Below are positions 1-64,000 of a stretch of 64,000 nt of DNA, piece by piece (position 1 is the stretch's first letter; each line of letters starts with the position of its first letter). Under the pieces are notes generated by a model. The model ran no database searches, was not told the origin of the DNA, and was given only the letters and a program-made list of their open reading frames with translations. The stretch is taken from positions 1-64,000 of the forward strand of contig JAXLNO010002638.1 of the NCBI GenBank assembly GCA_038087875.1, given 5' to 3'. Position numbers and translations under genes: made by a program. The stretch is from Malacoraja senta. Its lineage: Eukaryota.

Positions 1-149
1 GGAAAAAATGAATTGAATCTAAAACGTTTGAAAGAAGAGAGAGAGAACGAAAAGCGAAAAGAAAAAGAGATGCAGCCCCTCAGACCCTGGGGATTTATCA
101 GCCTTCAGTCCCATCAGTCTATCCAACACCATTTCCTGCCTAATGTGGA

Positions 150-429
150 TTTCCTTCAGTTCCTCATCACCCAGATCCTCTGGCCACTACTATATCAGGA
201 AGATTGTTTGTGTCCTCCTTAGTGAAGACAGATCCAAAGTACCTGTTCAACCATCTGCCATTTCCTTGTTCCCCATAATAAATTCACCTGTTTCGGTCTT
301 CAAGGGTCCAACTTTGGTCTGAACTCATTTTTGCCTCATCACATACCTAAAGAAGCTTTTACTGTCCTGCTTTATATTCTTGGCTAGCTTACCTTCGTAC
401 CTCAACTTTTCTCCCCGTATTGTCTTTTT
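150..429 (-). mobile_element. CR1-clade LINE ORF2 fragment
   Basis: Minus strand reads like CR1 ORF2 (..YEGKLAKNIKQDSKSFFRY...KVGPLKTETGEFIMGNKEMAD..). Ends at the N gap 430-582. Confidence 0.7.
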
Positions 430-582
430 NNNNNNNNNNNNNNNNNNNNNNNNNNNNNNNNNNNNNNNNNNNNNNNNNNNNNNNNNNNNNNNNNNNNNNN
501 NNNNNNNNNNNNNNNNNNNNNNNNNNNNNNNNNNNNNNNNNNNNNNNNNNNNNNNNNNNNNNNNNNNNNNNNNNNNNNNNNN

Positions 583-750
583 GGAGAGAGAGGGAGTGAG
601 GGAGACAGGGAGAGAGAGAGAGAGAGGGGGAGAGGAGAGAGGGAGAGAGTGGGGGAGAGAAAGAGAGAGAGAAGGAGAGAGAAGGGAGATAGAGAGAGGG
701 AGAGAAGGAGAGCGAGAAGGTGTGAGATAGGGAGGGAGAGAGAGAGGCGG
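583..750. repeat. (GA)n-rich microsatellite
   Basis: Direct inspection; abuts an assembly gap. Confidence 0.9.
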
Positions 751-1053
751 AGGGAGATCTTGGATCTAGAACACAAAGTCCTGGAGATTCTGATCTAGCT
801 CCAGGTTCCAGAACAGGTCCTCTGACATCACCTGTTGCTAAGGGGGGGTGGGGGACCTCTGATTGGTCGCTGTGTACCCCCCATACAGCATCATCTGTTG
901 CCGGGGGGGAAGGGGGCAACTGATTGGCGGAAGGGGAAGCGGACGATCCGATCTGATTGGCTGCCGCACCCCATCGTGACGTCACCTGTTGCGAGGGGGG
1001 GAGCCAGGAGCGGAGAGACTGTGCCCGCCCGCCCGCCTCTGGGTTGGATGCGC

Positions 1054-1961
1054 TCAGGGCGCGGATTGATTCATGAGCTGAAGCACTGAGGTGAGCGGAT
1101 ATTTCACCGCGCTCTTCACCTGCTCCCTGAACTTGGACTGGGTCAACGCGTAAATAAATGTGTTGGTGCAGCAGCTGAGATTCCTCAGCAACATCCCGAC
1201 GTAGTGAAAGATATATTGAGAATCATTCCGATCCTTTCCAATTCCTGTGATCTGATAATAGACGAAGTTTACAACCACCGTCAGCCACAGGAGGATGAAG
1301 CTGCCGGAGATGGTGAAGAGTAAAACCATAGACCTCCTCCTGCTCTCCATCTCCGGGTCACTGCGGTTCTCCCCCTTGCTCTCACCCCTCAGCCCCTTAC
1401 GGACCCGACTGGCCACTAAAATGTGGCGGACAGTCAGAGCGTTGAGCAGCAGGATTACAGAGAAAGGGAGGAGCGGAATTAAAACCGTGTCGATCCAGTC
1501 AAATGCCACCCACCCGGGGTCAGTGTAAATACTGGCCACACTTCTACAGCCCCACGGGACATTGTCGGTGATATATCTGGGTTCCAGTGTGAAGTAGCGG
1601 GGAATGTTTTTCACACAGAACAGAACGCCGGCTGTTGCCAGAACCACAGCCGCAGTTTTCCCGCTGCAATATTTAGTTTTCAGCTTCTGGCAACAAATGG
1701 CGACAAAGCGATCAAAGGTGAAAGTGACGGTGAACCAGACAGAACAGTCTGTAGCTGCAAACGTCAGTACAAGGTTAACACTACACACAGGGGTGATGGA
1801 CAGGAAACTCCAATTAAAGTAATGATATTTGATCCAATTCAAAATGACCACGGTGATGAGGACCAGTAGATCGGCCGCTGCCATGGCCACCAGGTAGCGA
1901 GTGGTGCAGGTGGAGAGGCCACACTTTCCCCGGGACAGGATCACAATCGCCACTAAATTCA
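1054..1961 (-). CDS. Class A orphan GPCR, GPR139/GPR142-like, exon 2 (TM1 end to TM7)
   Basis: 302-codon open frame with hydrophobic TM segments, AAADLL (TM2), TFDRFVAIC (DRY-like), IPLLP (TM5) and CTNTFIY (NPxxY-like). Acceptor ttcccttgtctttccgcag| ends at 1962; phase 1. Confidence 0.93.
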
Positions 1962-2442
1962 CTGCGGAAAGACAAGGGAACGGACACTGGGCATTTACTC
2001 AACACGGTCTCCGGGGCTGAACACCGGCTCGACTTTCAGCTCAAGATCAGGAGTGTTGGAGTCGGTGCGAGGCTGCTGCAAGTTTAACAATGTCAGAGCC
2101 GGCTCCGACTGTGCCCGACCTGCCTGCCTGCTTCAGGGGACAAGAGATAAGGCGACGGGCAGACGGGGTAAAGGGCGGGGAGGAAACGAGTAGTCACCCA
2201 CCCATCTACAATAGGCGTAATGGTCCTTTCTATAGTGAACCCTGCTGCTGCTCACAGTCTGTGATGGGGCCGCTTTCACAGACTTAACCGTGAGCGGCCG
2301 GCCGCGTTTAACCAGGGCTCTGGGAACTCGGCATCTGATGGGGACGAGGAGGGAGGCTTCCAGAGGGAAGGCAGGGACAACATGGAATCCGGCAGCAGAG
2401 TGGCTCCGTTAATGGATTCATTCCACAGTGAGTTCAGTAGAC

Positions 2443-2650
2443 AACAGGTGCAGGAGGAGGCCATTTGGCCCATCGAGCCAGCACCGCCATCAATGTGGTC
2501 ATGGCTGATCATCCCCAATCAGTACCCCGTTCCTGCCTTCTCCCCATATCCCCTGACTCCGCTATTTTTAAAAGCCCTATCTACTCTCTTTTGAAAGCAT
2601 CCAGAGAACCGGCCTCCACCGCCCTCTGAGACAGAGAATTCCACACTCAC
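2443..2650 (-). mobile_element. CR1-type LINE 3' end
   Basis: Reverse complement of the CR1 tail also seen at 25000-25275 (gatcagccatgatcacattga..ggcctactcctgcacct). Confidence 0.75.
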
Positions 2651-2804
2651 CACTCAACACTCTCAAGCTCCACTGAGGTTATCCCAATGGCTTCTTGATG
2701 CAAACTACTTCATCTATTGCATTATCCCCAAACTCTGCCCTTCCAGAACCAGGTTAGCATTCAGCACAGATAAGGGAAATTATTCAGAAAGGACTTTACA
2801 CAAG

Positions 2805-3003
2805 AGTAGACAAAAGTGCTGGAGAAACTCAGCGGGTTTGGCAGCATCTATGGAACGAAGGAAACAGGTAACGTTTTGGGCCGAAACCCTTCTTCAGACT
2901 GGAAATAGTTACATATTTCCTTCGCTCCATAGATGCTGCCTCACCCACTGAGTTTCTTCAGCATTGTCTACCTTCGATTTTCCAGCATCTTCAGTTCCTT
3001 CTT
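2805..3003. mobile_element. Penelope-derived short palindromic repeat
   Basis: Inverted arms gctggagaaactcagcggg..gcagcatctatgga / tccatagatgctgc..ctgagtttcttcagca; degenerate hammerhead-like core on the minus strand. Confidence 0.65.
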
Positions 3004-3019
3004 AAACACTTTACACAAG

Positions 3020-3290
3020 AGTGCAGCTCGTAGGAGCAGAATTAGGCCATTCGGCCCATCATGTCTACTCCGCCATTCAATCATGGCCGATCTATCTTTC
3101 CCTCTCAACCCCATTCTCTTGCCTTCTCCCCGTAACCCCCCGACACCCGCACTAATCAAGAATCTATCACTCTCCGCCTTAAAACTATCCATTGACTTGG
3201 CTTCCACCCCCGTCTCCGGCAATGAATTCCACAGATTCACCACCCTCTGTCTAAAGAAATTCCTCCTCATCTCCTTTCTAAAGGTAAAGG
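3020..3290 (-). mobile_element. CR1-type LINE 3' end
   Basis: Minus frame gives RKEMRRNFFRQRVVNLWNSLP, the CR1 ORF2 C-terminus, followed by the tail. Confidence 0.8.
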
Positions 3291-3461
3291 TAAAACTGGG
3301 GGAAGAATGCACTACAATGGCCGCCATATCCAATATCCCTGATATTCCTCTTTCTCTCCATCCCCACACAAGGTGCCCTTCACACTTCCCTCCTGAAGCA
3401 GAGGCCAATTGTTGCAAATGAGATTCCACCCCTTCAGGTCCTGAAGGTCGACGCAGAAAGC

Positions 3462-3585
3462 GGAGTAACTCAGCGGGACAGGCAGCATCTCTGGAGGGAA
3501 GGAATGGGACTGAAGAAGGGTCTTGATCCGAAACGTCACCCATTCCTTCTCTCCAGAGATGCTGCCCATCCCGCTGAGTTACTCC
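3462..3585 (+). ncRNA. Putative minimal hammerhead ribozyme in a Penelope-derived repeat
   Basis: CTGAAGA (3510-3516), stem II gggtc-tt-gatcc, GAAAC-GTC, enclosed by about 47-bp inverted arms. Confidence 0.5.
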
Positions 3586-4326
3586 AGCACTTTGTGTCTA
3601 TCTTCGATTTAAACCAGCAACTGCAGTTCTTTCCCACACACGAAATCCAGACGGTGCCAGGAATGCAACCTATTATCCCCATGTATGGATGGTGTGGGAT
3701 ATATGTACCAAAGCACAGAGACAGGGGGGGGAGTTAGTCGGGTTAGTTTAGACATACAGCGGCTAATCTCAGCAGACTCAAGATGGTGCAGGTGAAGTAA
3801 CAACACACACACACACGCCGGTAGATCCGCGGCCACTGGTCCAGGAGATCGATCCTATTATTGACCAACAGGCGGTGGGTGGAATCCGACTGTGACAGAC
3901 AGACTCCACAGTGAGACACAGTGTCCACAGGAGCGGGAGTTCACTCTGATCAATAACTCCGACACAGTGAACTTCACAATGTGAACCCCTCCCTCCCAGT
4001 CACACCGTCCCGGAGAGCTGCCTGCCTGCCTACCTGTCCCGAGCACTGGGACAACTCTGGGCAAGGTCCCACTGAAGGCAAGAACAACATTCTAGTGGCT
4101 CCCGGCCGGCAGCAGTGAGAGAAAAAGAGGGTTCGTTTCAGCTGTCTGAAAATAAGAAAAATCACAGCAGCGTTAATTCACAAATATTTCACTGAGAGGA
4201 TTGATATTCTTCACATAGTCTTGTACAACGAGCATCAGTTGGGAACTTGTAACATGATGAGAATCAGGTCAACACCAGTTAACACACGGATGGAGATATA
4301 AAACTTGAATTGTTCTGCTCACTTAC

Positions 4327-4402
4327 CAGGGACTCCAACGGCAGCAATGATCACATACACGATTTTCTGCACGGCGAAATATTCCCGCAGCTTTTCCCAC
4401 AT
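4327..4402 (-). CDS. GPR139-like GPCR, coding exon 1
   Basis: ATG at 4402 gives MWEKLREYFAVQKIVYVIIAAVGVP + G|gtaagt donor (4326-4321). It joins exon 2 in frame (G+TG = Val) to give 327 aa. Confidence 0.9.
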
Positions 4403-4482
4403 TTTCTCTGCCCAGCGACGTGTCCCCGTGAGCTACCGGTAATGTCTCGGAATGAAATGCTGGAACAGAACATTCCTGGAGA

Positions 4483-4489
4483 TTTTATA
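4483..4489 (-). promoter_or_regulatory. Putative TATA box of the GPCR gene
   Basis: TATAAAA on the minus strand about 80 nt upstream of the ATG. Confidence 0.45.
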
Positions 4490-4669
4490 CCATTTTCCGT
4501 CCCCACCGGGACAGTGAAGTTTCAACAGAGTTTAAAAATAGAGATTTAGAAATGATTCACAAACAGATGACACCAGCCGAGTGAAATCCCTGCTGAGACA
4601 GGTTGTGATTTAATCAGGGAATTGATTGAGAAACTCCAAAGACTGGGAATTGTGGCGATAGATATGTTT

Positions 4670-6095
4670 TTCCCATTTAGTTATAGTAAATGGAAAAACA
4701 TACAACGGAGGCCCTGCATGCGGAATTTTGTCGGAACATCCTCCGCATCCAAAGGAAATCACCAATAAACGCATGTAGGGCAGAATTAGGCAGATACGCA
4801 CTGATAATAAATATCCAGAAAAGAGCACTAAATTTTTGGAATCACCTTAAATCTAGCCCACCAGATACCCTCCAGTTTAAAGCCCATAAAACACAAGAGG
4901 AGAGCCCAGAAAATAGTTTGCTGTGTCAGTTGGTACTGAGACTAACTACCCCCATTCAGTTAAACCCTATCCAGTTAAATCCTGACCAGCCTCAGATCAA
5001 TACTGATCCCCTATCACCAGTTAGAGTGAACCAAATTATCAAACAATGTAAAGAAACATATTTGGAACATTGGGATAAAGAAACCAAAAGCCAAAGCAGA
5101 TTAGAATGCTGTTAAAGAAGGAACTGCAGATGCTGGAAAATCGAAGGTACACAAAAATGCTGGAGAAACTCAGTGGGTGCAGCAGCATCTATGGAGCGAA
5201 GGAAATAGGTAACGTTTCGGGCCGAAACCCTTCTTCAGACTGATAGGGGGTGGGGAGAAGAAAGGAAAAAAGGAAAAGGAGGAGGAGGAGCCCGAGGACT
5301 GGGGGAGGGGCGGAGACAACCAGATGGCTGATGAAGGGGAGGGGACAGCCAGGGCTAGCAGAATTGGGAGAATTCAACGTTCAGGCCACCAGGATGTAGA
5401 CTGCCCAAGCTACCGTGCCCTAAAAAGAGATTATAAATTGGCAGACTATCTCTCAACTGTTAGAGACATAAAACAAAGGCAGACCCTCATCAAATACAGG
5501 CTAAGTGACCACTATTTGGCAGTTGAAAAAGGAAGACAGAAGAGATTCTGGCAACCAAGAGAAAACAGAATATGTGGCCACTGTTTGACAGATGAGGTTG
5601 AAACAGAGGTGCACTTCCTCGTAAAATGCAAAAAAATTGACAAAACAATGAAAACATACTTTGACAAACTCAGTCTGACAACCCCTGATTTTAAAGAACT
5701 AGATGATACATCAAAACTAAGAATAATCCTTGGTGAAGGAAATACGGCACATCTTGGTGCACAATACGTAACAGCATGCCACAACCTGAGAGACGGTGAA
5801 TGACCAATATGCACATATGTACGCACACACTAATTGACATTAACTGACACTAAGAAATTAATATTGAATTGCTAAATGAGCTATCCTGTTGTACTGCTTA
5901 CAGCTGCAAGAACGTGTAGCAATCAATAAAGGGCTATAGGCCTCTTGCGAGTTTATGTACAGGGACATATCTATTTATGCACTGTATACTTGTATTTATA
6001 CTTATGCATTTTAAATATGTATGTCATGATTTATACTTTGGCAATATAACAATGTATTTTTTATCATGCCAATAACGTTTTAAATTGAAAAATTT
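4670..6095 (+). mobile_element. 5'-truncated non-LTR retrotransposon (RTE-X-like ORF2 C-terminus) interrupted by a Penelope-derived insert
   Basis: LHAEFCRNILRIQRKSPINACRAELGRY..., then YRALKRDYKLADYL...RICGHC..VETEVHFLVKC (Cys/His motif). ..RLEC|YRAL rejoins when 5111-5408 is removed. The clade call is from recalled motifs. Confidence 0.7.
5111..5408 (-). mobile_element. Penelope-derived insertion with hammerhead-like core
   Basis: Minus strand CTGAAGAagggtttcggcccGAAACGTT at 5238-5211. Splits the host LINE ORF. Confidence 0.7.
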
Positions 6096-6817
6096 AAATT
6101 GTATACTTAGGGATGTAAATTGGGAGCGGCGGCATTGTTCCAGCAAAGGGGATATTGTTTCAAACTCCATCAGATACAACTCTCCACCTCATGTTGTTTG
6201 TCTGATTTCCTTCAATCCGTTTCACTCAGCAAGGCAATGCCAAATTCCAGGGACCCTCACAGGGCTTCTGGTGCCCAGTTTGAAGGTGGACTGGACTGGA
6301 CTGGGCGACCTTTGTCCACAGGTTGAGGAATTAGTTCAACACATCACCTTGGACTAAAATGCCCCGCTCCTCCTCCACTCTGCTTCACCACTCAATATGA
6401 TCGCGGCTTCACTGACTGTGACCTCAACCCCACACTCCCGCTGACTGACCCCGTGAACCATTCACTCCCTGCTTGCCTGGAATAGATCTGACAAAACCAA
6501 GGGACAATAACATTCTCTGCCATCCTTCATCACCTCTGTGGAGGAACCACCCAAAGGCTCACGACACTCAGAGAACAGAAACATTGCCGCCTCAGAATTG
6601 TCCTCAACCTAAATAAAACAGCGAATGATGCAGCACCTCTCCCTCCTCTCTTTCTCTCTCCCTCCATCCTTACTGCTGTCACTCTCTCTGAACTGTTACT
6701 ATCTCTCCTACGCTCTCTATTCCCCATCTCTGTGCTGCCCTCTCTCCGCCCATTGATGGAGTGACGTACAGTGGGATAGTACTGAAGGAGGGATAAAAAT
6801 GGGGCAGAACTGACGCA

Positions 6818-7050
6818 GGGACACACTGTGGTGGTACTGATGGAGTGACACACTGTGGTGGTACTGATGGAGGGGACACACTGTGGTGGTACTGATGGAG
6901 GGACACACTGTGGTGGTACTGATGGAGGGACACACTGAGGTGGTACTGATGGAGGGACACACTGTGGTGGTGCTGATGGAGGGACACACTGTGGTGGTAC
7001 TGACGGAGGGACACACTGTGTAGTACTGATAGCGTGACACACTGTGGGGT
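6818..7050. repeat. 27-bp minisatellite (cacactgtggtggtactgatggaggga), about 8-9 copies
   Basis: Direct inspection. Confidence 0.9.
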
Positions 7051-8049
7051 AGTAATCTGGGGTAATATCTTATAGTGACAGATTTTCATATCGTTTCAAG
7101 GATTCTTTCCTTTAGTCACTCTGATTGAAGACAGGGGTTCAGGAGATAATTGAAACTCACTCACGAGCTCTCCCCGAAACATTCAATGCAGTCGAAAGGG
7201 AAATCTTCCAAACACAGTCTCTTGATTAATAGTTTCTTTATTGTAGTAGTAAAAACAGTAAGATATTCATCCAAACTTCTTCTTGTATAAGTACACTAGA
7301 CTAAGTGGGACCCGTTGGGTCCCAGCATCACACGGGAGGGCTGGTCCCCCAAAGCAATTTTCCACCTCTCCAGCAATTCCAATACAGCTGGCCAGTGGGG
7401 GGGGGGGGGGGGGGGGCCTTCTGGAGTTCTAACATCGGTTTTGTGGGCCGAATGTATTCTTGGGCTGGCAGCTCAGAAACTCAGGCCTGGTGGGCTGGCA
7501 GCTCAGAAACTGCCAGAAATTCTACTTGAAACAGGTGACAGAGTCTGTCAGAGAGAAGGAGGAGATGGTGGACAATCAATTTTAGACATTTTCATCTATT
7601 TTTACAGATCACAGCAATGAAGGAGGAACGTCTATCCTTGCGTGGATCTCTGGAGCGCTAGTATGGGGGTTGTGGGCTGAAGGGACTGGTTTCCAGATGG
7701 ATAGTATGGACAATGTGGACTGAATGGATTCTTGGACTTACAGTTCAGTGAAGTCACGGCTGGTGGGCTGGCACTTCAGTCAATTACTGCTGGTGTGGTG
7801 GCAGTTCACTCAGTTACCCCCCTCCCTTCACTCCACAACTCTGCTCCTTGCCATTCCCCTCCCCCCGACACTCACATTCAGTCCATCTCCCCTCAACCTC
7901 CCCCCTCCCCCAGGCCCTCTTAGTGGCTCTCCGACAGCGCAGGCATTCCTGCCTATTAGGTACTCATTGTGTTGAAGAACACGCAGACATGGCAAGTGGA
8001 AAAATGATTTATTAATGTTTAAAATGTGAACGAGTCTTAAAACATTGCA

Positions 8050-8513
8050 AGTCCAACACCACAGCACTCCAAGCAGAGTGCAGGCAGCAAATCCAACCTC
8101 ACTCCAAGCAGAGTGCAGGCAGCAAATCCAACCTCACTCCAAGCAGAGTGCAGGCAGCAAATCCAACCTCACTCCAAGCAGAGTGCAGGCAGCAAATCCA
8201 ACCTCACTCCAAGCAGAGTGCAGGCAGCAAGTTCAACCTCACTCGAAGCAGAGTGCAGGCAGCAAGTCCAACCTCACTCCAAGCAGAGTGCAGGCAGCAA
8301 ATCCAACCTCACAGCACACCAAGCAGAGTGGAGGCAGTAAATCCAACCTCACAGCACTCCAAGCAGAGTGCAGGCAGCAAATCCAACCTCACAGCACTCC
8401 AAGCAGAGTGCAGGCAGCAAGTCTAACCAGACAGCAAGCAGAGTGCAGGCGGCAAATTCAACCTCACAGCACTCCAAGCAGAGTGGTGGCTGCAATTCCA
8501 ACCCCACTACACT
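8050..8513. repeat. 35/40-bp minisatellite (ccaagcagagtgcaggcagcaaatccaacctcact)
   Basis: Direct inspection; runs into the gap 8514-8667. Confidence 0.9.
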
Positions 8514-8667
8514 NNNNNNNNNNNNNNNNNNNNNNNNNNNNNNNNNNNNNNNNNNNNNNNNNNNNNNNNNNNNNNNNNNNNNNNNNNNNNNNNNNNNNNN
8601 NNNNNNNNNNNNNNNNNNNNNNNNNNNNNNNNNNNNNNNNNNNNNNNNNNNNNNNNNNNNNNNNNNN

Positions 8668-8795
8668 ACACAAACACACCCACACACATACACACATACA
8701 TAAAGACACGCACACATACACACAAACAAATAGACACACTCTCACACACACACACACAAACAAACACACACACACAGACACACACTCGCACACAG
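8668..8795. repeat. (CA)n-rich microsatellite
   Basis: Direct inspection. Confidence 0.9.
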
Positions 8796-9829
8796 CACCA
8801 ATAATAAACTACCAAATAACTTCAGAATGTTGTAAGCATACTGAATCCTGTTACTAACCATATATTCTATGTAAGTAATTTGAAAATAAGAACACAGATG
8901 TGTCTAAACCAAATGATTCAAATGTTTAAAGTCTTTTTTATTCTAAAACACTCCTCTCGAGCTGCTGCTACTGCAAAAAACGCGCTTTAAACAACTCAAC
9001 ACACACACACTCACCATATGTTTGGCAGTGAGCTCTCTTGAATTACTCAAATGGTTCAGGGCGGTATCTCCACTTTGGCCCTTCCGCACTGAGCGCCACC
9101 TCTGAACTCACCAGATATGACGCAATCAGCACCATCTCTCCACCAGACGGAAGTCACGGAATGAGCGGCAATTTTGCATTAAACACAGCCCTGATCTAAT
9201 AAAACGTTTATTCACGGGTTTTCCTTCCAAAAACGGTTGCACAGCAAGCCACATTTAAAATTCAAGCTACATTTAAAAAGCGAAACACATATTAAAATAT
9301 AGGCACAGTTTAGCGGCACAGTCAAAAGACACACGTTCAATTAGCGGCACAGTCAAAAGGCACACTTTTCAATTAGTGGCACAGTCAAAAGGCACGTAAA
9401 AACATTTATTCCTTCCAAACACAGTTCAAAATAAACCACATAAAAGCACATCAAACCACACTCACAGTTTAGTAGACATGTGTTCAGTGTTCAGTTTATT
9501 CACAGCTCAGACAGAGTCGTGACCTCTCCCTCGCAATCTACTAGCGACTGCAGAACGTCCACACTTCCGGGTTTATAGTCCCTCCCCCTCCCAACGGATG
9601 GGGCGTGGCCTTCATGGTGTGATTGACAGGAGAGTGAATCTCAACATTTTTAAAACATTAATAAGTCTTTTATTTTTCATCAATGGGAAAAATCCTCTGG
9701 CCCTGACAGCTGGAGCGGGACTCTGAGTAAGACGGACAAAAATTCCAGCCGTAAAAGGTAGCGATTTTTCTAAAATAAATAGAGTGCAAACAGGAAGTGG
9801 TCAAGATTTGACATTTAATCACTTGCCGT

Positions 9830-12276
9830 CGCATTTTCAAAGCAACCGCACTTGCCTTTGCATTTTCAAAACAACCGCACTTGCCTTTGCATTTTCAAAG
9901 CAACTGCACTTGCCTTTGCATTTTCAAAGTAAACCACCTTTCGCATTTTCAAAGCAAACCACCTTTTGCATTTTCAAAGCAAATCTTTTTGCACTTTCAA
10001 AGCTAACCACCTTTTGCACTTTCAAAGCAAACCACCTTTTGCATTTTCAAAGCAAACCAACTTTTGCATTTTCAAAGCAAACTACCTTTTGCATGTTCAA
10101 AGCAAACCACCTTTTGCATTTTCAAAGCAAACCACCTTTTGAATTTTCAAAGCAAACCACCTTTTGCATTTTCAAAGCAAACCACCTTTTGCAATTTCAA
10201 AGCAAACCACCATTGGCATTTTCAAAGCAAACCACCTTTTGCATTTTCAAAGCAAACCATCTATTGCATTTTCAAAGCAAATCTTTTTGCACTTTCAAAG
10301 CTAACCACCTTTTGCACTTTCAAAGCAAACCACCTTTTGCATTTTCAAAGCAAACCAACTTTTGCATTTTCAAAGCAAACTACCTTTTGCATGTTCAAAG
10401 CAAACCACCTTTTGCATTTTCAAAGCAAACCACCTTTTGAATTTTCAAAGCAAACCACCTTTTGCATTTTCAAAGCAAACCACCTTTTGCAATTTCAAAG
10501 CAAACCACCATTGGCATTTTCAAAGCAAACCACCTTTTGCATTTTCAAAGCAAAACATTTTTCGCATTTTCAAAGCAAACCACTTTTTGCAATTTCAAAC
10601 TAATCCTTTTTGTATTTTCAAACCAAACTTTTTTCATTTTCAAACCAAACCACCATTTGCATTTTCAAACCAAACCAGCATTTGCATTTTTAAACCAAAC
10701 CACCATTTGCATTTTCAAACCAAACCAGCATTTGCATTTTCAAAGCAAACCACTTTTTGCAATTTCAAACTAATCCTTTTTGTATTTTCAAACCAAACTT
10801 TTTGCATTTTCAAACCAAACCACCATTTGCATTTTCAAACCAAACCAGCATTTGCATTTTTAAACCAAACCACCATTTGCATTTTCAAACCAAACCAGCA
10901 TTTGCATTTTCAAACCAAACCACCATTTGCTTTTTCAAACCAAACCTTCATTTGCACTTTCAAAGCAAACCTTTTGCATTTTCAATGCAACCCTTTTGCA
11001 TTTTCAAACCAAACCATCATTTGCATTTTCAAACCAAACCACCATTTGCATTTTCAAACCGAACCTCATTTTGCATTTTCAAACCGAACCCCCTTTTGCA
11101 TTTTCAAACCGAACCTCCTTTTACATTTTCAAAGGAAACATTTTGCATTTTCAAAGTAAACCTTTTGCATTTTTAAGCAAACATTTGCATTTTTAAAACA
11201 AACCATTAGCATTTTCAAAGCAAACATTTTGCATTTTCAAAGCACCTTTTGCATTTTCAAAGCAAAGCACCTTTTGCATTTTCAAACCAAACCACCTTTT
11301 GCACTTTCAAAGCAAACCGCCATTTCCATTTTCAAAGCAAACTGCCTTTTGCATTTTCAAAGCAAACCGCCTTTTGCATTTTCAAAGCAAACCACTTTTT
11401 GTATTTTCAAAGCAAACCACATTTTGCATTTTCAAAGCAAACAACATTTTGCATTTTCAAAACAAACCACCTTTTGCATTTTGCAAAGCAAACCACCTTT
11501 TGCATTTTCAAAGCAAACCTTTTGCATTTTCAAATCCATCCTTTTGCATTTTCAAAGCAAACCTTTTGTATTTTCAAAGCAAACCTTTTGCATTATCAAA
11601 GCAAAACATCATTTGCATTTTCAAAGCAAACCACCTTTAGCATTTTTAAAGCAAACCACCGTTTGCATTTTCGAAGCAAACAGCCATTTGCCTTTTCGAA
11701 GCAAACCGCCATTTGCAATTTCGAAGCAAACCATCTTTTGCATTTGCCAAGCAAACTACCTTTTGCATTTTCAAAGCAAACCACCTTTTGCATTTTCAAA
11801 GCAAAACTTTTTTCGCATTTTCAAAGCAAACCAACTTTTGCATTTTCAACCCAATCCTTTTGCATTTTCAAACCAAACCTTTAGCATTTTCGAACCAATC
11901 CACCATTTGCATTTTCAAACCAAATCAGCATTTGCATTTTCAAACCAAACCATTATTTGCATTTTCAAACCAAACCATCATTTCCATTTTCAAACCAAAC
12001 CACCATTTACATTTTCAAACCAAACCACCATTTGCATTTTTAAACCAAAGCACCATTTGCATTTTCAAACCAAACCACTGAACCCCCTTTTTCATTTTCA
12101 AACGGTACCACCTTTTGCATTTTCATGATACTTTTTACATTTTTGAAACAAACCTTTTGCATTTTCAAAGCAAATCTTTGCATTTTCAAAGCAAATCTTT
12201 GTATTTTCAAAGCAAACCACCTTTAGCATTTTTAAAGCAAACCACCTTTTGCATTTTCAAAGCAAACCGCCATTTG
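9830..12276. repeat. About 25-bp AT-rich satellite (gcaaaccaccttttgcattttcaaa) with higher-order blocks
   Basis: Roughly 100 diverged monomers; variant blocks repeat at 298-bp and 170-bp periods. Confidence 0.95.
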
Positions 12277-12547
12277 NNNNNNNNNNNNNNNNNNNNNNNN
12301 NNNNNNNNNNNNNNNNNNNNNNNNNNNNNNNNNNNNNNNNNNNNNNNNNNNNNNNNNNNNNNNNNNNNNNNNNNNNNNNNNNNNNNNNNNNNNNNNNNNN
12401 NNNNNNNNNNNNNNNNNNNNNNNNNNNNNNNNNNNNNNNNNNNNNNNNNNNNNNNNNNNNNNNNNNNNNNNNNNNNNNNNNNNNNNNNNNNNNNNNNNNN
12501 NNNNNNNNNNNNNNNNNNNNNNNNNNNNNNNNNNNNNNNNNNNNNNN

Positions 12548-13147
12548 GTATTGAGTCTAGAAGTTGGGAGGTCACGTTGCAGTTGTACGAGACGTTGGTG
12601 AGGTTGCGTTTAGAGTATTGCGTTCAGTTCTGAGCACCGTGTTACAGGAAAGATGTCATTGAGTTTGGAAAGGGCGCGGAGAAGATTTACTAGGATGTTG
12701 CCGGGGTTCAAGTGGCCTGAGCTACAGGGAGAGGTTGGGGCAGGCTGGGACTCTATTCCTTGCAGCGCAGGAGGATGAGGGGTGATCTTATAGATGTGTA
12801 CAAAATCACCAGAGGAATAGATCGGGTAGACGCACAGAGTCTCTTGCCCAGAGTAGGGGAATCGAGGATCAGAGGACACGGGTTTAAGGTGAGAGAGGCG
12901 GGGGTGGGGAAATTTGAATAGGAATCTGAGGGGCAACTTTTCCACACAGAGGGTGGTGGGTGTTTGGAACGAGCTGCCGGAGGACGCAGTTGAGGCTGGG
13001 ACTATAACAACACTTGGACAGGTACATGGATAGGACAGGTTTGGAGGGATATGGGCCAAACGCGGGCAGCATGTGGGACTAGTGTAGATGGGGCATGTTG
13101 GCCGGTGTGGGCAAGTTGGGCCAAAGGGCCTGTTTCCACACTATTAC
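12548..13147 (+). mobile_element. CR1-clade LINE 3' end
   Basis: IESRSWEVTLQLYETLVRLRLEYCVQF...RRMRGDL...NFSTQRVVGVWNELP, followed by a CR1 3' UTR. Confidence 0.9.
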
Positions 13148-13560
13148 NNNNNNNNNNNNNNNNNNNNNNNNNNNNNNNNNNNNNNNNNNNNNNNNNNNNN
13201 NNNNNNNNNNNNNNNNNNNNNNNNNNNNNNNNNNNNNNNNNNNNNNNNNNNNNNNNNNNNNNNNNNNNNNNNNNNNNNNNNNNNNNNNNNNNNNNNNNNC
13301 GAACGTAGACCCGATTCAGACAATGCCAACTGCGGGCTGGCAGGGGGGGAATGGGCTGAAGGGCCTGTTTTGGCCGGTCTGGGCTCCCCACATCCACGCC
13401 GTTGTCACGCAAGGTCGGCTTGGTGAGTTTGGGGGAGGGGTTTGGGGAAATGGTTTGGAAATGAGACAGAAATCTGCCTGAAGGGCAATATTAAGTGTGA
13501 ATATAGTGTGAGTTATAAAATCCGGGGATCGGCCTGCAACCACCTGTACATGTTCCCCCT

Positions 13561-14558
13561 GCTGCATTAAAGGGAATGCATGCATCACTGGCTGCATTAA
13601 AGGGAATGCATGCATCACTTGCTGCATTAAAGGGAATGCATGCATCACTGGCTGCATTAAAGGGAATGCATGCATCACTGGCTGCATAAAAGGGAATGCA
13701 TGCATCACTGGCTGCATTAAAGTGAATGCATGCATCACTGGCTGCATTAAAGGGAATGCATGCATCACTGGCTGCATTAAAGTGAATGCATGCATCACTG
13801 GCTGCATTAAAGGGAATGAATGCATCACTGGCTGCATTAAAGTGGATGCATGCATCACTGGCTGCATTAAAGGGAATGCATGCATCACTGGCTGCATTAA
13901 AGTGAATGCATGCATCACTGGCTGCATTAAAGGGAATGCATGCATCACTAGCTGCATCAAAGTGGATGCATGCATCACTGGCTGCATTAAAGGGAATGCA
14001 TGCATCAGTGGCTGCATTAAAGGGAAAGCATGCATCACTGGCTGCATAAAAGGGAATGCATGCATCACTGGCTGCATTAAAGTGAATGCATGCATCACTG
14101 GCTGCATTAAAGGGAATGCATGCATCACTGGCTGCATTAAAGTGAATGCATGCATCACTGGCTGCATTAAAGGGAATGAATGCATCACTGGCTGCATTAA
14201 AGTGGATGCATGCATCACTGGCTGCATTAAAGTGAATGCATGCATCACTGGCTGCATTAAAGTGAATGCATGCATCACTGGCTGCATTAAAGGGAATGCA
14301 TGCATCACTGGCTGCATCAAAGTGGATGCATGCATCACTGGCTGCATTAAAGGGACTGCATGCATCACTGGCTGCATTAAAGGGAATGCATGCATCACTG
14401 GCTGCATTAAAGGGAATGCATGCGTCACTGGCGGCATTAAAGGGAATGCATGCATCACTGTCTGCATTAAAGGGAATGCATGCATCACTGGCCGCATTAA
14501 ATGGAATGCATGCATCACTGGCTGCATTAAAGGGAATGCATGCATCACTGGCTGCATT
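13561..14558. repeat. 30-bp minisatellite (gctgcattaaagggaatgcatgcatcactg), 33 copies
   Basis: Highly homogeneous units in exact 30-bp phase. Confidence 0.97.
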
Positions 14559-14590
14559 GCTGCCTCCCGCTGCATGACAGCGCTTTTATC

Positions 14591-14780
14591 CTTACCTGCT
14601 CTTCACAGCTGGATTCCCGCACCACTTCCGGTCGGGTGGCGAACCTCTCATCCACAAAGGCGCTTCCGGGGAAAGGGGGGACGCTTTAGGGCGGCGCACC
14701 GGCGCTGGCAAAGTGGGACGGCGGGTCTCAGGCGTCCGGGTGGAGGGCGAAACGCCGCAGTTTTGGTTCCGGGTGTTTTG
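14591..14780 (-). promoter_or_regulatory. Putative CpG-rich ETS-type promoter with a short first exon and splice donor
   Basis: CCGGAAGT at 14631-14624 plus two more CCGGAA motifs, followed by CAG|GTAAG (exon end 14596). Confidence 0.4.
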
Positions 14781-14802
14781 TTGTTTTTTGGGACATTGAG
14801 GG

Positions 14803-15506
14803 TGGAATGGAGAGAACAAAGGAGGGGGGATGAAGGAATGGAGAGAACAAAGGAGGGGGGGGGATGAAGGGATGGAGAGAACAAAGGAAGGGGGGGGATG
14901 AAGGGATGGAGAGAACAAAGGAGGGGGGGATGAAGGGATGGAGAGAACAAAGGAGGGGGGGATGAAGGGATGGAGAAAACAAAGGAGGGGGGGATGAAGG
15001 GATGGAGAGAACAAAGGAGGGGGGGGGGTGAAGGGATGGAGAGAACAAAGGAGTGGGGATGAAGGGATGTAGAGAACAAAGGAGGGGGGATGAAGGGATG
15101 GAGAGAACAAAGGAGGGGGGATGAAGGGATGGCGAGAACAAAGGAGGGGGGGATGAAGGGATGGAGAGAACAAAGGAGGGGGGGTGAAGGGATGGAGAGA
15201 ACAAAGGAGGGGGGATGAAGGGATGGAGAGAACAAAGGAGGGGGGATGAAGGGATGGAGAGAACAAAGGAGGGGGGATGAAGGGATGGAGAGAACAAAGG
15301 AGGGGGGGATGAAGGGATGGAGAGAACAAAGGAGGGGGGATGAAGGGATGGAGAGAACAAAGGAGGGGGGATGAAGGGATGGAGAGAACAAAGGAGGGGG
15401 GATGAAGGGATGGAGAGAACAAAGGAGGGGGGGATGAAGGGATGGAGAGAACAAAGGAGGGGGGGTGAAGGGATGGAGAGAACAAAGGAGGGGGGGGGGG
15501 TGAAGG
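14803..15506. repeat. 31-34-bp purine-rich minisatellite (ggagagaacaaaggagggggggatgaagggat)
   Basis: About 21-22 copies with variable G-run length; cut mid-unit by the ERV LTR. Confidence 0.95.
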
Positions 15507-16034
15507 TGTGAGGAAGGGGTTAATAGGTATAAGTTGATTTAGACAAGAACCCATTGTCTTGTAGGGAGTATAGTAGGGAGTATTGTAGGGAGGATAGGGG
15601 GAGTGAAGAACGAGTACAGATGGTGACTTTTTCAAGGATGAGAACAGAGAAGATAAGGAGACCGTTCATTCTGGAATTAGGGTAAGGGTCATGAAAAACT
15701 CTCTATGCGCTTGCGTAATGAGATAAATGAATATTGCAAACACGCCCATCATGACAAGATGTCTCATTTAAATGTACATGCGATGTATGATCTGGGAGGC
15801 ACCAGGGGCGGTACCTGTAGAGTGTGCACCTCAGTGCTCTGATTTGAAAAGAGCCCGAAGGGGAGGAGTAAATGCAACAAATGTAAAATGATGTGAATAA
15901 GAGAGAGATGAATTCCATCTCTCGGTGTGTCTTGACAGGGGAGACACCCAACTCTGCAGACTTGCTAATAAATAAACTTGTTTCTCTACATTCTCTAAGC
16001 ATCATGAGAGTTCTTTCACTATTTGCGGCTGACA
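15507..16034 (+). mobile_element. ERV 5' LTR (LTR-A)
   Basis: TG...CA ends, AATAAA near 15970, immediately followed by the PBS. Confidence 0.9.
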
Positions 16035-16037
16035 GCC

Positions 16038-16055
16038 TGGGGGCTCGTCCGGGAT
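16038..16055 (+). promoter_or_regulatory. Primer-binding site, tRNA-Pro
   Basis: TGGGGGCTCGTCCGGGAT, the 18-nt tRNA-Pro PBS as used by MLV. Confidence 0.92.
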
Positions 16056-16364
16056 CGCCACTCCGGCCAGCTGGCGACAGTATACTGGAGAATGGACGGT
16101 GCACCCCGCTGATTGAGCGGTCCTGAAACTTGTTGCTTGTCGTCAGCGGTTTGAGCGAGTGATATCCAGGACCAGAGATTAGAGAAACAAGTGGGAGTAG
16201 TTGGAAATCGCGAAGGAGCCAAATCGAGTGATTCTTGTGCACAAGACCCGGGTAAGAAAACTGACTATTATGTACTACTCGGGCGATTAAATAGATCGGG
16301 GGCAAATAGATCGGGGGGAAATTCTGTTCGGGAGGAAGATCGGGGGGAAATTCCGATCGGGAGG

Positions 16365-18615
16365 ATGGGCAATGAAAACGGAAAGCCCAAAATGGAGGGG
16401 AAGGGTTAAAGCCCGACCCCCGCATTCTGCCTGATAGTCCGTTGGGTGGCGAATGCTGAGCCTCTGGGGGCAGAGAAATACCCAGGGATTGGAGAAGACA
16501 AAAATGATTCGATTCTGTTATTTTGAGTGGCCAAAACACCCGATCAAAGGAGACTCGGTCTGGTGGCCGAAGAATGGGTCAGATGATGATTGGGTGCGAC
16601 AGGCATTGAATGTATATGTGAATAATAAATCTAACCTGTTGATAGAAGAAACCACGTATGCCGCGGTATGGGAGACGGGATGTAATCTGTTAAAATTAAA
16701 AGAAGAGGCTGAACAGTCAAGCCCCTCTTCACCTCCATGGGATATACTGGAGAACCTACCTACTCCCTATGTACACCCACCACCCGGAGTAGCGCCACCG
16801 ATCCCACCCCCGCCTCCACTTGCGGCGGCGGTGGAAGAGGTGACACCCGGACCCGCTCAGGTGGTAAGGAGAAAGGTCAGGGTAAAACAAGAACCTAATA
16901 ACAATGTTACTGACGGTGATGACACCGACAGTGAACCACCGGACCCCAGGAGTGAGGACGAGAAGGAGATAGAAAGACAGGAGGCGGCTGGAGTAGATGA
17001 ATTAAATCCCCCGCCACTGAGAGAGGGAGTCAGGAGGTCGGACAGAGTAAAAAAAATACCGATAAAAATTAGACCCTTAAGGGAGGTACCCATGGGAGGA
17101 CCCCACGGGTGAATGGGATTTGTTAATGTCCCCTTAAACAGTCCCGAGGTAAGGAACTTCAAGGAGGAGATGAATAGCCTCCTTGAAGATCCTTTAGGTC
17201 TGGCGGAACAGATAAATCAATTCCATGGGCCAAACACTTTCACATGGGAGGAGTTAATGGCCATTATGCGGAATCTCTTCACATCCGAAGAGAGGCAAAT
17301 GATTAGGGCAGCGGCAATGAAAAAGTGGGAACAGGATGTGAGGAAGGGGTTAATAGGTATAAGTTGATTTAGACAAGAACCCTTTGTATAGTAGGGAGTA
17401 CAGTAGGGAGGATAGGGGGAGTGAAGAACGAGTATAGATGGTGACTTTTTCAAGGATGAGAACAGAGAAGATAGCAACAGCCCAGCAAAGAACTAGGGTA
17501 AGAGTCAGGAGAAACACTCTGTGCACATGGGCAATGAACTTACATGAATATGTACACACACCCACTATGACAAGATGTCTCATTTAAATGCACATGCGAT
17601 GCATGATATGGGAGGTGTCTTTGACGTCGGGTGGACGTTCCAGGACGTTCTCGTGGGAATGTGGGCTTTATGTTATGATTGGAAGAAGCACAATGGGGAG
17701 GGATGAGGGTGTGACAATGATACCCATGAAATGTATAAAGATAGAAGACATCCCGATCCTCGGTGTGCCTCTAGGGGACATCAGAGGAGAGGCACCTATT
17801 CTGCAGAATATGATTTAAATAAAAAGCTTCTTTGCCGACTTTGTCTCTAAAAGCGTTTGTGATTTTTGAAACTCACACAGGAGAACCCGCCAGGGCAGCA
17901 AAATGCGGCGGCGGCAGATAAATTCCCAGTACAAGACCCAGATTGGGACAAGGGAACAGCAGCAGGACGAGCGAATATGAGGGACCTGCGGGATATAATT
18001 CTAAAAGGGATAAGAGAGGCAGTACCCAAAGGACAGAATTTTGAACGAGCATTTGAGAATGGACAGCAAAAAGATGAGGCCCCGACAGCGTTCCTTCAAA
18101 GACTCAGGAATAACATGCAACAGTATTCCGGAATAGATCCGGACTCAGAGGCAGGACAACAACTGCTCAGGGCCAATTTCGTGATCAAATCCTGGCCTGA
18201 TGTAAGGAAGAAGTTAGAAAAGATGGATGATTGGAATGGGAAACTACTGTCTCAGTTACTTACGGAGGCCCAGAAAGTGTACGTGCGAAGGGATGAGGAA
18301 AAACAGAAGGGAAAGGCAAAGATTATGTTGCAGGCAGTAAAGCAAGTAGTAGACAAGGACAAGGGAGGTACAGGATGGCGAGGGAGTTACTCCCGAGGCA
18401 GCGGAAGAGGACGCGGCAGAGGCCGTGGAAGAGGGGGATATGAAGAAGGATATGGAGAAGGATTCGGCAGGGGCCGGGGAAACACGAGTACGGGACAAGG
18501 TTGGAAGACAGGACCTTCAATATGTTATTTTTGTAATAAGGAAGGACACTTCAAAAGGGAGTGCCCTGAGCGTGTAGCGGAGTCCCGTACGTACAGTATG
18601 ATGTAGAATGAATAG
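16365..18615 (+). pseudogene. gag: ERV gag (frameshifts, stops, solo-LTR insertion)
   Basis: MGNENGK start; Pro-rich p12-like region with PPPY-like PTPY; capsid-like PLREVPMGG..LLEDP; CCHC knuckle CYFCNKEGHFKREC; amber stop at 18613-18615. Confidence 0.9.
17337..17877 (+). mobile_element. Solo LTR (LTR-B) inserted in gag
   Basis: TGTGAG...CTCACA ends; perfect 5-bp TSD CAGGA (17332-17336, 17878-17882). Removing it restores gag KWEQENPPGQ. Confidence 0.95.
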
Positions 18616-20974
18616 GGGGGTCAGGGGTTCCCGTCCCTGGGGTCGGGGGACTATAGAAGGGAACCCTTGGTAAATTTAAAAATAGGACCCCAGGGAGAAG
18701 ATACGGTGTTCATGGTAGATTCAGGAGCGGAGCGATCAAGTGTAACGAAAGTAACAATAGGTATGAAGGCAGGACAAGGAAGAATTAAAATTACTGGAGT
18801 AGGGGGGACTGTAATGGTAGCTCCCGAGATAGGAGGCGTGAATGTAAGGTATGGACACCGGGAGGCAGTAGAGGACTTAATCTTAGTACCTCGGGCTGGT
18901 ATAAATTTAATGGGCAGAGATTTACAAATACAATTGGGGATAGGCACAGCACCGGTAGAGGGAAGGACAGTGGTCCAGTTGTATACTCTAAGAGAGGCGG
19001 ATGAGCAAAGAATTAATGACCAAGTATGGGCCAAGGAAGGAAACAGAGGAGGTTTGCAAATACCCCCTCTACAGATAGTATTAAAAGACGGTGCCGACAT
19101 AGTACGAGTAAGACAATACCCCATTTCGACCGAGGGACGGAAAGGCTTACAACCAATCATTGAGAATTTATTGAAGGACGGGGTATTGGAACCATGTATG
19201 TCCCCCTACAATACTCCGATCCTACCAGTCAGAAAAACCGACGGGACGTTTAGACTCGTACAGGATTTGAGGGAACTAAACAAGGTGGTCCAAGCCCGAC
19301 ACCCGGTAGTACCTAACCCTTACACCATCATGGGACGGATACCCCCAAGCCACAAATGGTTTAGTGTGGTAGATTTAAAAGACGCCTTCTGGAGCTGTCT
19401 GCTGGCAACAGAGAGCAGAGACTTATTCGCCCTTGAGTGGGAAAACCTAAATACCGGGCGAAAGCAACAATTCCGGTGGGCGGTGCTCCCTCAAGGTTTT
19501 ACAGAATCACCAAATTTATTCGGCCAAATTTTAGAGCAGGTACTGGAGGATTTCCCAGGTCATGGGGAAACGCGATTATTACAGTATGTGGATGACCTCC
19601 TTTTGTCAGGAGAGAAGGGGAACTAAGGGAAGCCACGATAAGCCTGTTAAACTTCTTGGGGAGGAAGGTTAAGAGTGTCCCGTAACAAGCTTCAATTTGT
19701 GAAACAAGAGGTAAAATATCTGGGACATCTGATAAGTGGTGGAAAGAGACGAATTAACGCCGAAAGGATAGTTGGGATCACGGGAGTACCACTACCAAAG
19801 AATAAGAATGAGATCCGAAAATTCCTGGGATTGATAGGATCCTGTCGACTGAGGATAGATGATTACTCCAGACAAGTGAAATTCCTGTATGCTAAATTGG
19901 GAGAAGAGAAAGACAACGTTCAGTGGACCCCAGAATAGGAGGTGGAATTTGGGAAATTAAAGAACAGCCTGATTACTGCCCCCGTGTTGGCTCTGCCCTC
20001 AGTAGGACAACCTTTCCACCTGTTTGTAAATTCAGACAAGGGGGTGGCACTAGGGGTACTCACCCAGAAGAGAGGGGGAATTCGACAGCCAGTGGCCTTC
20101 CTCTCAAAAATGTTAGATCCAGTCTCCAGGGGATGGCCGGGATGCATACAAGCGGTAGCAGCTACCGCAATATTGGTGGAAGAAAGTAGGAAATTAACCT
20201 TTGGAGGTGCACTGGTTGTTTCTACGCCACACACAGTAAGAACCATACTCACTCAGAAATCCAACAGATGGTTAACAGACTCCAGACTTTTAAAGTATGA
20301 GGCCATCCTGATGGAAAAAGACGATTTGACAATAATTACAGATAAGAACCGTAACCCGTCCCAATTCCTGTATCCACCAGAGAAACAGGGCGACGAGGAA
20401 GAGGACCCAGTACAATGCTGTAGTGAAATAATACATTTACAGACAAAAAGTAGAGAAGACTTAGAAGAGCAACCTCTGGCTGAGGGCAGCCGGTGGTTTA
20501 TAGATGGATCCTCCAGGTGCATAGATGGAAAAAGACATAGGGATATCACCATATGAAATGTTATTCGGGCTCCCATACTTAGGGAAGATAGAAGGAGCCC
20601 CAACAATGCAAGGGAACGATGTGTTCCTGAGGAACTATTTACTGGCAGTGTCCCAATCTCTTGCAGAACTAAAAATTAAAGGATTGCTGGCCCAGAGCCC
20701 ACCACTGGACTTCCCGATACACTCAGTCAAGGCTGGAGACTGGGTATTAATAAAAACGTGGAAAGAAGAAAAGCTGCAACCTAAGTGGACTGGAACCTAC
20801 CTGGTGTTACTAATCACCGAGACGGCAGTACGAACAAAAGAGAAAGGGTGGACACACGCAAGTCGACTTAAGGGTCCTGTGGAGGCCCCACCAGACAATA
20901 TCAGCCCGTGGACTGTGCGCAAAGGAGAGGAACCATTGACTTTAATATTTACCAAGAACCGGCGGGAAAAATGA
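18616..20974 (+). pseudogene. pol: ERV pro-pol (protease, RT, partial RNase H, integrase C-terminus)
   Basis: FMVDSGAERS protease; LVQDLRELN, DLKDAF, LPQGF, YVDD RT motifs; WFIDGSS RNase H start fused to integrase ISPYEMLFG..WKEEKLQPKWTG. Frameshifts and an internal deletion. Confidence 0.93.
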
Positions 20975-22882
20975 AGATTTCGTGTTGGTGGGTCGTGTGT
21001 TGGGTGGTTACCCAACTCGTGAGTAATATAACATGTATAAAAATCACAATACCACAGAATAGAAGGTCCACCACCATCCCATTTGATGTATGTAAAGGAA
21101 AATGGTGGTGCGGCTATAGAATGTATGTATGCACCCATCCCTGTAAAGATTGGCACGCGGTGTTTACTTCATCAAAATATGGGTGGCATCGAACCACCTA
21201 TCAAACTGATAGGTGGAAAATATATCAAAACCCGAACGAGAAATTGCCAGGACGGATATATGTGAGCATACAGAGTGTTCAAATGCAGGAAAGTGGTAGG
21301 TATTGGATATGTGCAGATAAAACAGGGAAGGACACATGTCTGAAGTTTGAGATAGAAGTGAAGCGGGATGGGGAGATGGTAAGTTACGAGGATAGGGGAG
21401 AGGTGTTCAAGATAGATGACAGTCAGAATAGGGATCCCGGGGCAACACCAGCACCACCAGTAGTCAGCAAAGTCACCAGGGAGAATTAGTCTAAGGATCT
21501 GAAGATAATGATAGTAGAAGGAGAAACAGGACTAAGGCAGTTATATGAGAAGGGAATACCAATAGGGGAAAAAGGAGCCAACACCTGGCTTGCCTGGAAG
21601 ATGTACACAGCCAGAAGTATGCAACGAACCAATTGTTACACCTGCGCCGGAGCTAGGCCTCAGCTGGTCCCAGTACCATTTCCCCTGAATTGGAATAGAA
21701 CACCTAGGGCTATGTCATGTATACTACAGCTATTCACGAATCCCCTCTTACCAAAGAATGTGATATGCCAGAGTTATCATTACCTATTTCCGACCAGCAA
21801 CAACAATAAGAAGGGCCGAAGGGAAGACCCTCGACCTCCTCCATTTACCAGTCCTCTTGGGGAGGAGGGGTTTGAGTGATATACAAGAAATAACCCAGAG
21901 GGACAGGATATGGGGAAGGTGCTCAACTGCAATCAGACGTACAACATAACGGCTGAGGAACAGGGACCACTGTTCAAGAGCTCCTGGCTGAGAAAGCAGA
22001 TAGTCAGTAGAGCTGATGTCTGGTGGTGGTGCGGGGAGAATACCCTGTGGCCCCGGTTACCGGGGTCATGGACGGGAACCTGTACCCTCACACAACTGAT
22101 GATGCCCTTCACCATAGCAGTAGAACATGCTGTAGAACTCAATGAAGGAAGCCAACGACAAAAGAGAGGGGTGAAAGGATCATTCGACACACATATATAT
22201 ATATATAGATGCGATAGGGGTGACAAGAGGGGTACCCGATGAATTCAAAGCCAGAAACCAGATAGCTGCGGGCTTTGAGTCCATGCTCTTCTGGTGGTCC
22301 ACAATTAATAAAAATGTGGACTGGATCAACTACCTATACTACAATCAACAACGCTTTATAAATTACACTCGAGATGCAGTTGAAGGATTAGCGGAACAAC
22401 TGACAGGTACCAGCCAAATGGCCTGGTAAAATCGCATGGCCTTGGACATGCTACTGGCTGAGAAGGGAGGGGTATGTGTAATGTTTGGCGAACAATGTTG
22501 CACATTCATCCCCAACAACACTGCTCCGGATGGGTCAGTGTCAAGAGCCCTAGCAGGTCTCACCTCTCTGACTATCGAATTGGCTGAGAACTCTGGAGTA
22601 GACAACTCCTGGACTGGGTTTCTAGAATCCTGGTTTGGGAAATGGAAGCACATCTTTACCTCAGCTCTAACATCAGTGGTAGTCATGGTGGGGTTACTGT
22701 GTTTGTTCGGATGTTGTATCATTCCCTGCGTACGGGGATTGGCTCAGCGATTGATAGAAACAGCCCTGACAAAGAACAGCGCTGCCACCATGATGGCCTT
22801 CAGAACACAGTATAACCAACGAGAGGGGGATAGGGAGGCGAAGAATCTGCTGCTAGCATTAGAAAAGGAAGATATAGTATAA
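20971..22882 (+). pseudogene. env: ERV env, gamma-type (three stops, one frameshift)
   Basis: Signal peptide, CYTC (CXXC), furin site RQKR, ISD-like NRMALDMLLAEKGG, CX6CC (CVMFGEQCC), TM segment. Confidence 0.92.
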
Positions 22883-22899
22883 ATCAAAGGTTGCGTAGC

Positions 22900-22917
22900 A
22901 AAAAAGAAAAGGGTGGA
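22900..22917 (+). promoter_or_regulatory. Polypurine tract
   Basis: aaaaaagaaaagggtgga directly before the 3' LTR. Confidence 0.85.
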
Positions 22918-22918
22918 T

Positions 22919-23466
22919 TGTGAGGAAAGAGTTAACAGACATGGTTGATTTAGACTAGGGATAGAAAAATGGCTTGGGGTGTCAGCAGAAGCCAGACTGC
23001 TGGTAAAATAGAAAATAACGATATATAGAACAGAGAGAAATTCTAGATAAAAAGTAGCAAATTCAGCAGAAGATTTGAGAAGTAAGTAGAAAGGGAGAAA
23101 GTACATAAGGTCAAACATATCTGCGCATGCCTAATGAACTCACATGAATATGTACACACACCCATTATGACAAGATGCCTAATTTAAATGCAGATGCGAT
23201 GCATGATATGGGAGGTGTCTTTGACGTCGGGTGGACGTTCTCGTGGGAATGTGGGCTTTATGTTATGATTGGAAGAAGCTCAATGGGGATGGATGAGGGT
23301 GTGACAATGATACCCATGAAATGTATAAAGATAGAAGACATCCCGATCCTCGGTGTGCCTCTAGGGGAGATCAGAGGAGAGGCACCTATTCTGCAGAATA
23401 TGATTTAAATAAAAAGCTTCTTTGCCGACTTTGTCTCTAAAAGCGTTTGTGATTTTGCATCTCACA
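22919..23466 (+). mobile_element. ERV 3' LTR (LTR-C)
   Basis: TGTGAG...CTCACA, TATAAA and AATAAA; its 3' ~340 bp is near-identical to LTR-B. Confidence 0.93.
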
Positions 23467-24414
23467 ATTATGTATGGCTTAATTGTATTCATGCATAGTA
23501 TGATTTGGCTGAATACCACGCAAAGGGGTTTTCACTGTATCTAGTTACCCGTGTCAATAATAAACCAACACGTTGTATCTATCGATTGCAGCACCCAGTG
23601 TTTATTTTAAGCAGGTAGCAAGGTTGTATTAAAATTTCCTTTTTGCCTTTGACTACGTGGTGAATGTAAAGATGGGTCATAATGCACTGTATCTTTACCA
23701 CTGTTTATTCATAATAAACATACTTTGCTGCCCTAGCTATCCGTGGTCTGTCACTGGAACCAGAGAGAGAGAGAACTGGGTGGGAAGGTTGTAATTATAC
23801 CAGTGATGTGGGGAGTGGTTAGTAGTGGTGAGGTCACTATGTTAAAGGTACATGCACATTTCATCTACAGTGAAGAGCCATCTTTTTTTTCCACCGCTGA
23901 AGACCTCCTGGCGCCAGTACAATATTCTGTCGGCGTGGGGCGTTTCGGCATTTGCAATACTGAGGATCAGGACATATTTCCAAATCAGAATGGCGGTCAA
24001 TTTGGATCTTGATCTGCAGGTGCTATTTTTACACGATAGATTTCAAAGGGAGAACAGCACTAATTGCCCGCTTGGAAAGCGAAAGGGTGTTGATTCCACC
24101 GTCCAGAGGAAAATGATTATAATCTTCCATTCAGTGGCCAAAAGTACCAGTCCAAATTAGTCATTTTCCCTGCAGCTTCCAAGTTCACGCGAGTCCTACT
24201 GTCTGGTCAAAAAGACGGTGATTCAATTATTATTTGAACAGAGATTGATGGCGGAGGAGTTAGCTTGGTAATGTTATTGAATGTCAAGGCAGTTTACATC
24301 TTGCCTAATACTACACCTGCAAACAACTTTGCTGACATTCACACATTTCCTAAACATGGAACTCATATCTATACCAACATCTTTGATTTAAATCAGAAAA
24401 TACAAACAAAATTC

Positions 24415-24585
24415 GCAGCAGTCGAACGGATGCCTCGCAACGTCAGAGACCCGGGTTTGATCCCGACTACGGACGCTGTCTGTGTGAACGTCGTACGTGG
24501 GTTTTCTCCGGGCGCTGGTCTCCACCCACATTCCAAACTCGTGCAGGTTTATCGGTTAATTGCCCCCTGTAAATTGCCCCTAGTA
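24415..24585 (+). mobile_element. tRNA-derived V-SINE (HE1-like), degenerate
   Basis: gacccgggtttgatcc B-box-like motif and ggttttctccgg..cccacattccaa V-domain-like core. Confidence 0.65.
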
Positions 24586-24689
24586 AGACTGCGTCGAAAC
24601 GGGATTTTCGGCACAGCATGCCCCATCTACATTAGTCCCAACTCCCCACGCTTGGCTCATAACCCTATAAACCTATCCTATGCATGTAC

Positions 24690-25275
24690 CTGTCCAATTG
24701 TATATTTATTGTTATGATAGTACCTGTCTCAACCTCCTCCTCTGGCAGCTCGTTCCATATACCCACCACTCTTTGTGTAAAAATGTTATCCCCAGGTTCC
24801 TATTAAATCTCCACACTCACCCACCTCTCACCGTAAATCTATATCCTCTGGTTCTCGAGTCCCCTATTGTGGGCAAAAAACTCATGCGCATTTACCTGAT
24901 TGATTGCTCACATAATTTTGTAAACCTCTTTCAGATCACCCCATCCTTTTGCACTCTAAGGAATGAAATCCAGAACCAGGGGCCACATTTCCATAACCAG
25001 GGACCACAGTTTAAGAATAAGGAGTAAGCCATTTAGAACAGAGACGAGGAAACACTTTTTCTCGCAGAGAGTGGTGAGTCTGTGGAATTCTCTGCCTCAG
25101 AGGGCAGTGGATGCTTTCAAGAGAGAGCTAGATAGGGCTCTTAAAAATAGCGGAGTCAGGGGATATGGGGAGAAGGCATGAACGGGGTACTGATTGGGGA
25201 TGATCAGCCATGATCACATTGAATGGCGGTGCTGGCTCGAAGGATCGAATGGCCTACTCCTGCACCTATTTTCTA
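24690..25275. mobile_element. Two CR1 3'-end fragments in opposite orientations
   Basis: Minus-strand fragment 24690-24960; plus-strand RTETRKHFFSQRVVSLWNSLP with tail at 25000-25275. Confidence 0.75.
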
Positions 25276-28200
25276 TTGAAATCAGAGCCTTCTCAACCTC
25301 ACCCTCCCTGAACATAGACTCAGTGACTTGCAGAACAGTTCAGCATAGGAACAGGCCCTTGGGGCCACACCTTCTGTTCCGAACGTGATTCCAAGTTGAA
25401 CTAATCTCCTCCAGCAACACATGTTCCATATCCATCCTTTCCCTGCATATCTATGCCTTTCTAAAGACTTCAAATGCCACTATCAAGTCTCCTTGTAAAT
25501 CTACTCTGGACTCTTTCCAACTGGTGTGTTAAAAACAAAGTGCATGAAGAATTCAGTGTGTCAGGCAGCATCTGTGGTGGGAATCGACTGAAAACGTTTT
25601 GAAGTCACCAGTCTGAACAAGAGTTCCAGCCTGAATTGTCGGTGGTTCATTCCATCCCACAGATGTTGCCTGACCCACTGTGTTCCTCCAACAGTTTTGC
25701 TCAACGATCCAATATCTGCAGTTTCTAGTATCCCCAGATATCTGTTAACTGTTACCATTTAATTGCCCTATTTTATTACATTTTGTATTACATTTCTGTT
25801 AAATTATGTTGCAGTCTTGGAAATGTTTTCACCTCAGTTGCGAACCTGCATTCCTAGTGTACATTGCTACTTTAATCATGCTAAATTATGATCACTGCCA
25901 TCAAAACACCTCATCACTACCACTACAATACTACTCCCATCTTGCAGCCAAGCAATACCCACCATTTTCTATACAGTCGCCTTAATACTATTTCTTAAAT
26001 GAATTTGAGAACCTCTGCACTCTGCTTCAGTGACAGATAATGTTAAGTGTAAATTCACAACTATTTATTGTTCTGGGGTGGGTTATTTTGCACCATATAA
26101 ACAGGCCAAAATATTTCTCCTTCCGTATCCCTAAGTTTATTTGATATACGATGATGAATACAAATCAATGGATCATTTAAATGTTTACTGTGCTGATGGG
26201 GACCATTCATCCTATCAGGCCAATGCCACCTCTCTACTGGAGAAAATCACTTGTTCAACCCCAGCCCTTCGACTGTAGTTTTGCGTGTTTTTGCTCACAA
26301 TTAGTTTATCCAATTCCCTCTTTGTGATGAAACATAAATAGGATTTGGATCAATGAATGGAGAAAGAAAATTTCAAGGGTACAAATGACTATCTTTATTA
26401 CGTCAAATTAAAAGACAAAGCATTAAAAAAGCAACGAATCTCATGGCTTTCAGCTCAATGTGTTAAATGATAGAAGCCGTGGCAAATACCATCAAGTCTC
26501 ACAGTCTTCTGCCCATTGGAGACTCCTATTTATGATGGCTGGTGTGGAGATCTTGCGGGCCCAGCCACTGTCCTTCAAAGGTTCTGCATTAAATCAAGCA
26601 CCGAGCTATTCTTGCATGTCTCGGAGAAAGAAAGGTTTAACTTATCCTTTAGCTACACTAAATAACCTTGTAGGCTGCTCCATAATTTCCCAGATATTCT
26701 AAGTGAGCCCTCAATCATCTAATTGTTTCCCAAAGCCAGCCTACTTGCTTACCATAAAGTGCAGTTAGTAGAAAATGTCATCATAGGTGAAAACCCTGTT
26801 TACCTTTTCCAATGCACTAAGGGCATAATGGAGCCAATTACACAACATCTACGTGCCATACACTTGAAATTCCAAACGCACGTTGCAAATAATTCCTTGT
26901 CCGCTCTCAAACCTTCCAGCAAAGTGATCAGCCTCCCTATCCATTCTTCCCATCAAAGATTGATAATTTTCCAGAGCTCCAAGAACTTAATATGTGATTC
27001 ACCACCCTCTGACTCTAGAGATTCCTCCTTATCCCTTTCTAAAGATACATCATGTTATTCTGAGAAATGTGCTTGCCAAGACCATGGCATCTGCAGTTTT
27101 AGTCTCCTGATCTTAGGAAGAATGTTCTTGTTATGGAGGGAGTGCTGTGAAGGTTCATCAGATTTCAGGGATGGGAGGACTAATGTATGAAGGGCGATTT
27201 GGGCGATTAGTTTTACATTGTGATTAGGACCATTCAAAATCAACTACAACATTCTTATGGGTCTGTACAGATTGAAGAGAGTCAAGAGGGTTTTATTGTC
27301 ATATGTCCCAGATAGTACAATGAAATTCTTACTCACTGCAGCACAATGGAATATGTAAACATAGTACATGGTAAACAATATGAAAAACGAGAAAGAGNNN
27401 NNNNNNNNNNNNNNNNNNNNNNNNNNNNNNNNNNNNNNNNNNNNNNNNNNNNNNNNNNNNNNNNNNNNNNNNNNNNNNNNNNNNNNNNNNNNNNNNNNNN
27501 NNNNNNNNNNNNNNNNNNNNNNNNNNNNNNNNAAGAGGGAAATCCGGTCAGTTCAGGACCCAGTGGTCACAATCTGATGATCAGGCTTCAAGTTGAGATG
27601 AAGAGCGATTACTTCTCCCACAGAATGATGAAGGTGTGGAATGTTACACCACTGGAAGCAGTTGAACACAGATCATTGAATTTATACAAGGAGTTATATG
27701 TTATTTGTATGGTCAAAGGATCAGAGAAATAATAGGATCAAGGTATAAATTTTAGGTCACAATTGATCACATGGAATAATAGTTGAGGCTCAAATGCCTG
27801 AATTCCTATTACTTTTATATTCTGCATTTCAACATTTTTGTATTTATCATGGCCACATTTCCTCTGCATTGAAGAACATGAGAACTGGGATGCTTAAAAG
27901 GAACCGAGACCCTGGTGCCAATGCCTTTTTGCAGATAAGACAGATGCATACATTGGTTTGGTGTTCACAAAGCGAGGACAAATCAGAAATAATTTTCTGA
28001 ACACGCCATCCATTGCTATTTCAATGTGCCTACCCAAGATACAAAAAAAAATACTATATTAATCTATATTAAAAAATGTTTGGATAAAATAAACAAAACA
28101 TGGTCATCTAATGTCCCTGGGTAAGTCGTCCACCCCCTGCCCTCCACCCCTTTGAGAAGTGGCTGAAGGGAGATATTAAAATACATAAAGCTTTTAAATG

Positions 28201-30090
28201 AATCACTATGGTGAAAACATTTCCACCATAAAATCCAGCAGGGAATTCGACAGAGAATGCTCCCTCTCCTCCCCTCCCACCCAATACAGGTGAGAATGAG
28301 GATCCAGATCAATGAATTGCATTTAGGGGACGGCTGGGCAAACACAAAAGAGAAAAGAATAGTCGGTTCAACATTGGAGAATCCAGCATATACTTGCCAA
28401 CCATGTTGCAGATCGCATAAGGTGGGAAGAGGGTCATGTGGACCATATGCACCAGTATTGGCAGGATAGACAGAGTGGCCTGTTCCTACACACTTGTCTC
28501 CACTACAACCTTGTATTACTTTGACTGCCAATTCATTTTTGATCATTTTGTTCCCATTCATTCTTTAAAAAATACAAAATCAACTTTGACGTAAGATAAC
28601 TGATTGATGCTGTTGCAAATAAATGGAGGCCTTACATTTTCTTAACAACAATTTAATTTTGCGCCTTGCATATTATATCTTTCATATTATATCTTGCATA
28701 TTCCATATATCTTGCCTTTACTTCGCAACATGAAGCCACTATAAAACAGGGTGCAATCCAATGTGTTTACTTGGATTTCATGCCAATCTATTTCCAAAAA
28801 TCGTATACGCAATGGTCTATTCATCAAGCACATTCTACAGGCAACTATTATTAGGTGAAATCTCAAGAGCAGAACTTGTACCAAATGAGCCACATAAAAT
28901 GAACTTGATCACTGTGCCACCAGTCACTGTGGACAATTTTATATTCATATGGATGATAAATTCTTTGCATTAGATTAGAAATGTACAAAGTACAAACAAT
29001 TAAGACTTTTGACATCATCAAATAACCAAGCGTTATGTAACAACATTTATTGGTGCTGTGTCTCAGACTAAATGCAGTGTTAAAACAAAATATATTCTAT
29101 CCAATAATGACTGTAGCTAATGGAATCTGCAACTAAAAACAGAAGACTGAAAGCATTCAATGGCTCAAGCAAATTATTGGGACAAATGGTTGATGTCACA
29201 AATAGGGTCAAGAACCTGCACCAGGCCTGTGAGGGAAGAGGATGAATTGCCAATATATAGCAATCACGGAGGGATAGGACAGAGGCTGGTAGATCAAACG
29301 TAGAACCAGGTGGGGAGAGGATAATGGGTAGATGGAAACAGGTAGGAGAGGAGGAGGAAGAGGTGAACAACAGGAGAATAAACTGTTCAAATGAGACAGA
29401 GGTTCACTTGCACCTCTTTCAACTTTCTCTACTGCATTCATTACTCACACTGTGGAGAAACTAGCTTAGATGTCAACCATTTTGTAGAGCACATCCCTTT
29501 GAAGTAAAGATCATCCTGAGATCTGTTGTATGGTATTTTAATACCCCTTCCCACTCTCACACTCACCCATCTGTCGTTAACATTGGGCACAGAAAGTTTT
29601 AAGTAAAATATCTGATAATCCACCTGGGTAACTTACAAGCCGATGGTATGAATATAAAGTTTTCACATTTCAGCTTATCCATATCACTGGTGTTCATTTG
29701 TTCTCCCACAACCACCCATACACCAACTTTGCTCCCTCTGCCCATCATCCCCTCCCCAGCTGATTCCACCTGCCACTTACAGGCCTCTGCCCCATTCCTC
29801 CTTCAAACTGTTAGAATCTTCCCATCCTCTCCTTCAATTCTAATGCAGTGCCTTGCCTTGAAATGTTGGTATATGTCATTTGCCTCCACAGATGCTGTTT
29901 GACCAAGTACTTCCACTGGCCTTTCTTTAGTCTAAAATTCTTGTTGGAAATAACCACAAAGTCTTACTCTATCTATAATTGAAACCATTTAATTGGTGCT
30001 TAGAGAGCTTTCTAAAATCATGAGGGCGATTGATCAGGATTTATTTTACCCAGGGTAGGGTAATCAAGAACCAGCAAAAACAGGTTTAAG

Positions 30091-30697
30091 CAGTGTTCAA
30101 TGCTAATTTTTTAGGTGTCGGAGCTGTCACACAGGGGCATTTCAGATTTTGCTGGAGGGGAGGGGGGAGCTAGTCTCCCTAGAGGGTCAAACAAGATTAT
30201 AGCCTATTACTACATCCCAGTGTATAGCTAGTACATTAAAACATATAATACTTAATTTAATTATGACAAAATATTGCACGGTTGCACTCACTGATTATCA
30301 TGAAATATAATTATGAAGCAAGTAAAGAAAAATACGGTTATCATGTATTTTTACAGACTCACCCTGACTATCCTGCAGCTCTGGGCCTTCACCCACACAC
30401 ACACTCTCACCCTCACACCCATTCACCTACACACACACCCACCCACTCACCCACCCACCAGAGTTCCAGGCCCACAACCACAAACGATGCACACATCACA
30501 TGGTCTGTCTCTGCTGCATCATAGTGTTCCCCCCTCCTACAGGGAACCTCAGTAGTGATGGGTCTTCCCCTTACCCCTCTTTTAATCAGGTTACTCCGAC
30601 CACACTTCCGCTAGTTAAAATTCCACCCTGTTTATTTTTTCTTTAACAGAGGTGCCGGATCAGTGCTCAGTTGAGCTCCGGCAGCACTGCACCCCTG
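30091..30697. mobile_element. Non-autonomous hAT-type element inserted in a CR1 3' end
   Basis: Perfect 8-bp TSD GGTTTAAG (30083-30090, 30698-30705); imperfect CAG-starting TIRs. Confidence 0.8.
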
Positions 30698-31164
30698 GGT
30701 TTAAGGTGAGGAGGAAGATTTAGTAGGAACCTGAGAGGCAACCTTTTCTACTAAGAGGTTACTGGGTGTATGGAATGAGCTGCCAGCGAAGGCAGAATAA
30801 CAACATTGAAAAGACACACTTGGACAGGTACATGGATAGAACATGTTGAGAGGAAAGTGGGCCAAACGCTGGCAAATGTGACTAACCTAAATGTAGCATC
30901 TTGTTCAGCTTGGAGTATTAGGGCTGAAGTACCTACTTCCATGCTATATGGCTCCATGACTCTTTGTTAGATGAACATAAACATGGCAAATGGAGTTTAA
31001 TAATGGAAAATATGTGCTCACACACTCTGGTAAGAGCAATTAAAAGAAGCTATTATCTAAATGGAGTGAGATTGCAAATGAGTGGAGTACAAGAGATTCA
31101 AGTGCTTAAAGTGCAAAACAAAAAGCCAGCAGGTAGATGCAGCACACAATGCAGAAGGTGAGTA

Positions 31165-31915
31165 GCATATTGGATTGTACAAAAATTCAAAAATTTTGGA
31201 TTGAAATTTTTGAAATCTTTACAAAATTATTTGAAATAAAACTGATACCAAAAGTAGAATGGATTATCTTCGGAACAACGGAAGATAGTCCTGAACTAAA
31301 TGTGTTTCAAAAGAAATTAATAGACTATGGGTTAATAACTAGAAAAAGTTAATCCTAAAATTCTGGAAAAATGCTCCAATACCAACTATAAACATGTGGA
31401 TTTCAAATATGTTCGAAACATTACACCTTGAAGAGATAAGACTCCTCCTGGCAGGTAAACCAGATCACTTCCACCTGACGTGGTCTGCATTCATAGAATT
31501 ATTACAAGTATAGGGTGCAAAAGTACTTTAAAAAAACAAAAAAAACTGAGGTCAGGTAAAGGGGGATGAAAGCTGGAGAGTTGGTATATCCCATTTGCGT
31601 GATGCTTATAACAAAGTATTTGTTTTTCTCTTTTTCCTCTTTTTCTTTTTTCTTCTTCTTTAGGGTCATTCTCTTAATCCTTTCTTTTTAATTTCTTTCT
31701 TACAGGGTCTCTGTTCTTTCTTGTTGTCACGTTTTCACACCTTCATTATTTTCCTTCACTTTCTCTTTTTTCTTAATCTCAACCTTTCCTTTTTATTAGT
31801 GTAAAAAATGATGGAGTACATTAATTGTAATAAGATATACGTGATGAGTACTAATGTAATTGGTTGTAATGTAATGTACTTCTAATTAAAAAAAAAATTT
31901 AAATAAAAAAAAAAG
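31165..31915 (+). mobile_element. L1-clade 3' fragment with T-rich UTR and A tail
   Basis: KFWIEIFEIFTKLFEIKLIPKVEWIIFG, homologous to the C-terminus of the 44970 ORF. Confidence 0.8.
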
Positions 31916-32604
31916 CATATTGACGTTCAAAGTGGGTTACTATTGTAATTATGGTACATGATGTTGCTAAGGACATATCAGGAGCACTGTGCACAGCTTG
32001 GTCCTCAAATTTAAGAAAGGATCTATTAATATTGGATATCAGCTAGAAGAGATTTCTGGAATAAGCAAGTGTTGCCTAACCATGAATGGCTGAAATCACT
32101 GGTTCTGTGTCCCTTGGAGATGATAAGAAACAGAGTTAACCTTATGAATGTATTAAAGAGGCATGATGTGGTGGTGAATTGATGGCTAATGCGTGGATAT
32201 ATTCTAAAAGAACAGGGAATTGTGTCTTATGTGGAATAAGCACAGTAAAGGAGTTGAGGCATCAGTCATATCAGTTGTTATCAACATAAATTGCTAGATA
32301 GCTCTAATTTGTACAAATACAGGGCAGTCTATTGAGAATTTCTGTCATGTTTGATAAACTTAATTTAACTCTTTCCATTTATTTCAGTTCCTGCATTTTA
32401 ATCACATCCATGAAATCTTCTACTCAGCGATTGGTTAGCAGTGCACGTTCTGTTTTGGTTGAATATTTTGATAATCTGAGGAGGGAAATTAAATATTCGA
32501 CAACAAAGAAATGGCACAGCAGAGAACAGAACTCAGAAAGATGCAACTAGTTTATTCGCTTTAACTGTTGATTCATCCCACATAACCTCTTCCTTCCAGA
32601 TATA

Positions 32605-32820
32605 AAGGCACAGCGCCAGACACCTGGGTTTGATCCTGACCACGGGTGATGTCTGTACGGAATTTGTACCTTCTCCCTGTGACTGCATGGGTTTTCTCCA
32701 GGTGCTCCAGTTTCCTCCCACATTCCAAAGACAGATGTGCAGGTTTGTAGGTTAATTGACTTGTGTCCCTAGCTTATGTGGGTGATCGTTGGTTAGTGCG
32801 GACTCATGTTCAGCACAAAC
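32605..32820 (+). mobile_element. V-SINE (HE1-like)
   Basis: Same core as the other SINE copies. Confidence 0.7.
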
Positions 32821-33379
32821 GTTGTTGGACAAAGGAGCATTCCCATTCACCGTAAAATTCAGCGAACTCAGCACCATTGGGTCACTGGAAATATTCCCTG
32901 CCTGACCATCAGATCCCTCCAGATCAGTCGGACAGACACCAGTTAGGCAGCATCTGCCTGCAAATGATTCATGTCCCTCAAACCCCTGCATCTCCATGCA
33001 CCCACGAAGGTGCACCCCAGACGCCACCATCCCTGGCAGTGCTTTCCAGGCACACACCACATAGTATGTAATAAAAACTTGCCCTTTTAAAAAAACTGCA
33101 GCTTCTACCCTGCACTGAATATAATGTAATAATTTAAATGCCATAGTAGGCAATTAGTTAATTGGGATAATTTTAGTCAATTGGGAGGTGTGATTGCAAA
33201 TCTTGTACAATATCATAAACCAAGTAAAATGTGACAAAGTCAAAATGGCCAGGCACAAAGAACAGAATAATCATGAACATCAATAACATGTCAATAACTA
33301 GACTCTCCTAGCAGCAGCATGCTGCAAGGTTGCAAACTCGTTTGCTCCCTTAACTTTTAACTTCCACTGACCACTCTTT

Positions 33380-33957
33380 CATTCAATCAATCATTCAATC
33401 AATCAATCAATCAATCAACCTTTATTGTCATCTTACAGTTGTACAGTGCAAAATGAAAAGACGTTTCCCAGGGAATACCGGAGCATCGCACATGAAATTT
33501 AAAACATTTCACACATAACACTAAAAACAATCCAGTCCCTGATGGAACAGTATAAATAGTTAAAAAGTAGGTAAAACAACAACGTTAAAATACAGTAAAA
33601 CCAATCATAAACATGTCCGGGGCAGCTGATTTGAGTGGCCAGTGCCAGTTATTGAAGTGGCCAGTGCCAGTTATTAAAGTGTCCGTGCCAAGCCGCAGAA
33701 TCAGGTGACTGTGAGTACAGAGTGGCTGTTTAGCAGCCTCACAGCATATGGCAGGAAGCTGTTTAGCAGTCTTGTAGTTCGGGCTTTGATCCTGCGATAT
33801 CTCTTGCTTGATGGCAGGAGATCCAGGTGTATGTGGAGGGGGTGCAGTTTGTCCTTAGCAATTCTCTGAGCTTTTTTCAGACAGCGGCTCTGGAACAGTT
33901 CTTGTACCGAGGGTAGGGAGATGCCAATGATCCTCTCTGCTCCCCTCACTACCATTT
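33380..33957 (-). mobile_element. Rex1/Babar-like LINE 3' end
   Basis: AERIIGISLPSVQELFQSRCLKKAQRIAKD..HPLH..LLPSSKRYR..RTTRLLNSFLP; AATAAA followed by a (TTGA)n tail. Confidence 0.85.
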
Positions 33958-33959
33958 CA

Positions 33960-36900
33960 ATGTCACTGGTGACTATTTGACTTCAAGACACCGTCTAACT
34001 GTTCATAAAGTGTTGATAACACTTTTACACGCCTTAATCGTGAAAAGGATGGAGACAAGAAGGAAAGGAGGTTCCCCAAAGAAGGAACTGGGGAAAGCCA
34101 CAACCACAGCTGCATCTTCTGATTCCAGCATCATAGAACAATATCGAAAATGAACGATGAATTGAAAAATGAGCTGAAAAATGAAATTAAAACAAGATTT
34201 GGCAGTTTGGAAGAAATGGTGAAAGGAGTTTCGACCAAATTGAAGGAAGTCCAAGGAAAACTGTCTTTGTTACAAGATGAACTTCGTGAACAAAGGGATC
34301 AAATTGATATCTTGCGCACCCTGGGACAGGAGAGAGATTTGAAGATTGAAAAATTGGAACGGAGAATGAATGAAAACACTTCAGCAATACAAGTCTAAAA
34401 ATATGGACTTAGAAAACAGAAGCCGTCGTTTTAATTGACAAATTGTTGGTTTGCCGGAAGGCCAAGAAGGAGATAATGTTATAAAATATGCTTCTAAAAT
34501 GATAAAGGAAACATTCAACATTGAGCACAATGTAAACCTTCCGTTCATGGATAAGGCACATAGGATTGGGAAGAGATCCGGTAATAAACCGAGGCACTTG
34601 ATCATTCGGTTTCATTTTTTTCAAATGAAGGAGAATATTCTCCAGGCAGCAAAAACGGTTGGTGTGGTTGAATATGAAGGATGTAAGTTTCGGTTTGTCC
34701 CTGATTATAGTTACGAGCTTTTGGAAATAAGAAAGACTTTTTATAATGTAATGTCTGATTTGTATAAGAAAAACTGCGCCCAGCTTTATTATCACTAGCT
34801 AGATTGCGTATTCGGCTTTTCAATGGTAACTTTCGATTTTTTAACAGTCCTCAAGACACCTCCAGTTTTCTGAAGAGCTACGACTGATTAAGTTATAATT
34901 GGAGATTTACTGTTCCTATTTTGACATTTCGTTTGGTAATGATTAAGAATTTAACTGGACGAGTTGTTTTTCTTTTATATATATTCTTTTAAGAATTTCT
35001 TTGTTAATTCGTTAGACAAACTAAGAGAACGCAGTTCTTGTTTTTCATATCTTGACCTTGAATAATAATAAGCAGCATTCCATGCCAGTCTGTATTATTT
35101 TTTCTTCTCTCTCAAACAGATAATAACGAATGTGTTATGACGTAGTGGTTAAATATTATTCTTTTTATGCTGAGTGCTGTTACTGGGAGAGATGGGATTG
35201 GGGAGGGGATTAGGTAGCTTGCTGACTGTCTATTGGTCAGTTTGGGGTTCTACAGGGGTGGGAGGGGGGAAGGGGGGGGGGTCTTTTGTTCCCTATTTAG
35301 TGATCTCCATTTGTGCAAATTCTGAACTACAAAATTGGCTGAAATGTCGTCACGTCTGGCTCCGCCCTAGATTTTTCTTCTTCCAGTATTATGAACTTTT
35401 AGGCTTCAAGAAATTAACCCATTACATCCCACATGATTTTTTACAAGCAATATGGATAAAGTTACTCATTTCCTTTCATGGAATGTGAATGGCTTGAACC
35501 ATCCCATTAAGAGGATTTTTAAAAAAAAAGTTCTTCACAGACTAAATGCTCAGATTATCTTTGTTCAGGAAACTCATGTAAGGCAAGATGACAAGTCACG
35601 ATTTTTCAAGTTTTGGAGAGGACAGCAGTTTCATTCAAATTCACAGACTGAGGTGAAAGGAGTCTCTATTTTTATTGACTCCTCAATTCCGTTTGTTCAC
35701 CATGAAGCAATTTCTGATCCATATGGCAGATTCTTGGTGATTACCAGTGTCCTTTATAGGCAAAAAGTCATATGGTGAATGTCTATGCACCAAATATTGA
35801 TCACCCTGAGTTTTTTAAACAGTTAATTGCAGCCTTTCACAATTTAAATGAACACTTTTTAATAATGGGTGGAGACTTCAATTGCTGTTTGAATCCCTCG
35901 ATTGATAGGTCTACATCTGATCATGTGCTTCCAAATAAATCAGCTAATTTTATTCATTCTTTTTTACTTGACTCGGGAATGTTAGAAATTTGGAGATTCT
36001 TACACGCAAATGACAAAGAATTTTCCTTTTTCTCTCATGTATATCATAGTTATTCTAGGATCGACTATTTTATACTAGATTCTCGGCTAGTTCCATCGGT
36101 CATTGCATGTGAGTATGATACAATTGCTATTTCTGATCATGCACCATTGAAACTATTGATCAAACTACCAGATTCCAAGTTTAGTGCTAAACAATGGCGA
36201 TTTAATGCTACTTTGCTTCAAGACTTAAACTTTATTAAGTTTATGAAAGATCAGATTGCTTTTTACTTCTTGACAAACTCTAATGAAGAGATATCCAATG
36301 GTATAGTTCGGGATGCTTTTAAGGCATATATTCGTGGACAAATTATTTCATACTCCGCGGGATTAAAAAAACAAACACAAAAAGAAATATGCACATTGGC
36401 TGATGAGATTAAAGAAATTGATACAAAATATTCAAAAGCTCCTAGTTTAGAGCTCTATAAGAATAGAGTTGAACTTCAATTGAGATATGATTTGTTATTA
36501 GTATCACCGATTGAGAACCAGTTACTTAAAACCAAAAGTCAATTTTATATAAATGGCGATAAATCTGGTAAATTACTTGCTAATCAATTGAAAGCAGTGT
36601 CGGCCAAGCGTCAGATTACTAAAGTGAATAAACGGGATGGTACAGTAACTGTAGACCATGACGAAATTAATAAATCCTTTCAGGAATTTTATACCTCCCT
36701 ATACCAATCAGATTTTCATACTGATTCCAATATAATGCATGAGTTTTTGAAGAAACTGAACTTACCAAATTTACCATACAATGAGTCTCTGTTGTTAGAT
36801 GAACCCATCACGGAAGAAGAAATACAGAAAGCAATTTTTTCAATGAATTCTGGTAAAGCTCCCAGTTTAGGTGGGTTTACATTAGAATTTTTAAAGTATT

Positions 36901-39690
36901 TCTCAAATTTATTGTCTCCATGGCTATGCAAGGTATTCAAAGATGCCTTTTTAAGGAATAGATTACCACAATCTTTTTATGAAGCTTCTATTTCTTTAAT
37001 TTAAAAAAAGATAAAGCCCCTACTGAAGTGACATCATATAGACCTATATCAATGTGAAATGTAGATTTGAAAATTCGTTCCTAAATATTACCTATGAGAT
37101 TGGAAAAGATTTTACCGCAAATTATCTCTGAAGATCAGACAGGTTTTATTAAAAATCGTTACTCATTCTTTAATGTTAGGAGACTAATAAATATTGTATA
37201 TACAGCGTCTAATAAAACCCCAGAATGTGTCATCTCTCTTGATGCCGAGAAGGCTATTGATAGAGTAGAATGGAATACTTATTCAATATACTTGAAAAAG
37301 TTAAGATTGGTCCAAAATATATCTCTTGGATCAAGCTGATATATCTTACACCTCCGGCTTCTGTATTTACTAATAATCAGAGATCCCCTTTTTTCAGGCT
37401 CTTTCAAGGTACGAGACAGGGCTATCCCTTAAGTCCTTTAATATTTGATATTGCTTTGGAAACTTTAGCCACTGCTATTAGGGAATCCCCTAATATTTTT
37501 GGTATTGTCCGCAGGAATAAGACACATAAGCTATCTCTTTATGCAGATGATCTGTTATTATTTATTTCTAACCCTGAGAAATCTATTCCGGCAATAGTAG
37601 CATTACTTAATCAATTCAATAGTTTTTCTGGTTATAAACTAAATCTTAGTAAGAGTGAGCTTTCCCATTAAATAATTTTGTTTCGAGTTATGGACAGCTT
37701 CCATTTAGATTGACTACCAAAAGTTTTACTTATTTAGGTATTAAGATCATCAAGAAACACAAGGATTTATTTAAAGTTAATTTTATTACTTTAATTGACC
37801 ATATTAAACATCAGTTCACTAAATGGTCACCAATGTCCTTATCCTTAATTGGCCGAATCAATGCTATTAAAATGTTCATTTTACCTAAATTTCTGTAATT
37901 ATTTCAGACGATACCAATTTTTATTGCCAAATCTTTCTTTGATATTATAGACTCTAAAATTTCTTCATATATATGGCAGAATAAAAATCCCAGACTAGGT
38001 AAAAAATACCTACAGAAATCAAAAAAAGTTGGTGGTTTGGCTTTGCCGAACCTTAGACTCTACTATTGGGCAGTCAATGTTCGTTATTTAACATTTTGGA
38101 CAAAAGATTTAGAAGATACCCAATGCCCTGGATGGATAAACCTAGAATGTGATTCCTTACAAGGTCTATAATTGGCTTCTATTCTAGGGGCCTCGTTACC
38201 TTTTACAATTACGAGATTGAATAAATATATGATGAACCTAATAATAAGACATACGTTCCGAATACGGTTTCAATTTCATACGTTTTTTGGACTATCTGAT
38301 TTTATCCAAATTTCTCTTCCAACCATCTAGTACTGATCAAGTTTTTTTGTTATGGAAGAGGAAGGGATTAGTAGCTTTTCGTAATTTGTTTTTGGAGGGT
38401 TGTTTTATGTCTTTCGAACAACTCTCCAATAAATATAACTTACCTAATTCACACTTTTTTAGATATTTACAAATTAGACAAAAGGAACTACCCCTTTTTC
38501 CGCTACCAAATCAACCCGAAATTTTGGATTTTTTTTTACAGTTGAACCCTTATCAGAAAGGATTAATAACGACTAATCATGAGTTGATTTTAAAATTGCA
38601 AATAGATACATTTGATAAAATTAAGAATGACTGGGAAAGAGAACTCCAAATTTCTTTATCTATAGAGAAATGGGAGAGGATCCTTCAATTAGTTAATACC
38701 TCTTCAATGTGTGCAAGACACACTTTGATACAATTCAAGGTGGTCCACAGAGCTCATATGTCAAAAGATAAGTTAGCTCGTTTTTATGGTCATATAAATC
38801 CTACCTGTGACAGATGTAATTCTGAAGTGGCATTACTGACCCATATGTTTTGGTCCTGCCCTCTTTTGGAAAAATATTGGAAATACATTTTTGATTCTAT
38901 TTCGGTAGTCTTAGGTATAGATTTACAACCTCATCCTATTACTGCAATGTTTGGGTTACCAATGTTAGATTCTATTCATTTGTCCCACTCCGCCCATCGG
39001 TTGATTGCTTTTACCACATTAATTGCCAGAAGATTTATTTTCTTTAAATGGAAAGATTCCAACCCTCCGACCGCACTCCAGTGGTATTCTGAAACGATAT
39101 CATGTTTAAATTTAGAAAAAATCAGAAGTGACATTGTTGAACCCTTGGTTAAATTTGATAAGACTTGGGGAAAATTTATAGAACACTTTCATACAACATA
39201 AATTGTTCCATCTTTAACCTTTATAAAAATTATTTTACCTTCATAGGGTGGTACGGACTTGACGACAAACAGACTTAAATTGTTGAATTTCTCAGTTCAG
39301 ATTCGGTTTTGCTCTGTTTTGTTTTATTTATTTATTTATTTTATTTGTATTCTTATTTTATTATTATCAATTTTTTTATTTATTTTTTTAGTTTAGGGGG
39401 GTTTTGTTTTTTCTTTTTCTTTTTGTCTTTTTATCTTTGCTTTTTTAAAACATTTATGTTTCCTTTTAAATATTTAACTACATTTACATAAAGACCGAGA
39501 GGTCTATATTCATTGTGTATTTTGACACTGGTCTCATATTAGTTTATACCTGTTATTAATGTGTTTAATCCTGATCCCTATGTATCAATATCATTGTTAT
39601 GTTTATCATTATTCTTTTTGCTCTGTTTTTTATGTTTTATTTTTGTTTTTGTTTTTTGGAAAAAAGCATTAAAAAGATTTTAAAGGAAAG
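33960..39690 (+). mobile_element. Near full-length decayed L1-clade LINE (ORF1 + ORF2)
   Basis: ORF1 remnants at 34040-34885 (coiled coil, GLPEGQEG, KAHRIG, FVPDYS). ORF2 remnants at 35470-39201 (SWNVNGLN, QETH, ISDHAP, DQTGF, LYADD, CDRC..HMFWSC). Many stops and frameshifts. Confidence 0.93.
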
Positions 39691-39694
39691 GTAT

Positions 39695-40210
39695 TGAATA
39701 AAAAAGTTGGGATGTTCTGCTACAGTTGTACAAGATGTTGGTGAGGCCACATTTGGAGTATTGTGTTAAGTTTTGGTCACTCCACTATCGGAAGGATGTC
39801 ATTAACAGGGCCTGTGATTCAGGGAGAGGATGAGAATGCTTGGACTTTAGTCCTTGGCACGCAAGAGGCTGAGGGGTGATCTTATAGAAGTTTATAAAAT
39901 CAAGGAGCATAGATAGATTGAATGCACAGAATCTTTTAACCAGCCTCGTGTAATCAAGAATTTAAGGTGAGAAGGAAACGAGTTACTCGGAACCAGAGGA
40001 AGTGGAAATATGGAAGAACATTCCAGGGGAAGGAGTTGAGGCAGGTATTAAAAAACATTTAGAGCACACTTGGACAGGTACATACTGTAGATACGAAAGG
40101 TTCAGTGAGATATGGGTCAATTGCAGGAAAATTGTAGTTTAAACATGGCATCTTGGTTGGCATGGCCAAGTTGAGGCAAAGGGCACATTTCCATGCCGTA
40201 TGACTCTATG
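39695..40210 (+). mobile_element. CR1 3'-end fragment
   Basis: LLQLYKMLVRPHLEYCVKFW..RLRGDLIEVYKI. Confidence 0.8.
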
Positions 40211-41039
40211 TCTCCATGGGCTTGAAAAGCCAATTCTTTTCCGTTGCACTGCTAAATGATAGTTAATCACCCTCACTAATAGTGACCACAATGGCAGACC
40301 CATGACCACGACTGGTTTACAGTGATAATAAGCTAACGATTGCCTCAGTTCAAATATGCATGTCGTTGATGTGCAATGACTAAATTGTTGCTGCATTCTT
40401 AGTTTTGGCAAGGTTCTGATCTGGGTGTTGGAGCTGTTAGACATCTTGATACCATGAAAGCAGAACCTCCGTTTCCGGAAATATACTTGCTGAATGGTGT
40501 CTCAGACCAGCAATGCCTGGGAACATTGTATTTTGAAGAGGAAATATTACACAACCAAGGCCAAGTGCTCGAGAAAGCTGCACGTCTGTTATTTCAATGA
40601 AAACTCTGCTCTTCATCCATCTTGACATTTTGATCACCCAGTTTAGTTTATAATATTGTATAACATTTGCAATCAATTCTCACAGTTTATGACATTGACA
40701 GCTGGCGTGAAGATGCATCAGTCAATACCTTCTGTCTTCCAATTTAGTTTATTTAATAGAAAGATAGAAACATAAAAAAAATAGGTGCAGGAATAGGCAA
40801 TTCGGCCCTTTAAGCCAGCACCGCCATTCAATACAATCATAGCTGATCATCCAAAATTAATACTCCGATCTGGCTTTCCCCCCATATCCCTTGACTCCCT
40901 TAGCCCTAAGAGCTAAATCTAACTCTCTCTTGAAAACAGTGATACAGTGTGTAAACAGGCCATTTGTGCCACCAAATCCATACTAACCAGCAATCACCCA
41001 TTCATAATAGATTTCCCATCCACCCCCTACACTGTCAGG

Positions 41040-42830
41040 GTGACTTACCGAGGATGATTACCTGCACACCTGCTCATCTTTGGGATATGGGAGGAAACCG
41101 GAGCTTCCTGAGGAAGCCCACATAGTCACAAGGAGAACGTGCAAACTCCACGTAGACAGTACCCGAGGTCCAGATTGAACCTGGGTCTCTGGCGTTGTGA
41201 GACAGCAGTTCTACCAGCTGCACTACCATGCTGCATTACGTACAAACTCTAAATCCTACACTGACTTTCCCTTCCACTTGTTATATTCAACACAATAACT
41301 CCTTTACACAGAAGGAAAGTGAACTGCAATTCATCACCAAAATATATCTTACAACAGTGTGATCACAGGCAAGAAACCAGTGATATAGATGACTGAATTT
41401 ACACTAAAACCCTGATCATCCAGCTCTCTTGGGATTTGGGAAATGGTAGATTTTAATGACTGCTGCATGTTACTCCAAACATACTTTAATTCGACTAATT
41501 TAAGCACTTGTTGAGCAAGTCAGTGGTTGAGGTGCATCTGTACACTACTATCAGACTTAAGCGGAGGAATACCCATTGTAATTTGCCTGAAGAGTCTCGA
41601 ACCAGATTGTCACCTATCCATGGTCTCCAGGGATGTTGCCTGACCTGCTGAGTTACTATAGCACTGTCCCTCACATGTCTTTCCCAATCTTATAAATCAA
41701 AAATAGTCAGCATCTTTCTACATCATAAAGAGTCATGGAAATATGCAGCATACAAACATGGCCTTTGTCCCACTGACCTGCACCAACCATTCATGTACAC
41801 TAATCCTATATTTGTCCCACATTCTCATCAGCTCTCCCCACATTGTATCATGCACAATCTAGGGGACAACTAACCTACCAAACAATGTTTTGGGGATGTG
41901 GGAGGAAACCAGAGCACCTGGGGAAACCCACATGGTCACAGGAACAACATGCAAACTCTACAGATACAACAGCCGATGTCGGTATTTAATTCAGGTCTTT
42001 GGCTCTGTGCTGTCCTGTTTCACATTGTAGTCCACCTGTCATGTTGTTGCTCATTCATTCGGCTTTCCACCTTGAACCATTTCTCCCACTACTCACATTC
42101 CCACTTAATTTGGAGTTTTCCAGCAACAGCGGCCTTGGTGGCAGCTACTGTGTGCAGCGGTAGAGTTGCTGCCTTACAGTGCTTGCAGCACCGGAGACCC
42201 GGGTTCGATCCCGACTACTGATGCTGTCTGTACAAAGTTTGTACGTTCTCCCCATGACCGCGTGGGTTTTCTCCGAGATCTAAGGTTTCCTCCCACACTC
42301 CAAAGACGTACAGGTATGTAGGTTAATTGGCTTGGTGTGTGTGTATAGGATAGCGTTAATGTGCGGGGATCACTGGTCAGCGCAGACTCGGTGGGCCTAA
42401 GGACCTGTTTCGTCACTGTATCTCTAAATTAAACTAAAACAAAACTAGTAAACGTTAAACTGCAACCAATCTGCCTCATAGCTGACTTGGATCATGAACA
42501 GTGCGAGCCCCCAACAGAGCAGCACAGTGTCACAACTCGTAGAGCTGCTGCCTCACAGCGACACAGACCCGGGTTCAATTTTGACCTTGAGTGCCATCTA
42601 TGTGGAGTTTGCACGTTCTCCGTGTAACCGCATTGGATCCCTCCAGGGGCTCCGGTTTCCTCACACATCCTAAGATGTGTCAGTTTATAGTTTAATTGGC
42701 CACTGTAAATTGCCCCTAGTGGGTGGGTGACTGGATGAGAAGGTGCAATGAGATAGAATTCATGAGAATAGGTGGTTGGTGGTTGGCATGGACACGGTGG
42801 GCCGAAAGGACTGCTTGCATGCTGTACTTT
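41040..42830. mobile_element. Cluster of four V-SINE copies (about 41040-41230 -, 41860-42010 -, 42140-42440 +, 42520-42830 +)
   Basis: Repeated gacccgggttcgatcc..ttctcc..ggtttcctcccaca..ccaaagacgt core. Confidence 0.75.
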
Positions 42831-43081
42831 TTAATGACTCATTGATATTTCTAGGATTTGGGGCAGTGAATCCATAATGTATAACATTTTTTTACACTGA
42901 ATTCACAATTTTTAAATATCTGATTATCAGAAACATTTAACAACAGCACAAAGACTAGTTGACAGTGGTGACTGTCGAGGCATTTCAGGTGTAGCTGCTG
43001 CCTTATCCTACTTGAGATCGATCATTTCTTCAAGCCCAATACCTTTACTAGCAACAGTGCATCACAATTTTTCCATCTTAC

Positions 43082-43186
43082 CTCTCCTCTTTTTTCTCCA
43101 CCAAACAATTACTGCCAAGACAATAGCCAGCAATATCAGCACACACACGGCAATAAGGCCTATGTGCCTGTCTTTCTTCCTGTTTC
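43082..43186 (-). CDS. MHC class I-like gene, transmembrane exon
   Basis: ttatttttcacaag| acceptor, (G)NRKKDRHIGLIAVCVLILLAIVLAVIVWWRKKRR, G|gtaag donor; 105 nt, phase 1-1, in frame with alpha3. Confidence 0.8.
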
Positions 43187-43254
43187 CTTGTGAAAAATAA
43201 GAATGCATAATTTTACAAATCAATTGTTAAGCTGTGCAGCTAAATAGATGGGCA

Positions 43255-43985
43255 CTGTCTGAAGACTTCAGAGTGAAGAAGGGTCTCGACCCGAAATGCC
43301 ACCTATTCCTTTTCTCCAGAGATGCTACCTGACTGCTGAGTTACTCCAGCATTTTGTGTCTATCTTTGGCACTTTTCAAGGTATATAAGATGATATGGTG
43401 TTTTGAATCACGGAGTTCTGCAGCATAGCAAAGGGACAATATATGTTTTGTACAACTCTATGATCTATGGCACCATCACAGCCACAACTTAATTCAAGAA
43501 AGAAGGTGATTTGGAAGCAGAAAGCTTTAACCCTATATAAACTAACATTTGTTTTGGGGAAAATGCTGGATTCCTTTCAATAATGGCAGAACATTTAAAT
43601 AATAACTAAACAATAAAGTGCTTTATCAGGGCATTAACAGGAAAATTGTAGAAAGAAAGAGATGCAAATACTGATTTACACAAAAGCTTTAGTTTAGTTT
43701 ATTGTCACATGTATTGAGGTACAGTGAAAAGCTTTTGTTACGTGCTAATCAGTCAGTGGAAAGAATATACATGATAGACACAAAATGCTGGAGTAACTCA
43801 GCGGAACAGGCAGCATCTCTGGCGAACATGGATTCATCACCTATTCCTTTTCTCCAGAGATGCTGGCTGATCAGCTGAGTTATTCCAGCAATTTGTGTCC
43901 ATCTTCGGTGTAAACCAGCATTTGCAGTTTCTTCTTACACATGGAGAGGTGACGTTTCGTTTTGGGACCCTTCTTCAAACTTTGT
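43255..43985. mobile_element. Penelope-derived palindromic repeats (two clusters, 43255-43370 and 43775-43985)
   Basis: Same family as 3462-3585; degenerate hammerhead cores. Confidence 0.65.
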
Positions 43986-44929
43986 TTGAGAAATTGATTT
44001 GAATTCTTTGAAAATGCAACAGGAACCCGTAGACAATGTATATTCGAGCAGCAGGTGTGCAGTCTAAAATTCAAAAACAAAATGATGGAAAAGCAGAATA
44101 GGTAACAAAATTGGAATGAGAAACAAAAGAAATACAATATATTGTAGAGATCCAAACGTCGTGAACAAATCAATGTTTTTTTAAAGAAATACAGTTTTGG
44201 CCCACTCGCGTTTAGTAAGGACTTGAGCAAAGTTCCTGCCGTTGTAATCGGGCACACCAGTTGACTGCCGATTAACTCATCACCAACTCCCACCAAAACC
44301 CTGTCACATGATAGTCCCAGCTCCCCTGACGATGGTTCTAGCAATAAGTGGCCTGACCACCAGATGTCGCCACAATATCTGGATTTTCATAAGATATCAA
44401 TCAAGTGTTGCAAAGGCTTATGACATTGGGGGTAATAATTAGCATGAATGGAAAAAAACAATTAAGAGCAAGCAGAGAGTTGTCTTAAAGGAGTGTTCAG
44501 GTTGGGAAACTGCAACTGCAGGTTGGGAATCAATGCAAGAAAGTGAACTACTTATCGTTGGTATTAAGAGCAGATGAAGGGATTGATGGCGCTGTAGCCT
44601 AGATTGCTGATGATACATAGATAGGTTGGAAATTAAGTTCCTGGAGTATGTCAACAGTTTTCAGAGTGAAACATCAGATTCCTTAGTTGTGCATTGTTCG
44701 AGGGGATCTTCAAAAGTGGACATTTGTGTAGGTTAGTGCAGCATACCTGGAATCAAACTACCACGATCGCTGTTTGTCAGGCAGTTATATTTTTCGTTGC
44801 TGAATCTGTAACTTGCGTCATGGAACTTATTTCATTAGGTTTTGTTTTATTAATGCCAAATGTTTCAAGATACAGTGCAAAGGTTTGTTTTGTATGCTAT
44901 CCAAACAAATGATAAAACTATACATAAAT

Positions 44930-47369
44930 ACAAACCTTAGCTAGAAGACTAAGCAAATATATTAGTAAATTGATAAACCCTGATCAAACGGGGTTTATAC
45001 CCAAAAGATATTCATTTAATAATTTGAGACGCCTGTTTAATATAATGTACTCACATAAAAAGGAAGAAAAAGACTTAGCAATTATTTCTTTGGACGCAGA
45101 GAAAGCATTTGATCAGGTAGAATGGCAGTATTTATACATAGTATTACAAAAATTTAATATGGGAGAGAATTTTATTGCATGGGTGAAATTATTATATGAT
45201 AAACCGATGGCAAGAATATTAACTAACAGCATGTTATCTCAAAAATTTCAATTATCAAGGGGTAATAGGCAGGGATGTGCTTTATCACCCCTGCTATTTG
45301 CCCTTATGATAGAACCTCTGGCTGAAAGTATAAGAAGCCATCCGAATATTCAGGGTTATAATACTAGGGACTCAAATAATAAAATTTCATTGTATGCAGA
45401 CGATATTTTGTTATATATAACAAATTCACAAACGAGTATACCAAATTTATTAAATTTAATAGAGGAATTTGGGTCCTTTTCAGGATATAGAATAAATTGG
45501 AACAAAAGTGAAATTATGACGTTAAAACCTCAAGAATCCACACACTTATTGAAATTCCCCTTTAAAATAGCAACAGAAAAATTCAAATATCTGGGTATAC
45601 AGATTACTAGAAAACATAAAGCTTTATTCAACGCTAATTTTATACCCTTAATAAATAAACTTAATATAATGATAAAATTTTGGAAAACACTCCCTTTATC
45701 ATTAATAGGCAGAATAAATGCTATTAAAATGAGCTTCTTACCACAGTTATTATACTTATTTCAATCTATACCAGTATATGTACCAAAACATTTCTTCTCT
45801 AAACTGAATGCTAATATTACTAATTTTGTTTGGGATTACAAATCACATAGAATTAAAAAAGAACACTTATGTAAACCAAAAGATGTCGGGGGACTTTCAC
45901 TCCCTAATTTTTTGTATTACTATTGGGCAATACATATTAAGAATATAATTTACTGGTTGGATAGTTCAACTCAACAGACAGAATGGATAAAAATGGAGAA
46001 AGAGGATTGTTATCCTTGTAATATAGGAACAATCCTCTTCTCCCCGAAAAAAATGAACAATACAATATATAAGAAAAACCCAATTATACAAGATACAATA
46101 AGAATATGGAAACAAATAAAACTATCCTTAAAATTAAGAAACCTATCATTGTTAACACCGATAGCGAATAATCCTTTATTTAAACCATCTATGATGGATA
46201 AAATATATAATCAATGGGAAAGTTTAGGAATTAAAAGGATCGGGGATATGTATGAAATGGGAGATTTATTATCATTTCAACAATTACAATTAAAATTTAA
46301 ACTGAAAAACACTCATTATTTTAAATATTTTCAGATTTGTAATTTTTTGAAGACATACATACAGGGATATCAAAAAATAACTCCTGATTTACTAGAAGAA
46401 GTAATGAATATAAAAGCTGATACACAAAAATTAATAGCATATTTATATAATAGTATCTTAAATATAGATTTACCTGTGACCGAGGTAATTAGAGAAGAGT
46501 GGGAACGGGAATTATTGATAAAAATTACGAAGGCTACATGGGAAAAGTATTTGACATACATTCACAAGTGTTCGATTAACGCAAGACATAATCTAATCCA
46601 ATTTAAAATTTTACATAGATTATATTACTCAAAAACAAGATTAAATAAATTTTATCCAAATATATCGCCCATTTGCGATAAATGTTTAATCCAAGAAGCA
46701 ACTATAACACACTCTTTTGTTTCTTGTATAAAACTTCATGGATTTTGGAGTGATATTTTCGAAATATTTACAAAATTATTTAAGACAAAAATGGAACCCA
46801 ATAATGAATTGATTATATTTGGGGTAATGGAAGACGGGAACAAATTGAGCTCATCTCAAAAGTCAATTTTTAATTATGGTTTAATAATAGCAAAAAAATT
46901 AATATTGAAATTTTGGAAAAATACACCAATACCAACGCTCAAAATGTGGATTGCAAGTATGTTGGATACCGCACATCTTGACGAAATGCGATTCCTCCTA
47001 ATAGATAAATTTGACCAATTCATAACGAGTTGGTCTCCATTTGTCGTCTTTTTGGAAACGTATGGTGCAAAACAGGTGTAAAAGCTAATCCGTGACTGCG
47101 GATGGTCAAGATTATAAATGATCTCCTTCTATTTTCTTTTCTTCTTTTCTTTTCATTTATTCTCTTTCTTCTATTTTCTATGTCTCAACTTTCTTATTTC
47201 ATTCTTTATTTTTCTTTTTCACACACTATATATCTCACATTTTTCTATTTTTCATTATCTAACTTTTTTCTTTTTCTTCTTTATTTAAAAAAATTTAAAA
47301 AATAAGAAGCTGTACATAAAAGGTATTATGAAAATATGATTGTATACAATTGTACTTACTTCTAAAGAA

Positions 47370-47400
<31 letters not shown>
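44930..47400 (+). mobile_element. 5'-truncated L1-clade LINE with uninterrupted RT/C-terminal frame
   Basis: 703-codon ORF 44970-47081 (PDQTGF, SLDAEKAFD, RQGCALSP, LYADD, ICDKC..HSFVSC), T-rich 3' UTR, poly(A) at about 47365-47400. Confidence 0.95.
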
Positions 47401-47569
47401 ACAATAGATAGAGCAAAGAGGAGGATACAGAGTACAGAATATCGTTCTCAGCATTGTAACGCATCAGTTCCATGGACATTGTTCAATGTGCAATGAGGTT
47501 GCGGTGAATCGGGCATTAAACCTACATTATGGAAGGACCCTTCCGAAGCCTCTTAACAGATGGAAAGGG

Positions 47570-48000
47570 GGTGTTCCTGAGTGGCAGTGTATACTTTCAA
47601 CTTCCTGTACCTATTGCATGATGGGAGCAGGAAGGAGGAATGACCGGGGTGGGATAAGTCTCGTTTTCCAAGGCAACCTGGTGTAGACTGAATCAATAGT
47701 GGGAAGTCTGGGCTGTGTGATGATCTTTAACTCTTTGTATATTCTTGCAGTCTTGGGCAGTGCAGTTCCCAAATCAAGATGTGATGCAACCCAACAACAT
47801 GCTTTCTCTAGCAGCATCAATAGATGTTTGCTAGAGTCACCAGAGACATGATGAATATTCTCAGTCTCCTGAGGAAGTAGAGATGTTGGTGTGCCTCCTT
47901 GGCTATGTGGCCAGTCCATGACCGAATATTGGATATATTCATGCCAAGGAACATGAAGCTCTCAATCATTTCCACTTCGGACCATTGATTTGGATTGGGG
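47570..48000 (-). mobile_element. Rex1-like LINE fragment
   Basis: LGTALPKTARIYKELKIITQPRLPTIDSVYT, degenerate Rex1 C-terminus. Confidence 0.6.
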
Positions 48001-48332
48001 CATGTACTCCCCCAGTGCCTTGCTGTTAATCATATCATGAGGAAAGATTCATTTTTTATTTAAACATACCTTTCATGGATTTCAGTTCCACCACTGAGAA
48101 TCTCAAATACTCCTTCCTTGTATATTAGTTATTTATTTACTTTTGATAAATTTTCTGTTGACAAAGTCTTCTGCTCATGTGGAGAGTGGGTGCTGATTAT
48201 GTGATTGCTTAGAGCAACACCACTAAACAAAGAAAGTTTAAGCATCTTGGAATATGGGATGTAGTCACAATGATTAAAATGGAAACAACAGAAGATAATG
48301 ATTATCTATGAAAGAATATTTAACGTTCTTAC

Positions 48333-48599
48333 CCCAGATGATGGTCTTCCCATCGGGCAGGCTGCTGTGATCGACATGACAGGAATACTGTTTCCCATCA
48401 TACGGATCATACTCAAGGACAGACTTTAGATGATATGTTCCATCGTTGTTGGGTATGACCCCAGAAGATTTGGTCTCAGGGACATGTTGACCATTCTGCA
48501 ACCAGCTGACATTGATGGCTGGTGGGTAAAATCCAAACACAGTGCAGTACAGGACTGAATGATCATCAGGGCGGGCAGCGAGAGTGACCTCAGGGGAAA
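48333..48599 (-). CDS. MHC class I-like gene, alpha3 (Ig C1-set) exon
   Basis: cttactgtcttgtag| acceptor; (V)SPEVTLAARPDDHSVLYCTVFGFYPPAINVSWLQNG..PNNDGTYHL..YSCHVDHSSL..W; TGG G|gtaag donor; 267 nt. Confidence 0.93.
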
Positions 48600-49085
48600 C
48601 TACAAGACAGTAAGATGGTTATTTTCACCTTCATTAAAACTTCCACAGTCACCCACCACAAAATATTCTTCAGTCTACTACAACAAGCAAGTTACTGTCC
48701 ACATCTGCCCCATTTTGCCTCTATCGTCACCATCAACCAACCACGTGGTTTAAAAGGGATCATACGCTCCCTGTTAAGACAGTACACAACAAAGTTTGAA
48801 AGTACGTACCATTAAATTCAGGAGCAGTTTCTTCCCCACTGTTATTGGACTACTGAATGATTCTCATGTAAGATAAGATGTTGTCCTGATCTTCCAACCA
48901 ATCTCATTGTGAACCTTGCAACTCTTTTTGATCTGCACTTTCTCTGTAACTGTAATGCCATGATATTGTAAACCGATATTCTGCACTCTGAGTAGTTTTC
49001 TCTTTGCGCTGTTCTACTTGTGGATGGCTTGATTGCACATGTGTAGTATGATCTGATTGGATAACACACAAACTTTTGACTATAT

Positions 49086-49373
49086 TGTGGCGGCAGCCTA
49101 TACACGGGCCACTTATGCTCGAACCCTCGTTAGGAAGTACGAGGGCGGGCACGTGACGTCATGGGCTAGAGGGAGTGTCCTGGTACTTAAGGTCATCTCA
49201 CCTCGAGACCTTGAGGAGTTCAACCCGTAGCTGAGCCCGAGGGAACAACCTCGCTCAGCGACAGCAACACTGTTATGATAGTCGGCACCCACCTAACGTG
49301 TCAGCACTGAATAAACGACTCTTTGAACCGGCCTGACGTCTCACCTTTATTCACCACGTTTGGTGCCGCTACA
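49086..49373 (+). mobile_element. Solo LTR, probably Ty3/Gypsy-like
   Basis: TGTGGCGGCA...TGCCGCTACA terminal inverted repeats, 4-bp TSD ATAT, internal AATAAA; 288 bp. Confidence 0.8.
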
Positions 49374-50159
49374 ATATCTCAGTTCACGTGACAATAAAAA
49401 CTAATACCAACGGCAAATCTTTTCACTAGGGCACATTATTGACAATAATAAATAATTGACAAGTTACGAAATGAGGGCCAATTGGGGAGGGGCAAGCTTA
49501 AAATTGGCAGTATTTTCACTCCTCTTCAATAAGAGATAAAAGAGACCAGTCATTTGTTTACAAAATCTCTTTTTGCAGAGTGTGGTCATTCTCTGGCGCC
49601 AGAGATTTGTGAAGACAAAATCATTGGAAGTATTTAATGTGGCGGTAGTTAAACTTTTGAAAGATTTGAGAATTGAGTGCAATGAGGAACTGGCACCGAA
49701 CAGGAGTTGATGCCTGAGGAACGTCAGCCATGGTCATATTGAATGGTGGGCAGGTTAGAGGACCAAATGGCTTACTCGGAAACTTGATAACTGAGGAGAA
49801 AATCAGGCTTCTGAATGATCGTTCCATAAGCTAGGGTACTGTCCAATTGACCACTACCCCATTACAGACAGTGGACTTTGTTTATGGAACTATACAGGAA
49901 GGAACTGTAGATGCTGGTTTAAACCGCAGATAGACACAAAATGCTAGAGTAACTCAACGGGTCAGGCAGCATCTCTGGAGAGAAGGAATGTGTCACGTTT
50001 TGTGTCGAAACCCTTATCTAATGGAACTGGTGTACTACATTGCTGAGAACTATATGCCACACTCTGTACCTTCCCCTTTGCTCTACCTTCAGTACTTGAG
50101 TTGACTTGATCATATATATGTATGTTGTTATCTCATCCAATTGGATAGCATGCAACTAC

Positions 50160-50430
50160 CTGGAAAGTTGCTGCCTTACAGTACCACAGACCAAAGTTCA
50201 ATCCTGACAATGGGTGGTGTCTATATAGAGTTCATATATTCTCTCTGTGACCATGTGAGTTATCTCCGGGTGCTACAGTTCCGTCACATTCAAAGACGTG
50301 CAGGTTTGTAAGTTTTTTGGCTTCTGTAAATTGTCCCTAGTGTGTAGGATAGAACTAATATTTGGGTGGTCGTTAGTCAGCACAGGTTCAGTGGGCCAAA
50401 AGGCCTATTTCAATGCTGTACCTCGAAACT
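50160..50430 (+). mobile_element. V-SINE (HE1-like)
   Basis: Same SINE core. Confidence 0.7.
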
Positions 50431-52144
50431 AAACGTGACAATAATAATCCGAAACTTATCCCTGTGCCTATCTGTAGATTAGTGTCACTCATACTGTGGC
50501 TCCGCCCACAGGCTTATTAGACAGCTCTCTCTCTGGTAGACTGGTAGTAAGCATGCTGAGAAGAAAGCACCTTGTGTTTCCTCTGCAAAGTTACTAATAA
50601 CCACTATGTGTGAGGTTGATCATTCTTCCAACACTATCTCTTGTGTTGTTACGTCTCTGGAACTAAGTGGTAGCTGCGCTTAACTTTGTTGTAGCATAAC
50701 TGTTTATGCTGAACAATTCATGAAAAAAGTCTAAAAAGGATTAAAAAAACAAGTGATTCCAGCATGTTGAAAGATAATTGGGACTGATGCGTAATGGGTG
50801 GCACTGCGGCACAGTTCCAGTGACGAGGGTTCGGTCACAATCTTGAAACAGAAAAACTTAAACTGAGGCAGGCGCCTCAACTTCATCAATCCAGTGCTGT
50901 TATGACACTGAGCCTTAACATGAGAAAATTAGAAATTGGGTATTTCCTTAGGGCAAAATCATACTTCTCAGAGACTTGAAAGCTGCAAGATAGTACTGGA
51001 ATGTGGTGGATCTCTGCGTGCTGTTCCAGAAGAGGACGAATTGTACTTATGTACAGTATGACTTGACTGGGGAGAATGCAGAACAACCATTTCACTGCAG
51101 ATTGACACAAAAAGCTGGAGTAACTCAGCGGGACAGGCAGCATCGCTGGAGAGAAGGGACGGGGTGTCCAGCATCTGCTGTTCCATCCAAACCATTTCAC
51201 TGCATCTCTGCATGCATGAAAATAAACAGAGTTATATAAAATGCAGACATACTGCAGTACTCAAGTAGGTCAGGCTGTCATGATTTTGCTGGTGGATAAC
51301 TTTACTGTAATTAAAAAACACACAAAAACGTGCAGGTGTAACTCAGTGGTTCAGGCAGCATCTGGAAGACATGGTTATGTAATCTTTCAGCTTGGGATCC
51401 TGCTTCATACTTCTTGCATCTGTTCTTTCTGTCTTCAACTTAACAGTTGAAAGGACCAGTTCTTTTATCGACAGGGAATGCAACTTGTTGAATGTGGAAT
51501 TGAGTTTGAAAGGCTGCAACATGTCCAGACAGAAGCTGAGTTGTTTGTCCTCATGGACACTTTCACCCTTGTTAGCCTAGTGTAAGAGAAACAGATGGAT
51601 GGATCATGGTGGGTGTTGAATGGAGAATTAGAGTGGCAGGAATTAGGAATCTTAGAAAGTCCCATGGATTGAATGCAGGTTCTCCAGAAAGCAGCCATTC
51701 TATTTGTTTCATTGATGCAATGTGGAAGATTACGTCATGAAAACTAACTGCAGTAGATTTGACTGGAAGTCCAAGTGTTTCACGCTGTTTCACTTTGAAG
51801 AACTGCCTGGGTCTATGGAAAGTGGTAAATGGATAGATGTTGCTTGCACCAAGACAGGAAAGTAGAGGAAAGTTGTGGGGATAGTAGACAGACCAGGGAG
51901 CGAAAAAGGGAATGACTACTTCAAGATATAGAATGGGGAGCAGGGCAGGAGGGGAGGGAGAAATGGATTGACTAATTGAATCAGATTTAAACTGGGAGTA
52001 AGTATTCAACATGGAGGCTGGAGGAGTGGAAAACATATCCCTGCCCTGTCCAATGAGAATATATAGAACATAGAACAGTACAAGAACAGGACTTTCAGCC
52101 TGCAATGTCCATGTGGAACAGGATACCAAGTTAAACTAAGGCAA

Positions 52145-52430
52145 CACAGAGGCACAGTGATAGAGTGGCTGTCTTACAGCATTAGAGACCCGGGTTCGAT
52201 CCTGACTAGAGTGCTGTCTGGACGGAGTTTGTACGTTCTCTCTGTCACCCTGTGGGTTTTCTCTGGGGGCTCCGGTTTCCTCCCAAATACAAAAGACATG
52301 CAGGTTAATTGGCTTCTGTAAATTGTCCCTAGCTTGTAGGACAGAAATAGTGAATGGGCAATTGCTGGTCAGTGCAGACTCAGTGGCACAAAGGTGCTGT
52401 TTCCATACTCTATCTCTAAACTAAACCAAA
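52145..52430 (+). mobile_element. V-SINE (HE1-like)
   Basis: gacccgggttcgatcctgact..ggtttcctccca core. Confidence 0.75.
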
Positions 52431-52739
52431 ACTAATCTCCACTGCCTGCATGTGATCCATATCCTTGTATTCCCTGCATACCCACGAGCCTGTCCAAAAC
52501 TTTCTTAAGCACCATTATCATGTCCTCCTCTACCACCACTCCTGGTAGCGCATTCTAGGTATCAAGCTGTCTCTGTGCAAAAAAACACTTGACCTGCACA
52601 TCTCGTGTAAATTTTGCCCTTCGAAGCTTAACGCTGTGCTCTTTTGAGATGTGTGATAGACATGCAATCCCATTAGGGGCTGTCAACTGTGGTCAAGAAA
52701 ATCCATGGTTAACTAATATGAAAGACATCAATTGAATCA

Positions 52740-55085
52740 TACAAAATAGTGAAAGACTGTTTGCCTTTTGATATTGGTTCAATTATATTTGCTCCCACAA
52801 AATTGCATTAAAAAACCTATAGTGAAAATTCTATAATATATAGTGGTATACGAATTTGGAAACAATTAAAAAAGACTTTAAAATTGGATAATTTATCACT
52901 CTGTCTCCCCATTATAAACAACCCTTTATTCAAACCTTCCATGTTGGATAAAGGCTTTACACAATGGAAAAATTATGGAATTAAAAAGATGGGACATCTT
53001 TCTAGGAAATGCACTTTTCTTTCATTTCAGGAGTTACAACAGATTTACGGACCACACTCAAATAACTTTTTCAGATATTTACAACTTAAAGATTACATTA
53101 AATCAAATACACAAGATTACAGAACTAGGGAACCAGAAATCCTTGATGAATGTTTGAATAAACATCCTAATACAGAAAAATTAATATCTCATATTTATAA
53201 TACCCTCTTAGATAGTGAGGTCCCGCTGACGGATTTATATGGGAAAATGAATTAGGCCAACCCATAACGAAAGATATTTGGGACTAAAGTCTACAATATA
53301 TACATAAATGCTCGTTAAATGCCAGACATGCCTTAATACAATTTAAAGTATTACATAGATGACATTATTCTTAAACAAAATTAAATAGAATCTTCCCACA
53401 TATCTCTCCTATTTGTGATAAATGCCAGCATTTAGAGGTTAACTTAACTCATACCTTTGTAAATTGTATACAAATCAAAAATTTCTGGAAGGACATTTTC
53501 AGAATAATTTATGAAGTAGTCAATAATAATAATAATAATAATTATAAATTTTATTTATGGGCGCCTTTCAAGAGTCTCAAGGACACCTTACAGTATTTAA
53601 CAAGTAAAAAAACATATAATCGGAGTAAAATAAATAGTAAAGACATCACCAATAGACAAATTAAAGACAGAATTCGATCCAAAAACAAAAAAATCAGAAA
53701 CACAATGTGACGAGAGAGCAGCGGCAGCTAAACCGCGCCAGCGTACACTCTCCCTTCCAGCAGCCATCTTGGACACAGACTAAAATAATCACTAACACAC
53801 AGAAATCATCCCCCCCACTGGATGGTTACCACTGTGGGGGAAGGCACAATGTCCAGTCCCCATCCCCAGTTCTCCCAAAGTCAGGCCTATTGAGGCCTCA
53901 GCTATTGCCTCTACGGAGGCCCGATGTTCCTGGCCGTTCTCGCCGGGTGCTGTTGCCCCGGCGTCGGGAGAGTCCTCTCAGCGGCTGGGCCACCTGGAAC
54001 AGCCGCTTCCCTACCGAAGTCCGCGGCTTCCGAAGCCGACAAGGCCGCGCCGGTTTGGAGCTCCCAGACTCCCGATGTTGATGTCGGCACCGCCCGCTCC
54101 ACTCCGCAGACCCGCAGCCCGGAGGTGTTGACCTCGGCAGTCACAGCTCACCGGAGCTCCTGCGCGTCGATCCAGCGTGGCGACCCAGGCAAGGCATCGC
54201 CCGCTCCAGCGCTATGCCGCCACCGAAGCCGAGGTGCTGGGCGGTCCCCTCCAGGAAAACGGCGCTCCACGCCCGCTGGTAGGCCACGAGGACGGGTCGA
54301 CGGGGCAGCCCGGAGAAAAAGCTGCCTCACCGACCAGGTAGGGACCTAGAAATATAGTTACCCCCTTCCCCCTACATTAAAAAGTCTATTTCTCCCACAA
54401 ACAGGACTCACTAGAACTACAAAAAAAAGTGAATTAAACGGACAGCTGCTGACCTAGCAGCCGTTCCCCAAGATGGCCCCTCCCCTTCTGGATCCCGACT
54501 CAAAACTAATAATATTAGGAATATCAGAACAAAGCCTAAGCCTTATAATAAACCAAAGAAACGTTTTTGATTATAGTATAATAATTGGGAAAAATTAATA
54601 TTAACATTTTGGAAAGGTCCTATAACCCCCACAATTAAAATGTGGATTATGGAAATATCAGAGACCTTACATTTGGAAAGAACTAGACTTGTCTTAATTG
54701 ACAAACATGAATTATTTAATAGAATATGGTCTCCATTTATTGATTTTTTGAAAGGGTAAATTGGTTCAGCATGGGAATCTGACTGAAATCCAAGCTCAGG
54801 ATTAGATGAATAGTTATGCTTTATAACCTACGGACCTATCTCCAAAGTTGTATTATTGGCAAATTATTCCATTCTTCTTTATCATGCCTTTTTTTAAATT
54901 TCTCACTTTCTATCTATAAAAAAATAAAAAAATAAATAGAAGCAGATTTAATATACAATTGATAAATGAGGACCACTATTATTTTGATAGCTGGACTCCC
55001 ACCTATTAGCAAAGTAGGATTGATATATAAGAAATGTTTGTATTATGATATGCACATGCTTCTAATAACAATATTTTTTTTTAAA
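52740..55085 (+). mobile_element. L1-clade 3' fragment interrupted at 53522-54477
   Basis: IRIWKQ..NLSLCLPIINNPLFKPSMLDK..ICDKC, homologous to the 44970 ORF; resumes after the insert. Confidence 0.8.
53522..54477 (-). mobile_element. GC-rich non-autonomous retroelement with L2-like 3' tail
   Basis: Minus strand ends tgtaaggtgtccttgagactcttgaaaggcgcccataaataaaatttat(aat/tta)n; non-coding GC-rich body. Confidence 0.65.
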
Positions 55086-55089
55086 CAAA

Positions 55090-55430
55090 CAAATAGTGAA
55101 AGGCTTGGATAGATGTGGATGTGGAGAGGATGTCTCCAATGGTGGGAGAGTCTACGACGAGAGGTCATAGTCTCAATATTAAAGGACATTCCTTTAGGAA
55201 AGAGATGAGGAGGAATTTATTTTGTCAGAGGGTGGTGATTCTGTGTAATTATTTGCCACAGAAGGCTGTGGAGTCCGTCAATGGATATTTTTAATTCTTG
55301 ATTAGTATGCACGTCAGGGGTTATGGGGAGAAGGCAGGAGAATGGGGTTAGGAGGGAGAGATAGATCAGCCATGATTGACTGGCGAAGTCGACTTGATGG
55401 GCCGAATGTTCTAATGCTGCAGCCATTACT
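55090..55430 (+). mobile_element. CR1 3' end
   Basis: FRKEMRRNLFCQRVVIL.. plus tail. Confidence 0.75.
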
Positions 55431-55731
55431 TATGACCTTATGACTCAGTTGGCTTCCTCCATGTGCTCCAGTTTTGTCCAATATACCAAAAACATGCCGG
55501 TGAGTTAGTTGGACATTGCAAATTATCCGTCGTGGAGCTGAATGCAAGGAGAATCCGAGGGAGCTGAGTGCAAGTTGTGAGAGAGAGCTGTGGAACAGTT
55601 TGTCGACATTGCATAGAAAACTAGCATAGAATCAATGGGCCGAATGACCTTTCCCTCTGTCATGATTGGGTCAGAGATAATATTACTCATTGCCTACCAT
55701 CACAAAACAACATCCTTTGTTCTGAACTCAC

Positions 55732-56007
55732 CTTTTCTGGTCAGGTATGTCTTTCCAATTGCATAGTATGTAAGCCATAGATCCACACAGTCATGTTCTA
55801 ACAAGCTCTTGAAATAACGGTTCATTTTTTCATTCTTGTCCCATTTCTCTTTGAAGGGCTCAGCTATTGGATCATGCACCGTCCACTTTAGCTTGTCCTT
55901 ATCAAAACTAAATGCATATCTTCCATCAAAAGCCAACTTCAATATCCCTACAGTGGGACTGTGATCGTTCACCTCACAACCAAACTGTCCTTGAACGTAG
56001 TGATAAT
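55732..56007 (-). CDS. MHC class I-like gene, alpha2 exon (nonclassical)
   Basis: atttttatttcag| acceptor, 276 nt, G|gtgag donor. DYHYVQGQFGC..AFDG..W..KEKW..LLEHDC..YYAIGK; Cys pair 63 residues apart as in C101-C164. Confidence 0.93.
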
Positions 56008-56164
56008 CTGAAATAAAAATAAAAATCATTATTTGATTAATTGTTATGACTGGGTAATTTCTGAACACCAGGGTCCAAGTCATTTATATATGTCACAAGT
56101 ATCAAGGGTCACAGCACAGATCCCTGCAGAACTCTACTTGTCACTGAACTACAGCCTGAATATT

Positions 56165-56600
56165 TGGCCTTCCGTACAACTGTAGAGACCATATTATTGT
56201 ATGGGTGTGATGCATGGACTCTCACTCCAGCACTGTCCTAGTCTCTCGATGGTACCTACACCCGAATGCTCGGAAAAGTTCAAAATGTCAGATGGAGGGA
56301 CCACATCACCAACGCCCAGCTCTATGGGGAGAATCCACCTCTGACCGAGAAGATCACGTTGAGAAGGATGAGGCTCGCAGGTCACTGGCTCCGCCACCCA
56401 GAAATGCCAGCGAACAAGGTTGTGCTGTGGGAACCCACCCATGGAAGACTTGACCCAGGATGGCCAATCAAGACGATGGTGAAGACGTTGATGGAAGACG
56501 CATGTGTAGAGACAAAAGAGGAGCTTGCCAGTTGCATGGAGGAGAGATGTGTGGTGCGTCCGTCACCGTGCCCGTCGGAAACCAGCACGGCACTAATGTT
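56165..56600 (+). mobile_element. RTE-clade LINE 3' fragment
   Basis: FRTTVETILLYGCDAWTLT..YTRML..NVRWRDHITNAQLY..RRMRLAGHWLRHPE. Confidence 0.8.
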
Positions 56601-56744
56601 TTCAACGATTATCATTATCATCCACTACACCCCTCTGTCCTGGGGATTTATCCACATTTCTCTTCAAGTGATCCAACATCTCCTTCATGCTTAACTTCAA
56701 AGTGTCCCTGCATGTTAGCATTCTCCACATTGATTCTCCATGTG

Positions 56745-57530
56745 TAAGAAAGAACTGCAGATGCTGCAAATGTTAAAATCGAAGAGAGACACAAAATGCT
56801 GGCGTAACTCAGCGGGTCAGGCAGCTTCCCTGGAGAGATGGAATGGGCATTGTTTTGGGTCGAGACCCTTCTTCAGACTGATGTCAGGGGAGGGACAAAG
56901 ATAGAATGTCGGCGGAGACAGTAAGACTGGTGGCAGAATTGGGAAGGGGGAGGGGATGGAGAGAGAAATCAAGGGCTATCGAAAGTTATAGAAGTCAATG
57001 TTCATACCGCTGGAGTATAGACTACCCAAGCGAAATATGAGGTGCTGTTCCTCCAATGTGGGCTGGGCCTCACTCTGACAATGGAGGAGGCCTAGGACAG
57101 AAAGGTCAGATTGGGAATGGGAGGGGGAGTTGAAGTGCTGAGCCACCGGGAGATCGGGTAGGGTAAGACGGACTGAGCGGATGTGTTCAGCAAAACGATC
57201 ACCGAGCCAGCGCTTGGTCTCACTGATGTAGAGAAGTTGACAACTGAAACAGCGGATACAGTAGATGAGGTTGGAAGAGGTGCAAGTGAACTTCTGCCTC
57301 ACCTGGAAAGACTTTAGGTCCTTGGACGGAGTCGAGGGGGGACGTAAAGGGACAGGTGTTGCATCTCCTGCGGTTGCAGGGGAAAGTATCCAGGGAGCGG
57401 GTGGTTTGGGTGTGAAGGGACGAGTTGACTAGGGAGTTTCGGAGGGAACGGTCTCTGCGGAAAGCAGAAAGGGGTGGAGATGGGAAGATGTGACCAGTAG
57501 TGGGATCCCGTTGGAGGTGGCAAAAATGTT
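56745..57530 (-). mobile_element. Penelope-like element fragment: GIY-YIG endonuclease plus terminal repeat
   Basis: FTCTSSNLIYCIRC..LLYISETKRWLGDRFAEH..VAQHFN..EQHLIFRLGSL..GMN, followed by a terminal sequence with a hammerhead-like core at 56878-56850. Confidence 0.9.
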
Positions 57531-57689
57531 GGAGGATTTTATGATGTACTTACTATTAATGGTCCTTACTATTCTACATGTCTTCCTTGGTGAAACCAAA
57601 CCTCGCCTATATCCACAAACTCCAGGCACATATTCCCTTCTATATCCTTAAGCAATCCACCTTTTGTTGCAATGGTTGCCTCGCCAACA

Positions 57690-58345
57690 GTATGTCTGTC
57701 CCTTCCTTCTTTGTGTCCGTTTTGTACGTGTTAAATGTATATTCTTTAGTGTTCTTTAGCTTGTTTTGGGGGGGGGGGAGTTGTGGGAAACTTTTCCTAA
57801 TCTCTTACCTCGACGTTGATGCGATATTTTCTGTATCGTATCTCCGTCCACAATGCGGCCTAACATTGAGGAATGGCGGCCTTTGCTAGAGATCGACCGG
57901 GAGCTCCATCGCAGGAGCCTGTGGACTTACCATCATGGAGCTCGCAATCCCTGTCGGGGATCGACTTTAGGGTTCCAACTGTGAGAGCCTGCAAGACTTT
58001 AACATCGCGGAGCCCGCGGTCCTCGGTCGAGACCAACATCCGGGATCTCCAAGCCGCAGGAGTTTCGACCGCTCCGATGTGGGAGTTTCGATTCCCCAAC
58101 GGGGGTTTCGACTACCGACTGCAGATTGTTTGACTGCCCCGACCGCGGGAGATAAAGAGGAAGGACATTAGACTTTATTGCCTTCCATCACAGTGAGGAA
58201 CGTGCGGTCTCCTCTGTTGTGGATGTTTATGTTAACTTTTATGTTATTGTGTGTCTTGTTGCTTTTTTTTGTATGGTGTATGGTAGTCTGCATTTCAATG
58301 TACCTTAATTGGTATATGTGACATTAAACTAACCATGAAACCTTG
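57690..58345 (+). mobile_element. GC-rich non-autonomous retroelement
   Basis: CpG-rich body, GCCTTCCATCACAGTG core, AT-rich LINE-like tail (..ggtatatgtgacattaaac). Confidence 0.55.
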
Positions 58346-60934
58346 AAAAAGATGTGGGATTTTCTGTAATCCGACTCACTAAAGCCACTTTGTGGCCTTT
58401 ATTAGCCCCTTTAGTTTTAAGCTTTAGAGGAGTGGTTCTTAATCTTTTTTGCCCCCGACCCCATCAGGCATTCTTGATCAGTACCATGACCTCTGAAACA
58501 AAATTTGAAAAAAAACAGCCCGATTTATTAAAACATGTCAGCCAATGCTCAGTCAATGGGATGGCTGAAATTGCTTCGCAGTCATCAGGCAATCAAAACG
58601 AGCACGAATGCTCGACAGGCAGCATCTCATGTCAATCACAAGCCTATTGCGTACCTTCGTTTTCAGAGTTACCATAGTTGAGAATCCACCCTCACAGTGA
58701 GAGGTTGAGGGGGACTGGACCAATAGGGTCAGGGCCCTCTTCGAAAGAGCAGGACAGTCCTTCACTTTCAGCCAAAACGTGGCGAGCTGTTGTTCCATGA
58801 AGTCACTCTTGAGCTGCGCATCTTCACGAATTCGGTAAAATTCAACCTTCGCAGTTACGTCAGTATCACTGATGCCACCGTCTTCAACGGAAAAGGGACG
58901 GATGATCAACTGATCACGAGAGCGGTCGTCCAGTCCGGGGAAGTAACGTTCGATGGCTTCACTAATTGCCAGAAGGTGGGTTGAGATCTCCTCGTGGAAG
59001 TGGCATTCAGCATCAGGCGTAGCATCCAGGAGAGTCATCATCTCAGGGAAGATAGCCGTGTCACCATCGTGGACTCTTCTCTGGTAAAGGTTCCTCCTGA
59101 ATGCTGCCACTTTGTCACGAGCCGTGTGTAGCATTGGGATGTTTCCTTGAAGTGACAGGTTCAAGGAATTCACCTCAGCGAAGAAGTCAGCCAAGTAAGC
59201 AACCTTCATCACGAACAGTTCAACCTGCATCTTTTCATGAAGCTGATTCTCCTTCTCAGTACACCTTCTCTCCAAGAATAACGCTATTTCCTCTCAACGT
59301 TGAATCACATGATTGAGAACTTTACCACGCAAAAGCCAGCGCACCTCTGTGTGGAATAACAGAATAGTGAAATCGGCGCCCATTTCTTCACACATCGCTT
59401 TGAAGATTCTTGAGTTTGTTGCGCTCTGTCGGATGTGGTTCACAATCTTCACCACACCTGAAAACACTTCTAGAAGACCAAGAGGGAGAGTCTTCATCGC
59501 TAAAGCAAGGCGATGTATCATGCAGTGGGGGAAGGAGACATGTGGAGCGACATCATTCACGAAGGCTTGGAAACCGGATCTGCAACCGACCATGGAAGGT
59601 GCCCCAACTGTACACATCCCGACAAGGCATTCCCAGCCAAGCTCATGTTTGATGAGGAAGGCTTCCAGCATTCTGAACACATCTTCTCACCGAGTGGCAG
59701 TAGCCAATGGCTCCGAGAACAGGTACTTCTCCATTGAGGTAACGAACGTAGACTAGCAGTTGGGAACATGAGGCAACATCTGTTGACTCGCCCAGTTGCA
59801 GTGAATACACTGGATTGCTCATCACAGCCCTCACTACTTGCAGCAGAATATCATTACTCATATCCGAGATTCAACTTTTAACTGTTTAATTCAAAATGGA
59901 AATCTGCCTGAACTTGTTTGACTGCTCTTCCCCAGCACCAATTTCGCTGTTTCGAGAAGGCGTGGCTTGATAAGCTCTTCACCGATGGTGTGAGGTTTCT
60001 TAGTCTGTGCGATTCGATAAGCAATCTGGTATGAAGCCTCCAACGCTGCTTCATTTTGATGAGCGCAGTGACCCGTTGAATACATGCGAGAACCCTTGAG
60101 TACGGCTTCTTTTCGTTTGAAATAGTCCACGCTCTTTTTCGCCAGGTTACTGTGACAAGACTCCAAATGGATCTTCAGTTTGCTGGGCTTCATGCTCTCG
60201 TGACTCTAAACCTTGGCACAGAGAACACATCGCGGCTTGACCACGGATTTTGAACAATGCTTGTGAAGCCCAACTTGAGAAATGTTTCACTATACGTGCG
60301 CGTCTTGGAAGACATGGTTCACAACACACACTGTTTGTGCGTGTATACGCAGGGCCTCAGAGGAATTTTATCAGTGGGTACAAAGTTTCTTTTGGGCCCC
60401 CTTCCCTTCTCCATTAGTCATCCTGTTTTTATCCGCTATGCTACAGTTTTATGCCATGAGCTGTAGCCTGCACGGCAAAAAGGGGTATGGAAGATTAGTG
60501 AGGGGTGGAATGGGGCGCTCTGTTGATTTTTTGCATTTGAGGCCTTATGCCCCTATACACCCTCCATGATAAATATAAATAAGTATAAATAACATAAAAG
60601 GATCAGAAAGCACATTTGTTTTCCTTCACTCTATAGATGCTGCCTCACCCGTTGAGTTTCTCCAGCATTTTATCTAGCTTTGTTTTGAACATCTTTGTTT
60701 ATGCTACAATACAAATAAGGAGAAAGAATTCACATTGAAACATCCTTTTATGTTTCAATGCAGATCATATCATCAAAAGACATAATTATTAGTAAAAAGT
60801 AAAAGTTTTACTTTTATTATATAAATTTACTTTATATAAAGAGCTTTGCTGGCCTTTTTTGTGAAAAATGTCAAATCACAGCATGAAAATGTATTGTTCT
60901 GGCAATGTTTGATTCAATACTATTGATTCAATAC

Positions 60935-61410
60935 GTTGACACCGTGGAGCTGTGGTCTGCGGAGCTTCTAGCCGCGGGCGTGGCATGGACTTACCATCCG
61001 GAGTCTGGGATCCCTTGCCGGGGATCACCAGAGACGAGCTCGAACCGCTGGCCTGCGGCCTATAAGATCCTGAAGCTGCGGTCTCCAGTAGGAAAGTGCC
61101 GAGTCGGGACCTCCAAGCCGCAGAGTGTGTTTGTCCGTCCCAACGTCGGAGTTTGGATCATCCTGACGAGAGTGCCTTGTACATCGGTCCGTCCCTAGAT
61201 GCGACTACGGAGGGGTTATGGCCCCGAACACGGGTGAACAAAGGAGGAGGACTGGCTGAAACGTGTTGCCTTCCACCACAGTGAAGAATGCTGTAGTGAA
61301 TGTTTGTGTTCAATTTTATTGTGTATTGTGTGTTTTTTAACGTGTATCACTGCTGGCAAATTCATTTCACTGCACCTTCGTGTGTATGTGATGAATAAAA
61401 CTGACTTTGA
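60935..61410 (+). mobile_element. GC-rich non-autonomous retroelement inserted in the nested hAT transposase remnant
   Basis: GCCTTCCACCACAGTG core; Rex1-like tail (ttcactgcacc..gtgatgaataaaactgactttga). Splits ..LARLSI|ESNIAR... Confidence 0.65.
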
Positions 61411-62039
61411 ATACTTAGCCTGGCCAAATCCACAAGACGTTCATGAGACATTGTCGACCTTAAATAATTCTTAATCAGCTTGAGTTTGCTAAATGACATC
61501 TCTGCAGAAGCTACTGTTGCTGGAATTGTTAATAGTATTCTGAAGCTAACACAAACATTTGGAAACAGGTTACCAAGTCAATAGTCTGTTAACAAGTTCA
61601 ACAGATCTAATGGTTTTAACTTCATTTATAAAATTCACCCTCCCACTAACACACATACACTCAGACACACACTCACTCACCTACTCACATACACCCACAC
61701 ACATCCACACACACACACACACCCTCACCCACTCACTCACACCCACCCATCCACACACTGACCCAAACCCAGGCACGGACCACTGAAACAGCCGCGGCTC
61801 CTGACTCTCACCACCTCCCCGGGCGAGGCCACCGCAGCCACTGTCGCCGACCTTCACTGTCTTCAGAAAGCCAATGATGCTGCTGCCTATATCTCTACTC
61901 CAGCTCCCCACGGGCCTCCACCAGCGACTCTGCCGACCCTCGCCTCTCCACCTGCCACCAGCGGGCCAGAGCCGTCACCTCACCAGAGTTCCCAGCATAG
62001 CACCAGGCCCACAACCTAAACCATGCAGACAGCACATGG

Positions 62040-62540
62040 TCTGATTGCTGGCTCCTAGTGCTCCCCCCCCCTCCTGCAGGGAAGATCCATCAGTAGTGAT
62101 GACTCTGTTGGGTCCTAGTGCTCTCCCCCCTCTCTATCCTACAGGGAAGATCCATCAGTAGTGATGACTCTGCTGGCTTCTAGTGCTCCCCCCTCCCTCC
62201 TACAGGGAAGACCCATCAATAGTGATGACTCTGCTGGGTCCTAGTGCTCTCCCCCCTCCTACAGGAAAGAACCATCAGTAGTGATGACTCTGTTGGGTCC
62301 TAGTGCTCTCCCTCCTCCTACAGGGAAGATACATCAATAGTGATGACTCTGCTGGGTCCTAGTGCTCTCCCCCCTCTCTATCGTACAGGGAAGAGCCATC
62401 AATAGTGATGACTCTGCTGGGTCCTAGTGCTCTCCCCCCTCCTACATAGAAGATCCATCAGTAGTGATGACTCTGCTGGGTCATAGTGCTCCACCCCCGC
62501 GCCCTCCTACAGGGAAGATCCATCAGTAGTGATGGGTCTT
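62040..62540. repeat. About 60-bp minisatellite (gtagtgatgactctgctgggtcctagtgctctcccc..cctacagggaagatccatca), about 8 copies
   Basis: Direct inspection. Confidence 0.9.
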
Positions 62541-63034
62541 CCCCTTCCCCCTCTTTTAATCAGGTTACCCCGACCACACACCCGCCAGTTAAAATTCCCT
62601 GCTGTATTACGGATCACAATTTCTACGAATTACGATATATAAAACTCTGAAGGCACAAAATGTGAATGCTAGTCTTCACAAAATATATGTAAACATTTTC
62701 TGAGATTTCACGAAATTCCCACTCCCCCCCTCCTTCAGCTCCAGGGCTCCTATTGGACTCTGGGCCCGGGTACGATGTACCCCCTGCACCCCCCCTCTCA
62801 TAGGCCCTATGTATATGTAAGCGCATACGTGAACAAAATACTGTGTGTGGTATGTACCTTTGTTAGGTTCCTCAAAATAGGCTCAACAAATTGATGTTCT
62901 TTACAACCCCTTCATGACCCCCGGAAAAACCCCAAACGGCCCCCATGGGGGTCATGACCCCCAGGTTAAGAACCACTGCTTTGGAGATACAGTGCTGAAA
63001 CAGGCCCTTCAGCTCACACTAGGGACAATTTACA

Positions 63035-63175
63035 ATTATACCAAGCCAATTTACCTACATCTCAGAGAAAAGCCACACAGGTTACGGGGAGAACATGCAA
63101 ACTCCGTACAGTCACCACTCGTAGTCGGGTTCAAACCCGGGTCTCTGGTGCTGCAAGGCAGCAACTCGTGTAAGG
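63035..63175 (-). mobile_element. V-SINE (HE1-like), partial
   Basis: Reverse complement of the SINE head (gacccgggtttgaacccgact..ttgcatgttctcccc). Confidence 0.65.
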
Positions 63176-63535
63176 CCACGATCTCTTGGCTTTGCTTATA
63201 GTTATTATCATGTTTTATCTTCTATTGTGTTCTTTTTGCTTATTGCATATAAACAAATGTAAAGCTGCACATAAGGTTGGATCTTTTCGAGGCCCGAGCT
63301 GCCCCATCTTTTACCACAGATATCTATATTTAGAGAAACATAGATATAATAAGGTCACCCCTCATGGGCATTGAAGGCTCCATATTTCTATAAAATATGG
63401 AGACCATTAAGCTGTTCACTGCCAAGTTTATTTTTCACTATTGGCCATGATCCCTAGTGTACTCGGCGGTGGCATTGAACAGGTTAAGGATATCCAGTGA
63501 TGTGTAGCTGCGCTACCCTTCCTTGGTATTTTTAA

Positions 63536-63761
63536 GGGCCTGTCCCACTTACGTGTCCTTGGCACACAAATTATGCGACCTCGTGGTGGCGTTGAGGCTC
63601 ACGGGCATCGTATGGCCGCGCGGGACCGGTCTCACTGAGAAGCGCGGAGGGGTATGTAGTTGTGCGCGACATCGCGCGGGGCTCCAATAATTTTGTAGTG
63701 AATGAAATCTTCGCGCGCCAACGGCCTGTCGCGGAACTGACGGCCAAAGTGGGACAGGCCC
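63536..63761. mobile_element. MITE with 15-bp TIRs (possibly PIF/Harbinger-related)
   Basis: GGGCCTGTCCCACTT ... AAGTGGGACAGGCCC; TSD not clean (taa vs aag). Confidence 0.75.
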
Positions 63762-63899
63762 AAGACCCTGGCGCGACGCAATGTCTCACTTTCAACAGGA
63801 GCAGAAGCAGGCGAACGATCGCCGAACTCGGCCTGGGGCTCACGGCCGTTGCAGTCCGGATCCGCCCCCACTTCTACTCCAAGAGAGGGGCCAAGAAAA

Positions 63900-64000
63900 T
63901 TGAAGATAGACACGAAATGCAGGAGTAACTCAGCGGGACCAGCAGCATCTCTGGAGAGAAGCAATGGGTGATGTTTCGGGTCAAGACCCTTCTTTTCAGA
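63900..64000 (-). mobile_element. Penelope-derived repeat (truncated by window end)
   Basis: gagtaactcagcggg..gcagcatctctggagagaa..gtgatgtttcgggtcaagacccttc. Confidence 0.65.

Follow-up and report, generated by a model that had tools for sequence, protein, structure and literature searches.

The class I-like gene in the window (the whole analyzed stretch of Malacoraja senta DNA, 64,000 nucleotides long) is the skate ortholog of UGA, a nonclassical MHC class I (MHC-Ib) lineage of elasmobranchs. The window contains exons 3-6 of this six-exon gene, encoding alpha2, alpha3, the connecting peptide with the transmembrane (TM) segment, and the cytoplasmic tail followed by the 3' UTR. The explanation as a whole, a skate UGA molecule that would take up a lipid-like ligand in endosomes and display it to T cells, is given a probability of about 0.85. 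The UGA lineage, its structure and its likeness to CD1 are already on record; the contribution of the window is no more than another ortholog from a skate.

Relationship to UGA and to other class I lineages

Both extracellular domains encoded in the window are recognized as MHC class I. The alpha2 exon alone scores above the Pfam cut-off for MHC_I (PF00129, E 2e-13, 50.7 bits with the cut-off at 28.3), and so does alpha3 for C1-set (PF07654, E 4e-20, 72.4 bits with the cut-off at 21). The top PDB match for both domains is chain 9ch4_A (E 4e-35 for alpha2 and 5e-34 for alpha3), and the next alpha2 match is at about 1e-12, leaving a gap of about 22 orders of magnitude. The entry 9CH4, released on 2026-03-18, is titled 'Crystal structure of shark nonclassical MHC CLASS I, UGA'.

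Over alpha2 and alpha3 the window gene has about 68% identity to the chain in the crystal. Residues F99, L114, F143, K146, W147, L159, L160, L167 and Y171 are common to the two proteins, and both end in a short tail of the YxxPhi type. They differ in that the window gene comes from a batoid (skate), while 9CH4 is from an orectolobiform shark; the tail has 13 residues and ends in Cys in the window gene, compared to 5 residues in shark UGA, and only the four 3' exons are seen here.

XP_032898133 from Amblyraja radiata is a direct ortholog with 95.3% identity to the window over 215 aa (tblastn), and a second one shows 92.6% identity over 215 aa. RefSeq-annotated UGA orthologs exist in many elasmobranchs, including related skates. 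In the tree, the window gene belongs to the skate clade (support 100/99), nested in the batoid clade (100/99), which in turn lies in the UGA clade of 16 rows from sharks and rays (100/100). The latter contains a Stegostoma protein about 88% identical to 9ch4_A; the window gene thus shares a clade with the UGA form known from the crystal, and the other class I lineages stay outside it. The remaining class I rows from sharks, which carry no lineage names, join class I of bony vertebrates (96/88) apart from the UGA clade, and the window gene does not group with these classical-type sequences. The original prediction, a nonclassical class I lineage of cartilaginous fish that could be either described or new, is thus supported, the described lineage being UGA according to the title of 9CH4.

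The Amblyraja ortholog also has very long introns, which are collinear with those of the window at 82-94% DNA identity; its alpha2-alpha3 intron, however, is 20.4 kb long, compared to 7.1 kb in the window. The tail reads YQNIQPKQNVHC in the window and YQNIPPNQNVPC in Amblyraja. The gene is under purifying selection: the overall dN/dS is 0.35, and alpha2 taken alone gives 0.19.

The sister clade of UGA (93/79) is formed by a lineage comprising Leucoraja XP_055486430, Pristis P0186 and their shark orthologs. Like UGA, it is found in sharks and rays, on the same contigs as UGA, and it has Leu at position 159 and shares such motifs as LNHG and GFHGI-KG. On the other hand, its members form a clade of their own (100/99), are about 40% identical to the window gene and have, next to a TM segment, a tail of another type, lacking the YxxPhi ending. 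The published name of this lineage is uncertain; it may or may not be UFA.

The hydrophobic groove, the YQNI tail with its likeness to human CD1b, and weak matches to the CD1-type Pfam family MHC_I_3 (PF16497) would also be expected of an entirely new class I lineage or of a true CD1 ortholog. This reading is very improbable, given the fully supported placement inside the UGA clade and the annotated orthologs in many elasmobranchs. The MHC_I_3 matches, in which the alpha2 exon scores 17.2 bits and the Stegostoma protein 29.8, are below the cut-off of 35 bits, while MHC_I scores 50-84 bits, and no MHC_I_3 match was found in Amblyraja or Pristis UGA. Among Swiss-Prot models CD1c only takes rank 20, with 22% identity. 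A new lineage was ruled out by the tree and the Pfam scores; CD1 orthology was rejected on Pfam scores and on a tree built without CD1 sequences. By its sequence, UGA is not a member of the CD1 family.

Exon structure of the gene

The gene is on the minus strand. The alpha2 exon, which encodes the second half of the groove, occupies positions 56007-55732 (276 nt, phase 1) between the acceptor AG at 56009-56008 and the donor GT at 55731-55730. The alpha3 exon, encoding the Ig C1-set domain, follows at 48599-48333 (267 nt, phase 1; AG at 48601-48600, GT at 48332-48331), and the connecting-peptide/TM exon at 43186-43082 (105 nt, phase 1; AG at 43188-43187, GT at 43081-43080). Reading the minus strand confirmed what had been claimed for these three exons, that is, a common frame, phase 1, canonical splice sites and the lack of stops: spliced together, they yield 215 codons with zero stop codons. 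Both disulfide pairs are found, FGC...DC in alpha2 and YC...SC in alpha3.

A fourth exon, absent from the original prediction, was located by a motif search at 32475-32435 (AG at 32477-32476). This last coding exon encodes the cytoplasmic tail D-YQNI-QPKQNVHC and ends with the stop codon TAA at 32437-32435. The 3' UTR extends over 28938..32434 on the same strand, as judged by the blastn alignment of the cDNA contig L003 of a relative; the match is broken by window-specific insertions, and AATAAA is present near 32382. Upstream of alpha2, positions 56008..64000 are the 3' part of the alpha1-alpha2 intron, with no run of N. The same six-exon layout is seen in Amblyraja and sawfish.

RNA-seq of a close relative shows the gene to be expressed there, as spliced contigs (L003 and L004), and these break exactly at the exon borders of the window. 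These contigs align over 56005-55732 in alpha2 and have a border at 48333 in alpha3; the TM exon starts in them at the position equivalent to 43189, and from this exon they run on to 32477. Since the Pfam and 9ch4_A matches are accompanied by breaks of the mRNA contigs at the same borders, the exons are far beyond chance. The acceptor of the TM exon is shifted: it lies 3 nt downstream of the site used in relatives, where CAG of the Amblyraja acceptor is CAC here. The shift leaves the frame intact and removes one Glu from the connecting peptide, which is thus one residue shorter than in 9CH4.

Integrity of the window copy

Neither alpha1 nor the leader was found in 56008-64000 by tblastn with full-length orthologs (word size 2, E up to 10). 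The absence of alpha1 from the window is explained by the length of the orthologous alpha1-alpha2 intron, which is 11.3 kb in Amblyraja, while the upstream sequence in the window is only 8 kb, so that the window ends inside this intron. Along the Amblyraja intron, collinear anchors extend no further than position 48,773 of L001, and alpha1 ends at 42,143. Going by the ortholog, the leader and alpha1 (exons 1 and 2) should therefore lie some 4 kb or more past base 64000, which fits the earlier suggestion that alpha1 lies outside the 64 kb.

The four sequencing runs compared with the window, those with the highest number of shared words (X4, X5, X6, X8), are DNA, as their contigs cross exon-intron borders. 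There are Logan contigs, nearly identical to the window, that lack 2 bp of the alpha2 exon at 55856; this deletion accounts for the full depth of X5 and X8 and for a part of that of X4. Behind this deletion there may be a null allele or a dead duplicate.

Together with the missing alpha1 and leader and the mutated acceptor usually used for the TM exon, the deletion is what could be expected if the window copy itself were a non-functional UGA fragment or pseudogene, be it a null allele or a duplicate that has died. We consider this improbable. Each of the four exons in the window is open and has splice sites that can be used, the dN/dS values given above are low overall and in alpha2, the acceptor shift is exactly 3 nt, the missing alpha1 is accounted for by intron length, and the deletion is not present in the window sequence itself. 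If the frameshift allele does segregate, UGA would be dispensable in some individuals.

Binding groove, tail and possible ligand

Residue positions were taken from a HMMER alignment, free of gaps, with 7cpo_A, a classical chain of Anolis. The alignment bore out the replacements T143>F, Y159>L, W167>L, Y123>A, D122>Y and Q115>K claimed by the original prediction, as well as the retention of K146, W147 and Y171. In UGA, the classical residues Tyr99, His114, Tyr116, Tyr118, Tyr123, Thr143, Tyr159 and Trp167 are replaced by Phe, Leu or Ala, the hydrophobic set F99, L114, L116, F118, A123, F143, L159 and L167 being found both in the window and across the family. Phe143 and Leu159 are lineage-wide, except that position 143 is Ser in Pristis_c, a paralog from sawfish.

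The classical anchors of the peptide termini (Y7, Y59, R/Y84, T143, K146, W147, Y159, Y171) are not all present. The positions 143 and 159 are changed, and the remaining ones are kept: alpha1 of UGA orthologs has Y7 and Y59, and, in skates, R84 too. The proposal of a non-peptide groove agrees with the loss of T143 and Y159, with the qualification that the anchor loss is only partial.

The heavy chain would fold as a class I molecule with beta2-microglobulin, and the groove between alpha1 and alpha2 would accommodate a lipid-like ligand in place of a standard peptide. The latter is suggested by the chemistry of the groove, because it has Phe, Leu or Ala at eight classical positions. The second CD1-like feature is YQNI at 32472-32461, a Tyr-x-x-hydrophobic (YxxPhi) motif in the tail, of a type seen in 12 of the 15 UGA proteins compared. 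YxxPhi is the endosomal sorting motif typical of the short tails of CD1b, CD1c and CD1d, and we take YQNI to be the same motif as in human CD1b. As a predicted sorting motif in a short tail of the CD1 type, it would route the molecule through endosomes, where the ligand would be loaded, and the loaded molecule would then be shown to T cells, like CD1 or chicken YF1*7.1.

UFA and UGA were termed CD1-like in a 2025 review (PMC12562908), where lipid binding by UGA is suggested by a crystal structure and mass spectrometry quoted as a personal communication, and lipid binding was stated for the related UFA lineage in PMC10751288. In the literature search, the CD1-like UFA and UGA lineages appeared only in the 2023 MBE paper and the 2025 review, as unpublished work or personal communication. 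Both the personal communication in the review and the residue chemistry suggest that the lipid-binding idea fits UGA.

The likeness of UGA to CD1 is therefore one of groove chemistry and of a sorting tail that fits endosomal sampling, and in this respect the description of the gene as CD1-reminiscent stands. It does not extend to family membership: in sequence the gene stands closer to classical class I and to MR1 than to CD1, CD1 ranks low in both the PDB and Swiss-Prot fold lists for UGA, and UGA, unlike CD1, keeps Y7, Y59, K146, W147 and Y171 and is MHC-linked in sawfish.

In the structure comparison, the Amblyraja ortholog as modelled by AF2 (pLDDT 89.6) matched 9ch4_A with Z 29.2 and 58% identity over alpha1-alpha3. 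The best non-UGA neighbours are chicken YF1*7.1 entries holding acylated ligands (Z 26.0-26.5, about 30% identity), which counts in favour of lipid binding. YF1*7.1 (PDB 3P73, 9EB2-9EB6) resembles UGA in that its groove is hydrophobic although its sequence is of the ordinary class I type, but it belongs to an independent avian lineage and no orthology is implied.

The ligand could also be of another kind, UGA presenting peptides, acylated peptides or acylated amino acids, as YF1*7.1 and Mamu-B*098 do, and not lipids of the CD1d type. The retained anchors in alpha1 and alpha2 (with R84 in skates) are in line with this, and so are the relatives outside UGA that are nearest by sequence and fold (chicken class I, YF1*7.1 and MR1, whereas CD1 comes far below them), and the YF1*7.1 entries with N-acyl amino acids, which take ranks 2-8. 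The fold ranking, however, mostly tracks overall class I similarity and not groove content, and Phe and Leu have replaced T143 and Y159 throughout the lineage, Pristis_c apart. We regard such ligands as rather unlikely. Slightly less likely still is a reading in which UGA, with the residues at the ligand ends kept and the middle of the groove greasy, would be no plain CD1 analogue and instead a specialist for acylated amino acids or lipopeptides, as YF1*7.1 is, and in which, as a separate point, the 2-bp frameshift allele would segregate in this skate.

With a lipid-like ligand, the preferred reading, UGA and its relatives bear on the open question of when lipid presentation to T cells arose. 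CD1 is not known outside tetrapods. If sharks and rays have a class I molecule that binds lipids and samples endosomes, this function would go back to early jawed vertebrates, and the window shows that skates and sharks have conserved both the hydrophobic residues of the groove and the tail with its tyrosine sorting motif.

Genomic neighbourhood

Five other class I proteins, among them UGA paralogs, members of the sister lineage and class I of chimaera, served as tblastn queries, and no second class I gene was detected in the window. The searches returned the same exons only, consistent with the initial view that the window holds no other MHC gene.

The sawfish ortholog LOC127585887, labelled MHC-Ib, is located on chr34 between BRD2/B2M and COL11A2/RXRB, at 14.02 Mb, with B2M at 13.08 Mb and COL11A2 at 15.13 Mb (PMC10751288 supplement). 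In the window, the only sign of such linkage is an intact ORF of a GPR139-like receptor at 1057..1962 on the minus strand (tblastn with Leucoraja P0151, 51% identity, E 7e-93; Pfam 7tm_1, 6e-22). It is not a part of the class I gene and gives a hint of the MHC-Ib neighbourhood, as a cluster of GPR139-like genes adjoins the UGA genes of sawfish.

Exon structure

The gene is encoded on the minus strand. Its alpha2 domain is encoded at 56007-55732 (276 nt, with ...tttcAG before and GTgagt after), alpha3 at 48599-48333 (267 nt, AG before and GTaaga after), and the connecting peptide and transmembrane (TM) segment at 43186-43082 (105 nt, likewise flanked by AG and GTaaga). Each exon is in phase 1, and joined they make 215 codons with zero stops, which confirms the three open exons and canonical splice sites of the original prediction. 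The alpha2 exon matches Pfam MHC_I (2e-13, 50.7 bits), the alpha3 exon C1-set (4e-20), and both disulfide pairs are present. A cytoplasmic-tail exon, found by motif search at 32475-32435 on the same strand (...cctcAG before), reads D-Y-Q-N-I-Q-P-K-Q-N-V-H-C-stop, including the G carried from the TM exon.

Two spliced mRNA contigs, L003 (3455 nt) and L004 (1992 nt), which were assembled from RNA-seq data of a close relative, match the window in four blocks, whose ends coincide with the predicted borders 55732, 48333, 43082 and 32477, and the match continues past the tail exon through the 3' UTR to approximately 28938. The window lacks any match to the first ~415 nt of these contigs (5' UTR, leader and alpha1). 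In a tblastn search with full-length relatives only the alpha2, alpha3 and TM exons were matched, and no other MHC gene was found in the window, as had been claimed.

The ortholog in Amblyraja radiata (genomic sequence L001) spans 78 kb in six exons, and its alpha1-alpha2 intron measures 11.3 kb; in the sawfish ortholog this intron is 4.7 kb long. Upstream of alpha2 the window holds only 8 kb, without a run of N, and by collinear anchors its position 61,359 corresponds to position 48,773 of L001, still 6.6 kb short of alpha1. Given these anchors and the short upstream stretch, alpha1 and the leader are expected past base 64000, where they had been guessed to sit. The window part of the intron also contains two adjoining ORFs of 240 and 128 aa (58553-59680, minus strand) with no Pfam match; they are absent from the orthologous Amblyraja intron and are probably a transposon remnant.

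Assignment to the UGA lineage

The best solved relative of both alpha2 and alpha3 is chain 9ch4_A of PDB 9CH4 ("Crystal structure of shark nonclassical MHC CLASS I, UGA", released 2026-03-18), with E-values of 4e-35 and 5e-34 and about 68% identity, the next alpha2 matches among solved chains (Anolis, MR1, chicken, ZAG) being near 1e-12. A HMMER search against 1.84 billion representatives gave three strong matches, one Leucoraja erinacea protein (95% identity in alpha2) and two Pristiophorus proteins (71-72%). The Amblyraja radiata protein XP_032898133.1 (341 aa) is 95.3% identical to the window over 215 residues, and its AlphaFold model (pLDDT 89.6) is closest to 9ch4_A (Z 29.2, Foldseek E 7e-38). 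A Stegostoma protein, P0172, shares approximately 88% identity with the crystallised chain.

Maximum-likelihood trees built on alpha2-alpha3 place the window in a skate clade (100/99), nested in a batoid clade (100/99) and then in the UGA clade (100/100), which comprises 16 sequences and branches along the shark/ray split. The sister of the UGA clade (93/79) is a second lineage, present in sharks and rays on the same contigs as UGA, while the remaining shark class I sequences cluster with class I of bony vertebrates. Taken together, the match to 9ch4_A, the identity to relatives and the tree placement identify the gene, at the level of sequence, as the skate ortholog of UGA. The original reading, a nonclassical class I lineage of cartilaginous fish, was thus right in substance; it had left open whether the lineage was described or new, and placement within the UGA clade rules out a new one.

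Much of this is already known: orthologs are annotated in related skates, the structure is deposited, and CD1-likeness appears in the review literature. The interest that is left lies in the partly retained anchor set and a possible frameshift allele. Three class I proteins of the chimaera Callorhinchus milii (P0029, P0217, P0231) join the clade of UGA and its sister (96/88) and not the other class I, which hints that the parent lineage of the two predates the elasmobranch-holocephalan split.

Groove residues and possible ligand

An ungapped HMMER alignment of alpha2 to the Anolis classical chain 7cpo_A reproduces the predicted residue list: Phe replaces T143, Leu replaces both Y159 and W167, and Ala, Tyr and Lys stand in place of Y123, D122 and Q115, respectively, with K146, W147 and Y171 retained. 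In addition, Y99 is replaced by Phe, H/Y114 and Y116 by Leu, and Y118 by Phe, so that non-polar aliphatic or aromatic residues occupy many sites that carry hydroxyl or charged groups in classical molecules. F99, L114, F143, L159, L160 and L167 are UGA-specific and common to skates and the crystallised shark chain. UGA orthologs retain Y7 and Y59 in alpha1 and K146, W147 and Y171 in alpha2; position 84 is R in skates, and K or Q elsewhere.

The back half of the window heavy chain is under purifying selection (dN/dS 0.35 overall, 0.19 in alpha2), and 12 of the 15 UGA proteins compared have a Tyr-x-x-hydrophobic motif in the short tail (YQNI, YQTI, YENI, YESI, YNAV, YNVI, YNTV or YNVV). In CD1b, CD1c and CD1d a tail motif drives endosomal passage. 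The UGA heavy chain would pair with beta2-microglobulin and hold a lipid-like ligand in its groove, and the tail motif would drive its passage through endosomes. UGA would thus resemble CD1 in its working, with a hydrophobic groove and the proposed ligand and routing, but by sequence it is not a member of that family: UGA proteins score at most 29.8 bits with Pfam MHC_I_3 (cut-off 35) versus 50-84 bits with MHC_I, and CD1 is placed 35th in the VIA list and 20th when Swiss-Prot models are ranked. The best structural neighbours after 9CH4 are chicken YF1*7.1 entries, which contain N-acyl amino acids or a myristoylated peptide. Because of these neighbours and the retained anchors, the ligand may be an acyl chain with a small polar head gripped by those anchors. 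Support for lipid binding in the literature is indirect: an unpublished CD1-like lineage in the same cluster, UFA, has been mentioned (PMC10751288), and crystal structure and mass spectrometry are said to suggest that the lipids bound by UFA and UGA resemble those of human CD1d (personal communication, PMC12562908).

Integrity of the gene copy

All four visible exons are intact in the window itself. The acceptor of the TM exon is CAG|AAG in Amblyraja versus CAC-AAG| in the window (43187-43192), so that splicing has to move to the following AG, 3 nt further downstream. The predicted shift keeps the frame and removes one Glu, and the junction of alpha3 with the connecting peptide then reads W-G-N-R and not W-E-G-N-R.

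Logan contigs from other public runs, near-identical to the window with 2 mismatches over 533 nt, lack 2 bp at 55856 (55856-55858), in the Pro codon of E-P-F-K-E-K-W in alpha2. In runs X5 and X8 this deletion takes up the whole depth, in X4 roughly a fifth (1321/5912); X5 additionally carries an intronic 25-nt insertion at 55678. The deletion would shift the alpha2 frame and cut the protein short, which makes it a null allele unless it belongs to a dead second copy.

Genomic neighbourhood

The sawfish (Pristis pectinata) ortholog P0165 (CM019888.1, 14.02-14.06 Mb) corresponds to LOC127585887 on chromosome 34, labelled MHC-Ib by Verissimo et al. 2023 (PMC10751288 supplement). According to the same supplement, it is flanked by BRD2/B2M at 13.03-13.09 Mb and COL11A2/RXRB/HSD17B8 at 15.1-15.6 Mb, and a cluster of GPR139-like genes adjoins the MHC-Ib genes there. 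The window contains an intact, single-exon ORF of a rhodopsin-family GPR139-like receptor (1962-1057, minus strand), 51% identical to Leucoraja "probable GPR139", and in Leucoraja a GPR139-like gene adjoins the UGA gene; by analogy, both would fit the MHC-Ib setting known in sawfish.

Three sawfish UGA-clade proteins (P0165, P0171, P0174) are encoded on this one chromosome (chr34, 13.96-14.22 Mb), and UGA has therefore expanded in sawfish; in one of the three, Pristis_c, Y59 and W60 are no longer present. In Leucoraja erinacea, RefSeq isoforms X1-X4 of LOC129716032 (P0152, P0153, P0155, P0169; 574-663 aa) join the UGA heavy chain and the adjoining GPR139-like receptor in one protein, and are probably read-through gene models. 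The alpha3-TM intron of the window holds a LINE-type element with, on the plus strand (44970-47081), a long ORF of 703 aa that includes a reverse transcriptase domain (RVT_1, 1.6e-31) as well as zf-RVT.
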